DNA of 64,000 bases from an uncultured bacterium (GTDB lineage Bacteria > Fidelibacterota > Marinisomatia > Marinisomatales > TCS56). Under the pieces are notes generated by a model that was given only the letters and a program-made list of their open reading frames with translations, was not told the DNA's origin and did no database searches. How positions within the stretch are numbered: position 1 is the first letter of the stretch; every line of letters starts with the position of its first letter. Of this stretch, positions 1 through 64,000 are shown one piece after another. Made by a program: the position numbers and the translations under genes. The stretch covers positions 28,733 through 92,732 of the forward strand of contig CAYPJE010000007.1 of assembly GCA_964410945.1 (NCBI GenBank). The letters run 5' to 3'.

Positions 1-651
1 GAAGAATTCGGCTGGTATTCCCGGAATACAGGTCAGAATCCGGTTTTATCAGAAGGAAAAAAGACGGTTGCCCTGGAAATTGCCGAGCAGTTGAATTGGG
101 ATGTCCCGGATGTAATTTTTGTTCCCGTAGGCGATGGTTGTATCATCGGGGGTGTCTATAAAGGTTTTCATGACTTGCACCAGTTAGGCTGGACTGATCG
201 AGTTCCACGCATAATAGCAGTCCAGGCCGAGGGATCGGCGGCGATTGTCAAAGCCTTCAAATCTGATAAACCCATTGCTGCCGTTGTCGCGCAAACCATA
301 GCCGACAGTATATCTGTTGACCTGCCCCGTGACGGACTCAAAGCATTGCGGGCGATGAAGGCCAGCAGTGGTGATGGAATAACCGTTAGTGATGATGCGA
401 TCCTATTAGCACAAAAGGAATTGTCGGCTGGCAGTGGAGTTTTTACCGAACCAGCGGCTGCAGCCGCATTTGCCGGATTTCTAGAGGCCGTGTCCAAACG
501 ATCAATCGCTAAATCAGATCGAGTGGTTATTCTGGCCACCGGTAGCGGATTAAAGGATATCCCCGCTGCTCAAAGACGATTGGTATTTCATGCTCCAGTC
601 CAGCCAAACTTGGGGAAATTCAAGTTATTTATCAAGGACTCTCCAATCTGA
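1..651 (+). CDS. PLP-dependent threonine-synthase-like enzyme (fold type II), N-terminus outside window
   Basis: Frame 1 is open from nt 1 (EEFGWYSRNTGQNPVLSEGKKTVALEIAEQL) into the listed 91..651 ORF. The blocks FVPVGDGCIIGG..KGF and ILATGSGLKD resemble ThrC-family loops. The TGA at 649-651 overlaps the next ATG (TGATG). Confidence 0.7.
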   Translation, partial: EEFGWYSRNTGQNPVLSEGKKTVALEIAEQLNWDVPDVIFVPVGDGCIIGGVYKGFHDLHQLGWTDRVPRIIAVQAEGSAAIVKAFKSDKPIAAVVAQTIADSISVDLPRDGLKALRAMKASSGDGITVSDDAILLAQKELSAGSGVFTEPAAAAAFAGFLEAVSKRSIAKSDRVVILATGSGLKDIPAAQRRLVFHAPVQPNLGKFKLFIKDSPI

Positions 652-1136
652 TGTTAATCGTAAATAGGGCAATATATAAAGATATAAGCATATCAGTTAA
701 TGGAAAACTTTATACTGAAAATATACCAACTCACATCCGGTTGCTTGATTTTCTTCGGGAAGTTTTACACCTGACTGGTACCAAGGAAGTCTGCGGTGAA
801 GGGGAATGTGGAGCCTGTACTGTGATTATGGATGGCAAAGCCGTTAATGCCTGCCTGATTCTGGCAGTGGAGGCCGATGGTTCGGAAATAACCAATATCG
901 AAGGTCTGGGGCAGGAAAAGCAGCTTAATGAATTACAGCAGGCGTTTGTAGATGAACATGCCGTCCAGTGTGGCTATTGTATCCCCGGGATGGTAATGTC
1001 GGCTGAAGCATTGAAGGCTGATGGTGGAGTCTATTCCCGCGATGAAATCAAACATAGTCTGGCCGGAAACATCTGCCGCTGCACCGGATACGCCAAGATA
1101 ATTATGGCGGTAGAAAAAGAGTTGGGAGCCCGCTAG
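651..1136 (+). CDS. [2Fe-2S]-binding small subunit of a xanthine dehydrogenase/CO dehydrogenase-family molybdenum hydroxylase (copy 1)
   Basis: CGEGECGACTV ferredoxin-type motif plus second-cluster motifs QCGYCIPG and CRCTGY. At 161 aa it is the typical size. It has 1-nt overlaps with both neighbours. Confidence 0.9.
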   Translation: MLIVNRAIYKDISISVNGKLYTENIPTHIRLLDFLREVLHLTGTKEVCGEGECGACTVIMDGKAVNACLILAVEADGSEITNIEGLGQEKQLNELQQAFVDEHAVQCGYCIPGMVMSAEALKADGGVYSRDEIKHSLAGNICRCTGYAKIIMAVEKELGAR

Positions 1137-1984
1137 TGGAGTACTATCGTCCCGGTTCACTGAGTGAAGCGCAGGAATTGCTGGCCCGTCTCGACGGCGT
1201 TGAGTATCAGTTACTGGCTGGGGGTACTGATTTATTGCCCCGGTACGAGCAGGGTAAAACACTGCCGGAAAACTTGATTGATCTTAAAAAGATACCTGAT
1301 TTAAACGGTATTAGGATTATTAATGGTCATCTGATAATCGGGGCATTAACGACACTCGAAGATATTCGATGCAGTTCGGTATTGAAGGATAAATTACCGG
1401 CCCTGGTTCAGGCCGCTGCTGGTTTTGCGGCCACCCAGATTCGCAACCGGGCAACTGTCGGTGGTAATATCTGTAATGCCTCACCGGCCGGGGATACACT
1501 GCCGGTCTTGTATGCAGCACAGGCAGAATTGGTTCTGGCAGGGCCTGCTGGTGGACGGCAAATTCCGATCAGTGAATTCATCACCGGTCCGGGACAGACC
1601 AGCCTGGAAGCGGAGGAATTTCTTACCAGAATAATTATTCCAATACCGGTTGGATATCAGCGATTTTTCAAGCTGGGGCTTCGGGAATCAATGGCGATTT
1701 CGGTGATTAATTTTGCCGTTAATGGCAGGGCAGACCAAGAAAAAGGATTAATTTCTTTAAGTATAGCGGCCGGAGCGGTTGCGCCGACAGTAGTAATGTT
1801 AAAAGGAATAGTTAAAGCGATTATTGAAGATGGAATATCTGTTTCTGAAGCTATCGATGAAGTTGATTTGGATATTGCACCAATCGATGATCTGCGGGCC
1901 ACGGCAGAATACCGCCGTAAGGTATTGAAGAATGTTTTGCAGTATGAACTGGAACAGATCCTTGAAATGAGGGAAGGTGATTAG
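1136..1984 (+). CDS. FAD-binding medium subunit of a molybdenum hydroxylase (CoxM/XdhB-like, copy 1)
   Basis: GTG start overlaps the upstream TAG. LLAGGTDL and ATVGGNICNASPAGD are FAD-binding motifs. Length 282 aa. Confidence 0.88.
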   Translation: MEYYRPGSLSEAQELLARLDGVEYQLLAGGTDLLPRYEQGKTLPENLIDLKKIPDLNGIRIINGHLIIGALTTLEDIRCSSVLKDKLPALVQAAAGFAATQIRNRATVGGNICNASPAGDTLPVLYAAQAELVLAGPAGGRQIPISEFITGPGQTSLEAEEFLTRIIIPIPVGYQRFFKLGLRESMAISVINFAVNGRADQEKGLISLSIAAGAVAPTVVMLKGIVKAIIEDGISVSEAIDEVDLDIAPIDDLRATAEYRRKVLKNVLQYELEQILEMREGD

Positions 1985-1995
1985 TCAAGTTAGTT

Positions 1996-2420
1996 CGACC
2001 CTTTCTGGGTCGTTAATAACAGGGGTGAGGTATTCTGCCGGTTGCACCGGTAGTTATTCACATTTAATCCCTCCGGGATTGTGACAATTAGTAATTGGGT
2101 TTGTATAGATTTGAACAATGTATGTAATGGTTATCAATATTATCCAGGGTTCACAGGGTGGAATTCTAAGGGAATTGATTTAATTCTTATCGAAATGTTT
2201 CTGACAAAAGACCGGTGGGACTGCATGGGAAATGGATATCGATTGGATGTCACATAATTGCTGTGAAATGCATACAGGTAATTATAGGTTATGAATAACC
2301 TTAAATCAATAGTATGATGTTAATATACTTTGCTATTGCTGCTGACATAACCCCGGAGGGGTTAAATATGAATAGTAAAATATTTTCGATATTATTCACA
2401 ACCCTGGAAGGGTTGAATAA
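1996..2420. repeat. family of short CCC-loop-GGG hairpins in the 440-bp AT-rich spacer upstream of the Y1 transposase gene
   Basis: Four hairpins: cgaccc-tttct-gggtcg (1996-2012), aatccc-tcc-gggatt (2066-2080), taacccc-gga-ggggtta (2348-2364) and ttattc-a-caaccc-tggaa-gggttg-gaataa (2392-2420). Segments 2054-2080 and 2392-2415 also share the direct motif TTATTCACA before the hairpin. Confidence 0.6.
2392..2420 (+). promoter_or_regulatory. 12-bp-stem hairpin ending 3 nt before the transposase ATG (possible translation-initiation occlusion)
   Basis: TTATTC/GAATAA plus CAACCC/GGGTTG arms with loop tggaa. The ATG is at 2424, so any ribosome-binding region lies inside the 3' arm. Confidence 0.4.
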
Positions 2421-2423
2421 TTA

Positions 2424-2870
2424 ATGTCAACTTTCACCAGGATATATTATCATATCGTATTTTCTACTAAATATCGTGATCCATGTCTGACGATTGAAAA
2501 CAGGGAAAAACTATTTAAATATATCTGGGGGATAATTAATAAAAAGGATTGCCATTTATATCGCATCAATGGAGTGGAGGATCATATTCACATATTGACA
2601 GACTTGAAATCAAATATTTCCCTTGCCGATTTTGTTAAAGATATCAAAGTCGCCTCTTCAATCTGGATAAAAAATCAGAACATATTTCCTGCTTTTGAGG
2701 GCTGGCAGGAAGGCTATGCCGCTTTCACATGCGGCAGTAATGATAAAGATATGATAATCAATTATATCAAAAACCAGGAGGTTCATCACCGAAAACGAAC
2801 ATATTTGGAGGAGGTGGAAAGATTCCTGGAAGAGAATGAAATTGATTATGATAGCAGGTATCTGGTTTGA
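2424..2870 (+). CDS. IS200/IS605-type Y1 (HUH) transposase / RAYT-like protein
   Basis: N-terminal YYHIVFSTKYR block, HUH motif in EDHIHILTD, and a C-terminal Tyr helix NYIKNQEVHH. Length 148 aa. The gene and flanks are clearly more AT-rich than the neighbours. Confidence 0.85.
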   Translation: MSTFTRIYYHIVFSTKYRDPCLTIENREKLFKYIWGIINKKDCHLYRINGVEDHIHILTDLKSNISLADFVKDIKVASSIWIKNQNIFPAFEGWQEGYAAFTCGSNDKDMIINYIKNQEVHHRKRTYLEEVERFLEENEIDYDSRYLV

Positions 2871-2935
2871 CGCAAGCTGCAGCAATGATAAGTTTAACAG
2901 GATTTGAATAATGGTAATTAAAAAGAATTAGATAA

Positions 2936-5900
2936 ATGTCCGATAAACTCTATCCTATCCCGCTTGAGCGTCTTTTACCCTGGATAATGGCCGAGGAAAA
3001 ACAGGGCAGTATCTTTGGAATATCCAAAGAATTATTTTTTGTACCCCATATTGATCAGCCCTTTCGGATGAAACGTTATGGTCAGCTTCTTGAAAACCCG
3101 ATTGGTGTGGCGGCTGGCCCCCATACTCAATTGTCCCAAAATATAGTTGCTGCCTGGCTGACCGGCGCCCGGTATATTGAATTGAAAACCGTTCAGACCC
3201 TTGATGAGATTGAGGTTGTCAAACCCTGTATCGATATTCAGGATGAAGGCTATAACTGCGAATGGTCCCAGGAATTGAAATTGCGTCAGTCTTTTGATCA
3301 GTACCTCGATGCCTGGATTCTGGTCCATATCCTTCGTCATCACTGGGGATGGGAAGGTGATGGTCCCGGTGTCATTTTCAATATGAGCGTAGGTTATGAC
3401 ATGAATGGTATTTTAAATGCCAATGTACAGGAATTCCTTGATTCGATGGTTGGCTGCCAGTCAGAACTGGACAAGAAACTGAACCGGATCGAAAAGATAT
3501 ATCCGGGGATATCTCAGGTGGAAATACCCGGTAGAATCACCAATAACATCACCCTGTCAACCATGCATGGCTGCCCGCCGGATGAAATCGAGAAAATTGC
3601 CCGCTATCTGATCGAGGATCGCCATCTGCACACCACCGTAAAACTTAATCCGACATTACTGGGTCCGGAACATCTGAGAGAAATCATCAACGGCAAGCTG
3701 GGATTCCGCAATGTGGAGGTACCTGACATTGCCTTTGAACACGATTTGAAATATGAACAGGCATTGGCATTAATTCGTAACCTCACTGCAACCGCCGGAT
3801 TGAGTGGGGTGGAATTTGGATTGAAGCTCACCAATACCCTGGAAGTGCTGAACCGGAAACTGATTTTCCCGGACAGTGAGAAACAGGCCTATTTAAGTGG
3901 CCGGGCTCTGCACCCGATTTCAGTTAACCTGGCCAAACAGCTCCAGCATGCATTTGACGGGGAACTGGATATTTCTTTCTGTGCCGGTGCGGATTGCTAT
4001 AATGTATCCGATCTGGTAGCTTGCGGTGTTGCACCAGTCACTACCTGCTCTGATTTATTGAAGCCGGGAGGATACGGACGTCTGGCACAGTATATTGCTA
4101 ATCTGGAAGCAGATTTCCAGCATTACAAGGCCGGTTCAATCGATGAATTGATCATCAATTATTCCAGGCAGCGAATTGATTTACGCACTGCGATCCGGGC
4201 GAACCTCTCCACCTATGCTGATAAGGTGCTTGATTTGGCCCAATATCAGCGTCAGAAGCCCTTTTATCCCTCAATCAAGGGGCAACGCCCACTGGATTAT
4301 TTTGATTGCGTTTCAGCCCCCTGTGTGGAGACCTGTGCCGCCCACCAGGGTATACCGGATTATTTGTATCATTCAAGCCGGGGCGAATTCGATCTGGCTT
4401 ATGATGTAATTCTCCGGACCAATTCAATGCCGGCTGTGACCGGGTATGTCTGTGACCATCAGTGCCAGAATAAATGTACCCGCATTAATTATGACCGACC
4501 ACTAATGATCCGTGACATTAAACGCTTTGTTTCCGAAGACCAGGCCGGCCAGGAAACCAACAAACCCAAACCGGATAAAGGACGCAAAGCAGCCGTAGTC
4601 GGTGGTGGTCCCTCGGGAATTACCTGCGCATATTTCCTTGCTTTGGAAGGTTTTGAGGTAACACTTTATGAACATAGCCAAAGCTTGGGGGGGATGGTAT
4701 CGGGGATGATACCCTCATTCCGGCTGGGGGCAGAAAGTATCAGTAATGACCTGAATATGCTGGAAAGATCGGGCGTTCTGGTAAAGACCGGTCGACAAAT
4801 TTCCAGCAATGATTTTGATCGGCTGCGAAAGGAAAATAATTATATCTATCTGGCTGTGGGTGCCCAAAGCAGCAAACGCCTGGGGATCAGCGGGGAAGAT
4901 ACAGATGGGGTCCTTGATCCACTGGTTTTCCTGGCTGATGTGAAAACCGGAGATAACCTGCCGGCTGGGTCCGAAGTACTGATAATCGGCGGCGGGAATA
5001 CGGCCATGGATGCTGCCCGGACCGCCCGTCGTGCGGTCGGTGAACAGGGAAAGGTGACCATTGTATACCGCCGGACGATCGACCAGATGCCCGCCGACTG
5101 GGAGGAAGTGGCCGCCGCTCAAGCCGAGGGAATCGCTGTGCGGGAATTACTGGCACCTTTGAAAATCGAATCCGGTGGCGGAGGATTGGTTCTGACGGTA
5201 CAGAAAATGAAATTGGGCACCCCCGATTCCAGTGGCCGGTTGCGTCCGGTTCCAATCGATAGTGCTTATTCCAGCATTAGCGCCGATTACATCATTCCTG
5301 CCGTCGGGCAGGATGTGGAACTGGATTTCATGCCGGGCAATAAAATTAAAGTAGATCCTGAAACCCAACAGACTGATATGCCGGATGTCTACGCCGGTGG
5401 TGATGCGGTCCGGGGAGCCGATACCATTATCGGTGCTATTGCCGACGGACATAAGGCCGCCCGGAGCATCACACGCGCCGCAGGCTTTGAAGCGGATGAC
5501 AGCTTCAAACTATTGAAGGGAAAAGGGGATAGGGCTGATCAGCCGATACGGTTCGCCACCCGCGATTATGGCGATTTTGCGGAACATGATTATTCCGAAA
5601 TGCAGACGGCACCACAAAAAGTACTGTTGACGGCCGAACAGGCCAGAGCCGAAGCTTCCCGTTGTCTGTATTGTGACGAATTCTGTGATGTCTGTGTAAC
5701 TGTCTGTCCCAACCGGGCTAACCTGGCTTATCCGACTGAAATGATTGATGTTCCATTACCGGCTATTTCATCTGATGGTGCCGTTTCAGCCGAATCCAGA
5801 TTTGTTATTACTCAACCTGCTCAGATAGTAAACCTGGCTGAGCTGTGCAACGAATGTGGTAATTGTACTACTTTCTGTCCTACCAGCGGACGGCCTTTTG

Positions 5901-6214
5901 CTGATAAGCCACACCTGTTTTTAACGGCTTCCGGTTTTGCCGGAGAAGAAGCAGGGTACCTGCTGACTGGACATGAACTGCATTTTAAAGACGGTACCAA
6001 TGAAGCACGGCTGTGGGAACATGGAAATTCGCTGCGGTATGAAAGTCAAACTATAAGCGCGTATATTGATCCTGTGACATTTGAAACATCCCGCATTAAA
6101 TTAAAAAACGTGGTTACAGATATGGTTACACTTGAAGATGCTTTTAGGATGGTTGTTCTCTGGAAGGGGCTGAACAAATTAACATATTTGAAAGATGAAA
6201 CAATGTCATCCTGA
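2936..6214 (+). CDS. ygfK: YgfK-like multidomain flavoprotein/Fe-S oxidoreductase (DPD-like TIM barrel + GltD-like FAD/NAD(P) module + C-terminal 2x[4Fe-4S])
   Basis: 1092 aa. Two Rossmann motifs (VVGGGPSGITCAYFLALEG and LIIGGGNTAMDAART), GGDAVRG, and Cys clusters CVSAPCVETC..CDHQCQNKC, CLYCDEFCDVCVTVCP and CNECGNCTTFCP. Its position relative to the amidohydrolase, FAD subunit and Mo subunit matches E. coli ygfK (recalled from memory). Confidence 0.82.
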   Translation: MSDKLYPIPLERLLPWIMAEEKQGSIFGISKELFFVPHIDQPFRMKRYGQLLENPIGVAAGPHTQLSQNIVAAWLTGARYIELKTVQTLDEIEVVKPCIDIQDEGYNCEWSQELKLRQSFDQYLDAWILVHILRHHWGWEGDGPGVIFNMSVGYDMNGILNANVQEFLDSMVGCQSELDKKLNRIEKIYPGISQVEIPGRITNNITLSTMHGCPPDEIEKIARYLIEDRHLHTTVKLNPTLLGPEHLREIINGKLGFRNVEVPDIAFEHDLKYEQALALIRNLTATAGLSGVEFGLKLTNTLEVLNRKLIFPDSEKQAYLSGRALHPISVNLAKQLQHAFDGELDISFCAGADCYNVSDLVACGVAPVTTCSDLLKPGGYGRLAQYIANLEADFQHYKAGSIDELIINYSRQRIDLRTAIRANLSTYADKVLDLAQYQRQKPFYPSIKGQRPLDYFDCVSAPCVETCAAHQGIPDYLYHSSRGEFDLAYDVILRTNSMPAVTGYVCDHQCQNKCTRINYDRPLMIRDIKRFVSEDQAGQETNKPKPDKGRKAAVVGGGPSGITCAYFLALEGFEVTLYEHSQSLGGMVSGMIPSFRLGAESISNDLNMLERSGVLVKTGRQISSNDFDRLRKENNYIYLAVGAQSSKRLGISGEDTDGVLDPLVFLADVKTGDNLPAGSEVLIIGGGNTAMDAARTARRAVGEQGKVTIVYRRTIDQMPADWEEVAAAQAEGIAVRELLAPLKIESGGGGLVLTVQKMKLGTPDSSGRLRPVPIDSAYSSISADYIIPAVGQDVELDFMPGNKIKVDPETQQTDMPDVYAGGDAVRGADTIIGAIADGHKAARSITRAAGFEADDSFKLLKGKGDRADQPIRFATRDYGDFAEHDYSEMQTAPQKVLLTAEQARAEASRCLYCDEFCDVCVTVCPNRANLAYPTEMIDVPLPAISSDGAVSAESRFVITQPAQIVNLAELCNECGNCTTFCPTSGRPFADKPHLFLTASGFAGEEAGYLLTGHELHFKDGTNEARLWEHGNSLRYESQTISAYIDPVTFETSRIKLKNVVTDMVTLEDAFRMVVLWKGLNKLTYLKDETMSS

Positions 6215-6271
6215 GCTAGCCTGCTGGGTCGTAGCACAGCGTAGACTAGTCGAAGGATGACATAAATAATT

Positions 6272-7678
6272 ATGTCAAGAATACTTATTAAAAACTCACA
6301 ACTGATCGCCCGGATGGATGATTCCGGCACCGAATTCAGCGGGGGACACATTCTGATCGATAACGGAATTATCGAATCAATCGGTCCGGAACCACTGGAT
6401 ATTCCCGGTGCTGAAGTGATCGATGCCAGGGGAATGACAGTATTACCTGGATTCGTGAATACCCATCACCATTTCTACCAGACTTTGACCCGCAACATCC
6501 CCCTGATGCAGGATCAGCCCCTGTTCGACTGGCTGAAGAATCACTATGAGGTCTGGCGGGAGATTACCTCAGAAGCGGTGACCGTCAGCAGTACAACGGC
6601 CTTGCTGGAATTGATGAAATCGGGCACTACCACCAGTTCGGATCATCATTACCTTTTTCCCCGGGCGTCCGGAGGTGATCTGATCGATGCCCAGATCAAA
6701 GCGGCCCGTGAGTTGGGTGTGCGCTTCCATGCCACCCGCGGATCCATGTCACTGGGCCGATCCCAGGGTGGACTGCCACCGGATGATGTGGTCCAGACCG
6801 AGGCCGAGATCCAGACCGACGTGGAGCGTCTTTTAGAAAAATATCATGATGGGTCCGAAGGAGCGATGGTCAGGGTGGCATTGTCACCTTGCTCGCCTTT
6901 TTCGGTGACTCCGGAATCATTGAAACAGTCTGCCGAATATGCCCTGGCGAATAATATCCATATGCATACCCATCTGGCGGAAACCAGGGATGAAGAGGAT
7001 TTCTGCCTTAATTATGTCGGTAAACGTCCGGCCGAGTTCATGGCCGATCAGGGTTGGTTTAATGATAAAGCCTGGTTTGCCCATTCGATTTTTCTCAACG
7101 ATGATGAAATCAGCCGACTTGGGGCAGCCGGTGGTGGAATTGCCCATTGCCCGTCGTCGAATATGCGACTGGGTTCGGGGATTGCCCGTATCAGCGAAAT
7201 GCTGGAGGCCGGTGTTAAAGTCGGTCTTGGTGTCGACGGATCAGCTTCCAATGACAGCAGCAATATGCTGGCTGAGATCCGGCAGGCCCTGCTTATTTCG
7301 CGGTTGCGGGAAGAAAAACACTGGCTGACGGCCCGGGATGTACTGTGGATCGCTACCCGGGGAGGTGCAGCGGCCCTGGGACGCAGCGATATCGGTCAAT
7401 TGTCGGTTGGGAAACAGGCTGACATCGCCCTCTTCTCCGTTGATTCACTGGAATATGCCGGTGCCCAGTCCGATCCTCTGGCTGCTTTGGCATTTACGGT
7501 ACGGATGAGCCCGGTGGATTACCTGATCGTCAACGGTAGAATTTGTATTCGCAGTGGTAAAAGCTCGCTGGACGAGTCTGATTTGGTACGCAAACATAAC
7601 ATTATAGCCGGCCGGTTGCTGGAACGGGCCGGGAAAAATACCGGTCTTGATTTTATGAATAATAACAGGCAAAATTGA
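6272..7678 (+). CDS. amidohydrolase-superfamily deaminase (8-oxoguanine deaminase / SsnA-position homolog)
   Basis: VLPGFVNTHHHFYQTLTR metal-binding HxH block, HTHLAET, and GLGVDGSASND Asp ligand. Length 468 aa. Confidence 0.8.
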   Translation: MSRILIKNSQLIARMDDSGTEFSGGHILIDNGIIESIGPEPLDIPGAEVIDARGMTVLPGFVNTHHHFYQTLTRNIPLMQDQPLFDWLKNHYEVWREITSEAVTVSSTTALLELMKSGTTTSSDHHYLFPRASGGDLIDAQIKAARELGVRFHATRGSMSLGRSQGGLPPDDVVQTEAEIQTDVERLLEKYHDGSEGAMVRVALSPCSPFSVTPESLKQSAEYALANNIHMHTHLAETRDEEDFCLNYVGKRPAEFMADQGWFNDKAWFAHSIFLNDDEISRLGAAGGGIAHCPSSNMRLGSGIARISEMLEAGVKVGLGVDGSASNDSSNMLAEIRQALLISRLREEKHWLTARDVLWIATRGGAAALGRSDIGQLSVGKQADIALFSVDSLEYAGAQSDPLAALAFTVRMSPVDYLIVNGRICIRSGKSSLDESDLVRKHNIIAGRLLERAGKNTGLDFMNNNRQN

Positions 7679-7680
7679 CT

Positions 7681-8409
7681 ATGTGGTCTTCAATAAAAAC
7701 AATTCATCATCCTGATTCGCTGGTCTCTGCCAGCCAACTGGCCAAAGAGGAGGCCACCGCATTGTTGGCCGGTGGGACTTACCTGGTGGCCGAACGCTAC
7801 CCAGCCATCAGCAACCTGGTGGACCTTAACGGGCTGCTAAAGAGTGAAATAAAAATTGCCGAGCAGGAACTGATCTGTGACGCTGGGGTTGTCCTTCAGG
7901 ATCTTGTTGATCATTTTTCAATTGACGATCCTCTCCGGTTAGGCACCGCCGCCCGGCATTCCTGCTCATCGAAAAATATCCGCAATCAACGGACGCTGGG
8001 GGGCGAAATCGCCCGGGGCCGAACCGATTCGGAACTGGTGGTGGCGCTGACGGCATTGAATGCCCAACTGATCACAGCGGAGGATTCGATAATAACCGGG
8101 GTGGCCGTTGATCTGAGTGATAATCCCAAAGTGGCCCTGGAACGCTTTGCCCTGCTGCCTTCGGCGCCGGCTTTTGTTATAGTAGCTGCCGTATGTCGTG
8201 GGGAAAGCCTGAAGATCGTAGTGGGTGGTAAGGCTGATAAACTGGCGGTGGAAGACGTACCTTCCGACGGCTGTACCGTAGAATGGATCGCCGGTTTCTG
8301 TAAAGCTGCAGCCGAAAGATTTCCTGCGGACCATATCGGCAATCGTGATTATAAACAGACCGTGATAACCACGGGGCTTAAACGGGTGGCGGAGGCCCTA
8401 TGCAGATAA
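7681..8409 (+). CDS. FAD-binding subunit of molybdenum hydroxylase (YgfM-like, copy 2)
   Basis: LLAGGTYLV and RTLGGEIA FAD-binding-domain motifs, about 243 aa. An alternative TTG start at 7675 overlaps the upstream stop. The 3' end overlaps the next ATG by 10 nt. Confidence 0.78.
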   Translation: MWSSIKTIHHPDSLVSASQLAKEEATALLAGGTYLVAERYPAISNLVDLNGLLKSEIKIAEQELICDAGVVLQDLVDHFSIDDPLRLGTAARHSCSSKNIRNQRTLGGEIARGRTDSELVVALTALNAQLITAEDSIITGVAVDLSDNPKVALERFALLPSAPAFVIVAAVCRGESLKIVVGGKADKLAVEDVPSDGCTVEWIAGFCKAAAERFPADHIGNRDYKQTVITTGLKRVAEALCR

Positions 8410-8837
8410 ATATCTCATTAAACGGCCAACAACTGGCAATCATCGTTGCCCCGGGTGAAACCCTGTTGGAAGTCCTGCGGGACCAGGGCTATTTCGGGGC
8501 CAAACACGGTTGTGATCATGGTGAGTGCGGGGCCTGCACGGTGCTGATAGATGATAAGGCTGTCAATTCCTGCCTGGTCCTGGCTCATAGTGCGGATGGG
8601 AAAAAAGTGGAAACGATTGAGGGATTGGGCGATCATGAGCAACTACATCCGTTGCAGGAGAAATTCATTGCCAGCGGAGCGATCCAATGCGGTTTCTGTA
8701 CGCCGGCCATGATCCTGGCATTGGAGGCCCTGAGTCGGGAAACAACGGAACCAACTGAAGCACAGGTGAGGGATGCGCTGTCGGGGATCCTGTGTCGTTG
8801 CACCGGCTATGTGAAACCGGTGGAGGCGGCCTTATGA
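8400..8837 (+). CDS. [2Fe-2S]-binding small subunit of molybdenum hydroxylase (copy 2)
   Basis: CDHGECGACTV, QCGFCTPA and CRCTGY motifs. Length 145 aa. ATGA overlap with the large-subunit start. Confidence 0.9.
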   Translation: MQINISLNGQQLAIIVAPGETLLEVLRDQGYFGAKHGCDHGECGACTVLIDDKAVNSCLVLAHSADGKKVETIEGLGDHEQLHPLQEKFIASGAIQCGFCTPAMILALEALSRETTEPTEAQVRDALSGILCRCTGYVKPVEAAL

Positions 8838-11119
8838 AAGTGATCGGAAAACCAACCGCCCGTGTGGACGGACCGGCCTTGTCGCGGGGTAAGCCTGTTT
8901 TTGCCGATGATATGTACCTGCCGGGAACACTGTACCTGAAAATTCTGCACAGCCCGGTAGCTCATGCCCGGATCAAATCAATCGATGCCGGCCGGGCCCT
9001 GGCACGTCATGGTGTGGTGGCGGTTTACACTCATGAGGATTTTCCGGTCCATTATTATACTACCGCCGGGCAAGGTTATCCTGAGCCGGGCCCCCGGGAT
9101 TACCGGATACTGGACGATACCGTTCGTTATGTGGGTGACCGGGTGGCGCTGATAGCAGCCGAATCACTGGAGCTTGCCGAGGCCGCTCTTAATGAAATTG
9201 AAGTGGAATACGAGGAATTACCATCCCTCCTGGATGCAGGTAAAGCGCGTTCCTCCGAAATTGTTATCCATCCGGAACAGGGGAAGACCGGAATCCATGA
9301 CGTTGAAAAAAACATAGCCGCCCATATCGAAGCGGAAGTTGGTGATGTAGAAAAGGCTTTCGAGGAATTGCCCCACGTTTTCCATGGGGAATACAGCACA
9401 CCGTTTGTCCAGCAGGCCCATATCGAACCCCATATCAGTCTGAGCTGGCTGGATGATGACGGCCGGATCGTGATCCGTACCGCTACCCAGGTGCCTTTTC
9501 ATGTCCGGCGGATCGTGGCTGAAGTGCTGGATATCCCGGTCCGGAAGATTCGGGTCATTAAACCGCGGATCGGTGGCGGCTTCGGCGGTAAACAGGAAAT
9601 ATTGAATGAAGAACTGGTGGCGGCGGTGACGCTGAAAACCGGTCGTCCGGCCCGGATCGAATATACCCGGGAAGAAGAATTTTATGCCGCCCGGACCCGC
9701 CATCCCCAGATCACCAAATTCAGGATCGGGGTGGATAATGAGTGTCGGGTCCAGGCCATCGACCTGGATATTCTGGAGAATACGGGTGCTTATGGCGCCC
9801 ATTCACTCACTGTGATGTCAGTGACGGCCCAGAAAGCATTATCGCTTTATCGGGCGCCCAACCTGCGGGTTTACGGTGATGCGGTTTATACCAACCTGCC
9901 GATCGCCGGGGCTTATCGCGGCTACGGCGCACCCCAGGGATTTTTCGGTTTGGAATCACTAATGGATGAAATTGCTGCTGAATTGGGGATCGATCCGGTG
10001 GAATTCCGGCATAAGAACTATGTGCAGGTGGATGATGATTTGCCCATCGCCGCCATCCTGGGCGAAGGCCGGGAGGGCTTCCCGGCCAAGGTGCGCTCCA
10101 CGGGAATGAAAGACTGCCTGGAGGAAGGCAGAACACTGATCGACTGGGAAGGCATTCGCAGTACTCCCAGGACGGGTGTGATCCGCCGTGGTGTCGGTGT
10201 GGCTGTGGTGGGACAGGGCTCCGGTATTCCCGGCATTGACATGGGATCAGTATTTATCAAGATGAATGAAGACGCCAGCTTTAACCTGTTGGTGGGTGCC
10301 ACCGATCTGGGAACTGGTTCCGATACGGTCCTGGCCCAGATCGCCGCCGAGGAAATCGGCGTGCCGGTAGAGCAGATCCTGGTCTATTCCAGTGACACGG
10401 ACCGTACACCGTTCGACACCGGCGCCTATGCTTCCAGCACGACCTACATCAGCGGTAACGCTGTAAAAAAGGCTGCCGCTGATGTGAAACGCCAAATCCT
10501 TGAACTGGGTAAAAAATTGTTGGGCGCCGGTGAGGCGGAAATTCGAGACCAGCAAGTTGTAGCCGCCGATGGAAGCAGTATTTCGTTCAAGGATATTTGC
10601 ATCAAAACTTTCTATACCGAAGAGCAGACCCAGATCATGTCCACGGCCAGTCATATGAGTTTCGATTCGCCTTCACCGTATAATGCCACTTTCGCCGATG
10701 TTTCTGTGGATACGGAAACCGGCCTGGTAACGGTGAACAAGGTTGTATCGGTGACCGATATCGGACAGGTAATCAATCCCCAGATGGCGGAAGGCCAGAC
10801 CGAAGGGGGGATACCCCAGGCCCTTGGTATGGCCCTGACCGAATTTATGGTCTTTGATGACCGGGGCCGGCCGATGAATACTGATTTCAATGATTATCAT
10901 ATTTACACTGCCATCGATATGCCGGAAATTGTGACCAGGTTTGTCCATACCAGCGAACCCACCGGCCCGTTTGGCGCCAAGGCGGCGGCGGAGATACCGA
11001 TTAACGGTCCCGCTCCGGCGGTGGTGAATGCGATCCATAATGCCTGCGGAGTGCGCATCAGGGAGCTGCCGGTAACGCCGGGGAAAATCCTTAACGGATT
11101 GGTGAGTAGTGAGAAGTAG
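8834..11119 (+). CDS. molybdopterin-binding large subunit of xanthine dehydrogenase-family hydroxylase
   Basis: MKVIGKPTARVDGPALSRGKPVFADD N-terminus, GGGFGGK, and GAYRGYGAPQG motifs. I chose the ATG at 8834 (ATGA coupling) over the listed 8792 extension. Length 761 aa. Confidence 0.9.
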   Translation: MKVIGKPTARVDGPALSRGKPVFADDMYLPGTLYLKILHSPVAHARIKSIDAGRALARHGVVAVYTHEDFPVHYYTTAGQGYPEPGPRDYRILDDTVRYVGDRVALIAAESLELAEAALNEIEVEYEELPSLLDAGKARSSEIVIHPEQGKTGIHDVEKNIAAHIEAEVGDVEKAFEELPHVFHGEYSTPFVQQAHIEPHISLSWLDDDGRIVIRTATQVPFHVRRIVAEVLDIPVRKIRVIKPRIGGGFGGKQEILNEELVAAVTLKTGRPARIEYTREEEFYAARTRHPQITKFRIGVDNECRVQAIDLDILENTGAYGAHSLTVMSVTAQKALSLYRAPNLRVYGDAVYTNLPIAGAYRGYGAPQGFFGLESLMDEIAAELGIDPVEFRHKNYVQVDDDLPIAAILGEGREGFPAKVRSTGMKDCLEEGRTLIDWEGIRSTPRTGVIRRGVGVAVVGQGSGIPGIDMGSVFIKMNEDASFNLLVGATDLGTGSDTVLAQIAAEEIGVPVEQILVYSSDTDRTPFDTGAYASSTTYISGNAVKKAAADVKRQILELGKKLLGAGEAEIRDQQVVAADGSSISFKDICIKTFYTEEQTQIMSTASHMSFDSPSPYNATFADVSVDTETGLVTVNKVVSVTDIGQVINPQMAEGQTEGGIPQALGMALTEFMVFDDRGRPMNTDFNDYHIYTAIDMPEIVTRFVHTSEPTGPFGAKAAAEIPINGPAPAVVNAIHNACGVRIRELPVTPGKILNGLVSSEK

Positions 11120-11176
11120 TTGGTGAGAAGTCAGCCGGCGGCTGACGGTGAGCCTTATTAATTCCTATCTTGATCT

Positions 11177-11247
11177 GTAGGGACAACACAGTGTGTTGTC
11201 CGAAATATGGAAAATAAAACCCGGACAAGTCGCTGACTTGTCCCTAC
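11177..11247. repeat. REPIN-like inverted REP doublet, copy 1
   Basis: GTAGGGACAA-cacagtgtg-TTGTCCG, a 18-nt A-rich linker, then CCGGACAA-gtcgctgac-TTGTCCCTAC. On the minus strand the right arm reads GTAGGGACAAGTCAGCGACTTGTCCGG. Confidence 0.8.
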
Positions 11248-11401
11248 GAATTGCCGGTGGTATGATTTAAAAATGACGGATGGAATGTGTAGGCCTGCAA
11301 TGGGCAAACCTTTAAGTAGTGCTAACTCAGGTTGGAATTAGTAATTAGTGAGAAGTCAGCCGGCGGCTGGCGGTGAGCTATATTAATTCCTATCTTGAAC
11401 T

Positions 11402-11470
11402 GTAGGGACAACACAGTGTGTTGTCCGAAAAAAGGAAAAACCCCCGGACAAGTCGCTGACCTGTCCCTGC
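11402..11470. repeat. REPIN-like inverted REP doublet, copy 2 (slightly decayed)
   Basis: Same architecture as copy 1. The right arm carries substitutions (gacCtgtccctGc). Confidence 0.75.
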
Positions 11471-11677
11471 GAATTGCTGGTGGTAACATATTAAAAGGCA
11501 AATGGAATTTATTGTGCCTGTAATGGCAAATCTGAAATTAGTGGCAACACAGGATTTAATCTTTTGCAAATTAGTAGGCTATCAGCCTTCGGCTGGCGGT
11601 GAGAATGATGTGTGTGGGTGACAATTCGGTAATTCATTATACCAACATGGCTGTTTACTTTTATCCATACCGGGTTT

Positions 11678-11748
11678 GTAGGGACAACACAGTGTGTTGT
11701 CCGTGAAATGTATAAAACACCCCGGACAAGTCACTGACTTGTCCCTAC
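11678..11748. repeat. REPIN-like inverted REP doublet, copy 3
   Basis: GTAGGGACAACACAGTGTGTTGTCCG ... CCGGACAAGTCACTGACTTGTCCCTAC, followed by the same GAATTGCCGGTGGTATGATTTAAAAATGACGGATGGAAT tail as copy 1. Confidence 0.8.
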
Positions 11749-11830
11749 GAATTGCCGGTGGTATGATTTAAAAATGACGGATGGAATTGCCGTGTGGGTT
11801 AGGGGATTGGCAGGTCGAAGGGGCCGGCTT

Positions 11831-12226
11831 GTCCGTACCATCTGTGTGTAATGCCCGTTCCACAGCGATTGACCGTCCGTTCCGGGGGGTGGGAACGGGC
11901 ATTCCGATGGTACAGACCGCGTGTTCTCAGGGATGAGAACGTGCATTCCAATGCCACAGACCGTGTGTTCCCGGGGGCTCGACCGCACGTTCCGGGGGTA
12001 TAGACTACACGGTCGATAGCATGCGAATGCATGCTCGGACCGACCCGAGCGTATGTTCTGCCCCCTCCAAGTGTGTACTAGTGACCACCCGAGTGTGTGC
12101 TCTGACCATTCCGAGTGCATGCTCAAGACCATCCGAGTGCACACTCGGCACCCATCGATCGCCCACCCGAACCCCTGCGAGTACACATACGCGTGCCAAT
12201 ATAGTGCCAGGCACATCCGATCGATT
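11831..12226. repeat. GC-rich array of 18 consecutive degenerate 22-bp units (array A)
   Basis: The stretch parses without any indel into 22-mers. Examples: gggcattccgatggtacagacc / gcgtgttctcagggatgagaac / gtgcattccaatgccacagacc / gtgtgttcccgggggctcgacc ... gtgtactagtgaccacccgagt / gtgtgctctgaccattccgagt / gcatgctcaagaccatccgagt. 15 of 18 units start with G plus an alternating purine-pyrimidine run. Confidence 0.85.
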
Positions 12227-12246
12227 ATCTATTTAATTCCAGATTT

Positions 12247-12317
12247 GTAGGGACAACACAGTGTGTTGTCCGAAATATGGAAAATAAAACCCGGACAAAT
12301 CACTGACTTGTCCCTAC
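12247..12317. repeat. REPIN-like inverted REP doublet, copy 4
   Basis: The core differs from copy 1 at only 2 positions (ggacaaAtcActgac). It is preceded by TTAATTCC, as are copies 1 and 2. Confidence 0.8.
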
Positions 12318-12429
12318 GAATTGCTTTGATAAATCAGTGGATTATTTCAATCCTCTATTACATAGCCAATGGATTTATCCGTGGGTTTACAGAATTGGTG
12401 CTGAAAGAACCGTTACAACGGTTTAAATA

Positions 12430-12930
12430 TTATTGATTCCGGTTCACAGGCCGTCTGATCAGGCTCATCAATACCAGTCCGATGGCGCCGGTCATTATCA
12501 AAACATCGGCCACGTTGAAAATTCCTGTCCGCAGGGGACCGATCCCCATGTTCATAAAATCGATTACCCGACCGTCGTTGAACAGACGGTCGATCATATT
12601 GCTGATCCCGCCGCCGATCAGCAGGGCCATCATCAGTGATTCGAACCGGGTCAGCTTAGTGCTGAAAATCGTGAAGGCCAGCATCCCCAGAAGAGCGATG
12701 GTAGGAAATATCCGCATCAGCCAGAATTTGATACCCTCCGGCAGTTCCGACCCCAGGCTCAGGAAACCACCGGTATTCTCGGCGTAGTGGAAACGGAAGG
12801 TATCAAAGAAATAAGAGTGGGAGGAATAACCGCGCAGATTATCCCGGGCCACCACTTTCGTTACCTGGTCACAGCCAACACAGACCAGCAGAATAATCAA
12901 TATCACCAATACTCTTCTGTATCTAATCAT
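12430..12930 (-). CDS. lspA: lipoprotein signal peptidase (signal peptidase II)
   Basis: The DQVTK, YAENTGGFLSLG and FNVADVLIMTGA blocks are LspA signatures, with four hydrophobic segments. Start set at MIRYRRVLVILI (12930) rather than the listed 13053 extension. Confidence 0.85.
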   Translation of the reverse strand: MIRYRRVLVILIILLVCVGCDQVTKVVARDNLRGYSSHSYFFDTFRFHYAENTGGFLSLGSELPEGIKFWLMRIFPTIALLGMLAFTIFSTKLTRFESLMMALLIGGGISNMIDRLFNDGRVIDFMNMGIGPLRTGIFNVADVLIMTGAIGLVLMSLIRRPVNRNQ

Positions 12931-12934
12931 CTGG

Positions 12935-13318
12935 CTAACCCGTACCTGACAACCAGTTCTCGGCAGCTTCAAGCGATCGAAATACATGAAAATTAAATAT
13001 AAGGTTTTCGGCTGTTCCCATCTCAAACATCCTGCTAATTCCAAAATCAACATCTTTTTCCACTACCCAGGCAGCCCGGCCTGGGCCACGAATTTTTTCG
13101 TATTTGGCAGTCATTTTTCCAATATCTTCTAAGCCCTTTTGATCCAGTCCGGATAGTGAGCATTGTCGACAATCCCAGATAATATCGATTCCCGGTTTCC
13201 ACATGTCCCAGTCCAGCATTTCCTGATAGCAGGATTCGAGGCTATCCAGATTGAATTTCTCGTAAAGACTGATCGTCAGATAATCTTTGAAAGAATTAAA
13301 ATGTATCTCATATTTCAT
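12935..13318 (-). CDS. hypothetical protein (about 127 aa, no motif I can name)
   Basis: ORF directly upstream of lspA on the same strand with a 4-nt gap. Start set at MKYEIHF (13318). The listed N-terminal extension lacks coding character. Confidence 0.5.
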   Translation of the reverse strand: MKYEIHFNSFKDYLTISLYEKFNLDSLESCYQEMLDWDMWKPGIDIIWDCRQCSLSGLDQKGLEDIGKMTAKYEKIRGPGRAAWVVEKDVDFGISRMFEMGTAENLIFNFHVFRSLEAAENWLSGTG

Positions 13319-13553
13319 TGAAATTTGTCTCAGGCCGTTTAGTATTGACTCAATTCCACAGTGATGTGCATTTCCAACGTATGGTAGATTATACTGACTT
13401 AAACCAAACTCCAAATGATTTTATTCTGATGGCGGGTACAATGAAACCGTTCAGACAAATATATTCTCCTCTTAAAATATCAATCCACATAGTTAAATTA
13501 TCTCTGTCAGGGATAAGATTATTAAGTGTTTAAAGATAATTAAGAGACGAATA

Positions 13554-16511
13554 ATGGCTAGAAGAATTTCTGTTTGGTGTGCTTTACTTTCACTCCTGTC
13601 CGCCCAAATAAATCCAGTGGAAGGAATCCGCTCAAATCCACCACGAATATGGGCACTGACCAACGCTACTGTAGTCACTGAGCCAGGAAAGATACTGGAA
13701 GATGCCAGCATCCTGATCAGAGATGGCCTGATCGAGTCGGTTGGAAGGGATATTGCCTTACCACCGGATGCGACGATACTCGATTATTCCGGCAATACGG
13801 TTTATCCCGGTTTTATTGACAGCTGGCTTCCGGTAGACCAGTCTGAGAACGGTGGTGCGTCCTCCAGGGCGCATTGGAATTCTTTTGTACGTGCCGATAT
13901 GGTGACCAGCCGGTTATATAAACCGGATAATGAGCATTTGAAATCTTTGCATGGATTGGGATTTACAGCGGCTCAGGTAGTTGGTGAAAAAGGCATTTTC
14001 CGTGGATTTGGCGGGGTGGTGCTGTTGACCAACCAGGCAACAACGCTTGTGGATCAATCAGCCCAGGTTGTTTCTATTGAATTTGGTCGCTACCAATCAA
14101 CCGATTATCCTAAATCCGAGTTTGGTTCCATCGCACTGATCCGCCAGACTTTACTTGATGCCGACTGGTACCGGGCCGCTAATACCATTTATGAAAAATA
14201 TCCCAATCTGAATGAACCGGTCCCCGTCAATAATGCCTTGGAAGCGATTGGATCGGCACGGAACAGGCGACTACCCTTTATTTTCATCCCGAAAGAGGAG
14301 CAAGGTCTGCTGCAGGCCGGTAAAATCGCCGCAGAATTCAACTTGCCGTTCTACGTAAGGGGAACTGGTTATGAGTACCGGAGAGCGCGGGAAATAGCAT
14401 TGACCAATCCATTTCTGATCCTCGATCTGAAATTTCCGGAAGCCCCGGCGATTAGTGATCGGCTTGGCGCCAGGGAAATTACCACGGAACAACTCAAGCA
14501 CTGGAAACTGGGCCCGGACAACGTAAAGCGGATGCTGGAAAATGAGGTGTCAGTGGCTCTGACCTGCGATGGCTTGAAGGATCAGCAATTCCGGATCAAC
14601 CTGGCCAGGGCTGTAAAGCAGGGTTTGGATAAAACCGCGGCCCTGGCAGCCATGACCACCATCCCGGCTGAGAAGTTAGGCATTGGTAACAGCATTGGTA
14701 AAATAGCTCCTGGTTTGGTTGCTAATCTGACTGTAGTTGCTGGCGATTATTTCAATCCTGATGATCCGTTGCATGCCGTTTGGATCGGTGGCGATGAATA
14801 CACACTCGAAGATAAAAATATTAAAGATATCTCAGGTGCATGGAAAGTAATATTAGATGATAAAAACTATGACTTAAAGTTATTATTTAAAGGTGGTAAA
14901 TGGTCAGGATCAATCGAAAGTGACAGTATTACAGTCCCGCTTAAACAGTTGGTCCATAACAACCGGATGATCAAATTTGTTGCTTCCACAAATGAATTGG
15001 GATGGGCAGGTATTACCCGTTTCAGCGGCCGGATCAGGGATGGAGAGCTGCTTCTGACGGCGACTTTACCAGCCGGGGACAAGACTGCCATGGTGGCCAC
15101 AGCTGTGTCATCCCCGGAACCGGATAAGCCGGAACCGGATAAGGAAATATCAAAGGTCTTTGCGAGTTTTCCGGAGGGTGCTTTTGGATTCGAGGAATTA
15201 CCCGTACCGGAACCGGTTATATTGGTCAATGACGCCACTATCTGGACCTGCGGCCGACAGGGTATCCTCAAGGGCTGGGATATGCTGGTGGTAAATGGAA
15301 AGATAGACCGGATCGCCCAGGATATAGCTTACCCGTCCGGTGGGGCATTGGTAGTTGACGCCGGAGGAAAACATGTTACTCCGGGGATAATCGACAGCCA
15401 TAGTCATACTGCCACCCGTTCCGTTAATGAAGGCACCCACAGCAATACGGCCGAAGTTCGGATTGCTGATGTACTGGATGCCGATGATATCAATATCTAC
15501 CGCCAGTTGGCAGGCGGGGTAACTGCAATCCATGTTCTGCATGGATCGGCTAATACAATTGGTGGGCAGAATGCCGTCATCAAAATGCGGTGGGGGAGTG
15601 TAGCTGACGATCTGCTGTTGAAAGGAGCACCACCGGGACTGAAATTCGCCCTCGGTGAAAATGTTAAACAATCAGGTTGGGGGGATCGGTTTGTGACCCG
15701 GTACCCGCAAACCAGGATGGGCGTGGAGCAGTACCTGCGGGATAATTTTGAGGCCGCCCGGGATTATCGGGCCGAGTTCAAGCGCTTTGAGCGTAATTCC
15801 CGCCTGAGAAAGACTAAGATTCCACCGCGGATCGATCTGTCAATGGAGGCAGTTGCTGAAGTTCTGGAGGACAAACGGCTCATGCATTGCCATGCCTATC
15901 GGCAGGATGAAATGCTGATGTTATTAAGACTGGCCGAGGAATTTGATTTCACAATGGATATGTTTCATCACGGACTGGAAGGCTACAAAATTGCCGATGA
16001 AATGGCAAAGCATGGAGCTGGGGTAGCGACTTTCACTGACTGGTGGGCTTATAAATTTGAAGTTTACGAAGCAATTCCCTATGCCGCCGGTCTCATGCAC
16101 GAAATTGGCGTAAGTGTTTCATTAAAATCCGACAGTGATGAATTGGCGCGGCATCTGAATACCGAAGCCGCCAAGGTGGTAAAATACAGTGGGATATCCG
16201 AGGAGGAGGCGTTTAAAATGATAACGATCAACTCCGCCCGTCAGCTTGGGATTGACCGCCATGTTGGTTCCCTGGAACCAGGTAAGGATGCTGATTTTGT
16301 GATCTGGAATACCAATCCTTTATCAACCAGTGCCGTGTGCCAGGAAACCTGGATTGATGGTGCCTTATACTTTTCCGTTGAACGCGACCGGGAATTGCGG
16401 GCAGCAGAGGCTGTTCTGCGGAATGACCTCATACAGAAGATTCTACTGGAACAGAACGGTGGTATCGGTAAGGAGAACGATGGATCCAAAGGGGCAGGAG
16501 GTGCATTATGA
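13554..16511 (+). CDS. secreted two-module amidohydrolase-family protein
   Basis: Signal peptide MARRISVWCALLSLLSAQ. The C-terminal module has the canonical VTPGIIDSHSHTA metal site plus EPGKDADFVIW. The N-terminal module has the same fold signature but reads VYPGFIDSWLP, with no HxH. Confidence 0.8.
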   Translation: MARRISVWCALLSLLSAQINPVEGIRSNPPRIWALTNATVVTEPGKILEDASILIRDGLIESVGRDIALPPDATILDYSGNTVYPGFIDSWLPVDQSENGGASSRAHWNSFVRADMVTSRLYKPDNEHLKSLHGLGFTAAQVVGEKGIFRGFGGVVLLTNQATTLVDQSAQVVSIEFGRYQSTDYPKSEFGSIALIRQTLLDADWYRAANTIYEKYPNLNEPVPVNNALEAIGSARNRRLPFIFIPKEEQGLLQAGKIAAEFNLPFYVRGTGYEYRRAREIALTNPFLILDLKFPEAPAISDRLGAREITTEQLKHWKLGPDNVKRMLENEVSVALTCDGLKDQQFRINLARAVKQGLDKTAALAAMTTIPAEKLGIGNSIGKIAPGLVANLTVVAGDYFNPDDPLHAVWIGGDEYTLEDKNIKDISGAWKVILDDKNYDLKLLFKGGKWSGSIESDSITVPLKQLVHNNRMIKFVASTNELGWAGITRFSGRIRDGELLLTATLPAGDKTAMVATAVSSPEPDKPEPDKEISKVFASFPEGAFGFEELPVPEPVILVNDATIWTCGRQGILKGWDMLVVNGKIDRIAQDIAYPSGGALVVDAGGKHVTPGIIDSHSHTATRSVNEGTHSNTAEVRIADVLDADDINIYRQLAGGVTAIHVLHGSANTIGGQNAVIKMRWGSVADDLLLKGAPPGLKFALGENVKQSGWGDRFVTRYPQTRMGVEQYLRDNFEAARDYRAEFKRFERNSRLRKTKIPPRIDLSMEAVAEVLEDKRLMHCHAYRQDEMLMLLRLAEEFDFTMDMFHHGLEGYKIADEMAKHGAGVATFTDWWAYKFEVYEAIPYAAGLMHEIGVSVSLKSDSDELARHLNTEAAKVVKYSGISEEEAFKMITINSARQLGIDRHVGSLEPGKDADFVIWNTNPLSTSAVCQETWIDGALYFSVERDRELRAAEAVLRNDLIQKILLEQNGGIGKENDGSKGAGGAL

Positions 16512-17830
16512 GAATCACTTTAGTATCGCTATTCATTGTAATTGCATCATTGATGGCTTCCGATCAGATTCCGGCTGCTGCCCAGAAAAATCCGGTTCTG
16601 TTGCGTGGCGGTATCCTGCATACTGTGTCAGGTGGAATTCTTAATTCTGATATCCTGTTCCGTGAAGGTAAAATTGCTGCCATTGGGAATGCGATTGAAA
16701 CCTTTCCGTATTACGAGATAATTGACATCAAGGGGAAGCATGTATATCCCGGTTTGCTGGCAGCCAGTACCTCATTGGGGCTGGTTGAGATTGATGCGGT
16801 GCGGGCCACGCTGGACTATACTGAGGTTGGGCCGTTGAATCCCAATGTGGTGGCCGGTCTGGCTTATAATCCCGATTCTGAATCTATACCGGTGACCCGC
16901 TCCAACGGAATCTTACTGGCGAATGTCACTCAGCAATCAGGATTTCTGGCCGGTCAGTCATCATTGATGATGCTGGATGGCTGGACACATGAAGAAGCTA
17001 CTTTGGAATTGGTCGTTGGAATGAATTTGTTCTGGCCGACGGAAAAAAATGCTTGGGGTCAATATTCTCCACAGCAGTTAAAGAAAGTCCGGGAGAATAA
17101 TGAACAGAAATTGGAGAAATTGAATCTCCTGTTCGAACAGGCCCGTGCCTATCGGAAAGTGATGAAGGCAGAAAAGTCAGGAAAACGTCTGAAATCCCAG
17201 AAGCATGATCTGAAACTGGACAGTCTGATACCTGTTCTTGATAAAAAGATTCCTCTGTTGGTTCATGCAAATATGGCCCGGGAGATCGAAGCAGCAATCA
17301 ATTGGGGTTTACAACAGAATGTCAGAATCGTGATCGTCGGTGGGCATGACGCTGCCATGGTTGTCGATCTTTTGGTCGAGAACGATATCCCGGTCATCTA
17401 CAAAAAGGTCCTTGCTTTACCGGTTAAACGACATGACAGTTACGACCAGGTTTATGCAACGCCGGCTGAATTGCATGCCGCAGGAGTGAAAGTGGCGATC
17501 AGTGGCGCTAACTATGGTTTTGAAGCACCTCATCAGCGTAATCTGCCATATCAGGCCGCCCAGGCGATGGCATTTGGATTGCCAGCTGATATTGCCCTGC
17601 GCAGTATAACACTGACTCCGGCCGAGATCCTTGGGATTAATGATCGGGTTGGTTCGCTTTCGGTCGGTAAGGACGCAACTCTGTTTATTGCCAACGGTGA
17701 TATTCTGGATATTCGCACCAACGTCGAACAGGCCTATATCAGGGGGAAAAAAGTGGATATGAGTGACCGGCACAAGCAGCTGCATGCCAAATATCGGGAA
17801 AAATATCGTCAATTGGGTATCCTGGAATAA
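16508..17830 (+). CDS. secreted amidohydrolase-family protein lacking the HxH metal motif
   Basis: ATGA overlap with the upstream gene. Signal peptide present. VYPGLLAASTSLG sits at the position of the HxH motif, and the C-terminal SVGKDATLFIANGD block is typical of the family. Confidence 0.78.
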   Translation: MRITLVSLFIVIASLMASDQIPAAAQKNPVLLRGGILHTVSGGILNSDILFREGKIAAIGNAIETFPYYEIIDIKGKHVYPGLLAASTSLGLVEIDAVRATLDYTEVGPLNPNVVAGLAYNPDSESIPVTRSNGILLANVTQQSGFLAGQSSLMMLDGWTHEEATLELVVGMNLFWPTEKNAWGQYSPQQLKKVRENNEQKLEKLNLLFEQARAYRKVMKAEKSGKRLKSQKHDLKLDSLIPVLDKKIPLLVHANMAREIEAAINWGLQQNVRIVIVGGHDAAMVVDLLVENDIPVIYKKVLALPVKRHDSYDQVYATPAELHAAGVKVAISGANYGFEAPHQRNLPYQAAQAMAFGLPADIALRSITLTPAEILGINDRVGSLSVGKDATLFIANGDILDIRTNVEQAYIRGKKVDMSDRHKQLHAKYREKYRQLGILE

Positions 17831-17866
17831 AAAAAAAGCCTGGTTCCGATATGGAAACAGGCTTTT
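17829..17866. terminator. bidirectional Rho-independent terminator between convergent genes
   Basis: A-run, then agcctggttcc-gatat-ggaaacaggct (11-bp stem with one mismatch), then a T-run. Confidence 0.6.
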
Positions 17867-17885
17867 ACAGTTTAAGATTTTCTTT

Positions 17886-18677
17886 TTACGTAACCTTGAT
17901 TTTCAGGATCAGCCAGTTGAATATCCTCGGGAAGAAGCGCTTGAGATAAACCATTATCTGTTCTTTTCCGGAGATCAGTACTTCCGCTTTTCCTACAGTA
18001 ACAGCATTCAGTATCCCCTGGGCACATTCCTCAGGGGCCATTCCTTTGTCAGTGGTTTTGTCCATCACCGCGTGGGGGTTGCCGTCACCCTTCAGGGCAT
18101 TCTGCGACATATTGGTCCTGATAAATCCAGGCAGGATTACATTGACTTTGATACCATGGGTGTGGGTCTCGGCCCGCAGGGCATCGGCAAAACCCATGAC
18201 AGCGTGTTTTGAGGCCGCATAGATTGAACGCAGCCTGGTTCCGAATTTACCGGTAAGGCTGCTGATCAAAACGATATTGCCGGATTTGCGTTCCAGCATT
18301 GCCGGCAGGACGGCTTTGGTCAAGGCCACTGTTCCGAAGAAATTGGTCTCCATGATTTTACGGACCACCGACATTTCCGTATCCACGATCAGGCTGCGTT
18401 GCGAAATTCCACCGTTATTTACCAGAATATCCGGTGTGCCAATTTTATCAAGCACGTATTGGGCTTGTTCGAAAATCCCTTTTTCATCCAGCAGATCAAG
18501 TGGGACAATATGATGTTTCTCAGGATTTTTGCATTCCTGTCGCACGGCTTCCAGTTCGGATTCGCGGCGGGATGACAGGATAACAGTGGCACCGGTGCGG
18601 CTGAAGGCGATTGCCGTGGCCTTTCCAATTCCGGAAGAAGCTCCGGTAATCCAGACTAATTGATTGTTAAAGGCCAT
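17886..18677 (-). CDS. SDR-family short-chain dehydrogenase/reductase
   Basis: TGASSGIGKA cofactor motif, NNGG, and catalytic YAASKHAV (YxxxK). Confidence 0.9.
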   Translation of the reverse strand: MAFNNQLVWITGASSGIGKATAIAFSRTGATVILSSRRESELEAVRQECKNPEKHHIVPLDLLDEKGIFEQAQYVLDKIGTPDILVNNGGISQRSLIVDTEMSVVRKIMETNFFGTVALTKAVLPAMLERKSGNIVLISSLTGKFGTRLRSIYAASKHAVMGFADALRAETHTHGIKVNVILPGFIRTNMSQNALKGDGNPHAVMDKTTDKGMAPEECAQGILNAVTVGKAEVLISGKEQIMVYLKRFFPRIFNWLILKIKVT

Positions 18678-18694
18678 TTTTCCCCTGCAGCTAT

Positions 18695-19888
18695 TTAATT
18701 ATCCAGTAGTTCGCGTACCTTTTCAGCCAGATCGTTCATTTTAAACGGCTTCTGTAAGAGAACTGTATTCTCTCTGGCAGCATGATTACGGATAATGAAC
18801 TCCGATGCATAGCCAGTGATAAAAATATAATTGATTTCCGGGTCATCGGCTGATATTTTCGCGAACAGGTCAAGTCCGTTCATCTCCGGCATGATTATAT
18901 CCGAAATTACAAGGTTGATATCCGATGAATGTTCCCGGTAAAGATCCAGAGCTTGTTTACCGTCGACTGCAACAATTACCCGATAGCCATACTGTCTCAG
19001 GATAGTATTCATTATCTGGAGTAGATCTTTTTCATCTTCGACGATCAGAATTGTTTCCGTGCCGCCAACCAAAGGTGTAACGTCCTGCTCAACTGCTTCC
19101 TCCTGGACCTGTGAAACCGGGAAGTAGATTTTGAATGTTGTGCCACTTTCATCAGGGCTTTCCAGTTCAATGATCCCATTATGTTGTCGGATCAATCCGT
19201 AAACGACTGATAATCCCAGTCCGGGATTCCGGGCGGGATTTTTGGTAGAGAAAAATGGTTCAAAGATCCGCTGGCGGTCAGATTCCTTGATGCCCGATCC
19301 GGTATCGGAAACAGTCAGGCAGATATATTCTCCGGGAACGGCACTGGAATAATTGCGGCAGAAAGTTTCATCCAAATCCACTTTCTGGGTCTCAAATCTC
19401 AATTCTCCGCCATCGGGCATGGCGTCACTGGCATTCAGGCATAACTGGGATAAAATCGTATCCAGGGCCAGTGAATCGGCATTGATCTGAGGTAATTCAT
19501 AGCCCAGATCGGTTATCACGTCTACCTCGGTTCCAATGGAATTACTCAGGTAAATGATCGAATCGTGGATGACATTGTTTAGATCAACAGGAGTATAATT
19601 GAGGGTTTGCTTGCTGCTGAACGCCAACAGGTGCTGGGTCAGGTTAGCCGCCTGATCGCAAGCATCAATAATATTATTCAAATATTTTTTTAATTCCTTG
19701 GGATCGTTGGTTTGCATCAGGGCCAATTCGGCATAACCAAGTATCGAGCTGAGTTTATTGTTAAAACTGTGAGCGATATTCCCACTCAACTTGCCAGCGA
19801 TTTCCATCTTGGCTTTCAGGGAAACTTCATGTTCCTCAGCGGAATCTAAACTGGGATTGAGGTCTGAATTATTTTTATCTGCGGTCAT
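18695..19888 (-). CDS. hybrid sensor histidine kinase/response regulator without obvious input domain
   Basis: H-box IAHSFNNKLSSILGYAEL, HATPase N/G boxes (NASDAMP, DTGSGI) and a C-terminal receiver (ILIVEDE...VISDIIMPEMNG...K). The start is ambiguous: 19888, 19903 or 19957. Confidence 0.85.
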   Translation of the reverse strand: MTADKNNSDLNPSLDSAEEHEVSLKAKMEIAGKLSGNIAHSFNNKLSSILGYAELALMQTNDPKELKKYLNNIIDACDQAANLTQHLLAFSSKQTLNYTPVDLNNVIHDSIIYLSNSIGTEVDVITDLGYELPQINADSLALDTILSQLCLNASDAMPDGGELRFETQKVDLDETFCRNYSSAVPGEYICLTVSDTGSGIKESDRQRIFEPFFSTKNPARNPGLGLSVVYGLIRQHNGIIELESPDESGTTFKIYFPVSQVQEEAVEQDVTPLVGGTETILIVEDEKDLLQIMNTILRQYGYRVIVAVDGKQALDLYREHSSDINLVISDIIMPEMNGLDLFAKISADDPEINYIFITGYASEFIIRNHAARENTVLLQKPFKMNDLAEKVRELLDN

Positions 19889-20108
19889 TTTTAAATCACC
19901 CATTTTCAACTGGAATAAACTGCATCCTGTTGCATGATGCGCGGCCGGAATATACACAGATTTAATTAAGGATGGGCAGATTTGAAAGGAATTATCAAGT
20001 TGAATGTCATGCCATGGATCAGACTAACCATGGGGAACAAATTCATACGATTTGATTATTTACTTTTTAATTTGTCGCCTCTGTAAAATTAGAAAATTAC
20101 CACTTTAA

Positions 20109-20903
20109 ATGAACCAAGCAACGACTGGGATAATCTTCGATATTAAACGGTTCGCGATTCACGATGGACCGGGTATTCGGACAACCGTGTTCTTTAAGGG
20201 ATGCCCGTTGGCCTGCTGGTGGTGTCATAATCCGGAGAGCCGGAATCCTGATATCGAACAATTCCCAACGATCAAACAGGATGTTGAAACTACACAGACT
20301 ATAGGTTATAAGGTATCAGTTGAAGAGGTTGTGGCTGAGATCAAACGTGATGTTGTATTTTATGATGAATCGGGAGGAGGGGTTACATTTTCTGGCGGGG
20401 AACCGCTGTTCCAGCCGACCTTCCTGGTCGAATTATTGGCTGCCTGCCAGTCGATCGGTATTCACACCTGTATTGATACTTCCGGATATTGCGAGCAAGA
20501 TATTCTGGAGAATATGATTGATCATACGGATTTATTTTTATTTGATCTGAAGTTAATGAACGCCCGGGATCACGAGATCCATACCGGTGTTCCGGGAGCT
20601 AATGTTATCGCTAACCTTGAATTCCTGTTAATGCGGAAAGCCAATTTGCAGATTCGCATTCCACTGATTCCTGGAATTACCGATGGCAGGGAAAACCTGG
20701 AAGACATGGCAAAATATATTTCACATTTTAATTTGAATCATGATATCGCTTTGCTGCCATTTAATTTATTTGCACAGAATAAATTTCATAAATTCCAGCT
20801 GAATAATCGATTAACGGCGATGAAATCACAATCGGCTGCTGAATTGGAGAGACTGGTGGATATTTTCAGGGGGTATAATCTGAATGTGACTATTGGAGGA
20901 TGA
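20109..20903 (+). CDS. glycyl-radical enzyme activating protein (radical SAM), short form without ferredoxin-like insert
   Basis: The N-terminal FDIKRFAIHDGPGIRTTVFFKGCPLACWWCHNPES carries the CX3CX2C radical-SAM motif, followed by SGGEP. Only three further isolated Cys residues and no CX2CX2CX3C motif. Length 264 aa. Confidence 0.9.
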   Translation: MNQATTGIIFDIKRFAIHDGPGIRTTVFFKGCPLACWWCHNPESRNPDIEQFPTIKQDVETTQTIGYKVSVEEVVAEIKRDVVFYDESGGGVTFSGGEPLFQPTFLVELLAACQSIGIHTCIDTSGYCEQDILENMIDHTDLFLFDLKLMNARDHEIHTGVPGANVIANLEFLLMRKANLQIRIPLIPGITDGRENLEDMAKYISHFNLNHDIALLPFNLFAQNKFHKFQLNNRLTAMKSQSAAELERLVDIFRGYNLNVTIGG

Positions 20904-20907
20904 CCCG

Positions 20908-23271
20908 ATGAATGCGCGAATTTCCCAACTTCGAAAAAAAAGCATTGAAGCAGTTCCCAGTATATCTCTTGAGCGGGCAGAGTTGATTACTGAGTTTTAC
21001 CAGACCGTTCGGAGCAACAAAAAATCGGTCCCTGTTACCAGGGCACTGGCATTCAAATACCTGCTTGAGAATAAGCGAATTTATATCAATCCCAACGAAC
21101 TGATCGTAGGCGAACGGGGGCCGGCTCCCAAAGCAACTCCTACTTATCCTGAAATCTGCTCCCACTCGATGGAAGATCTTGATATCCTGGATTCGAGAGA
21201 AAAAATACCTTTCAAATCAAGTGCTGAGATTAAGGCCACCCAACAGAAAACGATTGCACCATTCTGGACGGGCCAATCCTTACGTGATAAAATATTTTCC
21301 GAAGTTGACCAGGAGTGGAAGGATGCCTATCAGGCCGGTATCTTTACCGAATTCATGGAGCAACGCGCACCGGGGCATACGGTAATGGATGATAAGATCT
21401 ATCATAAGGGTATGAATGATTTTATCCGCGATATTGAAACTTCGATGAGCAACCTGGATTCTGTTTCCGATCCGGAAGCTCCAGGGAAACGTGAAGAACT
21501 GAAGGCGATGAAAATTGCCGCCGAAGCAATCATCACTTATGCCAGACGACACGCCGAACAGGCTGAAGCTCTGGCAATATCGGAACCGGATCAGGAACGC
21601 AAAACCGAGCTGCAGCAGATTGCAGCTATCTGCCGGAAAGTCCCGGCTGACAAACCTGAAACACTCTGGGAAGCGTTGCAGTATTACTGGTTCGTCCATC
21701 TGGGAGTGATTATTGAATTGAATACCTGGGATTCTTTCAATCCGGGCCGCCTGGATCAGCATCTGTTCCCTTTCTATCAGGAAGATCTGGCCAAAGGCAG
21801 ACTGAATGAATCGCAGGTTCGTGAATTGTTACAGGCGTTTTGGATCAAGTTCAATAACCAGCCGGCTCCACCAAAAGTTGGTGTAACGGCCAAAGAGAGT
21901 AATACCTATACTGATTTTTGCCTGATCAACGTTGGTGGTGTTGGGAAAGATGGCCAAGATGTCAGCAATGAACTCTCATATCTTATTCTGGATGTAATTG
22001 AAGAAATGCGCCTGCTTCAGCCCAGTTCGATGGTACAGGTCAGTCAGAAAACACCGGATGCACTACTGCAGCGGGCACTGAGAATTATAAAAACCGGTTA
22101 CGGGCAGCCATCATTGTTCAATACCGATGCAATAGTACCGGAGCTGGTTCGCCAGGGTAAATCATTATCTGATGCGCGGTTGGGAGGAGCAAGTGGTTGT
22201 GTTGAAGCAGGTGCATTCGGCAAGGAAAGCTATATCCTGACGGGCTATTTTAACCTGGTAAAAATTCTCGAGATCACACTCAATAATGGCTTTGACCCGC
22301 AGAGTGGAAAAAAAATTGGATTGTCAACCGGTGATTCCCGGGAGTTCGATTCCTTTAACCGGTTGTACTTGGCCTATGAGCGTCAGTTGAATCATTTCAT
22401 CGCTGTAAAAATCAGGGGTAATCTGATTATAGAACGCCTGTGGGCCCGGAATCTGCCGGCGCCCTTTATGTCAATCCTGATCGATGACTGCATCGCTACC
22501 GGCAGCGATTATAACAATGGCGGCGCACGCTATAATTCATCCTATGTACAGGGGGTAGGGCTGGGATCGATCACCGATTCGTTGTCGGCATTGAAATATC
22601 ATGTCTACGATCAGAAAACCATTTCTATGGATGGCATGCTCCAGGCGATTCAAAATGATTTTAATGGGCAAGAATTCCTGCGAAGCCGACTTATTGATGA
22701 AACTCCGCACTGGGGCAATGATGATGATCGCGCCGATGATCTGGCCCGGAAGGTGTTTGAATCATTTTTCAAGGCTGTCGATGGAATCCCGAATACCAAA
22801 GGCGGACATTACCGTATCAATCTATTGCCAACTACATCCCATGTCTATTTTGGCAGTGTCGTAGGGGCGACACCGGATGGGAGACAGGCCCGGCAGCCAT
22901 TATCCGAAGGAATATCACCCGTACAGGGGAATGACCGGAAAGGTCCGACGGCAGTTCTGAAATCGGCAGGGAAAATAGATCATATACGGACTGGTGGCAC
23001 GCTGCTTAATCAGAAATTCACCCCTCAGTTAATGGCCGATGATGTTAGTTTGGGTAAGATCGGCAGTTTGGTGCGCGCCTACTTCAAAATGAATGGTCAT
23101 CATATCCAGTTTAATGTAGTGTCAGTCGATACTTTACGGAAGGCACAGGCAAATCCTGAAGCATACCGTGACTTGATAGTGCGGGTGGCCGGATACAGTG
23201 ATTATTTTGTCGATCTGACCGAGGAGTTGCAGGAAGAAATCATCCGGCGGACCGAACATTTTTCAAATTAA
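20908..23271 (+). CDS. glycyl radical enzyme, dehydratase/eliminase (PFL2/glycerol-dehydratase-like) class, substrate unknown
   Basis: Glycyl loop RVAGYSDYF near the C-terminus. The thiyl loop GGASGCVEAG has a single Cys with Glu at +2, not the CC of pyruvate formate-lyase. The ATG at 20908 is preceded by GGAGGA. Confidence 0.9.
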   Translation: MNARISQLRKKSIEAVPSISLERAELITEFYQTVRSNKKSVPVTRALAFKYLLENKRIYINPNELIVGERGPAPKATPTYPEICSHSMEDLDILDSREKIPFKSSAEIKATQQKTIAPFWTGQSLRDKIFSEVDQEWKDAYQAGIFTEFMEQRAPGHTVMDDKIYHKGMNDFIRDIETSMSNLDSVSDPEAPGKREELKAMKIAAEAIITYARRHAEQAEALAISEPDQERKTELQQIAAICRKVPADKPETLWEALQYYWFVHLGVIIELNTWDSFNPGRLDQHLFPFYQEDLAKGRLNESQVRELLQAFWIKFNNQPAPPKVGVTAKESNTYTDFCLINVGGVGKDGQDVSNELSYLILDVIEEMRLLQPSSMVQVSQKTPDALLQRALRIIKTGYGQPSLFNTDAIVPELVRQGKSLSDARLGGASGCVEAGAFGKESYILTGYFNLVKILEITLNNGFDPQSGKKIGLSTGDSREFDSFNRLYLAYERQLNHFIAVKIRGNLIIERLWARNLPAPFMSILIDDCIATGSDYNNGGARYNSSYVQGVGLGSITDSLSALKYHVYDQKTISMDGMLQAIQNDFNGQEFLRSRLIDETPHWGNDDDRADDLARKVFESFFKAVDGIPNTKGGHYRINLLPTTSHVYFGSVVGATPDGRQARQPLSEGISPVQGNDRKGPTAVLKSAGKIDHIRTGGTLLNQKFTPQLMADDVSLGKIGSLVRAYFKMNGHHIQFNVVSVDTLRKAQANPEAYRDLIVRVAGYSDYFVDLTEELQEEIIRRTEHFSN

Positions 23272-23277
23272 TTATTG

Positions 23278-23607
23278 TCAGGTATGAGCTGGAACAACAG
23301 TATGCAGTAAATCAAGGATTTTTGCATCGATTATTATCAGGGTATGAGTAAGGTAAGTTGCTGAATTCTGTTCCGGGTCGGGACCATTTTCCAAATCGAC
23401 CAATTCCTCCAGATAGCCGCTGTTTTTATTATGAAGTGTTTCGATTAATTGGCGTCTGGTTTCCAGCAGTGCTTCAAAGGTTTTATTGCTCCCTGACCAA
23501 TCTTTGATCAGGTATTCGTCTATGTGCTCAATCACCGAATTAAAATATTCACGTTCCTCATACAGTAGTTGCTGAATAGAGTGCTCGGATGTGATGGGTG
23601 AGTACAT
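23278..23607 (-). CDS. hypothetical acidic helical protein
   Basis: 109-aa ORF convergent with the GRE gene. No recognisable motif. Confidence 0.4.
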   Translation of the reverse strand: MYSPITSEHSIQQLLYEEREYFNSVIEHIDEYLIKDWSGSNKTFEALLETRRQLIETLHNKNSGYLEELVDLENGPDPEQNSATYLTHTLIIIDAKILDLLHTVVPAHT

Positions 23608-23922
23608 TGTTTTTCTTTATGGTTTAGTTTTTATTTACTTTCCTTTTTATTCAGCGCACTTATTTCTCCTATCGTAATAATCGGTGCCCGGATCAATGAC
23701 TTTATTATATTGTTGAAATCATTTGAAAAAGAATTTATTTGTGACAGGATTCGATTAAATGGGCTAAAATTGTAGAAAATAGTGCAGTATTGAAGAAAGA
23801 TTGACAACATTCATAGTTGTCGCCATAGACGACATTCGCGTACTATGATATAATAAAAATATCGCTGGAAGCTGGAACCGATTAATTGTATTTTTCTGAC
23901 AGTTGTAACAGGATTTGTTTGC

Positions 23923-24306
23923 ATGAAGAAGAAAATATTGATCGTAGATGACCTGGAATCCATCCGTGATTTGATGCGGGATGCTTTCTTTAAAGTTGGC
24001 TATGATGTTTTTACCGCCGATAGCGCTGAAGAAGCCCTCCCGCTGATCAAAAAGGAGAATATTCAGGTACATTATTTTGATCTTCACCTGCCGGGGATGA
24101 ACGGGATTGAATTATGCCGGGAAGTACGTACGCAACGTTCGGTGGATTTGATTTACGCCATGACCGGTCATCCTTCTATTTATGCCCTGGTTGAATGCCG
24201 CGAAGCCGGTTTTGACGATTATTTCATCAAGCCATTCGATCTGCGAATTATAATGGATAATACACAACGGGCCTTTGATACCATAAAACGCTGGAAGCGA
24301 CAGTAG
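23923..24306 (+). CDS. stand-alone response-regulator receiver protein (CheY-like)
   Basis: KKILIVDD, phospho-acceptor context YFDLHLPGMNG, and a conserved Lys in FIKPF. Length 127 aa, no output domain. Confidence 0.85.
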   Translation: MKKKILIVDDLESIRDLMRDAFFKVGYDVFTADSAEEALPLIKKENIQVHYFDLHLPGMNGIELCREVRTQRSVDLIYAMTGHPSIYALVECREAGFDDYFIKPFDLRIIMDNTQRAFDTIKRWKRQ

Positions 24307-24371
24307 AAATTCTGTTTATTGTTTTATTAATCCTGTTCAAACACCAACTGTAATATGGACCCGGCTTGCAT

Positions 24372-24875
24372 ATGGCATCGGTTTGGCTGACCTTTTCTCA
24401 GAATGATGATGATTACCTGAGTCAAGTAATCAGTGAACTGGCGCTTCAGAATGAAGCACCGCCCTTTAAACCGCACCTTACTGTCTATGGATCTTTGAAT
24501 TTGAAGGTCGATACAATTAATAATCGCCTGCGATCCTTATTCGAAGACCAGGTATGTTTCGAAATCAACTGCCAGCAGGTGCAGCATAGTTCAAATCTTT
24601 GGAAAACAGTATACCTGAAGATGGAAATGAATCAGGACCTGAAACAGATTTATCATAACCTGACAGAAATCTTCGGATCAGAGTCACATTATAAGTTTGA
24701 TCCCCATATAAGTTTGATCTATGCGCAACTGGAACGTCCAGACAGGGAAAAAATTTGCCGAAAGGCCGCCAGTGAAATGAAAATGAATTACCAGGTATGC
24801 GGCTTGTCAATTGTCGATACCGGTATTTCGATTGAAAACTGGAAAACTCAGCATAACTGCATTTTCTCAAATTGA
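24372..24875 (+). CDS. 2H phosphoesterase superfamily protein (LigT/cyclic phosphodiesterase-like)
   Basis: Two HxT/S motifs, KPHLTVYG and DPHISLIY, at the spacing typical of 2H enzymes. Confidence 0.7.
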   Translation: MASVWLTFSQNDDDYLSQVISELALQNEAPPFKPHLTVYGSLNLKVDTINNRLRSLFEDQVCFEINCQQVQHSSNLWKTVYLKMEMNQDLKQIYHNLTEIFGSESHYKFDPHISLIYAQLERPDREKICRKAASEMKMNYQVCGLSIVDTGISIENWKTQHNCIFSN

Positions 24876-24891
24876 ATGATTGGAATGAAAA

Positions 24892-25431
24892 ATGTTAAAA
24901 AGTGATTCTACCGTGCTTTTAGTAATTGATATCCAGGGTAAACTGGCGGAGATTGTCCACAAGAGTAAATACCTGATCCAAAATGCCGCGGCAATGATTA
25001 ATGGCGCCCGGCTATTTGATATTCCGATTATCTGGACCGAACAGACTCCCGATAAAATTGGTGCCACAATCCCTGAGCTGAATCAGATCTTAGAAATCCA
25101 GGAACCAATAATAAAAAAAACCTTCAGTTGCTGCGGCGATCCCGGTTTTATCGATGCGCTGAAGGCAACAGGGAAGAAGCAGGTCATGGTCACCGGGATA
25201 GAAACCCATGTTTGTGTGTATCAAACAGTGATGGATTTACTCGATATGGGATACGAGGTGGAAGTCATCGCCGATGCTGTTTCTTCAAGATTCAAACATA
25301 ATAAGCAGATCGGGCTGGATAAAATGATGGCAGCCGGGGCCGGGATTTCTTCGGTTGAAATGGCCTTGTTTGAATTGCAGGTGGCAGTGGATAACGACCG
25401 CTTTAAACAACTGATTAAACTGATCAAGTAG
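24892..25431 (+). CDS. isochorismatase-family cysteine hydrolase
   Basis: LLVIDIQ N-terminal strand and VTGIETHVCVYQT with the catalytic Cys. Confidence 0.85.
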   Translation: MLKSDSTVLLVIDIQGKLAEIVHKSKYLIQNAAAMINGARLFDIPIIWTEQTPDKIGATIPELNQILEIQEPIIKKTFSCCGDPGFIDALKATGKKQVMVTGIETHVCVYQTVMDLLDMGYEVEVIADAVSSRFKHNKQIGLDKMMAAGAGISSVEMALFELQVAVDNDRFKQLIKLIK

Positions 25432-25498
25432 GGGTAATTAAAATCAGCTTCCAATTGTGGACAAATTTTGTAAATTCTTCCACCGAGGTAGACTGGGA

Positions 25499-27205
25499 AT
25501 GTTACACAAATCATTGATTCGTATAATTGTAGTTCTCATATTGATGTCCGGGGTTATGCCACTGCAAGCCCAGGATAAATCCACTAAATCCAGCAGCACC
25601 AAAACGGTGAGAAAGAAGAAGCCAACCCAGGATTCTTCCGATAAATCCCAGACTGCCAAACGGCCGACGGCAACCAGGAAAAAGCCCAGTACCAGTGCCA
25701 ACCGGCAATCAGCCACGCGCAAAACCAGCACGGCTAATCAGTCACGAACAAAAACAGCAACCTCGAGCAAGAAAAAACCTGCTTCCACTACCAGTAGTCG
25801 ATCGTCTGCCTCTAAGAAGAGACCGACTGCTTCAAAATCAACTGCCAGCGATCCTAAGCGTAGAACATCCACCAGCCGCAAGCAACCGGCCCGGCGTACT
25901 AAAGCAGCGGTGAGTAGACCCCCGGTACCTAAAGTCAATACCGTTAAAATGGCCGACGATATTTATTCCCTGACTGATGAACTCACTACCAGTTCCCGGC
26001 AGATGCAGCAGGCTTTATCCTATCTTCAGCCGATAACTAAAAGGCCGGCGGTACGCCTTGAATCAAAGGCGACGGTAAGTTTGGCCGAACTGGAACGCCA
26101 GGCTGACCAGAAACAGGATGATCTGAAAATTCAGCGGCAGCTGGCCAAAGAATACGAGCACCAGCAGAATTATGATGCGGCCATGGATATTTATCTTCGC
26201 ATGGTTTACAGTCAACCCCATAATCCCAACAGCCATTATTATCTGGGCAGCTATTATAATTCCATAAATTCTCCCCAAAAAGCCCGGCAGGCCTTCGAAG
26301 AGGCCTTACTGATCGATCCTAATCACTCGGCTACAATTGCAGCAATGGCCAATTATCCCGACCGGCGGAAAACACCAATGGTTGAAGAGATAAAACCGTT
26401 GTCGATGGATCAGCCCGCCGGCCAGATGAACGCCATTAAACGGGAATTGGACGCCGGCAATCTGAATGCCTCGCTGATCCTGATCGGAAAAGCCCAAACC
26501 GAGTTTCCCGATCAGGTTGGATTTGTATATCTGGAAGGCGTGGTTTACACCAGACAGGGACAGGTGGAAAAAGCCAAGACAGCCTATCTCCGGGCGACCC
26601 GTGTCGATCCCGATCACCAGGATACCCACCAGGCCCTGGCTGATATGTATTTTGAACAGGGTGTGTATCTGTATGCTGCCTTGTCCTGTGCCCAGGTCGT
26701 GCGTCTCGATCCTTTGAATATTTCGTTCCGATTTCGGCAGGGTATGTCATTTTTCCTGGCCGGAGAATGGGGCCGGGCAATATCTGCCTGGGAAGATTTA
26801 CTCCATTATGCCCCACGCAATTCTGACGTGAAGCAATATTTACCACAGGCCTATTACATATTGGCTACCGAGTACAACCGGCGGGGACAGTCATCACTGG
26901 GGCGAGAATCGTTTAATCGGGCACTGAGTGTTAATAATAATGCCCATTCCTGGTTACCGGGTGCCTTAACCGTTCTTGGCAAGTATTATCGCGAGCAGGG
27001 TTTCTTCAAGGAATCACTGACAGCGTTGCAGGAAGTGATCGAATTACAGCCCAAAGCGGCCGAAGCCTATACCGAAATCGGGATTACCTATTGGAAAATG
27101 GATGAGCACCGGCTGGCCCGTGCTGCCTGGCAACGCAGCCTGGAATTGCAACCGGCCAACAACGCCGCCCAGGGCTGGTTGATTCTCAGTCGCCAGAGTG
27201 GCTGA
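25499..27205 (+). CDS. secreted/anchored TPR-repeat protein with about 130-aa polybasic Ser/Thr/Lys/Arg-rich low-complexity region
   Basis: Signal-like MLHKSLIRIIVVLILMSGVMPLQAQ, then KSTKSSSTKTVRKKKPTQ...RRTKAAVSRPP, then multiple TPR-like helices (YYLGSYY, AYLRATRVDPDH, AYTEIGITYWK). Confidence 0.75.
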   Translation: MLHKSLIRIIVVLILMSGVMPLQAQDKSTKSSSTKTVRKKKPTQDSSDKSQTAKRPTATRKKPSTSANRQSATRKTSTANQSRTKTATSSKKKPASTTSSRSSASKKRPTASKSTASDPKRRTSTSRKQPARRTKAAVSRPPVPKVNTVKMADDIYSLTDELTTSSRQMQQALSYLQPITKRPAVRLESKATVSLAELERQADQKQDDLKIQRQLAKEYEHQQNYDAAMDIYLRMVYSQPHNPNSHYYLGSYYNSINSPQKARQAFEEALLIDPNHSATIAAMANYPDRRKTPMVEEIKPLSMDQPAGQMNAIKRELDAGNLNASLILIGKAQTEFPDQVGFVYLEGVVYTRQGQVEKAKTAYLRATRVDPDHQDTHQALADMYFEQGVYLYAALSCAQVVRLDPLNISFRFRQGMSFFLAGEWGRAISAWEDLLHYAPRNSDVKQYLPQAYYILATEYNRRGQSSLGRESFNRALSVNNNAHSWLPGALTVLGKYYREQGFFKESLTALQEVIELQPKAAEAYTEIGITYWKMDEHRLARAAWQRSLELQPANNAAQGWLILSRQSG

Positions 27206-27236
27206 CTTATATTTGTCCCAGACCAGTATTCCAACG

Positions 27237-28358
27237 ATGAAAATACCAGCAATACCATTCCTGATTTTGATCTGTATAATAACAGTTGTAAGTGGCCAGG
27301 AACCGGAAGATTCAATGATCTGGCGCGGGATCAAAGCCTGGTATAATTATGATACGGAACGATCAGTAAGAATACTTGATTCAGCCCGGGTTCTATATCC
27401 CGATCATCCCACCGTCCACCTGGTATATGCCGCCGCCCGTTACCAGCACAGCCAGGCGACTGATCCGATCGAGGAAAATTATCGAATCCTTGAGAATGAC
27501 CTGGCGGAAATCATTCCGGTCTATGACAGCCTGGTGCAAGCGCACCCGGAAAAACCGGTTTACCGATTGTACCAGGGCTCGGCCATTGGACTCAAAGCCC
27601 GTGTCCACCTGGGACGTAAAGAGTGGCTGAAAACACTGTGGTCGGCTTACCAGGGATTCTCTATAATTAATGCCGTAGCCAGGGAAAATCCAGAACTGAT
27701 CGATGCCCAATTGCCTGTTGGGGTGGTAGAATATTATGCGGAATTGAGCGGTTATCTCGTGCGTCTGGCTGCCGGATTTTTTGGATTGGAGCCATCCTTT
27801 GATGAGGGACGTAAAGCAATTGTAAAAGCAGCCAATGAAGGAGAATTTGCCTGGATCGAAGCTAAAAGTATTCTGGTCTATCTGTATATCTATATCGAAG
27901 ACCGGCCTGAATTGGCATTACCACACCTGTCGGATTTGATCAGCCATTTCCCCGGAAACTGGTATTACAGGCAGCTATATACCGAATCACTGTTGAAGAC
28001 CGGGGATTTGGAACAGGGTTTCAGATCGCTGGAATATATCGACCTTGAATATAATTCGTTAACTACCTGCAACAAGGTGAATTTCGGTGGCTATCTGCAG
28101 TATGAGTGGGCTCTTTATCATTTCCTCAGTGGCGATTTGAAGGCAGCGGAAACCGCCCTGGATTCTGTGATCTCCGACTATCAGGCCGAACTTGATGCGA
28201 TCCTGGCCTGTTCATACCTGTTGCATGGTAAGATCATGGATATCCATGGAAATCGGGCTGAGGCGATCGAAGCTTACCGGAAGGCCATTGCCCTGGATAA
28301 TTTCACCTACCCGGTCAAAGAGGCGGAAACCTACCTTGAGGAACCTTTCAAACCATAA
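27237..28358 (+). CDS. secreted hypothetical protein, TPR-like helical repeats
   Basis: Signal peptide MKIPAIPFLILICIITVVSGQ. The C-terminal AIEAYRKAIALD is TPR-like. An alternative GTG start at 27198 overlaps the upstream stop. Confidence 0.6.
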   Translation: MKIPAIPFLILICIITVVSGQEPEDSMIWRGIKAWYNYDTERSVRILDSARVLYPDHPTVHLVYAAARYQHSQATDPIEENYRILENDLAEIIPVYDSLVQAHPEKPVYRLYQGSAIGLKARVHLGRKEWLKTLWSAYQGFSIINAVARENPELIDAQLPVGVVEYYAELSGYLVRLAAGFFGLEPSFDEGRKAIVKAANEGEFAWIEAKSILVYLYIYIEDRPELALPHLSDLISHFPGNWYYRQLYTESLLKTGDLEQGFRSLEYIDLEYNSLTTCNKVNFGGYLQYEWALYHFLSGDLKAAETALDSVISDYQAELDAILACSYLLHGKIMDIHGNRAEAIEAYRKAIALDNFTYPVKEAETYLEEPFKP

Positions 28359-28402
28359 TCAATTGGAGGTTCTGATGGATTCAATTAATTTTAAAGGTCA
28401 TT

Positions 28403-29476
28403 ATGGTTGAGCGCCGGAAAACAAGACAGGTAATGGTGGGTGATATCCCGATTGGAGGAAGTGCCCCGATTCCCGTACAATCGATGACAACTACCAAGAC
28501 GCACGATGTGGCGGCTACCCGGGCTGAAATTGAACGGCTGGAAGAGGCCGGTTGCCAGATAATCAGAGTAACGGTGCCGGATGAACCGGCTGCCAAGGCA
28601 CTGGCGGAAATAAGAAAAAATATGAATGTCCCGTTAGTGGCGGATATCCATTTTAATTACCGGATGGCCCTGGCCGCAGTAGATGCCGGTGCCGATAAGA
28701 TTCGGATCAATCCCGGGAATATCGGTTCGGACGAACGGGTCAGGGAAGTTCTGGATAAGGTCAAGGGAGCCAAATTGCCAATTCGGATCGGTGTGAATGC
28801 CGGCAGCCTCGAGAAAGATTTGATTGAAAAATATGGTTTCCCCACCGCCGAAGCCATGGTTGAAAGTGCCCGGCGCCATATTACGATCTGTGAGGAAAAT
28901 AATTTCACTGAACTTGTAGTCTCATTGAAGGCCTCTGATGTTAATCTGATGATTGATGCCTACCGGTTATTCTCTGAGAAATATGATTACCCGGTTCATC
29001 TGGGGGTTACCGAAGCCGGGCCGACCCGTTCGGGGACGATCAAATCGGCGATTGGAATCGGCACTTTGCTGGCCGAAGGGATTGGCGATACAATCCGGGT
29101 CAGCCTGACCGATGATCCGGTGGAAGAAGTGCGTGCCGGATTTGAGATACTGAAATCCCTGGGATTAGCCAGTAAGGGAGTCACTATTGTGGCTTGCCCG
29201 ACGTGTGGGCGGCTGGAAGTGGATCTGTTTAAAATTGCCGGTGAAATGGAAGAACGGCTGAAAAATGTCAAGACGCCACTGTCGCTGGCACTGATGGGCT
29301 GTGCGGTCAACGGCCCGGGAGAAGCCAGCCACACCGACCTAGGAATTGCCTTTGGAAAAGGCGGCGGATTATTGTACTATAAGGGCCGGAGTATGGGCCG
29401 TGTAAAAGAAAATGAAGCCATTGACCGGCTAATGGAGTTGATCCAGGAATTTGAAGCAACGGAAGGGGAACGCTGA
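28403..29476 (+). CDS. ispG: 4-hydroxy-3-methylbut-2-en-1-yl diphosphate synthase (flavodoxin)
   Basis: RRKTRQVMVGDIPIGG..PIPVQSMT N-terminus, RVTVPD, ADIHF, RINPGN and the Cys ligands CPTCGR...GCAVNGPGE. Confidence 0.93.
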   Translation: MVERRKTRQVMVGDIPIGGSAPIPVQSMTTTKTHDVAATRAEIERLEEAGCQIIRVTVPDEPAAKALAEIRKNMNVPLVADIHFNYRMALAAVDAGADKIRINPGNIGSDERVREVLDKVKGAKLPIRIGVNAGSLEKDLIEKYGFPTAEAMVESARRHITICEENNFTELVVSLKASDVNLMIDAYRLFSEKYDYPVHLGVTEAGPTRSGTIKSAIGIGTLLAEGIGDTIRVSLTDDPVEEVRAGFEILKSLGLASKGVTIVACPTCGRLEVDLFKIAGEMEERLKNVKTPLSLALMGCAVNGPGEASHTDLGIAFGKGGGLLYYKGRSMGRVKENEAIDRLMELIQEFEATEGER

Positions 29477-29916
29477 TGCGTTGGTTTCTCGTTATCCTAT
29501 TTTTATCCTCCCTGGTGATTGGGCAGGATAATGAACCAGTGGAATCTTTGTCACCGGTCGTCGTCTATTGGAAGACCCTGTCACAGGAGGAAAAGGAAAT
29601 TTTTCTGTTTTCTTATCTGACACAGGTTTACGAGACCCATAACGCCATGCAGAAACAGCTTGGTTATGGTGAAATAACCACCTGGTACTATGAAAACCAG
29701 GCCGAACTGGTGTATGGAGTATTCGATGCCCTGGAAAGCGTGGATATTAAGGAATTTGTCGGGTGGATCAATCAGTTCTATAACCATGAAGATTTCATGA
29801 ACCGGCCCTTTGTCGAAGCACTGGAATTTGCTTTTCGCTACCAGCAGGCCGCCGGGGAATCGATCTGGGAAAAATACCAGAATCTGGAATATGACCGGAT
29901 CAAACCCGGGGATTGA
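29476..29916 (+). CDS. secreted hypothetical protein
   Basis: ATG overlaps the ispG stop. Signal peptide MRWFLVILFLSSLVIGQ. Confidence 0.5.
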   Translation: MRWFLVILFLSSLVIGQDNEPVESLSPVVVYWKTLSQEEKEIFLFSYLTQVYETHNAMQKQLGYGEITTWYYENQAELVYGVFDALESVDIKEFVGWINQFYNHEDFMNRPFVEALEFAFRYQQAAGESIWEKYQNLEYDRIKPGD

Positions 29917-30043
29917 CCGTATGTAAACAATAACTGAATCCCGGAAGGGAAATATAGACAGGGGTGTCATATGTTTTGTTTAATTTTTTGTATAGTATCT
30001 GATTGTGGATCATCCGCTGATCCCGGCTGCCACGGATAATTCC

Positions 30044-31582
30044 ATGCTTGCTAAAGTATTAAGCAGTGCTGTATTGGGTATCGATGCCTATATCGTCGAA
30101 GTGGAAACACATCTTACAGGAGCCAAACTTCCCAAATTCATTACAGTGGGCCTGCCGGAAGGGGCCGTCCGGGAAAGTAAAGAGCGGGTGCAGGCGGCGG
30201 TCCGTAACAGCGGATTCAGATTTCCAACTAAACATGTTACCGTAAACCTGGCTCCAGCCGATATTCGCAAGGAGGGTAGTGCTTTCGATCTGCCTATGGC
30301 AGTCGGTATTCTGGCCGCTTCCGGGTATGTCAGACGCGATTATCTTGGGAGTATTGTTCTGTTGGGTGAACTGGCTCTGGATGGCGGGTTACGGCCGATT
30401 AAAGGGGCTCTCCCATTGGCGATTGCCGCCCGTCAGGCGGGAATCAAAGGCTTGATCCTGCCAATTGAAAATGCCAGTGAAGCCGCCATCGTTGAAGAAG
30501 TTAAAGTACTGGGTGTTTCCAGTTTGAATGATGTGGTGGGAATATTGAATGGTGAACAGCACTATCAACCGACCAGTGTGGACCGGAAGAAGCTCTTCGA
30601 TGCCAGCCGACGGTACAGTCTTGATTTTTCCGAAGTGAAAAGCCAGGAACAGGTCAAGCGGGCTCTGGAAGTTGCCGCTGCCGGCAGCCACAACGTGATT
30701 ATGATCGGCCCGCCTGGCAGTGGTAAAACCATGCTGGCTAAACGACTGCCGACGATTTTACCCGACCTGGTACTGGATGAAGCACTGGAGACAACTAAAA
30801 TTCATTCCGTGGCGGGATTACTGCCGGCTGAGCAGGGATTGATCGCCACCCGGCCTTTCCGGTCGCCCCATCATTCAATCAGCGATGCCGGCCTGATCGG
30901 TGGCGGTACGGTGCCCAAGCCGGGGGAGGTGAGTCTGTCGCACAACGGTGTCCTGTTTCTGGATGAACTGCCGGAGTTCAAGAAAAATGTGCTGGAATTG
31001 TTGCGTCAGCCCCTGGAGAGTGGTGAAGTAACCATTGCACGGGCCAGTATGTCATTGTGCTATCCGGCCCGTTTCATGCTGATTGCAGCCATGAATCCTT
31101 GTCCCTGTGGTTATGCTACAGACCCGCATAACGACTGTACCTGTACCGGCCAGATGATCCAGAAATATATGAGCCGGATATCCGGACCACTCCTGGACCG
31201 AATCGATATTCATATCGAAGTACCGGCGGTTCCGTTCACCGATCTGGCTGAAAAACCGCCGGGGGAACCTTCAGGCAATATTAAAAGGCGCATTCAGCAG
31301 ACACGGATGGTGCAGTTGGAGCGCTTTTCCCCGGTGAAGGGTCAATATGCCAATTCCCAGATGGAATCGGCTGATCTGACGAAATACTGTCAGATTGATA
31401 AAAGCGGGAGTGAACTGCTAAAGACGGCAATGGAACGACTGGGCCTATCGGCACGAGCCTATGATCGGATACTTAAAGTATCCCGTACGATCGCCGACCT
31501 GGAGGAATCTGTTGACATAAATCCGAATCATCTGAGTGAGGCGATACAGTATCGCAGCCTGGACCGGCAGATGTGGGTGTGA
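30044..31582 (+). CDS. comM: YifB/ComM-family Mg-chelatase-like AAA+ ATPase
   Basis: The MLAKVLSSAVLGIDAYIVEVE N-terminus is typical of the family. Walker A GPPGSGKT, Walker B VLFLDE and the Cys-rich CPCGY...CTC insert. Confidence 0.9.
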   Translation: MLAKVLSSAVLGIDAYIVEVETHLTGAKLPKFITVGLPEGAVRESKERVQAAVRNSGFRFPTKHVTVNLAPADIRKEGSAFDLPMAVGILAASGYVRRDYLGSIVLLGELALDGGLRPIKGALPLAIAARQAGIKGLILPIENASEAAIVEEVKVLGVSSLNDVVGILNGEQHYQPTSVDRKKLFDASRRYSLDFSEVKSQEQVKRALEVAAAGSHNVIMIGPPGSGKTMLAKRLPTILPDLVLDEALETTKIHSVAGLLPAEQGLIATRPFRSPHHSISDAGLIGGGTVPKPGEVSLSHNGVLFLDELPEFKKNVLELLRQPLESGEVTIARASMSLCYPARFMLIAAMNPCPCGYATDPHNDCTCTGQMIQKYMSRISGPLLDRIDIHIEVPAVPFTDLAEKPPGEPSGNIKRRIQQTRMVQLERFSPVKGQYANSQMESADLTKYCQIDKSGSELLKTAMERLGLSARAYDRILKVSRTIADLEESVDINPNHLSEAIQYRSLDRQMWV

Positions 31583-31708
31583 ACACCGAATAAGTATTTG
31601 TTTAATAACTGTGTTGTAGATTAAACTTGAACGCCTGGGCGTGGGGAAGGGCAATAAATTCAAACTGATACTTTTAAGTGCAATGAATAAAATCCGGAGG
31701 ACTTTGTT

Positions 31709-32044
31709 ATGACCAGACCAATTGCCAGTCTATTCATTATTTTATTTTCAGGACTATTAGTTGCTCAGGATGTGGGGCATAATCTGAAAGTGCTTAAGCC
31801 AGCCGGCAAAGCCGAATTGAAACAGGTGATGGATTCCTTTACCGATGAACTGGGGGTTGAATGTGTTTTCTGCCATAACATGCGCGATAAATCCAGCGAT
31901 GAAAAAAAACATAAACAGATTGCCCGGAAAATGCTGGAAATGACACTTGATATCAATACCGAGTATTTCAGCTGGGAGGGAGCCGATCAAATCAGTTGCT
32001 GGACCTGCCATCAGGGACATAAGGAACCGGTGGAGCGCGAGTAG
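31709..32044 (+). CDS. small secreted dihaem c-type cytochrome
   Basis: Signal peptide plus two CxxCH motifs (CVFCHN and CWTCHQ). Confidence 0.75.
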   Translation: MTRPIASLFIILFSGLLVAQDVGHNLKVLKPAGKAELKQVMDSFTDELGVECVFCHNMRDKSSDEKKHKQIARKMLEMTLDINTEYFSWEGADQISCWTCHQGHKEPVERE

Positions 32045-32047
32045 CGG

Positions 32048-32467
32048 ATGTATCATTGGGATAATATCCACCCGCTGTTCATCCATTTTCCGATCGCTCT
32101 GCTGGCAGCGGGTTTCGTATTCGATTTCTTTGGACACTGGTGCAGCAGGAGCCAATTACTGAAGGCCGGGTGGTATAATCAGCTACTGGGAGTGCTATCT
32201 ATCTTTTTCGCAATCATTACCGGCCTCATGGCTGACAGTAAATACGGATCACTGCAGGATTTATTTCCGATCTACAACAACCACGGTCCGGTCATGCTGA
32301 TAATGTCTGTTTTATTATTTGTACCAGTGATTATCCGCATCAGGAACGAAGGCCGGCTGCCAGGAAAACCGATCCATGCGAATTATTACCTGATCTTTGA
32401 AGCACTGGTGATCGTTCTACTGTTTTATGGAGCCCACCTGGGGGCGGTTTTAGGCGATCGGTTGTGA
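32048..32467 (+). CDS. DUF2231-like integral membrane protein
   Basis: HPLFIHFPIALL N-terminal motif and four hydrophobic helices. Only 3 nt downstream of the cytochrome gene. Confidence 0.65.
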   Translation: MYHWDNIHPLFIHFPIALLAAGFVFDFFGHWCSRSQLLKAGWYNQLLGVLSIFFAIITGLMADSKYGSLQDLFPIYNNHGPVMLIMSVLLFVPVIIRIRNEGRLPGKPIHANYYLIFEALVIVLLFYGAHLGAVLGDRL

Positions 32468-32546
32468 TTTACTTTCATCTGTTAAAATATTTTCTAAGGT
32501 TCTATATTATAACCATGTTCTAAATGGGAAAGCGTAGGAAAACCAT

Positions 32547-33002
32547 ATGATCAGAGGTTTTATTAATAAACAATTATCAGTTATAATCATTCTGGTTTTG
32601 CCGGGGTTAATTCTGGCAGCCAGTAAAAAGGAGATTCAGGCCGCCCTCGATAAATGTTCCGAGGAGAAAACAGCCGTTGAATCCCAATTATCAGATCTGG
32701 AAGGCCGGATGAGTAATCTTAGCCAGAAGAATACATTGTTGGAAGCCCAGATCAATGACCAGAAAGAGGAGATTGAGCGCTTAAAAGCCGAACTGGCCCA
32801 GCTGCCCATAGAGGAATTTGAAGCATTACAGATCAAGATTACCGAAATCCAGGATGTCAAAAATAGTATAATTGCTACTTTGGACGAACGGATGGAGCTG
32901 AAAGACCGGGCTCTGGAACAGTTATCACAGCAGAAAACACAGTTGGAACAACAGATCGAGGTGCTGGAGACCGAACTGACCAAGTCGCAGGTACGGCCTT
33001 AA
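32547..33002 (+). CDS. membrane-anchored/secreted coiled-coil protein
   Basis: N-terminal hydrophobic segment followed by about 120 aa of heptad-like E/Q/L-rich sequence. Confidence 0.5.
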   Translation: MIRGFINKQLSVIIILVLPGLILAASKKEIQAALDKCSEEKTAVESQLSDLEGRMSNLSQKNTLLEAQINDQKEEIERLKAELAQLPIEEFEALQIKITEIQDVKNSIIATLDERMELKDRALEQLSQQKTQLEQQIEVLETELTKSQVRP

Positions 33003-33072
33003 TAAATATCCGCAGTAAAGCTGTTCAACCCATTTATTATTTATAAACTTTGCCATCAAAATTGAGAGTAGT

Positions 33073-33474
33073 ATGAATAATAAATACGAAATCGGTGCCT
33101 CTGTTTCCATCGAACATACATTTCATGCCCAGGATGTTGAAGTATTTGCCCAACTGAGCAGTGATAATAATCCGGTCCATCTGGATGAGGAATATGCCGC
33201 CGGAACCCGGTTTGGTAAACGGATTGTCCACGGGATGCTGGTGGCCAGCCGATTCAGTACGATATTCGGTACCATTTTCCCCGGTGAAGGGGCTATTTAC
33301 CTGGGACAGAATCTGCGCTTCACAGCCCCGGTCTACCTGGGAGATACAATAACTTATACCGTGGAAATCACTGCCATTCGTGATGATAAACCAATTGCTA
33401 CCTTTGCCACCGAAGCTGTGAATTCCAGCGGTGAAATAGTGATTAATGGTGAGGCGACCATCCTGTTGCCCTAA
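33073..33474 (+). CDS. MaoC-like (R)-specific enoyl-CoA hydratase/dehydratase
   Basis: Hot-dog hydratase motif DNNPVHLDEEYA....FGKRIVHGML. Confidence 0.85.
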   Translation: MNNKYEIGASVSIEHTFHAQDVEVFAQLSSDNNPVHLDEEYAAGTRFGKRIVHGMLVASRFSTIFGTIFPGEGAIYLGQNLRFTAPVYLGDTITYTVEITAIRDDKPIATFATEAVNSSGEIVINGEATILLP

Positions 33475-34175
33475 TCAGTCTCATGAACCATTGGTACGAA
33501 ACGTACCGCCAGAATTCTCTCTTTACTGATATTGCCTTTTCGATCTTTGGAGACAACCAGCAGTTCCTGGCTCCACCACTGGGGGCCGCAGGGCAGGACC
33601 ATGATGCCGCCCGGTCTCAGCTGTTCAATTAATTTTGGTGGTATTTCCTCTGGTGCTGCCGTGACTATAATCCGGTCAAATGGCGCCTCCTCCGGCCAGC
33701 CCTGGTAGCCGTCACCGGCCCGGACCGTAATGTTTGAGTAACCAAGTGAATCCAGCAGCGTTGCCGCCCGTTCAGCCAATCCGGGCAGGATTTCGATGGT
33801 AAACACCTCCTGCACCAAAGGCGATAAAACAGCCGCCTGGTAACCGGAGCCGGTACCGATCTCCAATACTTTAGCTTCCGGGAAGGGGTGCAGCAATTCA
33901 GTCATAAGGGCTACGATATAGGGCTGGCTGATGGTCTGATCCAAGCCGATCGGTAATGGTCCATCGGAATAGGCCTGTTCACGTAAATTGCGCGGAACAA
34001 ACTGGTGGCGGGGGGTCGACCACATTACAGAAAGAACATCAGAATCGGTTATTCCTCGCCGGATCAACTGGTTATCCACCATATTTGATCGTTGAATACG
34101 ATATGTATCGGTTGGCTGTCCAGCGATTGTTATTGGAATGACAATCAGAAATAGCAGGATATGCAGATATTTCAT
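33471..34175 (-). CDS. pcm: protein-L-isoaspartate O-methyltransferase
   Basis: TISQPYIVALM and SAM motif VLEIGTGSGYQAAVL. An N-terminal signal-like segment is present. Confidence 0.88.
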   Translation of the reverse strand: MKYLHILLFLIVIPITIAGQPTDTYRIQRSNMVDNQLIRRGITDSDVLSVMWSTPRHQFVPRNLREQAYSDGPLPIGLDQTISQPYIVALMTELLHPFPEAKVLEIGTGSGYQAAVLSPLVQEVFTIEILPGLAERAATLLDSLGYSNITVRAGDGYQGWPEEAPFDRIIVTAAPEEIPPKLIEQLRPGGIMVLPCGPQWWSQELLVVSKDRKGNISKERILAVRFVPMVHETD

Positions 34176-34277
34176 ATGCTAAATAATAAACCGTGGATGC
34201 CAGTCTGTCAACCTGTATCGATGGTCGATTTAATCCATGATGCCGTGTAAATTCGAGCTGTTGATATATCAATTATT

Positions 34278-36224
34278 ATGAAGAAAACGACCATTATTCT
34301 ACTGATCACGATGGCAATATCCCATGCCCAGGAAGATTTCCATGAAACCAAGGCACCCTGCAGTCATGCTAAATCTGCTCTGCAGACTTTAAGTACAGCC
34401 CGCAGGGCTACCGACGAGCAGGCTAAAATTGATGCCAAATATTATTTAATTGATATCACGATTGATCCGGGCGCCGAAACTGTCTCTGGCAGTGTGATAG
34501 GTGATTTTGAATTGGTTGATTCCTCCATAACCTATATTGAACTCGATCTGGTCAGCAATATGACGGTTTCCAGCACCGAAATGAATGGTTTGGTTGTTGA
34601 ACATACCAGGGTCAATGATTTCGTACATATTCCCGTCCCTGACACTATCAGGTCCGGGATGGTCCGGGTTAAAATATCCTATTCCGGCCAGCCCGAGGCC
34701 AGTGGTTTCGGATCGTTTGAATTCAGTTCCTATAACGGCCAGCCCTGGATCTGGAGTCTGTCAGAACCCTACGGTGCCCGTTCCTGGTGGCCCTGCAAGG
34801 ACGACCCGGCCGACAAAGCCGATTCGGTGGATATTGTGGTTACCGTACCCAATCCGTTGATCGTTGCCTCCAATGGTGTCCTGGTTGGTACCATGGATAT
34901 TGGTGAAGAATACCGTAAATATTATTGGCAGGAACGCTACCCGATTGTCACATACCTGGTTTCGGTGGCGATTCATCCCTATCTGGTCTGGTACGACCAG
35001 TATGTTTCTGCCGGCAACGACACAATGCCAATCGAATTTTATGTCAGGCCGGATTATTACGATACGGTTTATAATGATTATCTGAAGACAACTGATATGC
35101 TGACTGTTTTTTCCGGTCTGTTTGGTGAATATCCGTTCATCGATGAAAAATACGGTCATGCCGAATTCGGCTGGGGTGGGGGCATGGAACACCAGACGAT
35201 TACCAGCCTGGGGGGCTGGAGCGAGAGCCTTATTGCCCACGAACTGGCTCATCAATGGTGGGGTGATATGATCACCTGTGCCAGTTTCCACCATATTTGG
35301 CTCAACGAGGGATTTGCCACCTATGCCGAGGCCTTGTGGTGGGAATCCCAATACGGCTGGGAGGCCTATCATCAGGATATGATGAATAATGTCTATTATT
35401 ATGGTGGTACGATCTATGTTGATAATCCCGTATCGACCAGTGTGATTTTCAGTAAGAATCTCAGCTATAACAAGGCCTCCTGGGTACTGCATATGTTGCG
35501 GCATGTAGTTGGTGACAGTACGTTCTTCGATATTCTCAAGGCCTATGCCAACGCACCTGATTTACGACATAATTCCATAACAACTGAACAGTTCAGGGAT
35601 CTGTGCGAAACGGTGGCCGGAATCGATCTTGAGTATTATTTCGACCAGTGGATCTATGGGGAATATTTCCCGGATTATACCTTGGGATGGATTCAATCCG
35701 CGGACACCGTTACTATATCAGTTACCCAGACGCAAACGACTGGGACCTTCTTCAGGATGCCGATTGATTTGCAGGTTATCTGTAATGATACAACATTCAT
35801 CCAAGTGGTGGAAAACAGCCAGGTTAATGAATCATTTCAAATTGCGCTGCCGGGAAACAGCGTTGTGGAAAGAGTGGTCCTTGATCCCAATGACTGGATA
35901 CTGAAGATGGTTACCTATATGAATAATGGCCATGAGCCGGTGATTCCTGAGCGGTTCAGCCTGTGGCCCGCTTACCCGAATCCGTTCAATAGCGCCGTAA
36001 CGATTCCTTTTGCGGTCAGCAATCAGGACTGGATCAGGTTTTCGGTTTATAATCTGCTGGGTGAACTGGTATGGAATTATCAGGATTTCTACCACATCGG
36101 GGAGCATGATCTCCAATGGAATGGATACAATGCTGCTGGCAGGCTGGTACCCTCCGGGGTATATTTCATCCGAATGGAATACACCGGCGGATTCAATTCA
36201 CAAAAGATAGTATTGCTTAAATAA
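34278..36224 (+). CDS. M1-family zinc aminopeptidase with C-terminal T9SS sorting domain
   Basis: GGMEHQT exopeptidase motif, HELAHQWWGD...WLNEGFATY zinc site, and a C-terminal YPNPFNSAVTIPF...GVYFIRM...KIVLLK. Confidence 0.88.
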   Translation: MKKTTIILLITMAISHAQEDFHETKAPCSHAKSALQTLSTARRATDEQAKIDAKYYLIDITIDPGAETVSGSVIGDFELVDSSITYIELDLVSNMTVSSTEMNGLVVEHTRVNDFVHIPVPDTIRSGMVRVKISYSGQPEASGFGSFEFSSYNGQPWIWSLSEPYGARSWWPCKDDPADKADSVDIVVTVPNPLIVASNGVLVGTMDIGEEYRKYYWQERYPIVTYLVSVAIHPYLVWYDQYVSAGNDTMPIEFYVRPDYYDTVYNDYLKTTDMLTVFSGLFGEYPFIDEKYGHAEFGWGGGMEHQTITSLGGWSESLIAHELAHQWWGDMITCASFHHIWLNEGFATYAEALWWESQYGWEAYHQDMMNNVYYYGGTIYVDNPVSTSVIFSKNLSYNKASWVLHMLRHVVGDSTFFDILKAYANAPDLRHNSITTEQFRDLCETVAGIDLEYYFDQWIYGEYFPDYTLGWIQSADTVTISVTQTQTTGTFFRMPIDLQVICNDTTFIQVVENSQVNESFQIALPGNSVVERVVLDPNDWILKMVTYMNNGHEPVIPERFSLWPAYPNPFNSAVTIPFAVSNQDWIRFSVYNLLGELVWNYQDFYHIGEHDLQWNGYNAAGRLVPSGVYFIRMEYTGGFNSQKIVLLK

Positions 36225-36247
36225 CACTTACGAATCGAGCGAAATAA

Positions 36248-36685
36248 ATGGATATACTGATACGACCATTCAACAGCAGAGTAGCCGAATATTACCGAAA
36301 TCATAAACATTTTCACCCCGGTGATGCAGGGCTGGATTTATTTGTCATTGACCGGCTGACGATCGCTCCCCGGACTACTGAACTGCTGCATTTACAGATC
36401 TCGTGTGAAACAAGATCGAGCGAGCCATATTATTTGATACCCCGGTCAAGTATATCAAAGACACCCCTGCGGATGGCCAATTCAATCGGTTTGATCGATG
36501 GCGGCTACCGTGGTGAAATCATGGCGGCAGTGGATAATATTCGTGATAAACCATTCACGGTTGAGCCGGGCCAGCGTCTGTTCCAGCTGGTGGCTATGAA
36601 TGGTTCTCCGATCACCTTTGAACTGGTGGAAGAGTTGACCGATACCAGCCGGGGGAGCGGAGGTTTTGGCAGTACCGGCGTTTAA
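36248..36685 (+). CDS. dut: dUTP diphosphatase
   Basis: AGLDL, GLIDGGYRGE and C-terminal RGSGGFGSTG motifs. Confidence 0.88.
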   Translation: MDILIRPFNSRVAEYYRNHKHFHPGDAGLDLFVIDRLTIAPRTTELLHLQISCETRSSEPYYLIPRSSISKTPLRMANSIGLIDGGYRGEIMAAVDNIRDKPFTVEPGQRLFQLVAMNGSPITFELVEELTDTSRGSGGFGSTGV

Positions 36686-36709
36686 GGAACTTATTAAATA
36701 AATTATTCG

Positions 36710-36736
36710 TTAGCACTCTAAACTAAGGAGTGCTAA
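36710..36736 (+). promoter_or_regulatory. CIRCE operator (HrcA binding site) upstream of groES-groEL
   Basis: Perfect TTAGCACTC-N9-GAGTGCTAA inverted repeat, 115 nt upstream of the groES ATG. Confidence 0.92.
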
Positions 36737-36851
36737 ATATCGATTGTACAGTTGATTCTACTTAGATTAATTTCAGCGCTGCATTTAGCAGGTTTTTTCT
36801 TTCACATAAAAATTGTAGTAAATAAAACAGTAATTAAACAGGAGTTAAACT

Positions 36852-37142
36852 ATGAGTTTAAAACTGAAACCCCTGGCCGACCGCGTTGTAGTCGAGCCAT
36901 CTCCTGCCGAAGAAACATCCAAGGGCGGAATCATTCTGCCGGATACGGCCAAGGAGAAACCCCAGCAGGGCACAGTAGCCGCTGTTGGTGAAGGTAAAGT
37001 CAGCGATTCCGGCAGTCTGGTTAAAATGACCGTTAAAGCCGGTGACGTGGTACTATATGGAAAATATTCCGGTACCGAGATCAATATCGATGGAACCGAT
37101 TATTTAATTATGCGCGAGAGTGATATTCTCGCTGTCCTGTAA
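36852..37142 (+). CDS. groES: co-chaperonin GroES
   Basis: [12 protein letters not shown]...GGIILPD...[13 protein letters not shown] matches Cpn10 throughout. Confidence 0.95.
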
Positions 37143-38783
<1,641 letters not shown>

Positions 38784-38797
38784 TCCGAACAATGCAA

Positions 38798-38825
38798 AGC
38801 CCCTCTCCGGAGGGGCTTTTTTTTT
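38798..38825 (+). terminator. Rho-independent terminator of groESL
   Basis: agcccctc-tccg-gaggggct 8-bp GC stem followed by a T9 run. Confidence 0.88.
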
Positions 38826-39360
38826 CCGCCTTCGCAGAAGACCACGCCTGCGTGCCGAAAACAGCTACGTCGTGCAGGCACGGGCTCGCCCGTGGGGCTC
38901 CATCACAGAACAAGGATTAACGAATGATGAATTATGAAGTTTTGGCAATGAGAGTCGGGATGGAAAATTCTAAAATCGATATTCCCTGTTGGTTGTTCTG
39001 AAATTGAAAGAGGTTTGTAAAAAGGATACCTCCACCCGTGCACGACACGCCTGTGCATCGAAGTTGAAATGTAGATGTACCGTGCCCCTACGATGATTTA
39101 TGATTTGAGATTCTCGATGTATTTTGACTATTAGACCAGAATGAAAAGTATCAATATTATTACGAGCGCAGCGAAGCAATCTTTCCGGTCGTTGCCAGGG
39201 GAAGTAAATATCTCCATCTATGTTCCATTACTGTAACTACGATGGATAAAGCTTTGTTGTTCAATTTATCCACTCAGCACGAGGACATGGGGGCTCTGTC
39301 AATTGAGAGATTTCCACTTCGGGGACAAGTTCGCGAGACCAAGCGAAAGTGCGGTCTGTA

Positions 39361-39602
39361 CTGCTAAAATGACCGTTTGGGCCAAGTGAAATGGTCGATT
39401 GGGCTAAGTATAACGACCGTTTGGGTCAGCTGGAACGGTCGTTTGAGTGTGGTAAAAAGCACAATTGACCTGGCTAAAACGCCCTTTTGGGTATGGTAAA
39501 ACGGACGATTGGGTATGGTAAAATGCACGATTGGGTATGGTAAAATGCACGATTGGGTCAGCTAAAACGGTCGTTTGAGCGCGGTAAAACGTACGGTCCG
39601 GC
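39361..39602. repeat. array of 11 consecutive 22-bp tandem units (array B)
   Basis: ctgctaaaatgaccgtttgggc / caagtgaaatggtcgattgggc / ... / atggtaaaacggacgattgggt / atggtaaaatgcacgattgggt (x2, identical) / cagctaaaacggtcgtttgagc / gcggtaaaacgtacggtccggc. Exact register with no indels. Confidence 0.85.
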
Positions 39603-39628
39603 TGGTTGAGACACCGGAAAAAGACAGA

Positions 39629-40147
39629 TCAGACTATTTTAACAACCTCATCCAGCGGTTTACGTTTCTTCTGTCCGTGTTTCCGGTAGCCCTTGTTCTG
39701 ATAACCCAGCGGAGTGATCGAATAAATCACCTCGTTCTCCTTCAGCCCAACGGCTGCCGCCAGTTTTTCAGGATCATAGGCCTCGATCCAGCAGGTGCCC
39801 ACACCTTCATTTTCCGCCGCCAGAATGATATGATCCATGGCAATCGTCAGATCGGTCTCGATGGAATTATAGCCGTCATACGACCGCACCCAGGATTTTG
39901 ATTTATCACCGATAATGATCAGAATATGCGGAGCCTGTTTGAACCACGGTTTATGGTAGCAGGGCCGTACTTTTTCAAGCATCTTGTCCGATGAAACCAG
40001 CAGGAATGTCCAGGGCTGGTTATTACAGGCCGATGGCGCCAGCCTACCCGCGTTCAATATTCGCTTTAGAATACTATCGTCAATTTTTCTGTCCGGGTCA
40101 TAATCCCTGACACTTTCCCGGTTGCTTATCAAATTGTATAAATCCAT
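39629..40147 (-). CDS. nitroreductase-family protein
   Basis: SVRDYD...RLAPSACNNQPW is the nitroreductase FMN-binding signature. Length 172 aa. Confidence 0.85.
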   Translation of the reverse strand: MDLYNLISNRESVRDYDPDRKIDDSILKRILNAGRLAPSACNNQPWTFLLVSSDKMLEKVRPCYHKPWFKQAPHILIIIGDKSKSWVRSYDGYNSIETDLTIAMDHIILAAENEGVGTCWIEAYDPEKLAAAVGLKENEVIYSITPLGYQNKGYRKHGQKKRKPLDEVVKIV

Positions 40148-40165
40148 TTTTTCCTCTATTTGATT

Positions 40166-41659
40166 TTATTCCTCAAGTTTTGGATACAAACCTGTGAGCA
40201 TTGCCATGATGGTCCAGCCGGAGATGCCAGCTATGAACCAGCCGGCTGTCAACGGGGATAAATCCGCCAGGAGCGGTTGGAACAGCAAGGACCAGATAAA
40301 AAGCAGAATGAGCGGTAAAAGAATCCGGAACAGTATGCGAAAGAGTATTCTTGCGGCTGGCAGAGACGGATTCCGGAAGAGAAAAGTGCGCTGTCGGCAG
40401 GAGTGGCTTCGAATACCAGCCAGAACAAAGGCTGCCAGTCCGGCCAGCAATACCGCTGCCAATGACGCCGAAATCCGGAAAATGCGGGTATAAAAGCGGC
40501 AGATTTTCGGTGTAGGTATTCCGATCTGCCGGGACCATTGTCCCAAAAGATCCACATACAGGTTACGGCCGTTATCACTGTTAGTGAGAACAATGATTCC
40601 ATCACCGGTTTCAGGGTGCAGGGCAAAGATATTTCGCCAGCCCCTGTTGGACCCGCTGTGGGCAATCAGCCGGGCTTGCTCATCAATGAAATATCCCAGA
40701 CCCATTTTATCGAAGAATAAATTGATATCGCCCACCAGCGGAGTGGCCGGTGCTGTCATCAGGGCGATGGATTCAGGTTTCAGGATACCGCGGCCAATTG
40801 GTTCGCCAGCCGGTCCGGGCCAGTGGGCCGCTAAGAATCTTGCCAGGTCGCCGGCAGTGGTGTACAGACTGGCCGCTCCCTTGCTGCTGAACAGGTAATT
40901 CGGCCGGGGCATGCCAAATTTGTCATAAGCGATGGCTGTTGATTGCCGCAGTTTTTCGGTCCAGGCATAGCCGCTGTTCACCATACCCAGGGGTAAAAGG
41001 ACTTCCCGCCGGATATAATCTTCGAATTGTTCGCCGGTTACTTCTTCCACGATCAGGGACAGCAGCATATAGCCACCGCCGGAATAGTCAAATTCGGAGC
41101 CCGGTTCCTTGAATATCTGCACTGCCGCCTGACTGCTGTTTTCTCCCGCCAACGCTGCTTCCAGGGCCGGTATTTTTGTCTGGGGATCGAAGCCTGGGAA
41201 ACCACCCAGCGACAGGCCGGCGGTGTGGCTTAAGATTCGGCGGATAGTTACTCCATAATGATCGAACTCTGACGGTGGCAGAAACCAGCGGGTCAAATAT
41301 TTTTCCACTGGTGTATCCAGATCGAGTCTTCCGGATTCCACCAGCTTCATTACCGCCCAGGCGGTGACCGGCTTTGATATTGAAGCGGCCTGAAATACGG
41401 TCTGGTTTGTAATTATAATCCCATTTTGCTTATCGGCAAAACCGTATCCACAGGTACAGGCGATTCCATCATTTTGAATGAATGCAACCGCTGCTCCGGG
41501 AACTTTATATTTTTGCAGCAGGCCGGGGAGGGTACTTTCGAATTGTATCAGCTGGTCATCGATGTCAATATGTTGATTAACGCTATTACCATAGCCCGGA
41601 TATAATACCAGGAAAATCAGACTGTAGATTAATTTTCGCCTGGATTGCATAATGATCAT
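40166..41659 (-). CDS. beta-lactamase-family serine hydrolase with C-terminal membrane region
   Basis: Signal peptide, SxxK nucleophile motif ASISKPVT and YSGGGY. The last approximately 120 aa form hydrophobic helices. Confidence 0.85.
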   Translation of the reverse strand: MIIMQSRRKLIYSLIFLVLYPGYGNSVNQHIDIDDQLIQFESTLPGLLQKYKVPGAAVAFIQNDGIACTCGYGFADKQNGIIITNQTVFQAASISKPVTAWAVMKLVESGRLDLDTPVEKYLTRWFLPPSEFDHYGVTIRRILSHTAGLSLGGFPGFDPQTKIPALEAALAGENSSQAAVQIFKEPGSEFDYSGGGYMLLSLIVEEVTGEQFEDYIRREVLLPLGMVNSGYAWTEKLRQSTAIAYDKFGMPRPNYLFSSKGAASLYTTAGDLARFLAAHWPGPAGEPIGRGILKPESIALMTAPATPLVGDINLFFDKMGLGYFIDEQARLIAHSGSNRGWRNIFALHPETGDGIIVLTNSDNGRNLYVDLLGQWSRQIGIPTPKICRFYTRIFRISASLAAVLLAGLAAFVLAGIRSHSCRQRTFLFRNPSLPAARILFRILFRILLPLILLFIWSLLFQPLLADLSPLTAGWFIAGISGWTIMAMLTGLYPKLEE

Positions 41660-41766
41660 TTTACTAATCCCCGCAATAATTTGTACAGTTTACCGCCGCC
41701 CTTGGTCGGAATGCAAGAGAAAGTTATTAATAATAAGAAATTAACGAAACGTACTTATTCTAAAAA

Positions 41767-41925
41767 TCAACCTTCAGGCAACTGCTCCAGCAACAGGTTG
41801 ATCAGGTTTTCGCCCATGACCTTGTTCATAGATTTTTCCACCAATGGAGGGGCCACGATCAGGAAAGCTATGATCAATACTGCTATTACCGACAGCGGTA
41901 TTCCGATCCATTGAGCTGTTTTCAT
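41767..41925 (-). CDS. possible 52-aa single-pass membrane protein (below ORF-track cutoff)
   Basis: Hand translation gives MKTAQWIGIPLSVIAVLIIAFLIVAPPLVEKSMNKVMGENLINLLLEQLPEG. The ATG lies 10 nt downstream of the nitroreductase stop on the same strand. Confidence 0.35.
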   Translation of the reverse strand: MKTAQWIGIPLSVIAVLIIAFLIVAPPLVEKSMNKVMGENLINLLLEQLPEG

Positions 41926-41935
41926 ATCCAATTTC

Positions 41936-42706
41936 TCATTGGCTTTTGGTCCAGCGGTCGATGGCCGCTCGCACGGAACGGGTCATTTCCCTGGTGAAAT
42001 CGGCAGAGAATTTCATGCTGTAGATATGCTGTCCGAAATTGGTGGCATTCCCATGGAATTGCCGGGGGCTGCGCTCGGTTAGCATTTCCCGGTGCACTTC
42101 CGGGTTGAATCTCTGATAGGTGTTTTCGTGGAGAATGTATTCCTTGGGATAGCGGGGCTGCAGTTTTTTGGGCGGTTTTGGATTTTTCGGGTAACCGAGA
42201 CAAAGCATGGTGATCAGAAAAACATAGGGTGGCAGGTCGAACAACTGCTGATGGAATTCATAATTCTCCATAATATCGCCGATATAGCAGGAGCCGATCC
42301 CCAGTGCTTCTGCGGCAATCACCGCATTCTGGGCGGCGATCAGGGCATCACAGCAGGCCAGCAGCAAATCTCCTTCGGCAGGAGTACGTAATTCCTGGTT
42401 ATTGTCCTGGCAGAATTTCGGTACTTCCGAGGCCATGAAGGCATCCCACCAGCGTTGGTAATCAGCCAGAAAAACCAGCACAAGGGGTGCCTGGGCGATA
42501 AAGGGCTGATGATCGCAGGAAGCCACCAGTTTTTCCTTCATCATCTGGTCGCTGACCCGGATTATGGAATACAGCATCAGGTTCCCGGCCGTAGGGGCCC
42601 GGAAGGCGGCGGTCAGAATCTGATCCTGGTGTTCGGGATCGATTGGCCGGTCCTGGTAGGCGCGGACCGAATGGCGTTTTAAAATTGTATCAATGGTTTC
42701 ATTCAT
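41936..42706 (-). CDS. nitroreductase-family oxidoreductase
   Basis: HSVRAY...RAPTAGNLM signature. Length 256 aa. Confidence 0.85.
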   Translation of the reverse strand: MNETIDTILKRHSVRAYQDRPIDPEHQDQILTAAFRAPTAGNLMLYSIIRVSDQMMKEKLVASCDHQPFIAQAPLVLVFLADYQRWWDAFMASEVPKFCQDNNQELRTPAEGDLLLACCDALIAAQNAVIAAEALGIGSCYIGDIMENYEFHQQLFDLPPYVFLITMLCLGYPKNPKPPKKLQPRYPKEYILHENTYQRFNPEVHREMLTERSPRQFHGNATNFGQHIYSMKFSADFTREMTRSVRAAIDRWTKSQ

Positions 42707-42827
42707 AACAGAGGTCGCTTATTATGATGGATTTAGTCCTGATATTCGGGTTGGTATAAGTACAACCCTCCCTGGTTTGATGAGTGGATTTTAGATAATT
42801 GCATGTCATCAAACAATAGAATTGTTA

Positions 42828-42856
42828 TTAAAAAGGCCGTCGTTTGAAGACGGCCT
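42828..42856 (-). terminator. Rho-independent terminator downstream of the minus-strand amino-sugar operon
   Basis: aggccgtc-gtttgaa-gacggcct 8-bp stem. On the minus strand it is followed by TTTTT. Confidence 0.65.
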
Positions 42857-42866
42857 CGGAGTTCAA

Positions 42867-44003
42867 TCAGATTTTAATGTAAATCTTTTTCCGGTCCAGC
42901 CAGTACAGGATCAGCCACCACATCATGATATGGCTGAGGGCGAACAGGAGGGATCCGTTCAGGTTGCCGGCCAGTGGCACAAAGACGGTCTTGTAAAGGT
43001 AAGTGTAGGCCGAAACGGTCTCTTCACCCAGGGTATATTTGATCCGGACGATTGTTTTAGCCCATAATCCGGAAGCGGCGAACACGAAGATTGAGTTGGA
43101 GCCGAAAATCACGAAGGGCCAGGCCAGCTTCTTATAACCTTTGATGTCGATTACCCAGATGCACAGGGTCAGGAACAGGGTCGCCAGTCCGCCGGTGAAA
43201 AGGACGTAGGAACTGGACCAGATCGGCTTGTTGATCGGGAAGAACAGGCTCCAGATCAGACCGGCAACCACCAGGGCGCCACCGACAATTAACAGCCGTT
43301 TGAGGTTTTTATGCTGGTCTTTGGCCGACTGGATCAGGGTACCGATCTGGTAACCCAGCATGGCGGTAACAATCGCCGGGAGGGTGCTGAATAATCCCTC
43401 AGGATCGAAAGCTACCCGCTCACCAGCCGCGTTCCGGTAACCGTGGTAGACATGATTGTCACCAAGAATTGCCAGGTCGAATTTATTGGCGAAGTTATGC
43501 ATCAGGCTGAAGGGTTCGGGGCCGGTGCCGCCGATCCACATAATCAGCCAATAACCGACCAGGATTGAACCACCGACAATCAGCTGCTTCTTCTGTGGCA
43601 GCCACAGGACCAGCAGGGCGGCGATGCCATAGGAGAGGGCGATGCGCTGCAGTACTCCCATGATCCGGAATGATGAATAATCCCAGTCCTGGCGAATGAA
43701 AGGGAAGGCATTCAACAAGAGACCTATCACGAAAATTGATATCATTCGCCAGATAATCTTTTTGGCAGCCGGGGCAGTCAATTTATAATCGAATTTCTTG
43801 AATGAAAAGGCCATGGCCACACCAACGATGAAAAGGAAGAACGGGAATACCAGGTCGGTGGGTGTGCAACCGTTCCATTTGGCATGCCGGAGAGGGGCAT
43901 AGATATGTCCCCAGCTGCCCGGTGTATTTACCAGAATCATCAGGGCTATTGTCAGACCACGGAAGGCGTCCAGGGCCACAAAACGTTGTTGTTTTTCAAC
44001 CAT
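42867..44003 (-). CDS. DUF5009 / heparan-alpha-glucosaminide N-acetyltransferase-like polytopic membrane protein
   Basis: RFVALDAFRGLTIALMILVNTPGSW N-terminus and about 11 hydrophobic helices, as in the COG4299 family. Confidence 0.78.
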   Translation of the reverse strand: MVEKQQRFVALDAFRGLTIALMILVNTPGSWGHIYAPLRHAKWNGCTPTDLVFPFFLFIVGVAMAFSFKKFDYKLTAPAAKKIIWRMISIFVIGLLLNAFPFIRQDWDYSSFRIMGVLQRIALSYGIAALLVLWLPQKKQLIVGGSILVGYWLIMWIGGTGPEPFSLMHNFANKFDLAILGDNHVYHGYRNAAGERVAFDPEGLFSTLPAIVTAMLGYQIGTLIQSAKDQHKNLKRLLIVGGALVVAGLIWSLFFPINKPIWSSSYVLFTGGLATLFLTLCIWVIDIKGYKKLAWPFVIFGSNSIFVFAASGLWAKTIVRIKYTLGEETVSAYTYLYKTVFVPLAGNLNGSLLFALSHIMMWWLILYWLDRKKIYIKI

Positions 44004-44006
44004 TAT

Positions 44007-45806
44007 CTACTCCTGGTTGGCTCTTTTCTTTCCAAATTCAGGATCGATGGGCAGCCATTTAATCATGACCAGTCCGGGAATCGTGCACAGCAGCACCCAG
44101 AGGAAAAACATCTGGTAGCCGATCTGTTCCTGCAGCCAGCCGCTGAACATGCCGGGTATCATCATACCGAGGGCCATAAAGCCCGTACAGAGTGCATAAT
44201 GGGCGGTCTTATGCTTGCCTTCGGCCACGGTTATCATAAACAGCATGTAGGCCGTGAAACCGAAACCGTAGCCGAATTGTTCGACGGCCACACAGGATGC
44301 GATCAGGGCAAAGCTGTCCGGTTGGGCATAGGAGAGGTAGACGTAGACCACATCAGGCAGTTTCATTGCCAGGGCCATCCACAGGATCCAGAATTTCAGT
44401 CCATGCTTGGCGGCCATGAAACCCCCTACGATTCCTCCCAGGGTAAGGGCCAGGGCGCCGAGAGTGCCGTAGATGAAGCCATACTGGCCGGTGGTCAGGG
44501 CCATACCGCCGGCTTCGATCGTATCGAGCATAAACAGGGGAGCTACCTTAACCAATTGGGCCTCGCCGAAACGGTAAATCAGGATAAATGAAATTGTGAG
44601 AACAATCTTTTCCTTGGTGAAAAAGGCTTTAAATACTTCCAGGAAATCGGTCAGGAAATTGCTGGTCTCACCATGAACCGGCAGGTCGCCATCCGGGCGC
44701 GGCAGCATAAAACGGTGATAGATGAAGAATACAATGAACATGCCGCCCATGATGAAAAAGGTCAGCATCCAGGACAGGGGAATGTTACCGGCTGTTGCCT
44801 TATAAACTGCAAAAGTTGGTTGCTTCAGTTGTGGGTCCAGTTTGACCACCGCTATGGCCGGTTTATTCCAGTCAGTTGTTGTGAAAACCAGACGAGTATC
44901 GGTGACCATGGCGATGCTTTTATCTCCGGAACTCTGGCCGAAATTGACGACTACGTCCTCATCTGTGGTGGGTTTTTGTGACAGGCCAATCAGGTATACG
45001 CCGATATTACCGGTTGTGTTATCATCATTAATACCGATATTTGGCAAGATATCATTAAAGTATATATTTAAATCTTCAGTAGTACCGCGGTTACTGTTCC
45101 AGCGGTTGGCGAAACTCACTAGTGAATCGACCTGGGTGGCTGAACGGGCGGCTAGCGGGATCGCCAGATTTTCCGGGTATGTTTGTATTTGGAGGGCGCC
45201 ATCTTGAGCGGTGTAATCAACTGTCTGAAAATCGATCAGTTCGCCCTGCTCAACACCCTGGACGGCCGAAACAGTGGTCTCAACACTGGGCAGTCCGGTA
45301 GTGCTTTCCATAAACCCGGCAAACATCACCAGGACACCCTGGGCGAAGATAATGGCAATCCGGTAGAAGGTACTGCGGATACCTACGAACCAAGCCTGAT
45401 CATGCCTGGAAAGACCGAGCATATAGAAGCCATCGGCGGCGATATCATGGGTGGCTGAACTGAAAGCCAGGAGCCAGAAGAAGGCCAGGGTTAACTTGAA
45501 GAAGCCCGGCACGGGAATTGTGAGGGCCACACCGGCCAGGCCGGCTCCGATCATGACCTGCATGATAACAATCCACCAGCGCTTGGTTTTCAGGATATCG
45601 ACAATCGGACTCCAGAGGGGCTTAATTACCCAGGGCAGATACAGCCAACTGGTGTATAAAGCAATTGCAGCATTGGAAATACCCATTCGTTTGTACATTA
45701 CCACTGAGATAAGCATCACAACAGCATAGGGTATACCTTCAGCAAAATAGAGGGAAGGAATCCAGAACCAGGGTGATCGTTTTTTAGCGGTCGACGTATT
45801 GCTCAT
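44007..45806 (-). CDS. ampG: AmpG-like MFS muropeptide permease with large central hydrophilic insert
   Basis: The WFWIPSLYFAEGIPYAVV and LPWVIKPLWSPIVD blocks are typical of AmpG-type MFS. It is 599 aa because of a soluble segment of about 175 aa (roughly aa 168-345). Confidence 0.75.
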   Translation of the reverse strand: MSNTSTAKKRSPWFWIPSLYFAEGIPYAVVMLISVVMYKRMGISNAAIALYTSWLYLPWVIKPLWSPIVDILKTKRWWIVIMQVMIGAGLAGVALTIPVPGFFKLTLAFFWLLAFSSATHDIAADGFYMLGLSRHDQAWFVGIRSTFYRIAIIFAQGVLVMFAGFMESTTGLPSVETTVSAVQGVEQGELIDFQTVDYTAQDGALQIQTYPENLAIPLAARSATQVDSLVSFANRWNSNRGTTEDLNIYFNDILPNIGINDDNTTGNIGVYLIGLSQKPTTDEDVVVNFGQSSGDKSIAMVTDTRLVFTTTDWNKPAIAVVKLDPQLKQPTFAVYKATAGNIPLSWMLTFFIMGGMFIVFFIYHRFMLPRPDGDLPVHGETSNFLTDFLEVFKAFFTKEKIVLTISFILIYRFGEAQLVKVAPLFMLDTIEAGGMALTTGQYGFIYGTLGALALTLGGIVGGFMAAKHGLKFWILWMALAMKLPDVVYVYLSYAQPDSFALIASCVAVEQFGYGFGFTAYMLFMITVAEGKHKTAHYALCTGFMALGMMIPGMFSGWLQEQIGYQMFFLWVLLCTIPGLVMIKWLPIDPEFGKKRANQE

Positions 45807-45818
45807 ATGTGATCCTTA

Positions 45819-47132
45819 TCAGGAGTAGAGGTTAACCAGACGGCTGCCCGGATAATAATGTTTTAAAATATTCTCGGTATGGTAGCCCCTGAGAGCCATT
45901 CCCAGAGCACCGATCTGGCAGAGCCCGGCACCATGTCCCCAGCCGGCTCCCCGCAATATAAATCTGGTTGGTATTTCATCACCTTCGGTCTCAATATAGA
46001 AGGCTGAGCTGTAAAGGAAGCTGGGATGCATGACCTGCCTAATTCGGTATTCACTGTCAACTACCACTGATCCGGGATTACCGGACTCATCAAGATATTC
46101 AATCTTTATTTTATTCAGGCGCCCCGAACCACCCCGGTTGAGAGGATGAACGGCTGTAATAGCACCGGCATCAAGGTCAAGTTTTGAATTGAGCATACTG
46201 GTCAGTTCATCCTGTGAATAGGCGAATTCCCAGCGGAAATACTGGCCTTCTTCATCGACGCCCCCGATATATTTGGTCAAACCTTCCTCCGGAACGACCT
46301 GGGGGCTGCAAAAGGTTTTCAAATCAGCATCGACCCACTGTTTCAAATTCTCTTCTTCCGATAATGGCAGGTTATCCCACGTGAAGGTATGGGGGGCATC
46401 AATAATATTCTGCATGTAGGGCAGGGGATCACCCTCCCATAATGTTTCATAGGTTTCCATCATACCGCCACAGGATTTGGAATAGCGGGCGTCGCAGATT
46501 TGATCTTCGTACATGATGACCTGTCCACGGGTGGATACGGCGCCTTGAATGGATTGGGGGGTCAGGTTCCCCGTACCGTGATAGCGCTGACAGCAGTCGT
46601 CGTTGCAGACATCAAAACCCTGCTTGACATGTTTCTGCTCCACATTAGCCAGCATCCAGGCCCGCGCCACGATGGTCTGCGACTCGATCAGGGCAATCGG
46701 ACATTCGGCACTCATCTCCGAGGTGGCCACGCACATGAGATATTGCTCGATGGGAAGCTCGTTGATTGCCAGGATGTTACCATCCACAACACGGATTTCC
46801 AGATCACCCAGCAGGCTTACATCAATAGCCTTTTTCCAGTGAAAATCCCGTCCGGCGATCACATTTTTTACGATCATGGGATTGTCCAGGTTATTGGCCG
46901 TCGGTGAACGTTTGATATCGATCTTATGAACCCGCAGGTCACCGATACATAATTCACCATCCCGGATGGCAATCGTCAGGCTGTCGCCGGATTGCTTGAA
47001 TTTACTCGGGAACACATTATAAATATTGGGATCGGGGAAGACGATGCTTATTTCTTCCTGTTGATCCTCTGGCAGGGTTATTCCGACACGGAGCAGTGGT
47101 TCGGAAGAAGGAATGAGGCCTTTTGTTAGCAT
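45819..47132 (-). CDS. SpoIID/LytB-domain protein without signal peptide
   Basis: ARAWMLAN...FDVCNDDCCQRYHG...YSKSCGG SpoIID-domain motifs. The N-terminus MLTKGLIPSSEPLLRVGITLPEDQQEE is not hydrophobic. Confidence 0.78.
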   Translation of the reverse strand: MLTKGLIPSSEPLLRVGITLPEDQQEEISIVFPDPNIYNVFPSKFKQSGDSLTIAIRDGELCIGDLRVHKIDIKRSPTANNLDNPMIVKNVIAGRDFHWKKAIDVSLLGDLEIRVVDGNILAINELPIEQYLMCVATSEMSAECPIALIESQTIVARAWMLANVEQKHVKQGFDVCNDDCCQRYHGTGNLTPQSIQGAVSTRGQVIMYEDQICDARYSKSCGGMMETYETLWEGDPLPYMQNIIDAPHTFTWDNLPLSEEENLKQWVDADLKTFCSPQVVPEEGLTKYIGGVDEEGQYFRWEFAYSQDELTSMLNSKLDLDAGAITAVHPLNRGGSGRLNKIKIEYLDESGNPGSVVVDSEYRIRQVMHPSFLYSSAFYIETEGDEIPTRFILRGAGWGHGAGLCQIGALGMALRGYHTENILKHYYPGSRLVNLYS

Positions 47133-47133
47133 A

Positions 47134-48336
47134 TCAGGTCCGCTTTTTGAAGTTCAGGTAGGCATCGATGGCGGCACCCATGGCCGGTGCTTCCCGAAGG
47201 TTCGAGCTGGTAATTAAATCCGGGTTGAATTCTCCTTTAACCAGATAGTGGTCTTTAAATTCAGCGGCCAGGTCTGAATCGGCGATCATTTTCGCCAGGT
47301 CAGCCATCAGTGGTTTATAGAACAGGGCAGTATCCCTGGATGATTCCAGCAGCGTACCCAATCGCTGGCCGATAATAATCCCTGATAACAATGTCCCCTG
47401 GAAAGGATGGTCGGATTCCAGATTGTCCCGGTTGGGATTCATGAATTCAAAATTGTTTTTCCAACCGGAGTAGATTGTGCTGATTCGTTCGAAAAGCAGT
47501 TGCGCCAGATAGTGGCTGATATCATTGTATGTATCCAGGGCCGCACTTTCGCCGGCCAGGGCCCGTTTCAATATTTGATCGGGATAAACCTGCTGAATAT
47601 TCAAGTCTTCAATACTGATTCCCGAATAGGTGCTGTAGATCGACTGAATACCGCCTGCTGAGGAATAGCGTTCCAGGGAGATATCCTTGTCATTCTTCAT
47701 TTCCCAGGTCTTGGCCAGCCAGGTTTTGGTCTGGTCCAATGGCATGAGGCTGCCGTTCAGTTTCAGGGCATCGGCCGTTCCTGTGCCGCCGCCCAGGTAG
47801 TAGGCATTTTCGGTTTTCTTGAAACCGCCGCCATCGGAATATTCTTCACCGATACCGCAATAATCAGCGTCACTGCCGATCCGGAAAATCGGGGCTGCCA
47901 GATCGATCCCCATGATTTCCACCGCCGCTTCAACCGTGGCGGCGTAATCGGGAATGCGGGGACCATTCAATAATACGGCTATCCCACGCTGGTCGGACGT
48001 CTTAAGGCCCGGCATTCCCAGTCCCAGGAGTAATTTACTGCCCGGATATTCACTGGCGATTCCGGCAATCACGGCGTTGCAGGCCTGGGTGTAGGCCCGG
48101 GATTGTCTTATTTCGTCCTTGCCGGGACTGATTGTACCGCTGCCGTATTCATTCAATTGTAATTTGATATCGGCCGATTTGAAATTTTCATCGAATTCAG
48201 GGTAATCACGGTAGCTTTTCTGTATATTGGTACTGCCCAAAGAAAACCGGAATTGATCGATATCCAGATCGATCGTCCACCCGCTGATTTTGGTAGCGCC
48301 ACCGTCCAAGCCCACCAACAGTAGCTTTTCAGTCAT
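47134..48336 (-). CDS. BadF/BadG/BcrA/BcrD-type ATPase (N-acetylglucosamine-kinase-like sugar kinase)
   Basis: LLVGLDGGATK phosphate-1 motif and YLGGGTGTAD, an ASKHA fold. Confidence 0.75.
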   Translation of the reverse strand: MTEKLLLVGLDGGATKISGWTIDLDIDQFRFSLGSTNIQKSYRDYPEFDENFKSADIKLQLNEYGSGTISPGKDEIRQSRAYTQACNAVIAGIASEYPGSKLLLGLGMPGLKTSDQRGIAVLLNGPRIPDYAATVEAAVEIMGIDLAAPIFRIGSDADYCGIGEEYSDGGGFKKTENAYYLGGGTGTADALKLNGSLMPLDQTKTWLAKTWEMKNDKDISLERYSSAGGIQSIYSTYSGISIEDLNIQQVYPDQILKRALAGESAALDTYNDISHYLAQLLFERISTIYSGWKNNFEFMNPNRDNLESDHPFQGTLLSGIIIGQRLGTLLESSRDTALFYKPLMADLAKMIADSDLAAEFKDHYLVKGEFNPDLITSSNLREAPAMGAAIDAYLNFKKRT

Positions 48337-48338
48337 AT

Positions 48339-49886
48339 TTATTTCCTGCGATTTTGGTTTTTGCGGCGTTTGATCGCCTCCAGGCGCATCCAGTCCTTGG
48401 CATCATCATTTCGATCCACTGTTATCGGATCGATGGCATGATCGGTTCCTCCGGCGTGACGGATGACTTCATAAATGGGGTCGTAAATCCGTCCGATCTT
48501 ATGTTTTTCAGAGATATGGAGCACCATATCATAGTCTTCGCCATAATTGCGGGCATAGGGATCGTCGTTGATGCCAAAATATCCCATGGACCGGATTACC
48601 GGGATCGGAATCGACCGGGGAGCACCGGCACCATTGATCCGCAGCAGGTTGTTGCGGCCGTTCTTTTCCGTCCATTCATCATGAGTAACCACCGGAATTT
48701 CTTCCATCCGGACCAGCTCACCGTCGGCCTTCTTTTCCCAGACTTCGTAGGAGCCTATTACCATTCCGATATCGGGATCGGAATCGAATAATGCCAGGAT
48801 TTTTTCTACTGCATCGGACTTGAGCCGGTCGTCGGAATCCAGTTGGACATAGTATTCGCCGCGGGCATGGCGGACACCCATATTCAGGCAGAAACCGATA
48901 TTATTGATATCGATCACCACCAGCTGTACAGCCGGTTTATCGGCGTCATACAGATCGCCGCCTTCCTGGTAGCGCTTGACTTCCGGAATCGTCGGGTCAT
49001 CCGGGCCACCATTCACAACGATGATCGCCTCGATTTCCTTGACGGTCTGATCCTGGATGCTGGCAATGGCTGTGCCGATGAATTCCGGGCGGTTATTGAC
49101 CGGGATAATCACGGATGCCTTCAGGGTCGCAGAGGAATCGGTTTCAGGACGTGGTAAATATCCGAAACCGGGTTCGAGGTAGGCACCGATCCTTTTCAGA
49201 TGTTCCGTGATTACCGCCTCGGCTTCCAGCTGAACATCCTTGCCGGCCAGCAGGTAATCGAAAACATTGGCTGATTTTCCGGCGGCATGGACCTGGTAAA
49301 GGGCTCCACTGTATTTATTGGCAACCCGGATCAGGTCATAATTGACGCTCAGTTTCAGGCGGATATCATAAAGGGCGTTGTAATCCAGTGATTCATCAAA
49401 GCCATGGATCTCATCGAGGGCATCCACATTGAAAAAGAATACTTTACCATAATCCTGGTTATCCCGCAGACGGCCGGCATGATGATGGAGGAGGTGCGGT
49501 TCCGATATGGTATCACCGTCTTTCAACTCATACTCGGCATAGACCATTCCGGCATAGCGGTTGCGGTGGGCGGTCAGAAGAAACATATCGAGACAGGCTT
49601 CTTTCAGGGTGATCGGATTCGAGCGGTTGTCCAGATACATGAAATAATCACTGTCACAGCTTTCCAGGGCCATGTTCAAAGCATAGGATTGGTTATCGTC
49701 TGGTACATCGATAATCGTAACCTTGTCAGCGTATTCCTTCGGCAAGTCAGTTGAATCAGAGCCCGATAGACAGTACACTGCCTGGACGGTATTTGATTGA
49801 GAGAAAATTGAATTCAGGGTAGCTTGAAACGCATCTGGCGACTGCGTATCAACTTTGGGGAGATGTAAAACTATGGTGGTTTCCAT
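48339..49886 (-). CDS. tandem GT-A fold glycosyltransferase (family 2-like), cytoplasmic
   Basis: The C-terminal half has canonical SVIIPVNNRPEFIGTAIASIQDQT and the QLDSDD DxD motif. The N-terminal half is a degenerate second GT-A-like module (YFMYLDN). No signal peptide or TM segment. Confidence 0.75.
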   Translation of the reverse strand: METTIVLHLPKVDTQSPDAFQATLNSIFSQSNTVQAVYCLSGSDSTDLPKEYADKVTIIDVPDDNQSYALNMALESCDSDYFMYLDNRSNPITLKEACLDMFLLTAHRNRYAGMVYAEYELKDGDTISEPHLLHHHAGRLRDNQDYGKVFFFNVDALDEIHGFDESLDYNALYDIRLKLSVNYDLIRVANKYSGALYQVHAAGKSANVFDYLLAGKDVQLEAEAVITEHLKRIGAYLEPGFGYLPRPETDSSATLKASVIIPVNNRPEFIGTAIASIQDQTVKEIEAIIVVNGGPDDPTIPEVKRYQEGGDLYDADKPAVQLVVIDINNIGFCLNMGVRHARGEYYVQLDSDDRLKSDAVEKILALFDSDPDIGMVIGSYEVWEKKADGELVRMEEIPVVTHDEWTEKNGRNNLLRINGAGAPRSIPIPVIRSMGYFGINDDPYARNYGEDYDMVLHISEKHKIGRIYDPIYEVIRHAGGTDHAIDPITVDRNDDAKDWMRLEAIKRRKNQNRRK

Positions 49887-50021
49887 TGTGAATTAAATTG
49901 ATTCCTGTTATTTAAAGCAAAATTACTACCCTGGATATTACACTGACCGGAATGAAATTGTCAGTTACCATTTTTGAAATATTTAACCGAACTTTACCCC
50001 TTACAAAAAAGGGAGAAAACA

Positions 50022-51998
50022 ATGGCCAGGCGTTTCTTTGCGGGAGTTCTTTTTCTATTTACTGCCCTTTCAGCGGCTCAAGTTGACACGGTTACCGCGG
50101 TCAGCTATGCCATGGATCGGGAAATGACCACGGTGGTGGTGACACCGGAGGATTATCAGGATAGCCAGACTGAATTCCCGGTGGTTTATATTCTTCATGG
50201 CTACAGCGGTGGTCCTTTTGACTGGATTAATCATATGGATCTGAGGACGCTTGCTGATCTGCACCAGTTCATTCTGGTCTGTCCCGATGGTGATTATAAC
50301 AGCTGGTATTTTGACAGTCCACTGGTAAAAAAGAGCCAGTATGCCACCTGGGTCGGGCGGGAGTTGGTGCGCTGGATCGATGATAATTATCCTACAGTCG
50401 ACCGACAGGACGGCCGGGCCATAACCGGTCTGAGTATGGGGGGACACGGTGCCCTTTATCTGACGCTGCAGAATCCCGAACAGTATTGCGCCGCCGCTAC
50501 CATGAGTGGTGTAGTGGACCTGACAGCTACTACCAAGAAATATGAACTGGCTGAAAAGATCGGTTCATACGAAAAGAATCCGGAGCGTTGGAACCAGGGT
50601 TCACTGGTCGAACAGGTTCCGTCCCTGGCAGAGCTTGATATAGGTCTGCTAATCGATTGCGGAACCGAGGATGCCTTTATCGAACACAATCGTGATCTGC
50701 ACCAGCGGCTGGAAGCGGCCGGCGTGGAGCACAATTATATTGAGAAACCCGGGGGGCACAGTTGGGATTACTGGACCGCAGCTTTGCCGGAACATCTGGA
50801 TTATTTCACCAGATATATTGATCGTGAGCCGGAAATCGAACCAATCGACCAACGGGCTGCCAATCTTATGTGTCTGATGGAACAGGCCATCTCCGATTCA
50901 GCCTGGCCCGGCGGGGTTCTGCTGGCCCGGAGTAAGGGTGAGACGATCGTATTTGATGCCACCGGTTACCATACCTACGACCGCAAAATAAGCACCCGCC
51001 GTGATGATATCTTCGATCTGGCATCGATCACAAAAGTCATTTCCACCACCTCGGCAGCAGCCAAACTGCATGAAAACGGCCTGCTTGTCCTGGACGCAAA
51101 AGTCGTGCAATACATTCCTGAATTCAGGGGTAAGAAATTTTTCAGGGATCGTGCCAAAAAACAGGTCACGGTGAAACATCTGCTGACCCATACCACCGGT
51201 TTACCACCCTTCAAGCAGTACTACAGGATTGATGGTTCAATCGAGGACCGTGTGGCGGAAATCTTTGCTACCAGTCTGGACCGGAAACCAGGATTGAAAA
51301 CGGTTTATTCCGATATTGGAATAATTACCATGGGAAAAATCGTCGAACAGCTCACGGGAATGGGACTGGACGAATATGTTGATCAAGAGGTATTTACACC
51401 ACTGGGAATGGCTGCCACCGGTTATACGCCCTGTAAGAGAAAACTGTATCGGATCGTGCCGACCGAAATCGATCCGGATGGCAAATTAGTTCATGGTTAT
51501 GTCCACGATGAAAATGCTAACAGCCTGGGTGGCGTGGCCGGCCATGCGGGATTGTTTTCCACCGCCGAAGATCTGGCCCGTTTTGCCCGGATGATGCTGA
51601 ACGAAGGAGAACTTGACGACATCCGGATTTTCCAACCGGAGACGGTGGAACTGTTTACGAAGCGAGCCAACGTAATCGAAGGCAGTTCGCGCTGCCTGGG
51701 CTGGGACAGTCCCAGCGATAATGCCTCCGGCGGGGTCTACATCAGTGATAACGCTTTCGGGCACACCGGATTTACCGGGACGTCGCTGTGGATCGATCCC
51801 GATAACGATATCGTGGTTGTTCTGCTGACCAATGCTGTTCATCCGAACCGCTCCTGGAAATCGCCGAATTATTTTGACTGGCGCCAGCGGATTCATTCCG
51901 CTGTTTATGAAGAGCTGGGCTTCGATGTTCAGAATCCAAATCTGACCTGGCGCCAGCGCTGGCAATCTGCCGAATCAACAGATGATTCAACACAATAG
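50022..51998 (+). CDS. secreted fusion of esterase-D-type alpha/beta hydrolase and beta-lactamase-family serine hydrolase
   Basis: Signal peptide MARRFFAGVLFLFTALSAAQ. The N-terminal half has GLSMGGHGA (GxSxG) and the C-terminal half has ASITKVIST (SxxK) and HTGFTG. ATG at 50022 after GGGAGA. Confidence 0.8.
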   Translation: MARRFFAGVLFLFTALSAAQVDTVTAVSYAMDREMTTVVVTPEDYQDSQTEFPVVYILHGYSGGPFDWINHMDLRTLADLHQFILVCPDGDYNSWYFDSPLVKKSQYATWVGRELVRWIDDNYPTVDRQDGRAITGLSMGGHGALYLTLQNPEQYCAAATMSGVVDLTATTKKYELAEKIGSYEKNPERWNQGSLVEQVPSLAELDIGLLIDCGTEDAFIEHNRDLHQRLEAAGVEHNYIEKPGGHSWDYWTAALPEHLDYFTRYIDREPEIEPIDQRAANLMCLMEQAISDSAWPGGVLLARSKGETIVFDATGYHTYDRKISTRRDDIFDLASITKVISTTSAAAKLHENGLLVLDAKVVQYIPEFRGKKFFRDRAKKQVTVKHLLTHTTGLPPFKQYYRIDGSIEDRVAEIFATSLDRKPGLKTVYSDIGIITMGKIVEQLTGMGLDEYVDQEVFTPLGMAATGYTPCKRKLYRIVPTEIDPDGKLVHGYVHDENANSLGGVAGHAGLFSTAEDLARFARMMLNEGELDDIRIFQPETVELFTKRANVIEGSSRCLGWDSPSDNASGGVYISDNAFGHTGFTGTSLWIDPDNDIVVVLLTNAVHPNRSWKSPNYFDWRQRIHSAVYEELGFDVQNPNLTWRQRWQSAESTDDSTQ

Positions 51999-52008
51999 GG
52001 GGTAAGAA

Positions 52009-53742
52009 ATGCCATTCAGTACATTAGATATTATTATCATCCTGGCCTACCTGGCCCTGATGATCTTTGTTGGTATCAAAATGAAATCACGGGCGGAAGG
52101 GAGTACCAGCGATTATTTTACCGGTGGACGTTCCATGCCCTGGTGGCTGGCCGGTGTTTCCATGGTTGCCACGACCTTTGCCGCGGACACACCGCTGGCG
52201 GTGACCGGAATCATCGCCGCCGACGGGATCGCCGGGAACTGGATCTGGTGGAATTTCATGTTCTCCGGTTTTGTGACCGTATTCCTGTTTGCCCGCCTTT
52301 GGCACCGGGCCGGCGTTCTCACCGATGTTGAAGTGATCGAGTTACGCTACAGCGGGAAAGCAGCCAGTATTTTACGCGGTTTCCGGGCGCTATACCTGGC
52401 CTTCCCGATCAACTGTGTCATCATGGGGTGGGTAACCCTGGGGATGTCAAAAGTGATCGGCGTGATGACCGGGATCAATTCCTGGTATATTCTGATCGGC
52501 CTGTTTGTGCTGACCGGTATGTATATCGTTGTCTCGGGACTGTGGGGAGTTGTTGTAACTGACTTTCTCCAGTTCATCATTGCCATGATTGGGGCAATCG
52601 TGCTGATGTTTTTCGCCTTGAAGGAAGTCGGTGGAATCGATGGTTTGACCGCCGGACTGGCCAACCGGTTCGGGTCCGATCATTTCTATCTGGATTTCTC
52701 ACCGATCGGGCATCCGAAAATATTACTCAGTACAGTGCTGGTCTGGCTGGGAGTCCAGTGGTGGGCTTCCTGGTACCCGGGAGCCGAACCGGGCGGTGGC
52801 GGTTATATCGCCCAGCGGATGTTTTCCACCCGCAATGAGAAAGAGGCCGTAAAAGCAACCCTGTTTTTCAACCTGGCCCACTATGCCCTGCGGCCCTGGC
52901 CCTGGATCATGGTGGCCCTGGCATCACTGATACTGTACCCAGGTCTGGCCGATCCTGAAAAAGGATATGCCATGGCGATGGTCAACCTGTTACCTTCAGG
53001 TTTACTTGGCCTGTTGACCGTTGCTTTCCTGTCGGCTTTCATGTCCACAATTTCCACCCAGGTCAACTGGGGATCGTCCTATGTGGTCAATGATTTTTAT
53101 GTCCGTTTTATCAAACCGGCGGACCGCTTCAATTCGGAAGCTGAAGCCCAGAAGCATTATGTATTTGTCTCACGGATCGCCACCATTCTGATGATGCTGG
53201 CGGGTATCCTGGTATCATTTTTCTTCGAATCGGTGAAAGGCGGTTGGGAATTCATCCTGTCCCTGGGAGCCGGTGCCGGACTGGTATACATGCTGCGCTG
53301 GTACTGGTGGCGGGTGAACGCCTGGAGCGAGATCAGTGCCATGCTGGCGGCTCTGGTTGCCAGTACTGCCGCCGGATCGTTGGGTTTCGAGGGCTTTGCC
53401 AATAAGATGATCTTTACGACCATTGTTACCACCATTGTCTGGTTAGCCACCACCTTCCTTACTAAAACGGAAGATAAAGCAGTACTCCAAGCCTTTTTTG
53501 ACAAAGTAAGGCCAGCCGGGCCGGGCTGGAAACCTTTCCTGGGTGATCGCAAACCGGAAGCGGTATTTCCCATGATCGTTAATGTAATCCTGGCTGTGCT
53601 GGTTGTGATCGGATCGCTGTTCGGAATCGGCTACCTGATCTTCGGGATTTACAGCCGGATGCTTGTGTTTGGACTGGTAGCGGGGCTGGCCGGATGGATC
53701 CTTTCCCGCCGGATGACAAAAATTACAGCTGTTGACGGATGA
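52009..53742 (+). CDS. sodium:solute symporter (SSS family)
   Basis: About 13 TM helices and N-terminal YFTGGRSMPWW, typical of SSS transporters. Confidence 0.88.
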   Translation: MPFSTLDIIIILAYLALMIFVGIKMKSRAEGSTSDYFTGGRSMPWWLAGVSMVATTFAADTPLAVTGIIAADGIAGNWIWWNFMFSGFVTVFLFARLWHRAGVLTDVEVIELRYSGKAASILRGFRALYLAFPINCVIMGWVTLGMSKVIGVMTGINSWYILIGLFVLTGMYIVVSGLWGVVVTDFLQFIIAMIGAIVLMFFALKEVGGIDGLTAGLANRFGSDHFYLDFSPIGHPKILLSTVLVWLGVQWWASWYPGAEPGGGGYIAQRMFSTRNEKEAVKATLFFNLAHYALRPWPWIMVALASLILYPGLADPEKGYAMAMVNLLPSGLLGLLTVAFLSAFMSTISTQVNWGSSYVVNDFYVRFIKPADRFNSEAEAQKHYVFVSRIATILMMLAGILVSFFFESVKGGWEFILSLGAGAGLVYMLRWYWWRVNAWSEISAMLAALVASTAAGSLGFEGFANKMIFTTIVTTIVWLATTFLTKTEDKAVLQAFFDKVRPAGPGWKPFLGDRKPEAVFPMIVNVILAVLVVIGSLFGIGYLIFGIYSRMLVFGLVAGLAGWILSRRMTKITAVDG

Positions 53743-54275
53743 TCCTGAAATTCGGTAATTATTGTCTCCGGCCATGGATAATTGCTGATGTCCACGCTGT
53801 TACCCGGTACGCCAACAATCGTAAAATCTGGCTCAATCTGCGGGATGGGTTTCCCAACCCCTATGCTGAGAAAGATGCCCGTGAATTCATCGAACGGGCT
53901 ATGAAACTTGAGCTGCCAACCCTGTTTGCCATCGCTAATTCGAAAGAGGCTATTGGTAGCATCGGACTGATGCTCAAGACCGATATTCACCGCCATACGG
54001 CGGAACTTGGCTACTGGCTTGGCGAACCGTTCTGGGGGCAGGGAATCACCACCGAAGCGGTGAAGACAATCTCGGCCTTTGCATTTGAAAAATTCAACCT
54101 GGTTCGAATCCATGCCGAACCGTTTGTCACCAATCAGCCCTCGATCAGGGTGCTGGAGAAAGCCGGATACAAATATGAAGGACGAACGGAGGTCAGTGCT
54201 TTCAAGGATGGGAAATTACTGGACCAGGTAATCTATGCCAGGACAAGGAAAGTTAAAAATGAAGAATTACAGTAA
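53739..54275 (+). CDS. GNAT-family N-acetyltransferase (RimJ/RimL-like)
   Basis: LGYWLGEPFWGQGITTEA acetyl-CoA-binding motif. ATGA overlap with the transporter. Confidence 0.85.
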   Translation: MILKFGNYCLRPWIIADVHAVTRYANNRKIWLNLRDGFPNPYAEKDAREFIERAMKLELPTLFAIANSKEAIGSIGLMLKTDIHRHTAELGYWLGEPFWGQGITTEAVKTISAFAFEKFNLVRIHAEPFVTNQPSIRVLEKAGYKYEGRTEVSAFKDGKLLDQVIYARTRKVKNEELQ

Positions 54276-55410
54276 CCCGGCCCGGGTTTTGGCCAGATTG
54301 ACGGAAAAAGAATCACTGCGGGTGATCGGCTTGATGTCCGGTACTTCCATGGATGGCCTGGATATCTGCCTGGCCCAGGTAAGCCTGGAAAATGAAAATC
54401 TGGGCTATGAGATTGAAAATTTCACCTCGATCTCATTTCCCGAAAACCTTCGTGATCAGATCCGGGTATCGCTGACCGGTACAACCCAGGATGTTTGTGC
54501 CCTGAATTACGATCTGGGTCGCTGGTATGCCGATACGGTTTACAATTACCTGATGGAAAACGGGATTGAATTTCCTGATCTTGTTGGGAGCCACGGACAG
54601 ACAATCCATCATGTGAGCGGCCACTCGACCCTGCAGATCGGGGAACCATCTTATCTGGCTCAGAAACTTGGTGTGCCGGTTATCTCCGATTTCCGGGCCG
54701 CCGATGTGGCTGCCGGCGGCACGGGAGCCCCACTGATACCGCGAATCGATGAATGGCTGTTCCGGGATTCCAGTCGGGCACGGATAGCACTGAATATCGG
54801 TGGTGTGGCCAATGTGACGTTGATACCACCGGCAGGGGAAGGAACCGTAATCGGCTTCGATACCGGTCCCGGCATGGCCCTGCTGGATGAAACATTCCGG
54901 TCGGCACGAGGTGGAGGTTACGATCCTGGTGGTAAAATGGCGCTTACGGGGGTTATTGATACAGTCCTGGTGGAAGAATGGATCAATGATGATTTTATTA
55001 CCGCATTGCCGCCAAAATCGACGGGCCGGGACCAATACGGCCTGGAATGGTTGAATTCCCACCGCGCTGAATTATTGTCGTTGGAAATTAATGACCGCCT
55101 GGCCACCCTGGCAGCTTTCACAGCCGACAGCATATATGCGAATTGCCGTTCATTCCTGGAACAATATTCAGCCGATTACCTGATCGTTGGTGGCGGCGGT
55201 GTCCATCATGGCTTGATAATGGAGCGCCTGTCGGAATCGTTGGCACCGTCTCGGGTGGTTACCAGCGAGCATTTTGGTCTCGATCCCGACGCCAAGGAAG
55301 CCTTGGGATTTGCCATTCTGGCGGTGGCCAATGTGAGGGGTGTCCATGGCAATTTACCTACCGTTACCGGCGCCGACCGTCCTGTTATACTGGGTAAGCT
55401 TAGCCTCTGA
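54259..55410 (+). CDS. anmK: anhydro-N-acetylmuramic acid kinase
   Basis: GLMSGTSMDGLD N-terminal hallmark, SHGQTIHH and DFRAADVAAGGTGAPL. An alternative ATG lies at 54235. Confidence 0.9.
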   Translation: MKNYSNPARVLARLTEKESLRVIGLMSGTSMDGLDICLAQVSLENENLGYEIENFTSISFPENLRDQIRVSLTGTTQDVCALNYDLGRWYADTVYNYLMENGIEFPDLVGSHGQTIHHVSGHSTLQIGEPSYLAQKLGVPVISDFRAADVAAGGTGAPLIPRIDEWLFRDSSRARIALNIGGVANVTLIPPAGEGTVIGFDTGPGMALLDETFRSARGGGYDPGGKMALTGVIDTVLVEEWINDDFITALPPKSTGRDQYGLEWLNSHRAELLSLEINDRLATLAAFTADSIYANCRSFLEQYSADYLIVGGGGVHHGLIMERLSESLAPSRVVTSEHFGLDPDAKEALGFAILAVANVRGVHGNLPTVTGADRPVILGKLSL

Positions 55411-55413
55411 TCA

Positions 55414-56202
55414 ATGATTGATCGCTGGAAATTAATACTTTCTACAATGCTGGTGGTGGCTGGTTTATCCTGTGTTAAACCTGATCCACCCAATCATGTG
55501 CTCCATCATGGAGGTATAATCCGCGGCGATACTACAAAACCTGAACTGGCTCTGGTATTTACCGGTGGTGATTATGCCGATGGTGGTATGTATATCGCCG
55601 ATGAGCTTGAAAAATACTCCGTAAAGGCCGGTTTTTTCTTCACCGGTGATTTCTATCGCGATCCGGCAAATACAGAGGTTATCAGGCGATTAATCGATGA
55701 TAAGCACTACCTGGGACCTCATTCGGACCGGCATCTGCTGTACTGCAGCTGGGAAAACCGCGATTCCCTGTTAGTTAGCCGGGAGGAATTCGTAGCTGAC
55801 ATGCAGGCCAATTATGAGTTGATGTCACAGTTCGGGATCGAACCGGGTTCGGCTCCTTATTTCATTCCGCCCTATGAATGGTATAATGATTCCATTGCGG
55901 CCTGGGCCCGGGAGGAAGGCTGGGTATTGATAAATAATACACCGGGTACTTTATCGCACGCCGATTACACGGTTCCAGCAATGAGCTACTACCGCAGCTC
56001 CCGGGATATCTGGGACAGTATTATTAATTTTGAACAGCAGGAACCAAACGGCTTGAATGGTTTCATGTTGTTGATCCATATCGGAACCCACCCTGACCGT
56101 ACAAATAAATTTTACCGGAGGTTGGGAGAAATGATTGAGTATCTGAAGGAAAACGGGTATTCCTTCAAACGCGTTGACCAATTACTGGAGGGCAAGCAGT
56201 GA
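55414..56202 (+). CDS. polysaccharide deacetylase-like (CE4/NodB-type) lipoprotein
   Basis: Lipobox-like VVAGLSC, plus FTGGDYADGG and LGPHSDRH blocks consistent with a divergent NodB fold. Confidence 0.65.
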   Translation: MIDRWKLILSTMLVVAGLSCVKPDPPNHVLHHGGIIRGDTTKPELALVFTGGDYADGGMYIADELEKYSVKAGFFFTGDFYRDPANTEVIRRLIDDKHYLGPHSDRHLLYCSWENRDSLLVSREEFVADMQANYELMSQFGIEPGSAPYFIPPYEWYNDSIAAWAREEGWVLINNTPGTLSHADYTVPAMSYYRSSRDIWDSIINFEQQEPNGLNGFMLLIHIGTHPDRTNKFYRRLGEMIEYLKENGYSFKRVDQLLEGKQ

Positions 56203-57980
56203 GACTGAAACATTTGATATTGTTACTGATATTTATCAGTGGACTGGCAGGGGCCAAACAGGATATCCATTTTCGAATAAATCAGGTGGGTTATCTTCCT
56301 TTCGAATCCAAGATTGCCATACTGTTTTCAGATAAGGCCTTGAAACGTGCCCGGGTTGAGCTGATCGATACCGAGTCTGGGAAGGTAGTCTGGGGACCTC
56401 AGCGCGTAGGTGTGAACCAGGGTTCCCATGGTGAATATGATTATCATTATCGAGTAGATTTCAGTGCTTTTGACCGTCCGGGAAGGTACCAACTGGTCAT
56501 CCGTAAAAAGGAGGTCGAATCCCTGGAATTCAGCATTGCTGAAAATATTTATTATGAGCCTCAGAATATTGCGTTGTCCTATATCCGCCAGCAGCGCTGC
56601 GGCTACAATCCGTTTTTCGATGAATATTGCCACCGGCAGGATGGAAAAACGATGTATGGTCCCATGCCGGACAGCACTTTTATCGATGTATCCGGTGGCT
56701 GGCACGATGCCGGTGATCACCTGCGTTACCTGATGACCTCCGGGAATACGGTCTGCCGTTTGCTGTTGGCCTACCGGGAGGCCAAGCTCAAGTTCCCCGA
56801 TAAAGTGGATGCGGTGGGTAAGCCTGGCAGCAACAACATCCCCGATATACTTGATGAAGCCAAATGGGGCCTGGAATGGATGCTTAAGATGCACCCGGAG
56901 CCGGATCAGTTGTTTCACCAGGTGGCCGATGACCGCGATCATATCGGATTCAAACTGCCCTTTGCCGATTCCGCCGACTATGGCTGGGGACCGGGGAGTT
57001 ACCGTGTGACTTATTTTGCCTCCGGGGAGCCCCAGGGCCTGGGTAAATACCAGAACACTTCCACCGGAATCGCCAATCTGGCGGGACGTTATGCCGCCGC
57101 CATGGCCATGGCCAATCAGATCTGGCGGGAACTTGGCGATTCAACCTTTGCGGAAACCTGCCTGCAGGCCGGAATAGAACTATACCGGATGGGATTGGAT
57201 CAGCCCGGTTGCCAGGAGGGAACACCCTGCCGGGCACCTTATCGCTATCATGAAGTGACCTGGGCCGATGATATGGAGTGGGGAGCGGCGGAAATGTACC
57301 GGGCCACTGGTGATGAAACTTATCTGGAAGAAGCTATCCGGTTTTCACGATTGGCGGGGACCGATCCCTGGATGGGCGCCGATACGGCCCGCCATTATGA
57401 ATATTATCCGTTCATGAATATGGGGCATTATGCCCTATTTGACCTGGTGGACGAACAATTGCAGGATACGTTAATCGGTTATTATCGGACCAGCATCGAA
57501 CGGGTGGCCGAGCGGGCTGGTAATTTCGTATATGGTACGGGACATCCATTTATCTGGTGTTCGAATAACCTTGCTTCAGCTTTTATAAATCAGTGTCTGC
57601 TGTACGAAAAAATTAGTGGTGACAAATCATATCGTGAACTGGCACTGGCGCACCGTGACTGGCTGCTGGGCCGTAATCCCTGGGGGGTAAGCCAGTTTGT
57701 GGGGATACCGTCCAGTGGCGGGGTGACACCGCTCTACCCGCATACGGCCGTGACCCTGGAATGGGATGTGCCGATCAATGGCGGATTGAACGATGGACCG
57801 GTATACGCTTCAATCTATGGCCGGCTGAAGGGGATACGGCTCTCACGGCCCGATCCCTATGCTGCATTCCAATCCGACCTGGTGGTATTCCACGATGATA
57901 TCTGGGATTATTCCACCAATGAACCCACCCTGGATGGGACAGCGGAAGCGCTGTTCTTTCTGATCCTAATGGCTAACTAA
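56199..57980 (+). CDS. glycoside hydrolase family 9 enzyme
   Basis: Signal peptide. DVSGGWHDAGDHLRY is the GH9 catalytic signature, and DDMEWGAAEMY and NEPTLDG are also GH9-like. Confidence 0.85.
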   Translation: MRLKHLILLLIFISGLAGAKQDIHFRINQVGYLPFESKIAILFSDKALKRARVELIDTESGKVVWGPQRVGVNQGSHGEYDYHYRVDFSAFDRPGRYQLVIRKKEVESLEFSIAENIYYEPQNIALSYIRQQRCGYNPFFDEYCHRQDGKTMYGPMPDSTFIDVSGGWHDAGDHLRYLMTSGNTVCRLLLAYREAKLKFPDKVDAVGKPGSNNIPDILDEAKWGLEWMLKMHPEPDQLFHQVADDRDHIGFKLPFADSADYGWGPGSYRVTYFASGEPQGLGKYQNTSTGIANLAGRYAAAMAMANQIWRELGDSTFAETCLQAGIELYRMGLDQPGCQEGTPCRAPYRYHEVTWADDMEWGAAEMYRATGDETYLEEAIRFSRLAGTDPWMGADTARHYEYYPFMNMGHYALFDLVDEQLQDTLIGYYRTSIERVAERAGNFVYGTGHPFIWCSNNLASAFINQCLLYEKISGDKSYRELALAHRDWLLGRNPWGVSQFVGIPSSGGVTPLYPHTAVTLEWDVPINGGLNDGPVYASIYGRLKGIRLSRPDPYAAFQSDLVVFHDDIWDYSTNEPTLDGTAEALFFLILMAN

Positions 57981-57992
57981 TCAGGTGAAAAG

Positions 57993-60587
57993 ATGAAAAA
58001 TAGAATTTTGCTTTCTGTGCTGTTTTTATTGGTAGCGGGCTGTATACCAACAGTAGTCAAGGACCAGAGTAATCCCTCCGGAGCGGATTTTGCCATTACC
58101 TGGCGGTTCTTGTACAATATCGATGGGGAAGATGAATTCCGTCAGGTCCTGACGATCAGGAACAACGGAGTAACGCCCCTTGGTTCCAACTGGACGCTGT
58201 ATTTCAATTTCATATACGGAATTGCACCGAACAGCGTATCGGAAACAATAGCGGTGACACGGATAAACGGGAATTATTACCGGATGAATCCAACAGCGTC
58301 TTTTCCGGGCATTGCCGCCGGTGAAGAAATTGAAGTCTGTTTCAATTCACACAGTGCTACGATCAATGCTGCCGCCATGCCGGCCGGCTTCTATTTTGTG
58401 TTCAATGATCAGGATGGGAATGCCAGTTCACCGCAGATTGTACAGGATGTGTCACTGGGAGCTCCGATCCTTCCGAAGCAGTCCCGGCGTGGCAGCCGGG
58501 ATGTTCTGGCGGTGCCTTCGGCCCAATCGCGGTACTATGAAAATCTGAATAATTATCAACCCGTCGATGGTCAGTTTCCGCGGTTGGTGCCGCAGCCGGT
58601 TGAAGTTAGGGTACGTGATGGAAATGCCGTAATAGATAAAACTACGGCGATTACTTGTGATGAAGAATTAAGTAATGAAGCAAGTTTCCTGGCTGATTTT
58701 CTGGCACTGTTAACTGGTGTACAACCGATAGTAATTAACAGTGGTGAGGGCAGCATGATCCGGTTGAAACTGGAACAATTCGAAGGTGGTTCCGAGGCCT
58801 ACCAGCTCAGCATCGATCCCGAAGATGGGATATCGATCAACGGCAATTCACCGGCCGGTGTGTTTTATGGTGTTCAAAGCTTGATCGCTGCAATGCCCGT
58901 TGGTATTTTTAAATCCGGGGCCGAGCGGATCGAAATTCCCGCCACGGTTATCAAAGATTATCCCCGGTTCGGTTATCGTGGAATCCATCTGGATGTGGCC
59001 CGGAATTTCCACTCCATGGAGACGGTGAAGAAATTTATCGACCTGATCGCCTTCTATAAATTGAACAAGCTGCACCTTCACCTTACCGACGATGAAGGCT
59101 GGCGGCTGGAGATCGAAGCCCTGCCGGAGCTGACTGAAGTTGGCGGGCGCCGGGGACATACTGTCAACGAACTCGACCGGTTAGTGCCCACTTTCGGAAC
59201 CTGGATCAAACCCGGCGTTGCTGATGGGTATTATTCCAGAGCCGATTATATCGAAATCCTGCGTTATGCCAACCGGCGCCATATTGAGGTCATACCTGAA
59301 TTCGATATGCCGGGACACGCCCATGCGGCCATTGCGGCTATGGAGGCCCGTTATCACAATTTAAAGGCAGCAGGTGATGTCAAAGCAGCAGAAGAATTTC
59401 GTCTTGTTGATCCTGCTGATGAATCGGATTACCGGTCGGTTCAGGGCTGGGATGACAATGTGATCGATGTGGCCCTGCCGTCCACTTATCGTTTTCTGGC
59501 TACGCTCTTTGATGAAGTGATTGCCATCTATCGTGAAGCCGGTGCACCCCTTAATATGATCCATATCGGCGGTGACGAGGTGGCGCGCGGCTCCTGGGAC
59601 GGATCGGCGGCTTGCAGGGAATTGATTGCGGACGATAACGATATTCATGACTTCCATGATCTGGCGCCCTATTTCATGGAGCGCGTGCACGGTATGCTGC
59701 AAGAACGCGGTTTAGGCCTGGCCGGCTGGGAGGAGATCGCCCTCAGAGAAGAATTAATTGACGACAAGAGGGTGAATTACCCCAACGAAAACCTGGTGGA
59801 TGAAAATGTCTATCCCTATGTCTGGAACAATGTCGCCGGCTGGGGCGGGGAAGACCTGGGTAACCGTCTGGCCAATGCCGGTTTTAAGGTGGTTCTGTCC
59901 AGTGCCACCAACCTGTATTTTGATCTGTCCTACGATAAGGATTACCGGGAGCCTGGTCTGTCGTGGGCCGGGTTTGTGAATACCCGCAAAACCTTTGAGT
60001 TTACGCCCCATAATATCTACAATTGCATCACCACCGACCGGATGGGCAATCCGGTGGACCTGGAGCAGTACGCCGACCGGGCCCGCTTGACGGAGGAGGG
60101 AAAGCAAAACATTGTTGGCATTCAGGGACAGTTGTGGAGCGAATTGCTGAACTCCACCGAGCGGCTGGAATACATGGCCTTTCCCAAGCTGATTGCCCTG
60201 GCGGAACGGGCCTGGTCCCAACAACCGGAATGGGCGGTCATCAATGATGTTGACCTGCGGACAGCCGGACTTGAAGCCGCTTGGAATGAATTCGCCTACT
60301 GGGTTGGCCGGCGGGAACTGCTGCGCCTGGATCATTTGTATGGCGGCGTCCAATACCGGATCCCGCCACCGGGAGCAGTGATCGAAGATGGTTTGTTAAA
60401 AGCCAACTGCCTCTACCCGGGACTGGAAATCAGATACACCACTGACGGGAGTGACCCTGATATGAATGCATCGATTTACAGTGCACCGGTTTCTGTAGAC
60501 GGTACTGTTGAAGGTACAATTAAGATACGAGCTTTTAATGGGATTGGAAGGAGTAGTTATACGACGGTAGTGGATGCGAAACACTAA
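57993..60587 (+). CDS. GH20 beta-N-acetylhexosaminidase lipoprotein
   Basis: Lipobox LVAGC. FGYRGIHLDVARNF, HLHLTDDEGWR and HIGGDEV (catalytic D-E pair). C-terminal IRYTTDGSDP chitobiase-type domain. Confidence 0.9.
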   Translation: MKNRILLSVLFLLVAGCIPTVVKDQSNPSGADFAITWRFLYNIDGEDEFRQVLTIRNNGVTPLGSNWTLYFNFIYGIAPNSVSETIAVTRINGNYYRMNPTASFPGIAAGEEIEVCFNSHSATINAAAMPAGFYFVFNDQDGNASSPQIVQDVSLGAPILPKQSRRGSRDVLAVPSAQSRYYENLNNYQPVDGQFPRLVPQPVEVRVRDGNAVIDKTTAITCDEELSNEASFLADFLALLTGVQPIVINSGEGSMIRLKLEQFEGGSEAYQLSIDPEDGISINGNSPAGVFYGVQSLIAAMPVGIFKSGAERIEIPATVIKDYPRFGYRGIHLDVARNFHSMETVKKFIDLIAFYKLNKLHLHLTDDEGWRLEIEALPELTEVGGRRGHTVNELDRLVPTFGTWIKPGVADGYYSRADYIEILRYANRRHIEVIPEFDMPGHAHAAIAAMEARYHNLKAAGDVKAAEEFRLVDPADESDYRSVQGWDDNVIDVALPSTYRFLATLFDEVIAIYREAGAPLNMIHIGGDEVARGSWDGSAACRELIADDNDIHDFHDLAPYFMERVHGMLQERGLGLAGWEEIALREELIDDKRVNYPNENLVDENVYPYVWNNVAGWGGEDLGNRLANAGFKVVLSSATNLYFDLSYDKDYREPGLSWAGFVNTRKTFEFTPHNIYNCITTDRMGNPVDLEQYADRARLTEEGKQNIVGIQGQLWSELLNSTERLEYMAFPKLIALAERAWSQQPEWAVINDVDLRTAGLEAAWNEFAYWVGRRELLRLDHLYGGVQYRIPPPGAVIEDGLLKANCLYPGLEIRYTTDGSDPDMNASIYSAPVSVDGTVEGTIKIRAFNGIGRSSYTTVVDAKH

Positions 60588-60688
60588 AAAATATCAAGTA
60601 AATATTTGAATTAGGAGAAATCATTATCAGATACTTGCTATTCATGCAGTTTTATTAATACCTTTGACATTATATGGGGGAAATAATA

Positions 60689-63475
60689 ATGAATAGAAAA
60701 CATTTAACTATTGTATTACTTACCTTTTTATTTGTTGGTGCAATCAGCGCTGCAGACATTGGTCCCAGAGGTAAAGGTATTCATGATGGTAATAAGATCA
60801 CTGCTGAATTCTGGAATTATGGCTCATTGTCCAACCCTGGTAATACAAATAATACCAATTTCCTTTGGAATGGACTCGGATATGGTTATGAGTTTGGATT
60901 GCTGGTAACAGCGGAAGTTAAAGTTCCTCCGCGTAGCCATCCGGATTCGCGTATTAAACTGGATGAGCTTGGTAATCCGGTGGTCGATACCAATGGGGAT
61001 ACGGTTTGGGTGGCCCGTATAATAAGTGATGGTCTCGTATCGTTAGGTGGTGAGACTTCACCAGATGGTCTTGAATTCTGGGGTTGGCAACCTGTTGCAG
61101 GATATTCCAACAATGGGTATTTATCGCAAAGTGATAAACCAAACACATGGTCGGAGGACTGGCAGTATTGGCCGGGAAGACACGGCGAAAACATCGTCTT
61201 GGCAGATCAGGAAAGCTACTTCCGATTCACTGACCAAAATAATAATGAGTTCAAGTATTATCCACAACCAGCTGACTCCAGTATCCAAGGATTAGGATTG
61301 GAAATATCATGCAGAATATATCAGATCAACGAACCATTACTTGAGGATTGTTTGATACTGACTTACAATATAACCAATATTGGTGTAGATTCTTTATTTG
61401 ACATTCAAGCTGGCTATTGGGGCGACCCACATATCGGTGGTCCGTCAGATTGGCCTGATGATCTGTCGTTTTTTAATTTAGAGGAAAACTTGGCCTACGC
61501 CTGGGATGCTGATGGAACAGGCGAAGGAGGTCTAGCAACGGGTATTTTTGGAATTAAGTATCTTGATACTCCGGATAATGTTGGATTGCAGTGTTTTTCG
61601 GCACCTAATTGGACTTCTGCAAACCGGCTATGCTATGATAATTATTTCTACACAAATTTTCTCCAACCAGGTATTTTCGATAGTACTAACTTTAAAGTTG
61701 CTGATGATAGAATGTTTACTATCGCAACCGGTATGTTCTCAATTGCCAGTGGCGAGACCAGGACCGTTGCTGCGGCTGTTGTTCTGGGAGCCGATTATGA
61801 TGACCTGATTCTAAACGGGACCAACGCTCAGAAATATTATAATAACCATATCAAAGCCTATCCGGCGATTCAGCATGAAATCAGTCTGGAAGTGCCGCAA
61901 TACAATGATGTCATTGCTGGCACATATTCAATTCAGTGGCATAGCAGCAGTATTTCAGACAATCCTCTACTGGCAGATTTATTTATAAATAACAATTCGG
62001 GCACAGGTTGGGAATTAATTGCTTCTGGTATTAATGATGAAGGTAGTTATTTGTGGAATACAAGCAGCTTTCCCGATGGCTACAATTATCAAATTCTACT
62101 GTATGCGTATGACGACTCGATATCGGGTGTCAGCGTTTCAGATTATTTTATTGTTAACAACGCCGATGTTGAGACAGATATTGAAGTATTACTTACTGAT
62201 CCCGTATCCAATTGGACAAATCCGATTTACTCGGGGGTTATCCCAATACAATGGCGGGCTGGTGATGCCGATGGAAATACAGTAGAAATCAGTATTCTGG
62301 TTAGTGGTAGTTCAGGCTGGGAGTATATTACCCAGAATGAAGTTAATGATGGATTATATAATCTTAATACGAGGTCGTTGGCAAATGGCAGCAGTTACCG
62401 GCTCAAATTAGAGGCTACTGATGGTGAGCAGATTATCGAATCCAATGTTGTGGAAGTATTTACAATCAATAATGAGTATTATACCATGCCCGATGATGCA
62501 GTCACTCATACAAAGGGTGCCGCAACCGGTACGGTAGAAGCAATTGTAATCGATCCGGATGTTATTACCGGACATACATATGAATTGAGCTTTAACGACA
62601 GTGGATCAGTGTCCTACAATATTATCGATTTGATGGATAGCAGTTTAGTTCTGGAAAATATAGCTATGATTTCTGAAGTTTTTGATGGCCCCTATTTTCA
62701 TGGGATGCGACTAAGATTAGCTAACCATGATTGTGATTTGAACGAAGAATTGACTGATTGGAGTTTAACCAGCCAATCCACTTGGGAAGGGATAGTAAAA
62801 CCTTTCAATAATATTGAGACTTATGCCTTCCCAGGAGATTATGAGATTCGATTCTACGATGAACTTGTAGACTCCAGCAGCCGGCCGAATTACGGGTATA
62901 TTAAAACTAACTTTGAAGTCTGGGATGTGACATCAGGACGTATTCCAACGAAAAAACCCATGTTTATCCTGGAAACGGCTAAGAATGACAGCCTGTTCAC
63001 ACCGGGTGATCGGGTTATTATTCTTGAAACGCTTGATCCGGTTCAATATACCTGGGAATTTACTTTCAACATTTCCACTAACAGTGATACAGTGGCACCA
63101 GGCGATGGGGATGTATTCCATATATTCACCGATCGACCATTTTCCGCAGATGATGTTTATTTGATTGATACCAAGGTATTGGGTATTGAGCGACCTGAAC
63201 CGGCTATACCTGATGAATACAGTTTATCCCAAAACTACCCCAATCCCTTCAATCCAGTAACTACCATCGAATATTCAATTGCGAATCCTGATCGTGTGAA
63301 ACTTGAGATATTTGATATTCTGGGTCGTCAAGTTGCAGAGCTTGTTGATTCAGACCAGAATGTTGGTACTTACAAGGTTTTTTGGAATGCCGGTGGTTTT
63401 GCCAGTGGAGTTTACTTCTACCGGATTTCGGCTGGAGAATTTGCAGAGGTCAGAAAGCTGGTAGTTTTAAAATGA
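60689..63475 (+). CDS. large secreted protein of unknown function with T9SS C-terminal sorting domain
   Basis: Signal peptide MNRKHLTIVLLTFLFVGAISA and a C-terminal YPNPFNPVTTIEY...GVYFYRI...KLVVLK. The body has no motif I recognise. The gene is visibly more AT-rich than the upstream operon. Confidence 0.75.
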   Translation: MNRKHLTIVLLTFLFVGAISAADIGPRGKGIHDGNKITAEFWNYGSLSNPGNTNNTNFLWNGLGYGYEFGLLVTAEVKVPPRSHPDSRIKLDELGNPVVDTNGDTVWVARIISDGLVSLGGETSPDGLEFWGWQPVAGYSNNGYLSQSDKPNTWSEDWQYWPGRHGENIVLADQESYFRFTDQNNNEFKYYPQPADSSIQGLGLEISCRIYQINEPLLEDCLILTYNITNIGVDSLFDIQAGYWGDPHIGGPSDWPDDLSFFNLEENLAYAWDADGTGEGGLATGIFGIKYLDTPDNVGLQCFSAPNWTSANRLCYDNYFYTNFLQPGIFDSTNFKVADDRMFTIATGMFSIASGETRTVAAAVVLGADYDDLILNGTNAQKYYNNHIKAYPAIQHEISLEVPQYNDVIAGTYSIQWHSSSISDNPLLADLFINNNSGTGWELIASGINDEGSYLWNTSSFPDGYNYQILLYAYDDSISGVSVSDYFIVNNADVETDIEVLLTDPVSNWTNPIYSGVIPIQWRAGDADGNTVEISILVSGSSGWEYITQNEVNDGLYNLNTRSLANGSSYRLKLEATDGEQIIESNVVEVFTINNEYYTMPDDAVTHTKGAATGTVEAIVIDPDVITGHTYELSFNDSGSVSYNIIDLMDSSLVLENIAMISEVFDGPYFHGMRLRLANHDCDLNEELTDWSLTSQSTWEGIVKPFNNIETYAFPGDYEIRFYDELVDSSSRPNYGYIKTNFEVWDVTSGRIPTKKPMFILETAKNDSLFTPGDRVIILETLDPVQYTWEFTFNISTNSDTVAPGDGDVFHIFTDRPFSADDVYLIDTKVLGIERPEPAIPDEYSLSQNYPNPFNPVTTIEYSIANPDRVKLEIFDILGRQVAELVDSDQNVGTYKVFWNAGGFASGVYFYRISAGEFAEVRKLVVLK

Positions 63476-63586
63476 CGGAGCACAGATAGTATAGTTTTTC
63501 TGGATGAATCAAGCGTTGTTCATAATTTGATATTTATCTTGTGATGCAGTACTTTCTTCCATTCATAATACAAATGGGAGGGTAAT

Positions 63587-63946
63587 ATGAAACGATTAAT
63601 CATTGCCACCATCGGTGGTATGGCCTGTGGACTTGTTTGTCTGATGATGGTAACCAGCGGGCCTGCCCCGGTTGCCGTTCCAATTTTCTGGCAGGTGTTT
63701 TTCAGCCGGACCTTGATCGGAGTGGCGATTGGCTTAAGTTGCCTTAAGTTGGGGCACTGGGCCATCCATGGGTTTGTTTTAGGACTGGTATTCAGCCTGC
63801 CGCTGGCTTTCAGCGGAATGATGGCGCCGGAAACAGTTGAGTACAGCCAGGGTGGGATGTTCTTTCTCACTGCTCTGATGGGCGGTATCTATGGCATCCT
63901 GATCGAAGTTTTAACATCGGTTTTGTTCAAGGCACGCGTGGAATAA
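63587..63946 (+). CDS. small integral membrane protein (4 predicted helices)
   Basis: ATG preceded by GGGAGGG. Strongly hydrophobic periodic sequence. Preferred over the overlapping minus-strand ORF. Confidence 0.55.
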   Translation: MKRLIIATIGGMACGLVCLMMVTSGPAPVAVPIFWQVFFSRTLIGVAIGLSCLKLGHWAIHGFVLGLVFSLPLAFSGMMAPETVEYSQGGMFFLTALMGGIYGILIEVLTSVLFKARVE

Positions 63947-63971
63947 TTCAAAGTCGGAAGGCGTGATAGAA

Positions 63972-63996
63972 GGCAGGCCGAAAGGTCTGCCTTGTT
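63972..63996 (+). terminator. putative Rho-independent terminator
   Basis: ggcaggcc-gaaa-ggtctgcc (8-bp stem including one G-U pair, GNRA loop) followed by ttgttatat. Confidence 0.5.
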
Positions 63997-64000
63997 ATAT

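Follow-up and report, generated by a model that had tools for sequence, protein, structure and literature searches.

Inverted doublets of GTAG-flanked hairpins, probably of the REPIN type and locally reiterated, between xdhA and an lspA-like gene of an uncultured bacterium

The window analyzed here is the whole stretch of DNA, 64 kb in length. It contains a 1.3-kb gap between two convergent genes: xdhA, which encodes a molybdopterin subunit of the xanthine-dehydrogenase type on the plus strand and ends at 11119, and, on the minus strand, an lspA-like gene, which encodes a signal peptidase II and ends at 12430. The gap is occupied by a cluster of four hairpin doublets, and from 11115 to about 11790 units of ~225 bp follow each other head to tail. 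The following features were found in this gap.

11115–11339 (plus strand): tandem unit 1 (~225 bp), containing the last bases and the stop codon of xdhA, a hairpin at 11130–11146, doublet 1, and a downstream flank of ~90 bp
11177–11247 (plus strand): doublet 1, with the left REP at 11177–11202 (GTAG plus a 9-bp stem and a 3-nt loop), the linker at 11203–11221, and the inverted right REP at 11222–11247; followed by GAATTGC at 11248–11254
11213–11243 (minus strand): terminator-like site from a terminator consensus scan, the right-arm hairpin followed by GGGTTTTATT
11340–11565 (plus strand): tandem unit 2 (~226 bp), which repeats unit 1 in diverged form and contains a hairpin at 11355–11371 and doublet 2
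11402–11470 (plus strand): doublet 2, 69 bp, with an intact left REP and a 17-nt linker
11466–11446 (minus strand): equivalent terminator-like site, same scan
11566–11790 (plus strand): tandem unit 3, with a hairpin at 11581–11597 (same stem, altered loop), a segment at 11604–11676 that has been replaced, and doublet 3
11678–11748 (plus strand): doublet 3, with two intact arms and a divergent linker (11/19 identical to copy 1)
11744–11724 (minus strand): equivalent terminator-like site, same scan
11834–12160: degenerate GC-rich (56–63%) array with a 22-bp period, between doublets 3 and 4
12247–12317 (plus strand): doublet 4, with a core identical to copy 1 at 69 of 71 positions
12313–12293 (minus strand): equivalent terminator-like site, same scan

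No credible ORF overlapping the doublets was found among the ORFs of the window, the overlapping ones being short or implausible. The 161-aa ORF over the GC-rich array has no Pfam match and an implausible composition, and its C-terminal end is REP-encoded. Annotators should be warned that spurious ORFs of 42–161 aa are called across the doublet region. The source organism encodes T9SS sorting domains, which make it probably a member of the FCB group. By exact-protein look-ups, the organism was found in Logan metagenome contigs only, and these contigs end exactly at the REP arm at the site of copy 4; short-read assemblies of this organism break at the locus because of the doublet element. In the relatives of XdhA (65–73% identity), synteny is kept upstream and not downstream, and for this reason there is no orthologous empty site.

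The earlier note on this DNA had described four elements of ~71 bp, built from two REPs of the same type in inverted orientation. All four were found in place, copy 2 being 69 bp long, and their GTAG-hairpin arms do form inverted doublets. The left arm, GTAGGGACAACACAGTGTGTTGTCCG, is identical at 26 of 26 positions in all four copies, and on the minus strand the right arm reads GTAGGGACAAGTCAG[C/T]GA[C/T]TTGTCCG. The 26-nt arms are separated by A-rich linkers of 19, 17, 19, and 19 nt (copies 1–4, respectively), and GAATTGC stands immediately 3' of the right arm in each of the copies. GTAG with a 9-bp stem and a 3-nt loop was found in seven of the eight arms; when each arm folds in this way, the 5' GTAG stays unpaired. 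The eighth arm, the right REP of doublet 2, is decaying: a T>C substitution in the stem leaves one A.C mismatch, and GTAG has become GCAG. Thus, the substitutions reported earlier for copy 2 are present, as are the two differences reported between cores 1 and 4 (2 of 71 positions by our count). In the 64-kb window, the pattern GGGACAA-N7-11-TTGTCC has seven matches against 0.01 expected from shuffles, and all seven are at the doublet locus; substitutions keep the remaining arm, on the right of copy 2, from matching this strict pattern.

The alternative folds proposed earlier are about equal in energy: -17.2 kcal/mol when the doublet forms a single long hairpin and -16.9 kcal/mol when it forms a pair of hairpins. 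The z-score against shuffles is about -6. Across the doublets, the minimum free energy of the long hairpin ranges from -14 to -20 kcal/mol (z = -3.9 to -6.7). The arms are 81–83% complementary to each other across a spacer of 17–19 nt. Their inner stems differ (CAC/GTG vs. GTC/GAC), yet each arm remains self-complementary, which marks selection as acting on structure and not on a duplex binding site.

The repeat in copies 1–3 extends beyond the 71 bp described earlier and comprises a unit of ~225 bp including flanks. Similarity of unit 1 to unit 2 begins at about 11098, with an upstream identity of 54/60; the upstream part common to copies 1 and 2 includes the last codons of xdhA, the stop codon, and the small hairpin GTCAGCCGGCGGCTGAC, and these copies also have ~90 downstream bases in common. 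The downstream flank of unit 3 resembles that of unit 1 (43 of 47 positions identical between copies 3 and 1). The copies resemble each other in a mosaic manner: all of them have the left arm at 100% identity, and which flank is common varies by copy pair. The linkers are identical at 11–13 of 19 positions among the copies, but at 19 of 19 between copies 1 and 4. This mosaic pattern points to tandem duplication together with gene conversion. Judged from the sequence, copies 1–3 are local tandem duplicates and not separate insertions, and since they have common flanks, at most two independent events would be needed. The four copies within 1.15 kb reported earlier are thus present, but they do not represent four insertions. 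If so, the locus is an example of a REP cluster growing through tandem duplication of a doublet plus its flank instead of through repeated insertion.

Of the four doublets, only doublet 4 seems to stand apart from the tandem unit. Its flanks are unrelated to those of the other copies, except that GAATTGC is present on its right side and a loose TTAATTCC...T on its left side. The spacer before it is ~440 bp long and GC-rich, and the array inside this spacer is not REP-like; a tblastn search for a RAYT remnant between copies 3 and 4 gave noise alone. Near-identical doublets in unrelated flanks, as looked for in a REPIN unit, were found in one pair only (copies 1 and 4, 69/71).

The arms have the form of GTAG-type REPs, with GTAG beside a stem of 5–13 bp and a loop of 2–20 nt, and their position is likewise extragenic, 3' of genes and between convergent genes in the xdhA/lspA-like gap. 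The doublets also have the form of REPINs: two inverted REPs, a short spacer, and one possible long hairpin. In a comparative study (Di Nocera, De Gregorio & Rocco, 2013; PMC3733652), GTAG-tagged REPs are described in several phyla, with an unpaired terminal GTAG beside a stem of 6–13 bp with a short loop, and mainly as HH dimers in which the tags are outside and the spacer is fairly conserved (20–100 bp; 17–19 nt here). The same study describes heterodimers whose partners have unlike stems or loops, a preferred location in gaps where the neighboring genes are convergent or co-directional, and clusters formed by dimers tandemly reiterated together with flanking DNA. All of these traits apply to the doublets of the window, which have differing partners, lie between convergent genes, and form a tandem cluster with flanks. 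One difference from that study is the host, here an uncultured T9SS bacterium, probably of the FCB group, and not a proteobacterium. The stem-loop GGGACAA-CACAGTGTG / GTCAGCGAC was not found in the text of that paper or in its available supplements, and a literature search for the exact doublet sequence returned nothing relevant.

Three other known systems were compared with the doublets. Like REPINs in the literature on REPINs and RAYTs (Nunvar et al., 2010, PMC2817692; Bertels and Rainey, 2011, PMC3116915; Messing et al., 2012, PMC3479197; Ton-Hoang et al., 2012), the elements are inverted REP doublets of ~70 bp that can fold into one long hairpin. They have a GTAG located 5' of the hairpin, the feature that E. 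coli TnpA-REP recognizes and cleaves. Unlike in REPINs, most of the local copies stem from segmental duplication, and not from a REPIN replicating as a whole. BIMEs of E. coli also have REPs in alternating orientation with short linkers, located extragenically at gene 3' ends. However, BIMEs are contiguous REP-linker-REP arrays with defined IHF- or gyrase-binding linkers, whereas here 150–500 bp of non-REP DNA lie between doublets, and the linker, read by eye, has no apparent IHF-type motif. Miniature elements derived from IS200/IS605 (PATEs) follow the same HUH/Y1 superfamily logic, with single-stranded DNA hairpins as recognition elements, but the doublets carry the GTAG of the RAYT type and have no IS200 left-end or right-end structures.

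Dispersed GTAG-type REPs are present in tens to thousands of copies per genome, and the RAYT gene is usually flanked by the same REPs. Species-representative genomes were scanned for the pattern GTAGGGACAA-N9-TTGTCC, and among the matches listed, at least 141 occurrences were found in at least 119 loci, all of them in other organisms. The pattern has 16 fixed bases and ~1.2e12 positions were scanned, so that ~280 matches are expected by chance in the whole collection and raw counts mean little. Structural features of the listed matches are more informative. The stem is extended inward by at least two pairs in 121 of these 141 matches, against ~14% by chance, and 37 of the 141 have an inverted GTAG partner within 130 nt, forming doublets of 53–127 bp. 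Base pairing thus identifies the listed matches as real hairpins. Matches are spread over 4–6 contigs per MAG in Gemmataceae DAIOGM01, Planctomycetota VGZI01 and JACQFG01, CAYRBN01, and CAMFFI01. The loops of the window doublets are absent from all of the other-genome matches listed.

All ORFs of the fetched loci were searched by phmmer with E. coli RayT as the query, and the best matches directly adjoin REPs of this type. In a WOR-3 MAG (L042), the RAYT gene has REP doublets on both sides and is interrupted in frame by a REP pair; with this insert removed, the gene scores 97.7 bits on the NCBIfam model REP_Tyr_transpos (cut-off 80). In a Chloroflexota MAG (L041), the end of the ORF is at a GTAGGGACAA...TTGTCCCTAC hairpin, and the truncated ORF scores 78.4 bits against the same cut-off of 80. 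In a Clostridia MAG (L114), two REPs precede the gene and a third is located within it; truncated or interrupted, the gene scores 66.7 bits (cut-off 80). As in REPIN/RAYT systems, the same REP type thus flanks RAYT-class genes in all three genomes, and the mutual identity of the RAYTs linked to it is 22–29%. Because the best RayT matches in other genomes adjoin these REPs, the GTAGGGACAA/TTGTCC REP type is RAYT-associated at the family level.

In the source organism, the REP family was found at one locus in ~74 kb, comprising the window and ~9.5 kb of Logan contig extensions; the extensions contain no further copy. Searches of the window and extensions by phmmer and tblastn, for which E. coli RayT and three RAYTs from MAGs served as queries, gave no RAYT-like ORF. 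One RayT match at 51144–51365 (E = 0.004) was rejected as a chance match, being antisense to a beta-lactamase-domain gene, with stops inside and a stop at the catalytic Tyr. An exact pattern covering both arms had no matches in JGI metagenomes. When the doublet was translated in six frames and the concatenated product was compared with 5.8 billion proteins, four word candidates were obtained, none of which scored; blastn against plasmids gave no match, and a scan of viral sequences gave seven unrelated single matches. The results for the ~74 kb, the JGI metagenomes, and the proteins are weak negatives: a family that is a relic or has few copies would fit them, and a moderate population is also possible.

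The explanation that we consider probable is that the doublets are REPIN-type heterodimers of GTAG REPs, locally reiterated, with a RAYT encoded elsewhere and a secondary role at RNA 3' ends. This agrees with the reading of the earlier note, which had called them REPIN/BIME-like GTAG doublets: the anatomy fits, and the same hairpin type is dispersed and RAYT-adjacent in other genomes. The doublets would be non-autonomous single-stranded DNA hairpin elements of the kind recognized by RAYT (TnpA-REP) HUH/Y1 enzymes. One or two original insertions between xdhA and the lspA-like gene may have been followed by unequal recombination or slippage that reiterated the ~225-bp block (doublet plus flank) three times, and gene conversion may have kept some parts of the copies identical. 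The mobilizing RAYT, if any, would be encoded elsewhere in the genome and would not be the IS200-like Y1 gene located 8 kb away. The anatomy, the local tandem structure, the family-level link to RAYT genes of other genomes, and the non-RAYT nature of the local Y1 protein are shown directly, whereas mobility in the source genome, the existence of its RAYT, and the terminator or stabilizer role are inferred. As a counterpoint to REPIN mobility, three of the four copies would require no transposition.

In one alternative, the locus is a purely local hairpin-bearing 3' region, a terminator or insulator that was tandemly duplicated and homogenized by gene conversion, was never mobile, and resembles REPs by convergence. 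The common flanks of copies 1–3 in ~225-bp tandem units agree with it, as do the single motif locus in ~74 kb, the JGI metagenome scan and peptide search that gave no further copy, and the minus-strand terminator-like sites at all copies. It does not account well for copy 4, where a core identical at 69 of 71 positions is located within unrelated flanks. Moreover, GTAG, the outer GGACAA/TTGTCC stem, and the inverted layout all match dispersed RAYT-linked elements, for which convergence is an improbable origin. We consider this purely local origin unlikely.

A second alternative keeps the REP ancestry of the doublets. A single widely shared REP lineage, GTAG-GGACAA/TTGTCC, would extend from Firmicutes to Planctomycetota, candidate phyla of the FCB group, and CPR MAGs, with RAYTs of ~25% identity, and would survive here as an array that has no RAYT, amplifies locally, and has been exapted to serve as a terminator or insulator. 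We regard this as distinctly unlikely; if true, the array would be a REPIN population kept by recombination instead of by transposition.

At the RNA level, the preferred REPIN-type reading includes possible roles on both strands. On the minus strand, a 9-bp hairpin followed by a T-run similar to GGGTTTTATT is present in every doublet, the first one 117 nt downstream of lspA, and the doublets account for four of the five terminator-like sites found by the consensus scan in 10800–13700. On the plus strand, a doublet is usable only as a long 3' hairpin after xdhA, because the linker is A-rich there; such a hairpin could stabilize the xdhA message. Each of the two substitutions in right-arm stems results in G.U when the minus strand is read and in A.C when the plus strand is read (2/2, p = 0.25), which is suggestive but not significant. 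A secondary terminator role on the minus strand is plausible from the consensus scan.

The same minus-strand hairpin and T-run in each unit, together with promoter-like plus-strand sites in copies 1 and 3 and strong predicted folds, could also mean that the ~225-bp units are tandem small-RNA genes, with the REP-like hairpin and T-run as a terminator on the minus strand or TTGTCC-N17-TATGAT as a promoter on the plus strand. However, no Rfam family was found at gathering thresholds in the whole window or with E-value thresholds; a scan of the region gave only sub-threshold chance matches of 24–27 bits to a miRNA hairpin model, for which the gathering score is 90. Bacteroidetes-type promoter boxes are absent. 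The left arm changes more slowly than the segments between doublets, part of unit 3 has been replaced, and there is no such unit at all around copy 4. Small-RNA genes are thus a very unlikely explanation.

The Y1 transposase gene at 2424–2870, located 8.3 kb upstream of the doublets, had been considered in the earlier note as a possible source of a partner enzyme, with the caution that another hairpin family flanks it and that its protein should be classified as RAYT or IS200 TnpA. The caution was justified and the partnership is not supported. The hairpins next to this gene, AACCCYGGARGGGTT at 2066, 2349, and 2400, are all three upstream of it, are of a different family, and have no GTAG. The protein scores 80.4 bits on the IS200 TnpA model (cut-off 55) and 26.4 bits on the RAYT model (cut-off 80), its PDB matches are IS200/IS605 TnpAs only, and it was not matched by phmmer with E. 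coli RayT. The RAYT motifs WQxRF.DH..R and YIxxNPV are absent from it, and a relative found in locus L065 is likewise without flanking GTAG REPs. Profile scores, PDB matches, and motifs thus all assign the protein to the IS200 type and not to RAYTs, and by these measures it is not the partner enzyme of the doublets. The idea that the doublets are miniature IS200-like derivatives mobilized by this protein draws on its proximity and on the use of subterminal single-stranded DNA hairpins by IS200/IS605 enzymes, which is established (PMC6006769); with the GTAG-less hairpins, the IS200 scores, the missing motifs, and the L065 relative all against it, we find it highly improbable.

Finally, integron attC-like recombination sites (a CALIN array of imperfect single-stranded DNA hairpins) would likewise give imperfect 70-bp palindromes in the same orientation, spaced by 225–569 bp and folding into long hairpins, but they have next to no chance of being the explanation, as the R' GTTRRRY and R'' RYYYAAC core sites are absent from the doublet termini, where GTTGTCC has pyrimidines at positions requiring purines, ORF-bearing cassettes between the copies are absent, and no integrase gene was found among the window proteins checked.

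The doublets add one uncultured lineage, probably of the FCB group, to the hosts of GTAG-type REPs and REPINs, which carries little wider biological weight. A separate observation was made in the other genomes: this 16-base REP shell, and 25-mers that are almost identical, are found repeatedly beside divergent RAYT genes in distant phyla, and this recurrence may merit a dedicated survey.

Near-identical 25-mers of the form GTAGGGACAACCCTTG[C/T]GGTTGTCC were found in 50 of the 141 hits among the matches listed from the pattern scan of genome contigs (loci L002-L119). The MAGs carrying these 25-mers are labelled as Clostridia, Bacteroides, Chloroflexia, Zixiibacteriota, WOR-3, Stahlbacteria, and Saccharibacteria; additionally, a close variant, GTAGGGACAACTCTCGTGGTTGTCC, is carried by a Nanoarchaeota MAG (L049). 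This range of MAGs is unusually wide for a single REP sequence and may be explained by horizontal transfer or by binning contamination.

Two of the loci contain RAYT genes flanked by REP doublets:
L042, WOR-3 MAG JAGMCL010000119.1, 668-1558: RAYT gene flanked by GTAGGGACAA REP doublets
L114, Clostridia MAG JAWXUR010000074.1, 6305-7384: RAYT gene flanked by GTAGGGACAA REP doublets

In both genes, the coding sequence is also interrupted by the gene's own REP type. Thus, the enzyme thought to mobilise these REPs has REP insertions in its own gene. The interruption in the WOR-3 gene is a 93-nt in-frame insertion located immediately past the HUH motif.

Further repeat-associated features were found in the window:
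2424-2870: IS200-like Y1 gene, inside an AT-rich 950-bp insert (1985-2935)
11834-12160: GC-rich array with a 22-bp period, between REP doublets 3 and 4
39365-39606: second array with a 22-bp period, about 11 units of TAAAACGGTCGATTGGGTATGG

The insert with the Y1 gene separates the gene for the xdh FAD-binding subunit from ygfK. Three related hairpins (2066-2080, 2349-2363, and 2400-2414) were found near the Y1 gene, all of them upstream and none downstream. This arrangement of gene and hairpins recurs in contigs of at least four samples.

Both tandem arrays are degenerate and intergenic. They share the 22-bp period, and each has an ACGGTC/GACCGT core; the arrays could therefore be iteron-like protein-binding arrays or members of a single minisatellite family.

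The terminal ~7 codons of xdhA (…LVSSEK*, 11098-11119) lie within the tandemly repeated unit, and the C-termini of xdhA homologues vary in length and sequence; the tail may therefore have been remodelled by the repeat. In the metagenome contig L153, encoding an XdhA with 57% identity, three arms of another GTAG REP type, GTAGGGGCGATTCATGAATCGCCC, are located at 3057-3209, with the xdhA homologue ~100 bp upstream of them.

GC-rich hairpins were also found in window segment 38830-39100, together with GTAGGGGCACGG at 39091 (minus strand). This segment may contain a second, degenerate repeat family or may be variable between strains. All Logan contigs with groEL stop near position 38854.

Follow-up and report, generated by a model that had tools for sequence, protein, structure and literature searches.

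Iteron origins and plasmid centromeres offer the nearest described parallels to the arrays reported here. The iterons of F, R6K, RK2, and pPS10 recur at ∼22 bp, and those of the lambda origin are palindromic. Among plasmid centromeres, F sopC consists of 12 repeats of 43 bp, each with an inverted repeat, R1 parC of 10 repeats of 11 bp, and pSK41 parC of 20-bp repeats. In these centromeres a dimeric protein loads onto a long row of phased and often dyad-symmetric sites, building a filament or superhelix; the adaptor that binds the repeats (ParR, SopB, or a ribbon-helix-helix protein) is encoded next to them. REP, BIME, and REPIN elements are short palindromic units that cluster in tandem in the gaps between convergent genes. 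The guide-RNA arrays known as TIGR arrays combine a box C, a 9-nt (8–12) spacer, and a box D, 4 bp apart, in an 18/36-nt period with alternating edge and loop repeats and an adjacent Nop-domain tas gene (Faure et al. 2025, PMC12045711; TIGRFinder preprint 10.64898/2026.09.09.750476).

We analyzed a stretch of 64,000 nucleotides (the window) from an uncultured bacterium of the FCB group, in which a preliminary description had reported a GC-rich array of 22-bp units (array 1). Two periodic signals were found, the only ones at lags 5–99 in these 64 kb: array 1 itself and a sister array (array 2) ∼27 kb away, which the preliminary description had missed; array 1 is not unique. As originally placed, array 1 is flanked by REPIN copies 3 and 4 and occupies the gap where a xanthine-dehydrogenase-like gene and lspA converge (Table 1). 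Both arrays consist of dyad-symmetric 22-bp units in tandem, do not code for protein, and are specific to this lineage. No known element among those compared matches them, and judged from their sequence they are most likely either phased, putative protein-binding sites or a hairpin satellite.

Table 1. Positions of the two arrays, their parts, and the neighbouring features in the window
Feature	Position	Strand	Remarks
IS200-like Y1 transposase (RAYT candidate)	2424..2870	+	PF01797, E = 1.1e-28
Molybdopterin (xanthine-dehydrogenase-type) subunit	8834..11119	+	upstream convergent gene; PF01315, PF02738, PF20256
REPIN copy 1	11177..11247	+	GTAGGGACAAC...GTTGTCC / GGACAAGTC...GACTTGTCCCTAC
REPIN copy 2	11402..11470	+	
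REPIN copy 3	11678..11748	+	left neighbour of array 1
161-aa ORF over array 1	11731..12216	-	protein in NCBI record; judged spurious
Array 1, as first reported	11831..12226	no strand	18 slices x 22 bp; autocorrelation and unit listing
Sub-block a (units 2-8)	11853..12006	no strand	core GA(C/A)C followed by GYRYRTTC
Hinge unit 9	12007..12028	no strand	between sub-blocks a and b; unit listing, inverted-repeat search
Sub-block b (units 10-16)	12029..12182	no strand	core GAGT followed by GYRYRCTC
REPIN copy 4	12247..12317	+	right neighbour of array 1
lspA (signal peptidase II, 185 aa)	12430..12987	-	downstream convergent gene; PF01252
Array 2	39365..39606	no strand	11 units x 22 bp, TAAAACGnnCGnTTGGGnnnGG; between groEL (+) and nitroreductase gene (-)

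The proposed 22-bp period withstood a formal autocorrelation. Identity at lag 22 is 0.519 (z = 11.7 against 500 shuffles), and lags 21 and 23 are at background (∼0.26). The 44-bp super-period was recovered as well, with a lag-44 identity of 0.551 (z = 13.2 against 500 shuffles) and 18 of 22 positions shared between units 4 and 6; at lags 66, 88, and 110 the values are 0.479, 0.451, and 0.455. Each multiple of 22 up to 330 exceeds all its neighbour lags at ±1 to ±3, and thus the register of array 1 never slips over 330 bp. Of the 18 units first counted, 15 are solid (11853–12182, in two sub-blocks), and units 1, 17, and 18 are weak and scarcely recognizable; the whole amounts to about 16 head-to-tail 22-base units. 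Neighbouring units are ∼52% identical, and similarity falls with distance; identity this low between adjacent units does not support the earlier suggestion of a recently expanded satellite. The GC content (58.8% vs 48.6% for the window) is high, as had been stated.

The two sub-blocks differ in composition and possibly in orientation. In sub-block a the central 10 bp are G-rich, and A-type and B-type units alternate, which gives rise to the 44-bp super-period. The pattern GACCGYRYRTTCC occurs five times in sub-block a and once elsewhere in the window; apart from this one chance-level match, no dispersed single copies of either array's core were found in the 64 kb. In sub-block b the central 10 bp are C-rich, the GC skew flips relative to sub-block a, and the arms shift from GAA/TTC-like to GAG/CTC. 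The profile of sub-block b matches that of sub-block a best as the reverse complement (profile comparison, p = 0.006), and Smith-Waterman alignment of the two gave null-level scores in both orientations; that sub-block b arose as an inverted copy of sub-block a is suggestive only. The hinge unit between them lies within a 30-nt inverted repeat (11937–11966 with 12007–12036).

Most details of the units hold as first described: 15 of the 18 slices begin with G, units 2–7 end in GA(A/C)C and most of units 10–16 in GAG(T/C), and units 12–14 form a second subfamily (13–15 of 22 positions identical). The array had been called indel-free, which is correct for unit length; internally, units 12 and 14 carry a +1/−1 indel pair relative to units 10 and 13 of the same sub-block, with the 22-bp length restored. 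A perfect CIRCE element, the inverted repeat TTAGCACTC-N9-GAGTGCTAA that serves as the HrcA operator, is present in the window at 36710–36736. The array units were rejected as CIRCE copies, none of them matching GCACTC-N9-GAGTGC within 3 mismatches; the units of sub-block b read RYRCTC-N10-GAGTGY, so that the CIRCE spacing is off by 1.

Conservation within array 1 is concentrated in five near-invariant columns, GA-N2-G-N5-TC, around a free 10-bp spacer. A20 is invariant, G1, T7, C8, and G19 are at least 90% conserved, and columns 9–18 are near background. Thus 5 of 22 columns reach at least 90% conservation, compared with 0.08 expected if differences were evenly spread, and the observed variance among columns was reached in none of 5000 permutations. 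Together with the exact period over 330 bp and the compensated indel pair, these columns bear out the proposal that the register is under constraint. The 161-aa ORF annotated over the array has no Pfam match, and its only homologue among 1.84e9 representatives and 5.8e9 clusters is itself. Identity at lag 66 is not stronger than at lags 22 and 44, in agreement with the earlier view that this is no peptide repeat. The five stop-free frames that had been reported were not found: the six frames contain 3, 1, 5, 2, 0, and 2 stops, leaving a single frame open, and the total of 13 over the array 1 block compares with 26.5 ± 4.1 in mononucleotide shuffles.

Array 2 repeats the architecture of array 1 with another sequence. 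Each of its units carries the palindrome AAACG-N2-CGTTT, the period is again 22 bp, and the gap likewise separates convergent genes. Nine columns are at least 90% conserved (3.9 expected), and there is nearly no variable segment. A- and T-tracts recur every 11 bp along array 2. No significant sequence relation between the two arrays was detected (p = 0.08 and 0.21). With a GC content of 47.5% and no REPIN beside it, array 2 removes GC-richness and REPIN bracketing from the features of the class, and the co-occurrence with REP sequences that the preliminary description proposed to check does not extend to it. The array 2 consensus gave single chance matches only in IMG/VR. A kinship with the metagenomic array L186, with which it has CGGTCGTTTG in common, was rejected because 10-mer sharing is at chance level.

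The units of both arrays are dyad-symmetric. In array 1 the axes fall at positions 2.5 and 13.5 of the unit, where the Watson-Crick pairs number 4.5 and 3.9 of 8 as compared with ∼2 at other phases, and in array 2 they lie at unit positions 8.5 and 19.5. The local dyads listed earlier are present, and the palindromic nature of the units themselves had been overlooked. The pairing register gives 65.7% pairs, compared with 15–43% when it is slid. Many single units pair at only 2–5 of 11 positions, and per-unit hairpin covariation is not above the null (78 of 500 shuffles pair equally well). Symmetry in the consensus that is not compensated unit by unit is more in keeping with a symmetric site read on duplex DNA than with hairpins under selection. 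Folding beats shuffles on both strands (z = −3.8 and −3.6 for array 1, −4.1 and −2.7 for array 2). The strands fold about equally, and with a consensus-level dyad and no per-unit covariation the highly structured RNA that had been considered is not supported. Period, symmetry, position-specific conservation, and conservation of length were all observed in the arrays.

From these features we infer protein binding, and among the readings offered initially a phased DNA-binding array suits the anatomy best. In our leading interpretation, to which we give a probability of about 0.35, the arrays are phased rows of putative palindromic sites for a dimeric DNA-binding protein, similar to iterons or centromeres but chromosomal and orphan. 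Each unit would constitute one palindromic recognition site on duplex DNA, GA-N8-TC around a centre of alternating purines and pyrimidines in array 1 and AAACG-N2-CGTTT in array 2, followed by a spacer that is free in sequence and fixed in length. Site plus fixed-length spacer would account for the recurrence every 22 bp, close to two turns of the helix, and with half-site axes spaced at 11 bp all sites would lie on one helical face. Cooperative loading of a dimeric protein could then build an unbroken nucleoprotein filament of the kind formed on plasmid iterons and centromeres; downstream it might serve as a domain boundary, in titration, or in insulation. This interpretation is supported by a period that stays exact over 330 bp despite ∼50% divergence of the units, and by two arrays of equal period and unrelated sequence.

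Comparison with iteron origins shows shared head-to-tail repeats, recurrence at ∼22 bp, and a conserved core with a fixed-length spacer. Array 1 has the 17–22-bp direct repeats recurring at ∼22 bp by which iterons are recognized, and the units of both arrays are palindromic, as in iterons of the lambda O type. Our scan for periodic patterns also yielded a precedent, an iteron array of 18 units of 22 bp adjoining a Rep_3 initiator gene (Rep3_N; L173), which shows the usual meaning of such an architecture. In contrast to iteron origins, neither array has an initiator gene (Rep_3, RepA, Pi, or O) beside it among the ORFs checked with Pfam; both lack an AT-rich unwinding element and stand outside any plasmid or phage context. 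They comprise 11–16 units that have diverged strongly outside the core, those of array 1 far more than typical iterons. They lie between convergent housekeeping genes, and their cores are unrelated to each other within a single chromosome segment. With plasmid centromeres they share the long rows of phased, often dyad-symmetric sites; array 1 further resembles sopC in its 44-bp super-period, each half of which holds one palindrome. The arrays differ from centromeres in being chromosomal, in their degenerate units, and in having no parA/parM/sopAB genes nearby.

Several observations weigh against the phased-site interpretation. No candidate binding protein was found beside either array among the Pfam-annotated ORFs of the window, and the two unrelated cores would require two proteins; the change of arms within array 1 and the lack of dispersed single copies of either core in the window also count against it. 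Relatives that could show cross-species conservation are lacking, and 22 bp is not a generally favoured period. Arrays of 22-bp period are common in metagenomes. A universal preference for 22 bp was rejected, since IMG/VR under a uniform filter gave 13, 11, and 14 arrays at periods 20, 22, and 23 and thus no preference in viral contigs.

A close rival, which we regard as possible, is that the arrays are a REP/BIME-like hairpin satellite, a 22-bp palindromic unit of about REP-hairpin size amplified locally in “safe-haven” gaps between convergent genes. Slippage, unequal exchange, or a single-stranded DNA enzyme specific for hairpin and site, such as a RAYT, could have driven the amplification. 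The conserved bases and fixed length would then reflect the needs of the amplification mechanism (“molecular drive”) and not a cellular function, and any function (bidirectional termination, insulation, or mRNA 3′-end protection) would be incidental. Both arrays occupy convergent-gene gaps, where selfish or neutral repeats accumulate, and array 1 lies within a REPIN cluster, which has undergone tandem amplification of its own in ∼225-bp modules. The REP hairpins of this genome are 21-nt palindromes, and some units consist of a tetranucleotide and an 18-nt hairpin, such as CGTTCC-N8-GGAACG and GTTCTCA-GGGA-TGAGAAC. Folding better than shuffles on both strands of both arrays fits this rival, and the distance decay and the 44-bp super-period are what stepwise local duplication predicts. 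Tandem arrays of 20–23 bp are, moreover, common in metagenomes, and the presence of a Y1 transposase gene 9 kb off can be counted in its favour.

The likeness to REP elements is incomplete. The genuine REPINs of the window begin with GTAGGG, whereas the array units begin with GYRY and never with GTAG. The array units keep one register and orientation per sub-block, in contrast to the alternating orientation of REPs, and are not dispersed within the 64 kb and ∼10 kb searched. Similarity between units and REP hairpins is marginal (p ∼0.03–0.04 before multiple-test correction) and confined to sub-block a, most units make poor hairpins with no per-unit compensatory change, and array 2 has no nearby REPIN. 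A neutral array this diverged should also have lost its register instead of retaining 5 of 22 near-invariant columns. The same point separates array 1 from VNTR minisatellites, which share with it a non-coding, lineage-specific character and similarity that decays with distance. Most metagenomic arrays that we found are near-identical, with a lag-22 identity of 0.8–1.0 (the filter is biased that way), whereas array 1, at 0.52, keeps an exact length and its five conserved columns. The Y1 transposase provides context for the REPINs; a connection to the arrays was not seen.

It is improbable that array 1 is a gene for a non-coding RNA built from recurring 22-nt modules, for instance a CsrB/RsmZ/CrcZ-type protein sponge, transcribed on the minus strand from ∼12190 to the terminator-like arm of REPIN copy 3. 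The size of CsrB is comparable to the ∼16–18 motifs in ∼400 nt seen here. On the minus strand, a sigma-54-like TGGCAC-N5-TGGCA at 12194–12209 is directed into the array, and a terminator-like hairpin with a T-run lies at 11744–11724. However, sigma-54-like matches in the window are at chance (21 found, 32 expected), and the “terminators” are present in every REPIN copy. Elsewhere, sigma-70-like matches fall inside REPINs, and the Bacteroidetes-type promoter pattern has no occurrence anywhere in the window. Sponges of the CsrB/RsmZ type present many GGA motifs, in loops or single-stranded parts of a discrete transcript, in a host that has CsrA. Read on the minus strand, 6 of the 7 units of sub-block a share GGAA(C/U) in register, whereas sub-block b has lost it and array 2 does not contain it. 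Better folding than shuffles would agree with an RNA; palindromic conservation is nothing that an RNA motif needs, covariation is absent, and the G:T and A:C mismatches of array 1 show no strand asymmetry. The mismatch asymmetry of array 2 is about what its G+T-rich composition would give, as estimated from the unit consensus. A search of Rfam 15, at E ≤ 1 around both arrays and at the gathering score over the whole window, produced nothing relevant, and no tRNA or tmRNA was found in the window.

A remnant origin or centromere of an integrated plasmid or phage is very unlikely, even though the architecture equals that of iterons or sopC/parC-type centromeres and the 18 x 22-bp array beside Rep_3 provides a direct counterpart. 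No Rep, Par, Tas, cas, integrase, or phage gene was identified among the Pfam matches and ORFs checked in the 64-kb window, no ribbon-helix-helix gene next to either array, and no Rep, Par, integrase, or phage gene in the ∼7.8 kb past its right end (Logan contig L104). Every Pfam-assigned ORF in the window has an ordinary chromosomal function, and the genes flanking the arrays belong to core metabolism and groESL. BLAST against 72,556 plasmid and 50,697 phage records found no similarity to the arrays. The GC skew is uniformly positive over the window with no switch, which also led us to reject an origin or terminus of replication at this place.

We consider a guide-RNA array, either TIGR-like with dual repeats or miniature and CRISPR-like (12-nt repeats, 10-nt “spacers”, and a 44-nt unit), to be most improbable. 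Conserved 12-bp and variable 10-bp segments do alternate in array 1, resembling the very short conserved segments (8–12 nt) that alternate with short variable ones in TIGR arrays, and the 44-bp super-period yields ∼8 double units, inside the 5–15 units typical of TIGR arrays, which are overlooked by CRISPR finders. The period is 22/44 and not 18/36, no conserved box C/D pair is present, the “spacers” are interrelated (units 3/7/8, 4/6, and 12–14), array 2 is almost devoid of a variable segment, and no Nop-domain tas gene was matched among the ORFs scanned, those nearest the arrays having ordinary functions. A CRISPR array, with near-identical repeats of 23–47 bp, unique spacers of about that size, and usually cas genes, was rejected on the same anatomy (conserved segments of ∼12 bp, related variable segments of 10 bp) and on the absence of cas genes from the window. 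The statement that no described class matches has stood up against Rfam, plasmid and phage records, and CRISPR and TIGR criteria.

An assembly artefact or a decayed protein-coding gene is equally hard to credit: array 1 was not recovered in any independent assembly and carries the ORF annotated by NCBI, but degenerate repeats that reuse no exact k-mers are not something that assemblers invent, up to 6 samples show identical sequence in the flanks and at the edge of array 2, and neither the searches with the 161-aa ORF nor the lag-66 value speaks for a former gene. Short-read contigs break at the REPINs on either side of array 1, which for this reason lacks confirmation from a second, independent assembly; Logan contigs from this species stop either at the REPINs or within array 2, whose right-hand edge units are identical in 6 independent assemblies. 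Logan sequence beyond the window (∼7.8 kb to the right and ∼2.2 kb to the left, ∼10 kb in total) contains no further arrays. Close relatives of the host are absent from all collections searched: the best GroEL match is 79% identical, the next-best LspA 61%, neither GTDB representative genomes nor JGI metagenomes contain the REPIN 25-mer, and no homologous loci were obtainable. A scan covering 1.45 Mb of loci from the FCB group turned up no 22-bp array like arrays 1 and 2; one relative's locus was barely at threshold at lag 22.

On either of the two best readings, the practical lessons are modest: such arrays escape TRF at default stringency, are annotated as proteins, and break short-read assemblies. 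If the arrays are hairpin satellites, they would extend REP/REPIN biology by a new layer, in which 22-bp units form direct-repeat arrays adjoining REPINs, and would provide a case of unit length preserved via compensating indels. If instead they are protein-loading platforms, a bacterial chromosome would have taken up the iteron/centromere design (a palindromic core that is conserved, a spacer that is free, and phasing held strictly at two turns) where convergent operons meet, with no cognate gene linked to it, and the arrays would offer a sequence handle toward finding the protein. A broader and rather doubtful extension is that this lineage carries a family of chromosomal phased palindrome arrays, with dimer sites at two turns and a sequence-independent 22-bp ruler, at the junctions of convergent units. 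The filaments formed there might organize or insulate the chromosome as a domain boundary, a supercoil barrier, or a platform for regulator titration, making these arrays a chromosomal, orphan counterpart of plasmid iterons and centromeres.

We sliced the block at 11831–12226 (array 1) into 22-mers and compared its autocorrelation with that of 500 shuffles. Identity was 0.519 at lag 22 (z = 11.7) and 0.551 at lag 44 (z = 13.2), with the 95th percentile of the best z per shuffle at 3.4; it was 0.479, 0.451, and 0.455 at lags 66, 88, and 110 and ∼0.26 at lags 21 and 23. All multiples of 22 up to 330 exceeded every neighboring lag at ±1 to ±3, indicating that the register is never lost. The 22-bp period proposed in the preliminary description was thus confirmed, and Tandem Repeats Finder recovered three fragments of the array only. 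The 18 units proposed earlier are reduced to a solid part of 15 (11853–12182), units 1, 17, and 18 being scarcely recognizable. The unit listing reproduced the initial G in 15 of 18 units, the endings GA(A/C)C and GAG(T/C), and the subfamily of units 12–14; units 4 and 6 agree at 18/22 positions, and the dyads claimed for the array are present. Also as described, array 1 is GC-rich (58.8% versus 48.6% in the window), has a REPIN on either side, and occupies a convergent gap between a molybdopterin enzyme gene (+) and lspA (−).

Units 2–8 (sub-block a) share the core GA(C/A)C-GYRYRTTC and have G-rich centers, units 10–16 (sub-block b) share GAGT-GYRYRCTC and have C-rich centers, and the GC skew reverses sign between the two. 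Their profiles matched best in reverse-complement orientation (p = 0.006), a match that strict local alignment of the sub-blocks did not confirm. Column A20 is invariant, G1, T7, C8, and G19 are at least 90% conserved, and columns 9–18 are near background. These five conserved columns compare with 0.08 expected if the differences in each unit were random, and none of 5000 permutations gave a column variance as high as that observed. Conservation in the second array described below (array 2) is likewise uneven (9 columns versus 3.9 expected). The layout is 10 nt + GACC + 8 nt in units 12 and 14 and 9 + GACC + 9 in units 10 and 13; gapped alignment of the two forms gives 19 matches in 23 columns versus 14 in 22 ungapped. 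The description of array 1 as indel-free therefore holds for the constant unit length and fails for the alignment, which has indels in units 12 and 14. An insertion offset by a deletion within one unit points to a constraint on unit length.

The dyad axes of array 1 lie at unit positions 2.5 and 13.5, with 4.5 and 3.9 Watson-Crick pairs of 8 compared with ∼2 at other phases, and those of array 2 lie at 8.5 and 19.5. The motif is GA-N8-TC around a purine/pyrimidine-alternating center in array 1 and the palindrome AAACG-N2-CGTTT in array 2; the axes are 11 bp apart, and a free 10-bp stretch separates the cores. In the 15-unit alignment of array 1, 65.7% of cells were paired in the hairpin register versus 15–43% when it was slid. 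Within-column shuffles equaled the per-unit pairing of array 1 in 78 of 500 cases, and the covariation score was unremarkable; the dyad symmetry is a property of the consensus and is not upheld unit by unit. Both strands folded somewhat better than shuffles in array 1 (z = −3.8 and −3.6) and array 2 (z = −4.1 and −2.7), as expected from their palindromic content.

Array 1 is not the sole array of its kind. A sliding autocorrelation over the whole 64-kb window (lags 5–99) exceeded the threshold of 0.46 at two places only, array 1 and array 2, and in both at lags 22, 44, 66, and 88 only. Array 2 is flanked by groEL (+) and a nitroreductase gene (−), has a GC content of 47.5% and no REPIN nearby, and its profile shows no relation to that of array 1 (p = 0.08 and 0.21). 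Because array 2 lacks both features, the GC-richness and REPIN bracketing of array 1 are local accidents; common to the two are the 22-bp period and the location between convergent genes. Array 1 thus belongs to a small local family. In array 2, A- and T-tracts occur at 11-bp intervals, so its DNA may be intrinsically curved. The same lag scan of 1.45 Mb around groEL in 80 FCB-group genomes revealed repeats with many other periods and no 22-bp array comparable to either; at lag 22, one relative's locus was just at threshold.

Coordinates of the arrays and associated features (window positions unless a contig is named)
Feature	Position	Strand	Details
IS200-like Y1 transposase gene (RAYT candidate)	2424–2870	+	PF01797, E = 1.1e-28
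REPIN cluster	11115–11790		three tandem modules of ∼225–278 bp; mutual identity 83–92%
161-aa ORF over array 1	11731–12216	−	called protein in NCBI source record
Sigma-54-like motif	12194–12209	−	TGGCAC-N5-TGGCA, 1 mismatch; directed into array 1
Fourth REPIN	12247–12317		
Perfect CIRCE operator	36710–36736		TTAGCACTC-TAAACTAAG-GAGTGCTAA; upstream of groES
Array 2	39365–39606		11 units of TAAAACGnnCGnTTGGGnnnGG
L173 (metagenome contig ERZ779876 NODE-8453)	1437–1849		18 x 22-bp near-identical repeats TCCACSAGATGTGAGAGYGYAT
L186 (soil-type metagenome contig)	1299–1579		13 x 22-bp units, palindrome CGTTTGCAAACG

The gene context is ordinary (molybdoenzyme subunits, amidohydrolases, lspA, a glycyl-radical enzyme, groESL, nitroreductases, cell-wall enzymes, and glycosidases), and neither Rep, Par, nor any evident DNA-binding partner was recognized in the neighborhood. 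Each module of the REPIN cluster carries a CAGCCGGCGGCTG-type hairpin and a REPIN; no GTAGGGACAAC REP (≤3 mismatches) flanks the Y1 transposase gene. The CIRCE operator indicates HrcA control in this lineage; sub-block b units have GAGTGY and RYRCTC arms, although spaced by N10 instead of the N9 of CIRCE. All six groEL-bearing contigs from Logan, short-read assemblies of the same species, have their ends only a few bases apart, and five share the same final base (...GACCACGCCTGCGTG; 38840–38900), ∼70 bp past the groEL terminator. Such a shared stop implies a further putative genome-wide repeat family there, without other copies inside the window. Logan contigs otherwise end at REPINs or, within array 2, at recurring exact 31-mers; they confirm the flanks and four array 2 units in six samples and do not cover array 1 or any homologous locus. 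Outside a single NCBI contig (94,403 bp) and the Logan assemblies of a few sequencing runs, proteins of the locus were not found. Among 185,579 species representatives, GroEL was matched best (79%) by a Candidatus Neomarinimicrobiota MAG, the next-best LspA match in a 15-billion-protein collection was 61% identical, and the REPIN 25-mer was absent from GTDB representatives and JGI metagenomes.

A periodic pattern of the five invariant bases of array 1 over four units (20 specified bases) matched at least 120 stretches in metagenome contigs and 11 in IMG/VR. Among the matches listed, all 131 loci are true 22-bp tandem repeats (lag-22 identity 0.62–1.0), several of them long (13–36 units), and apart from the imposed bases none is similar to either array. 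Dyad symmetry appears enriched in their consensus units, 25 of 131 scoring at least 8/11 where we estimate a few per cent at random. L173, with a Rep3_N initiator domain gene ∼600 bp from the repeats, is a classical iteron array. L186, directly following a terminator-like hairpin, has the half-sites of array 2 with the spacers swapped, the 10-mer in common being at chance level. A strongly palindromic four-unit array, TCTGCTGCAGTGGACTGTACAG, recurs in L175, L179, L182, L184, L187, L193, L211, L241, L259, L282, L285, and other matched loci, several on human-gut metagenome contigs; it probably serves a gut plasmid or phage as a conserved origin or operator. The identical five-base, four-unit filter on IMG/VR returned 13, 116, 11, and 14 arrays at periods 20, 21, 22, and 23 (L288–L441); in-frame heptapeptide repeats presumably account for the excess at 21, and the similar counts at the other periods show that 22 is not generally preferred. 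What is unusual here is divergence despite a kept length and core, a chromosomal orphan setting, and two unrelated arrays of one period within a single 64-kb stretch.

Several assignments were rejected. The period of array 1 is not divisible by 3 and shows no preference for lag 66, so the array is not coding. Five stop-free ORFs had been reported, but only one frame lacks stops (3, 1, 5, 2, 0, and 2 per frame); the total of 13 is fewer than expected from shuffles (26.5 ± 4.1). The annotation of the 161-aa ORF is probably spurious: it had no Pfam match and, among 1.84 billion representatives and 5.8 billion clusters, matched only itself. Array 1 gave no relevant Rfam match and no tRNA, and neither array resembled annotated plasmid or phage sequence. 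Its conserved segment of ∼12 bp and mutually related variable segments of 10 bp exclude CRISPR; no cas genes were identified in the window. TIGR arrays have 8–12-nt edge and loop repeats and 9-nt spacers with box C/D motifs, their intervals lying 4 bp apart to give 36-nt units, and a Nop-domain tas gene adjoins (PMC12045711; 10.64898/2026.09.09.750476); array 1 has neither that period, nor these motifs, nor tas. A replication origin or terminus was rejected, GC skew being positive throughout the window.

Our preferred reading, to which we give a probability of roughly one in three (∼0.35), is that the arrays are palindromic duplex-DNA sites for a dimeric protein, phased at two helical turns. 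Each unit would be one site for the putative dimer, and repetition every two turns would place all sites on one helix face, so that cooperative loading, as on iterons or parC/sopC centromeres, would be possible. Such binding sites are consistent with the conservation of a symmetric core, with a spacer whose sequence is free but whose length is fixed, and with the absence of hairpin covariation unit by unit; the missing partner gene, the two unrelated cores, and the arms changing within array 1 argue against them. A close rival, itself doubtful, is that the arrays are a hairpin satellite of the REP/BIME type, multiplied in safe-haven gaps through slippage or by an enzyme specific for hairpins. 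The location of the arrays, the tandem amplification of the REPIN cluster itself, the 21-nt REP hairpins, and the nearby Y1 transposase gene are consistent with it, but the units resemble the REP hairpin marginally, and the invariant columns and length compensation go unexplained unless the amplification machinery selects them. A sponge-like non-coding RNA of ∼470 nt from the minus strand is unlikely: the sigma-54-like motif and REPIN "terminator" (11744–11724) that would frame it are at chance or generic level, matches of the former's quality having chance frequency in the window. A relic replicon, a guide-RNA array, and an artefact or decayed gene are each very improbable.

The periodicity and register of array 1 are real, and the feature is better defined than first reported. 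It matches no described family by sequence or defining features; architecturally it varies on a familiar theme, either phased tandem sites or a minisatellite with palindromic units. The points most worth attention are the length-compensating indel and the 22-bp ruler common to both arrays.

Follow-up and report, generated by a model that had tools for sequence, protein, structure and literature searches.

[quoted passage not shown] The residues which bind and convert Hyp are known from structure and mutagenesis: D278 and D339 serve in acid/base steps, S334, Y450 and T645 bind the carboxylate and F340 makes a proline-aromatic contact (PMC7077986). In many Clostridia, proC adjoins hypD (PMC6219649). 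Further GREs act on proline derivatives, namely HpyG, HpzG and HplG (8ID1, 8IOF and 7VUA), whose substrates are N-methyl-cis-4-hydroxyprolines and trans-4-hydroxy-D-proline (PMC13450708). According to a review of 2026, only pyruvate formate-lyase (PFL) and class III RNR have activases with no domain other than radical SAM, it is not known what the auxiliary ferredoxin-like domain does in GRE activases, and insoluble, hard-to-reconstitute activases are a major bottleneck of GRE biochemistry (PMC13450708). Activases of eliminase-class GREs from GRM5 microcompartment loci lack the ferredoxin-like insertion of about 70 aa (Ferlez et al. 2019, PMC6325248).

We analysed a 64-kb stretch of DNA (the window) which, in contrast to the gut Firmicute C. 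difficile, stems from an uncultured environmental bacterium of the FCB group. T9SS sorting domains were found among the ORFs of the window; their occurrence points only to the FCB group. The window encodes an activase directly upstream of a GRE, and thus shares the adjoining arrangement of the C. difficile system. The features of the locus are:

20109..20903, + strand: activase gene, putative short-form hypD-activating enzyme, 264 aa (Pfam Radical_SAM and Fer4_12)
20202..20225, + strand: CX3CX2C motif with C32/C36/C39 (CPLACWWC), predicted from translation and alignment to ligate the catalytic [4Fe-4S] cluster
20238..20303, + strand: Cys-free linker, residues ~44-65, at the ferredoxin-module site of long activases (alignments and AF2)
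20895..20900, + strand: Shine-Dalgarno-like GGAGGA for hypD, read directly
20908..23271, + strand: GRE gene, 787 aa (Pfam PFL-like and Gly_radical; NF043068 match)
22195..22206, + strand: Cys loop G430-C431-V432-E433 with the putative thiyl radical Cys and the CXE Glu, aligned with C434-V435-E436 of C. difficile HypD
23182..23208, + strand: glycyl radical loop R759-F767 (RVAGYSDYF) with the putative radical G762, aligned with G765 of C. difficile HypD

The mechanically called ORF of the GRE starts at TTG 20893. ATG 20908 is located 7 nt past the GGAGGA and yields the 787 aa given in the original prediction. Between the end of the activase gene and this start codon lie 4 nt. The GGAGGA abuts the activase stop codon (20901-20903), which implies that both genes form a translationally coupled two-gene operon. 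An Rfam search around the operon found no regulatory RNA at E <= 1, and matches to promoter and terminator consensus sequences showed no excess over the expectation from shuffled sequence.

With the curated HypD model NF043068, the GRE scored 1243.3 bits, above the equivalog threshold of 1100, and residues 3-784 aligned to positions 2-782 of the 784-position profile. Against C. difficile HypD (6VXC) it reached 991 bits over the full length (54% identity over 780 residues), versus 542 bits for the next family, glycerol dehydratase. HpyG, HpzG and HplG are like our GRE in their eliminase class, CXE motif and hydroxyproline-derivative substrates. However, since 8ID1, 8IOF and 7VUA gave 422-446 bits compared to 991 for HypD, the GRE belongs to none of these families. 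Both loops, RVAGYSDYF and GCVE, were read at R759-F767 and G430-E433 as the original prediction had described them. They fit the family pattern of an RVxG[FWY] glycyl loop and a single-Cys CXE thiyl loop, and Pfam Gly_radical spans residues 666-768. The original assignment to the eliminase (CXE) class rather than to PFL is likewise correct.

With C. difficile HypD the GRE has in common the identical Gly loop, the CXE Cys loop and every contact and acid/base residue. In total, 15 of the 15 published catalytic or substrate-contact residues are kept. In C. difficile numbering these are F152, R156, H160, W277, D278, K326, S334, D339, F340, C434, V435, E436, Y450, T645 and G765; apart from the two loops, their equivalents in our GRE are F149, R153, H157, W274, D275, K323, S331, D336, F337, Y447 and T642. 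The query and its 80 fetched relatives, 81 HypD-like GREs in total, all have the same 15 residues. The HypD-specific ones differ in E. coli YbiW, PflD and PflB, and D278, D339 and S334 are not conserved in other eliminases. By sequence, the GRE is a trans-4-hydroxy-L-proline dehydratase (HypD) orthologue, for which we infer activity on Hyp. The original prediction had called it an orphan from which no substrate could be deduced, a view that lacks support given the NF043068 score, the 991 bits to 6VXC and the 15 retained residues.

The activase differs from that of C. difficile HypD, which is of the long type, by the lack of the ferredoxin-like module. CPLACWWC precedes the Cys-free stretch HNPESRNPDIEQFPTIKQDVETTQTIGYKVS, as had been noted originally. 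A scan of the whole 264-aa translation counted six Cys and detected no CX2CX2CX3C motif. Among 43 aligned short activases, which share about 48% identity, all catalytic motifs are invariant: CX3CX2C, H18-D19-G20-x-G22-I23-R24 (containing the DGxGxR glycine-loop-binding motif, D19-G20-x-G22-x-R24) and G96-G97-E98. Such invariance at this level of divergence indicates purifying selection on the short activase. The linker sequence, in contrast, is not conserved among the 43. In our activase, AF2 predicted that the linker forms a beta-hairpin with strands at 50-56 and 59-65 (pLDDT above 90). The complete model (pLDDT 92.9, pTM 0.90) superposes on PFL-AE 3CB8 with a TM score of 0.93 and an rmsd of 1.7 A (Foldseek). 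Thus, the predicted structure of the short activase is a complete PFL-AE-like fold with no domain besides radical SAM, and the PflA-like architecture without a ferredoxin-like insert proposed from the sequence stands.

Judged from the model, this likeness to PflA is architectural only. E. coli PflA (3C8F/3CB8) also consists of the radical SAM domain alone with one [4Fe-4S] cluster, and DGxGxR, CX3CX2C and GGE are common to both proteins, but their identity is only about 28%. Furthermore, PflA serves PFL instead of a single-Cys (GCVE) eliminase and lacks the extra hairpin linker of ~17 aa, which in our activase marks the former ferredoxin-module site. The top NCBIfam model was the HypD activase NF043069 (T4HPD_activ_SAM), matched with 270.4 bits in two stretches that leave about 50 of its 299 profile positions (~45-95) unmatched. 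This is below the equivalog cut-off of 425 bits, which long environmental HypD activases also miss (374-401 bits). NF043069 was the best model for short (270-325 bits) and long forms, with PFLA trailing at 177-218 bits; for our activase, the PFLA model TIGR02493 gave 194.3 bits, less than its equivalog cut-off of 231.75. The subfamily cut-off of TIGR02494 (PFLE_PFLC) was exceeded (262.5 versus 174.35 bits), which fits the generic NCBI name of the homologues, 'glycyl-radical enzyme activating protein'.

Pairwise alignment with a long HypD activase (locus L039) ran end to end, and its sole gaps, 41 positions, fell at the linker. A multiple alignment placed the module gap of the short activases at the same site, where long forms carry an 8-Cys module composed of 2 x CX2CX2CX3C. 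The linker measures 39-56 aa in short forms, 81-90 aa in long forms and 33 aa in PflA. Its conserved flanks are CHNPE...PE and G[RY]xVS in short and long HypD activases, versus CHNRD in PflA. In a neighbour-joining (NJ) tree the short activase groups with long HypD activases, apart from PflA, PflC and YbiY. E. coli PflC and YbiY, the activases of the C-O lyases PflD and YbiW, belong to the same broad subfamily TIGR02494 but fall outside the HypD-activase group; PflC retains half a module (linker of 63 aa), the module of YbiY is partly degenerate but of full length (linker of 91 aa), and none is left here. These sequence comparisons indicate that the activase is derived from HypD activases, not from PflA, and lacks only the two-cluster module. 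A stand-alone ferredoxin that could compensate was not found: in 45 short-type loci, no non-activase ORF with CX2CX2CX3C lies within 3 kb of the GRE.

How widespread is the short form? Of the HypD loci from reference genomes, 72 have a complete activase, which is short in 45 and long in 27. Short forms are present in Zixibacteria, Calditrichota, Ignavibacteria, Bacteroidota, WOR-3 and Asgard archaea, the cultured Promethearchaeum among them. All three short activases that were chosen by activase similarity sit upstream of HypD-type GREs, Promethearchaeum syntrophicum among them. The short form, widespread among uncultured bacteria as well as Asgard archaea, is the prevailing type in a large environmental HypD lineage. 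The original prediction had considered a tight clustering of the GRE with a characterised family whose activases are short too. This holds in part: the family is HypD and 45 of the 72 loci have a short activase, but the characterised C. difficile enzyme is of the long type.

In all 72 cases, a GRE and its nearest neighbour come with the same activase type, and the full GRE tree unites the short-paired GREs in one bipartition (115 of 200 bootstraps); together, this shows that a distinct sublineage exists. One origin of the short form is only moderately supported by these sequence data. We do not claim it from the activase NJ tree, because there the single short clade received 72 of 200 bootstraps and a Kimura-distance tree did not recover it. 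No column of the GRE alignment separates short- from long-paired GREs at the 85% level, and a single activase column discriminates the two forms (T191/N). In the related locus L090, the GRE reading frame is broken at the glycyl loop. On balance, we lean towards the view that a large bacterial and archaeal HypD lineage, which extends to Krumholzibacteriota and Thermoplasmatota, uses activases without both auxiliary [4Fe-4S] clusters, which were probably lost once, while sister lineages keep the clusters and have the same HypD first-shell residues without fixed sequence differences.

The proline-pathway context that is typical but not defining for HypD is missing from the window. Pfam scans of window ORFs of at least 150 aa and of smaller flanking ORFs found no microcompartment shell protein, aldehyde dehydrogenase, delta-1-pyrroline-5-carboxylate (P5C) reductase or sulfite reductase. 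Neither proC, co-localised with hypD in many Clostridia, nor a prolidase was found by such scans in the 64 kb, and no Hyp transporter adjoins the pair; the closest transporters (MFS, 44007-45806; SSF, 52009-53742) are both more than 20 kb away. The original prediction was thus right that no neighbour in the window reveals the substrate. At related HypD loci, in contrast, genes for Xaa-Pro peptidases and the proline pathway are enriched: M24 Xaa-Pro peptidase genes adjoin 34 of 81 loci, and other neighbours are genes of the proline-racemase family, OCD/mu-crystallin, proline dehydrogenase, the DHDPS family and POT peptide transporters. The neighbours in our window (two amidohydrolases, an SDR, a hybrid histidine kinase and a 109-aa ORF) are not conserved in 80 reference HypD loci and are partly common to the syntenic relative L088. 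As Hyp-releasing prolidases the upstream amidohydrolases were rejected (92 bits to the Caulobacter Xaa-Pro dipeptidase model, cut-off 500). Unlike GRM5 loci, whose activases serve encapsulated diol-dehydratase-type GREs, the scanned window ORFs include no BMC-domain protein, and the partner is HypD; GRM5 was compared by description.

The missing pathway neighbours (proC, prolidase, transporter) and an activase architecture unlike the characterised HypD system are what speaks for an orphan eliminase-class GRE whose substrate cannot be deduced. Given a GRE above the curated HypD threshold, a score for HypD nearly double that for any other solved GRE, the retention of all HypD-specific residues including D278, D339 and S334, and relatives next to Xaa-Pro peptidase and proline-pathway genes, we regard this as very unlikely. 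Somewhat less remote, but still improbable, is a HypD-like GRE with shifted specificity, for example for another Hyp stereoisomer, N-methylated Hyp or a Hyp dipeptide, so that the short-activase clade would be a functionally distinct subfamily. Identity to the characterised C. difficile enzyme is 54% and no more, genes of the proline-racemase/epimerase family often adjoin the relatives, and activase type follows the GRE tree as described above. However, all first-shell residues are those of C. difficile HypD, no alignment column splits short- from long-paired GREs at the 85% level, and the enzymes for N-methyl-Hyp and D-Hyp (8ID1, 8IOF and 7VUA) score under half of HypD.

Horizontal replacement by a PflA-type enzyme, rather than loss of the module from a HypD activase, could also produce a short activase. 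The RS-only architecture and the PFL-AE-like fold (TM 0.93) are compatible with such a recruitment, as is the fact that PFL-AE is the sole solved full-length relative found by sequence search. But the HypD-activase model beats PFLA despite about 50 unmatched positions (270 versus 194 bits; relatives up to 325 versus 218), the flanks CHNPE and G[RY]xVS match long HypD activases rather than the CHNRD of PflA, the short-form linker exceeds that of PflA by 6-23 aa, and the NJ tree joins short forms to long HypD activases. We therefore give recruitment hardly any credence. A truncated, mis-assembled or decaying activase gene in a non-functional system, a doubt already voiced in the original prediction, is effectively refuted. 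It would fit the score below the equivalog cut-off and the broken GRE frame of locus L090; however, the identical 264-aa activase and 787-aa GRE adjoin each other in three independently assembled SRA runs, which excludes mis-assembly or truncation. In addition, the ORF is intact with hypD coupled downstream, the catalytic motifs are invariant in the 43 homologues, AF2 predicts a confident complete fold (pLDDT 92.9), the best 120 database homologues are all short (249-293 aa), and the short form recurs in 45 reference-genome loci.

We consider it highly probable, from sequence, that HypD and an activase without ferredoxin module make up a two-gene operon whose function is the anaerobic breakdown of hydroxyproline. 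The activase would hold one [4Fe-4S] cluster via C32/C36/C39 and reductively cleave S-adenosylmethionine, and the resulting 5'-deoxyadenosyl radical would remove a hydrogen at G762 in the GRE. The G762 radical would then generate a thiyl radical on C431, which abstracts a hydrogen from C5 of trans-4-hydroxy-L-proline. D275, H157, E433 and D336 are candidates for the acid/base steps in which the 4-hydroxyl leaves as water to give P5C. Enzymes with genes at other sites of the genome would then reduce P5C to proline or oxidize it to glutamate. The activase itself would descend from ferredoxin-domain HypD activases by loss of the whole two-cluster module, with a short hairpin linker left behind. 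Since this module is lost, the electron would have to enter the activase directly at the radical SAM cluster, presumably as in PFL-AE. Losing the ferredoxin-like domain could come at a functional cost.

Taken together, the enzyme of this locus is known and the architecture of its activase is modestly novel, with the GRM5 activases as a precedent; in the literature searched, we found no description of a ferredoxin-less HypD activase. The GRE adds little, as it is one more HypD that the NCBI curated model already recognises. The useful point is the activase. Curated activase models with their 425-bit cut-off miss a whole environmental lineage, so its members are annotated only generically. In HypD, a well-characterised eliminase family, activases that have the ferredoxin-like domain and activases that lack it both occur naturally. 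They serve GREs whose first-shell residues are all the same and which show no fixed differences, so the role of the auxiliary clusters becomes testable. If the clusters were indeed lost across the lineage, the ferredoxin-like domain would be dispensable for activating an eliminase-class GRE. Natural matched long and short pairs would then be at hand for finding the role of the domain, and the single-cluster activase would offer a simpler and perhaps more tractable system. Such single-cluster activases may serve as tools.

The glycyl radical enzyme (GRE) is encoded directly downstream of its activase, and both genes are co-directional:

20109-20903, + strand: activase ORF, 264 aa, Pfam Radical_SAM and Fer4_12
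20908-23271, + strand: GRE, 787 aa, Pfam PFL-like and Gly_radical

A GGAGGA sequence (20895-20900) abuts the activase stop codon (20901-20903). The GRE start was set at ATG 20908, while TTG 20893, taken from a mechanical ORF list, was judged unlikely. The GRE contains the Cys loop G430-C431-V432-E433 and the glycyl loop R759-V-A-G762-Y-S-D-Y-F. In the translated activase, the radical SAM motif C32-x3-C36-x2-C39 (CPLACWWC) is followed by a Cys-free stretch; the 264 residues include six Cys, and a CX2CX2CX3C motif is absent. ORFs, motifs and Pfam domains thus bear out the original prediction of a GRE with a short activase that lacks the ferredoxin-like two-cluster insert. Truncation or mis-assembly of the activase is excluded, since the identical gene pair, 264-aa activase included, was found in three independently assembled SRA runs.

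The original prediction regarded the GRE as an orphan, which does not hold. The protein scored 1243.3 bits on the NCBIfam equivalog model of trans-4-hydroxy-L-proline dehydratase (HypD, NF043068, cut-off 1100), and 552 bits on the next substrate-specific NCBIfam model (sulfopropanediol dehydratase). In a search of all PDB sequences, it aligned end-to-end with C. difficile HypD (6VXC/6VXE, 991 bits, 54% identity); the scores for glycerol dehydratase, the N-methyl-hydroxyproline and D-hydroxyproline enzymes (8ID1, 8IOF, 7VUA) and CutC were 542, 422-446 and about 400-440 bits. Backman et al. determined the residues that bind and convert hydroxyproline (Hyp) through structure and mutagenesis (PMC7077986). 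D278, D339, H160 and E436 serve acid/base chemistry and handling of the hydroxyl and amine groups, S334, Y450 and T645 bind the carboxylate with R156 and K326 nearby, and F340, F152 and W277 provide aromatic contacts. HypD proteins strictly conserve D278 and D339, which are not conserved across other eliminases (PMC7077986). In a MAFFT alignment, all 15 HypD positions (C434, V435 and G765 included; query numbers are offset by -3) were identical in the query GRE. They were likewise identical in 81 of 81 HypD-like GREs (the query and 80 fetched reference relatives) and differed in E. coli YbiW, PflD and PflB. By sequence, the GRE is predicted to be a known enzyme, HypD.

Among curated NCBIfam models, the HypD activase model NF043069 matched the activase best, with 270 bits (under the cut-off of 425) in two stretches that leave profile positions ~45-95 uncovered. 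The score on the PFLA model was 194 bits, under its cut-off of 232, and the generic GRE-activase subfamily TIGR02494 was passed (262 versus 174 bits). When aligned to L039, a 302-aa HypD activase of the long, insert-containing form, the query matched from residue 7 to the C-terminus, and 41 of 41 gap positions lay after the radical SAM motif and before the G-x-x-V-S segment. In the multiple alignment, the flanks of the long forms, CHNPE..PE and ..G[RY]xVS, are retained in short forms, and a variable Cys-free loop takes the place of the 8-Cys module. Linkers, measured between the CX3CX2C and GGVTxSGGE motifs, were bimodal in length: 39-56 aa in short forms (versus 33 aa in PflA) and 81-90 aa in long forms. 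An AlphaFold2 model (43 homologues supplied; pLDDT 92.9, pTM 0.90) showed the query linker as a confident beta-hairpin (residues 50-65), and Foldseek superimposed it on PFL-AE 3CB8 with a TM of 0.93 and an rmsd of 1.7 A. The DGxGxR, CX3CX2C, GGE, DTxG and DxK motifs are invariant over 43 aligned short forms that are ~48% identical to the query, a pattern that indicates purifying selection on a working enzyme. The query activase is a complete enzyme that descends from HypD activases and lacks their ferredoxin-like module.

By far the most GRE activases have a ferredoxin-like domain of unknown function, while PFL-AE and RNR-AE consist of the radical SAM domain alone (2026 review, PMC13450708). 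A precedent exists among eliminase-class systems, since Ferlez et al. described GRM5 activases without the insertion (PMC6325248). Auxiliary-cluster Cys show a graded loss across E. coli paralogues: YbiY (L086:7613-8512) has a 91-aa linker with a full-length insert in which several Cys are replaced, and PflC (L087:6259-7137) a 63-aa linker with about half a ferredoxin module left. A loss series that ends with the short HypD activase can already be seen among characterised enzymes.

The best 120 activase matches in a collection of 5.8 billion proteins were all 249-293 aa long. Their named sources were Zixibacteria, Calditrichia, Neomarinimicrobiota, Fidelibacterota, Bacteroidota and Asgard archaea (Heimdall-, Thor- and Promethearchaeum-type). 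A GRE scan of GTDB species genomes yielded 80 loci at 64-70% GRE identity, 72 of which had a complete activase immediately upstream. Short activases (249-297 aa, no ferredoxin motif, locus L047 counted) occurred at 45 and long ones (291-365 aa, 11-16 Cys) at 27 of these loci, a ratio that is not a global frequency because the sample is biased toward query relatives. Short forms were found in Zixibacteria, Calditrichota, Ignavibacteria/Melioribacter, Bacteroidota, WOR-3, Krumholzibacteriota, Thermoplasmatota, Hodarchaeota and Harpocratesius, long forms in Aminicenantes, Anaerolineae, 'Eubacteriales' MAGs, Peptococcaceae, Acidobacteriota and Bathyarchaeia. In a reverse test, three of three short activases picked by activase similarity alone (from the syntenic relative of the window, Promethearchaeum syntrophicum CP042905 and a Heimdallarchaeaceae contig) were each followed directly by a GRE that carries the complete set of HypD residues. 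The HypD equivalog cut-off was passed by short-paired (L089, 1312 bits) and long-paired (L039, 1353 bits) GREs. The short activase is real, functional-looking and widespread. On the Heimdallarchaeaceae contig (JGI 3300033141, L090:6814-9117), the 767-aa HypD-type GRE beside the short activase ends ...LIVRVAVIILLI; the frame breaks precisely at the glycyl-radical loop, with no Gly, and a pseudogene, a frameshift or an assembly error could account for this.

In a neighbour-joining activase tree, for which the insert columns were masked, HypD activases of both forms grouped together; E. coli PflC and YbiY fell outside this group, and PflA was distant from it. Short activases formed one clade with weak bootstrap (72/200), and long ones were paraphyletic. 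With the longer GRE alignment, all HypDs split from YbiW and PflD in 200/200 replicates, and short-paired GREs formed one bipartition in the full tree and in 115/200 replicates. For 72 of 72 GREs, the nearest neighbour was paired with an activase of the same class. With moderate support, these data favour a single module loss, after which the two genes were inherited or transferred together. No GRE column separated short- from long-paired classes at the 85% level, and no separate ferredoxin-motif gene lay within 3 kb of the GRE at any of the 45 short-type loci. Between the window and its syntenic relative (L088:6001-9158), activases are 53% and GREs 72% identical; the activase evolves markedly faster than its substrate protein.

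The nearest upstream neighbours of the pair are genes for an SDR and a divergent hybrid histidine kinase, with two amidohydrolase genes beyond them; a conserved 109-aa hypothetical protein, a response regulator and CPDase-like, isochorismatase-family and TPR proteins are encoded downstream. The amidohydrolases and the hypothetical protein lie at:

13554-17830, + strand: two adjacent amidohydrolase-superfamily genes, 985 aa (amidohydrolase region duplicated) and 440 aa
23278-23607, - strand: 109-aa Cys-free ORF, convergent with hypD, without Pfam or NCBIfam match

The neighbourhood is shared in part by the close syntenic relative only, and none of the flanking genes was associated with HypD across the 80 reference loci. 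The 109-aa ORF has a 116-aa counterpart (67% identity) at the corresponding position of the relative, but none in the reference loci; it is a lineage-specific conserved hypothetical protein. The amidohydrolases, 2.3 kb upstream of the operon, weakly resemble a Caulobacter amidohydrolase-type Xaa-Pro dipeptidase model (92 bits, cut-off 500). Because they are not conserved beside HypD in the reference loci, there is no support for a connection with Hyp release. The 64-kb window contains no proC. Across the 81 loci, HypD neighbours included M24 Xaa-Pro peptidases (34, both activase classes), proline-racemase family proteins (14), GntR regulators (9, long class only), OCD/mu-crystallin (8), proline dehydrogenase (6), DHDPS family proteins (5) and POT peptide transporters (4). 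These recurrent neighbours support a role in catabolism of peptide-derived (hydroxy)proline.

Other loci of the window are as follows:

651-11119, + strand: xanthine-dehydrogenase-type molybdoenzyme cluster (Fer2_2, FAD_binding_5 and MoCoBD subunits)
34278-36224 and 52009-63475, + strand: T9SS Por_Secre_tail proteins and an amino-sugar/chitin/murein-recycling cluster

The molybdoenzyme cluster, which includes a 1092-aa dihydropyrimidine-dehydrogenase-like Fe-S flavoprotein and an amidohydrolase, probably serves purine or pyrimidine-type catabolism. The two Por_Secre_tail proteins are an M1 peptidase and a 933-aa protein; the recycling cluster encodes an SSF transporter, GNAT, AnmK, polysaccharide deacetylase, GH9 and GH20. 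T9SS domains and recycling cluster point to an FCB-group polymer degrader.

The occurrence of HypD across 11 phyla, archaea included, and in anoxic sediments has been published, in a survey that mentions the activase in general terms only (PMC6219649). Full-text searches of non-subscription literature did not turn up any account of HypD activases that lack the ferredoxin-like domain, although an earlier report may exist. The short activase amounts to a new architectural form within a system that is already known; it is moderately interesting for GRE research and otherwise ordinary. Long activases from environmental MAGs (L039, L045, L074) score 374-401 bits, just under the NF043069 cut-off of 425. 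The model therefore under-calls HypD activases outside gut lineages, which receive a generic name only.

Follow-up and report, generated by a model that had tools for sequence, protein, structure and literature searches.

What kind of element is the row of 22-bp units that lies between groEL and a nitroreductase gene in the DNA of an uncultured bacterium, and does it form one family with a second row of the same period in the same stretch? Here we address both questions for the first of these rows, array B (the second is array A), in the setting of the whole 64,000-nucleotide stretch of DNA that was analysed, hereafter the window. The host belongs to the FCB group and encodes proteins with type IX secretion (T9SS) sorting domains; the nearest named relatives of its nitroreductase, at 78% identity, come from Ignavibacteriota and Ca. 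Neomarinimicrobiota. Our verdict is that array B is an iteron-like or transposon-end-like minisatellite.

Array B and its surroundings

An initial annotation of the window had placed 11 head-to-tail units of exactly 22 bp at 39361-39602, between convergent groEL and nitroreductase genes and inside an 845-bp spacer, and all of this was borne out. Read in a 22-bp register from 39361, the array holds 11 units and no indels, and Tandem Repeats Finder detects a period of 22 at 39365-39425 and at 39475-39569, together with higher-order periods of 44 and 66 bp across 39421-39589. The consensus unit is nnGSTAAAAYGnnCGWTTGGGY. The features of the locus are as follows:

37155-38783, plus strand: groEL, the left neighbour of the gap that holds array B
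38796..38819, plus strand: intrinsic terminator of groEL, a strong hairpin with a 10-bp stem followed by a T-run
38820..39338, no strand: non-coding spacer left of array B, with no Pfam-supported ORF, Rfam match or excess RNA structure
39339..39360, no strand: probable decayed twelfth unit, in which A8, A9, G11, C14 and T17 are kept
39361..39602, no strand: array B, 11 units with one dyad per unit between columns 12 and 13; core AAAYG-NN-CGWTT
39515..39558, no strand: two identical units, ATGGTAAAATGCACGATTGGGT x2, which point to a unit having been duplicated recently
39603..39628, minus strand: short tail between array B and the nitroreductase stop codon
39629-40147, minus strand: nitroreductase gene, the right neighbour of the gap

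The units of array B have a mean mutual identity of 65%, and a two-unit core pattern matches the array six times, as against no match in 100 shuffles. As had been noted at the outset, the neighbouring units at 39515 and 39537 agree at 22 of 22 positions, the unit at 39493 agrees with them at 20 of 22, and array B is AT-richer than array A (47.9% vs 59.7% GC). The annotation had also suspected degenerate copies out to about 39344 and about 39624. On the left this is plausible for one decayed unit, since 39339-39360 keeps five of the nine best-conserved columns, where ~2.25 would be expected by chance; on the right it does not, the candidate units past 39602 keeping three of nine and two of nine, and a rightward extension is unsupported.

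The terminator at 38796-38819 separates groEL transcription from the array. No strong terminator was found between the nitroreductase stop codon and array B; a weak minus-strand hairpin (CCGGTG...CAGCCGG, 39598-39617) follows that stop codon and overlaps the end of the array. The spacer contains seven ORFs of 31-69 aa, none with a meaningful Pfam match (best E = 0.084, below the cut-off), and the spacer RNA left of array B folds no better than shuffles. Rfam returned no gathering-score match to array B—its matches in the window are only tRNAs and a fluoride riboswitch elsewhere—and at a permissive threshold the interval 38700-39750 gave only weak matches, at the groEL terminator. A search of translated array B against 5.8 billion proteins yielded no match, and translated array A matched only its own ORF; a literature search with the core sequences returned chance matches only, in primers or unrelated sequence.

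Anatomy of the repeat unit

Variation within array B is distributed very unevenly over the 22 columns. Six columns are invariant (T5, A8, A9, G11, C14 and T17) and five (1, 2, 12, 13 and 16) are near random; the unevenness is significant in a multinomial test (P = 0.0007), and the observed variance was reached by none of 20,000 row-preserving shuffles. A dyad-symmetry profile places exactly one centre of symmetry in each unit, between columns 12 and 13, and the unit therefore has a 12-bp core, AAAYG-NN-CGWTT. The dyad is of even length with 6-bp arms, whose complementarity is 62% in B and, in A, 57%; the highest value among 300 background sets was 52%. Outside the core, each unit has a free linker and a short extension that is conserved but asymmetric, with GST on the left side and GGGY on the other.

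Single units of array B fold no better than shuffles (mean MFE -2.6 kcal/mol, mean z = -0.43), and the three best-conserved units (39493-39537) give no fold at all; the palindrome is therefore a feature of the duplex, not a hairpin. The whole array does fold better than shuffles (minus strand, z = -2.7; plus strand, z = -4.1), because the units pair with one another. Judged from the sequence, the palindrome is best read as a putative double-stranded protein-binding site that returns every two helical turns. Isolated sites of the array-core type were not found elsewhere in the window.

Array A and its relation to array B

The annotation had remarked that the two arrays share a 22-bp period, and autocorrelation of the whole window at lags of 5-60 confirmed it: just two periodic regions emerged, both at lag 22 (and 44), at ~11789-12246 for A and ~39302-39620 for B, with match fractions of 0.56 and 0.70 over a background of 0.25 +/- 0.04. 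Array A comprises ~15 units in perfect phase whose mutual identity is only 46%, with five near-invariant columns and, as in B, one dyad per unit. It falls into two halves:

11866..11997, no strand: left half of array A, 6 units of 22 bp with dyad cores GAMCG-NN-YRTTC
12004..12179, no strand: right half of array A, 8 units of 22 bp with dyad cores GAGTG-YR-YRCTC, in phase with the left half

Both window arrays sit in long 3'-3' gaps. The dyads of A and B were located independently before the half-sites were aligned on them; the aligned half-site of B reads (C/A)AAACG, and in array A the left half gives (G)GAACG and the right half CGAGTG. The annotation had called for a cross-match of the two arrays in both orientations, and the answer depends on what is compared. 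Half-sites of B and A are similar at P ~0.017 over all 5,040 column permutations. Whole units give P = 0.04 by column permutation, and P ~0.38 when set against the best rotation of random 22-mers, so that homology of whole units is not significant under a fair null. The relative orientation of the arrays is undefinable because the part that they share is palindromic. The likeness of the unit junctions that had been pointed out (TTGAGT/GTGG in B, CCGAGT/GTGT in A) is real as far as the letters go; these are not homologous positions, however, because they belong to the linker in B but make up the left part of the dyad core in A. The flanks of A and B have nothing in common, and those of B have no counterpart elsewhere in the window or among the loci fetched from other genomes. 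Taken together, the comparisons suggest direct homology of A and B only weakly: the arrays share a design and related half-sites, yet are not two copies of one element.

A further 22-bp array elsewhere in the genome, on which the annotation had made the family hypothesis depend in part, is absent from the window and from the 7.3 kb past its right end; there is neither a further copy of B nor a third array in ~71 kb of this genome, and the window holds no partner array in inverted orientation. Other repeats do occur. Two-copy tandem repeats of 23 bp and 29 bp, unrelated to the 22-bp arrays, lie within coding regions at 52729-52773 and 25703-25759, in genes for a sodium:solute symporter and a TPR protein. 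A hairpin-doublet repeat of ~110 nt (GTAGGGACAACACAGTGTGTTGTCCG ... CGGACAAGTCnCTGACTTGTCCCTAC) is present in four copies, at 11176-11286, 11399-11509, 11677-11787 and 12246-12356; it is headed by GTAG and REPIN-like (two inverted REPs), and two of its copies bracket array A, with none near array B.

Related arrays in other genomes

In species-representative genomes the two-unit core pattern was found at at least 119 loci, as against ~17 chance matches expected in 596 Gb. Among the matches listed, these are concentrated in Bacteroidales—Ca. Equicola faecalis, Prevotella, Parabacteroides sp. PF5-9, Phocaeicola barnesiae and Bacteroides MAGs—and in one termite-gut Treponema MAG. Ca. Equicola faecalis has at least 25 B-like loci, and Phocaeicola and Prevotella have several arrays each. 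The Bacteroidales relatives of B are tandem 18-bp palindromes that form hairpins. In Treponema sp. Kf353_bin92, arrays of 10-45 units of TAAAAYGGTCGTTTGATTTTnn, with an alternating spacing of 21/22 bp, occur on at least 15 contigs; array B is 69% identical to them over 145 nt. Several of these genomes have dispersed copies that share short flanks: the copies measure ~100 bp in Parabacteroides, the matches extend to ~220 bp in Bacteroides MAGs, and the composite elements of Ca. Equicola are ~400 bp long. The window-like two-unit pattern had no match in the metagenome collection, and viral contigs held nothing relevant.

The architecture of some of these repeats deserves description in its own right. 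The Treponema arrays belong to two-part satellites, [GGGACAGACCTCTGTTGATTCG]n abutting [TAAAAYGGTCGTTTGATTTTnn]n, the latter of up to 45 units, and many of these satellites lie at contig ends; other arrays of 21/23 nt lie near them, for example TCTCTGCATTAGAGGACAGAGAG x17. The dispersed ~400-bp composite of Ca. Equicola faecalis consists of [CCATCGAAGGGGTCCCGTATAA] x2-3, a conserved 200-bp middle and [CACAAACGAGCGTTTGTCGAGG] x3-6, and has no Rfam match.

Conservation of the core across these genomes was rejected as evidence of selection, being circular: the search pattern forces the core. What the pattern does not force is the extension into arrays of three or more units. Nor does it bear on the arrays at the same loci (at least 119) that lack the searched core, where period 22 is the most frequent (n = 27), followed by 21 (n = 18), with the next period at 9; two helical turns appear to be a preferred repeat length whatever the sequence. 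No neighbouring gene recurs—clustering of ORFs around the Ca. Equicola and Treponema arrays gave only translations of the repeats—and Rfam found nothing in 21 related loci. In the wider class, 10 arrays have a convergent gene context, 10 a co-directional and 5 a divergent one, so that convergent placement is not a property of the class.

The proposal of a family of elements, as opposed to two unrelated expansions, stands in part. Since arrays of the B type are found in many other genomes, such elements do form a real class, and the shared architecture and related half-sites speak for a family; against this, homology of whole units is not significant, the flanks have nothing in common and no third array lies in the ~71 kb scanned.

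Repeats at the ends of IS21-family elements

Three GAMC-N4-RTTC cores at 22-bp intervals, modelled on the left half of array A, served as a further search pattern. It matched more than 120 metagenome loci, where less than one match was expected by chance, and 39 of these carry an IstA transposase (Pfam Mu-transpos_C_2; NCBIfam NF033546, IS21 family transposase, E = 2e-80). In contigs long enough to check, the left ends of these IS21-family elements bear 5-8 tandem repeats of 22/23 bp, with istA ~90 nt downstream; a partial unit starting with TG adjoins the first repeat, and in two loci inverted copies of the repeat lie ~2.7 kb away. Units within one functional IS21 end are only 72-80% identical and conserve the core, and an orphan end would therefore start out looking like the window arrays. 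The remaining matches are orphan arrays of many kinds, for example CCGATGAACATATGTTCGTGGG x3-5 in unrelated contexts.

Two of the repeats met here merit a note of their own. The IS21-family element is widespread in soil and sediment; the 5-8 tandem 22/23-bp repeats of its left end (ATCGTGAACACCGATTCCGGTC) vary in number between copies and exceed the two usually described. One orphan family consists of 3-5 tandem units of 22 bp, each based on a perfect palindrome of 16 bp (ATGAACATATGTTCAT), in unrelated neighbourhoods that include dxs, TPR proteins, a thioesterase and a restriction enzyme.

The MuA and TnsB sites at the ends of Mu and Tn7 are also 22 bp long and similar to the multi-repeats of IS21. 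The terminal inverted repeats of IS21 are themselves multiple direct repeats (L1/L2, R1/R2) placed 23 bp apart, which a tetramer of IstA engages while wrapping the DNA, an arrangement that has been likened to the ends of Mu and Tn7 (PMC10122671). Like the window arrays, IS21 ends are direct repeats at a spacing of 22-23 bp with a conserved core and free linker columns, their units are partly identical, and their copy number varies between copies; the GAMC-N4-RTTC cores of the left half of A match the repeat format at the 39 left ends. The differences are as clear. The window arrays run to 11-16 units, whereas IS21 has 2-8; B has the half-site AAAYG where IS21 has GAAC, and the free columns do not match. 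On the columns that the search had left free, a specific relationship between the left half of A and the IS21 lineage was likewise rejected. No IstA was detected in the window (tblastn with two IstA proteins, E <= 1e-3) or beside B-like arrays, and the window arrays have neither istA/istB nor a definable TG/CA terminus—a TG at 39350-39351 lies inside the decayed unit, at an offset that differs from IS21 termini. Pfam searches of the neighbouring genes showed no IstB, Rep, Par, transposase or other DNA-binding gene adjoining array B; around the array no terminal inverted repeat or target-site duplication could be defined, and no inverted repeat bounds the segment.

Comparison with other repeat systems

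Tandem repeats of 22 bp are the classic format of iterons, as at the origins of lactococcal theta plasmids and the chlamydial plasmid, and plasmid iterons are understood as sites for a binding protein that all lie on the same face of the helix. Array B resembles them in its head-to-tail 22-bp repeats in non-coding DNA; unlike them, it is chromosomal, by groEL, with no rep gene adjoining and no similar plasmid sequence. Searches by blastn of 72,556 plasmids and 50,697 phages gave no match, and no Rep domain was found among the window genes checked. Plasmid centromeres offer a second parallel, by description only: F sopC (12 x 43 bp), R1 parC (10 x 11 bp) and the 20-bp repeats of pSK41 are tandem rows of dyad-holding sites that a partition protein coats into a higher-order complex. 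In contrast to these, array B is chromosomal, has another period and has no parA/parB/parR-type gene nearby. A CRISPR array was rejected, as the units abut head to tail without spacers.

The cores of array A were also compared with two known operators, CIRCE, which is bound by HrcA (TTAGCACTC-N9-GAGTGCTAA), and the LexA-type box (GAAC-N4-GTTC), and both readings were rejected. A perfect GAAC-N4-GTTC occurs in neither array, and the sole CIRCE within 3 mismatches is a genuine one: it is a perfect copy at 36710-36736, upstream of groES, which is where control of a groESL operon by HrcA would place it.

Among chromosomal repeats, the BrickBuilt MITE of Porphyromonas gingivalis is an intergenic, multi-copy and imperfect tandem array of ~22-23 nt without spacers, and resembles array B as an intergenic spacer-less array with conserved and non-conserved columns (PMC4596501). 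It differs in having period 23, an unrelated unit (AGACCATAGTATCCTCTCATATG) and leader and tail segments with IS5-like 12-nt TIRs (GAGACCTTTGCA). Allowing 2 mismatches, no BrickBuilt-type TIR lies near A or B, and the two matches elsewhere in the window are fewer than chance predicts; membership was rejected on unit sequence, period and TIRs. REP and BIME elements are likewise clusters of short palindromes in extragenic DNA, and REPs typically lie downstream of genes and between convergent genes (PMC3733652). The units of B, however, form no stable hairpins and all stand head to tail at exactly 22 bp, whereas REP/BIME alternate in orientation; no GTAG/CGTC tag is conserved in the B consensus, although the repeats that flank A do start with GTAG.

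Assembly of the locus and its relatives

Logan contigs that carry the identical nitroreductase all stop at the identical units 39515-39558, and those that carry the identical GroEL all end at or just before 38854, 35 nt past the groEL terminator—exactly at 38854 in three samples, and a few bases earlier in the fourth, a strain variant that bears a SNP. The interval 38855-39515 is bridged by no short-read contig, which fits DNA that is repeated or variable between strains; for the stop at 38854, either the spacer beyond it is repeated elsewhere or the strains differ at that point. Nitroreductase homologues of 77-81% identity lie in different neighbourhoods without arrays; synteny is not conserved, and no empty site is definable from these loci of relatives.

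Another short-read break falls near a stand-alone gene for a 148-aa IS200-like Y1 transposase at 2424-2870 (plus strand), in a stretch of low GC (36%). The protein matches the NCBIfam IS200/IS605 model (E = 1e-22) and scores below the cut-off for REP-associated tyrosine transposases; small CCC(C/T)GGA(G/A)GGG hairpins lie upstream of it (flank 1990-2420). Some contigs end ~490 bp past the gene for an FAD-binding dehydrogenase (1136-1984), at about the start of the transposase gene, which suggests that this gene has several copies.

Interpretation and alternatives

Array B is a strictly phased row of dyad sites with position-specific constraint. By analogy it looks most like the transposase-binding repeats at transposon ends or like plasmid iterons, and the reading that we favour, tentatively and at a little less than an even chance, is an orphan minisatellite of protein-recognition repeats of the mobile-element type. 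We infer that it is what remains of a dispersed element, or a non-autonomous derivative of one, and not a dedicated regulator of the host. Because 22 bp is about two helical turns, all cores would face the same side of the duplex; a sequence-specific protein, perhaps a dimer or a two-HTH protein like IstA, MuA or TnsB, may coat the array co-operatively and bend or wrap its DNA, by what would be the same logic as in the end repeats of IS21, Mu and Tn7 and in plasmid iterons. The array would grow and shrink by duplication and loss of units—the identical units at 39515 and 39537 presumably being a recent duplication—and it may persist because a 3'-3' convergent gap holds no promoter to disrupt. 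In favour of the orphan minisatellite we count the invariant columns beside random ones, the lack of indels and the single duplex-read dyad of each unit; by analogy, the multi-copy dispersed relatives, the IS21 ends of the same spacing and the putative safe haven of the 3'-3' gaps point the same way, and the failure of short-read contigs to bridge the locus fits. Against it we count that array B has no transposase, Rep or Par neighbour, no TIRs, unmatched flanks and no further copy in ~71 kb, that the free columns of the left half of A are unlike the IS21 lineage, and that the window-like pattern is without a metagenome match.

The main rival is a function for the host, which the invariant columns of the highly diverged array A keep alive: a decaying relic should lose such columns, and the five that A retains at 46% identity may indicate continuing constraint and hence a host function. 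Here a chromosomal protein would coat the phased sites between converging transcription units in an iteron-like platform, for example as a roadblock or terminator, a topological barrier, a site for gyrase or a nucleoid protein, or a site of chromosome organisation. Core columns and phase are strongly conserved in both arrays, both lie exactly where converging transcription meets, the nitroreductase gene has no strong terminator before array B, and periods of 21/22 bp recur among unrelated units elsewhere (27 and 18 arrays vs 9). We nevertheless hold such a platform to be unlikely: it has no candidate protein and no isolated sites elsewhere in the window, the class shows no preference for convergent genes, arrays elsewhere are dispersed and multi-copy with no recurring neighbour gene, and close homologues of the nitroreductase in relatives lack the array, though synteny is not conserved there. 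A broader proposal, which we rate as still more doubtful, is a class of chromosomal satellites that spans phyla (FCB group, Bacteroidales, Treponema), is coated by a conserved protein of host or element and has a cellular role: such satellites might, for example, insulate converging transcription, fix local supercoiling or organise the chromosome. That periods of 21/22 bp predominate would then reflect the geometry of that protein on DNA.

The other explanations each have only a slim chance in our estimate. Were array B an element at the RNA level, as a 3' UTR of the nitroreductase operon or transcribed from promoter-like TGGTAAAAT motifs of its own, it would supply REP-like stabilising hairpins, a terminator region or a protein sponge. 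Only 27 nt do separate the nitroreductase stop codon from the start of the array, and no strong terminator intervenes; the array as a whole folds better than shuffles on either strand, and REPs are typical 3' of genes and between convergent genes (PMC3733652). What makes a role in RNA so improbable is that single units fold no better than shuffles and the best-conserved ones not at all, that the conserved dyad cannot close an RNA loop because its centre is only 2 nt, and that no Rfam family is recognised here or in related loci; as for a translated product, 22 is not a multiple of 3 and there are no peptide homologues. Plain slippage, by which a chance 22-bp duplication expanded and then drifted without any recognition function, would account for the identical adjacent units as ongoing duplication, for the decayed edges and for residence in a gap under no selection. 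Drift, however, cannot leave six columns invariant and five randomised or fix a dyad at one phase in every unit, and it explains neither a second array of the same period and architecture nor the same core in arrays of unrelated phyla; we regard it as a poor candidate. Equally improbable is the remnant of a specific known replicon or element, be it the iterons of a plasmid or phage origin or a decayed IS21-family end. The classic iteron format and the spacing of IS21 ends suit it; blastn found no match among the 72,556 plasmids and 50,697 phages, however, the window has no Rep, IstA or IstB, B has at least 11 units against the 5-8 of the IS21 left ends examined, and the free columns are unlike the IS21 lineage.

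Significance

Short-period intergenic arrays of bacteria are usually written off as slippage; array B shows column constraint, a fixed dyad and a two-turn phase, and a design of this type is seen again in unrelated bacteria of the gut and the environment and in the end repeats of IS21-family elements. If arrays of this sort are orphaned or amplified transposon-end repeats, this would explain the origin of many bacterial minisatellites of 21-23 bp and, with it, breaks in short-read assemblies; if it is a protein of the host that coats them, they would represent a chromosomal binding platform of a new kind. The core AAAYG-NN-CGWTT provides a ready bait for the putative binding protein, and that binder would be the key to the role of the array.
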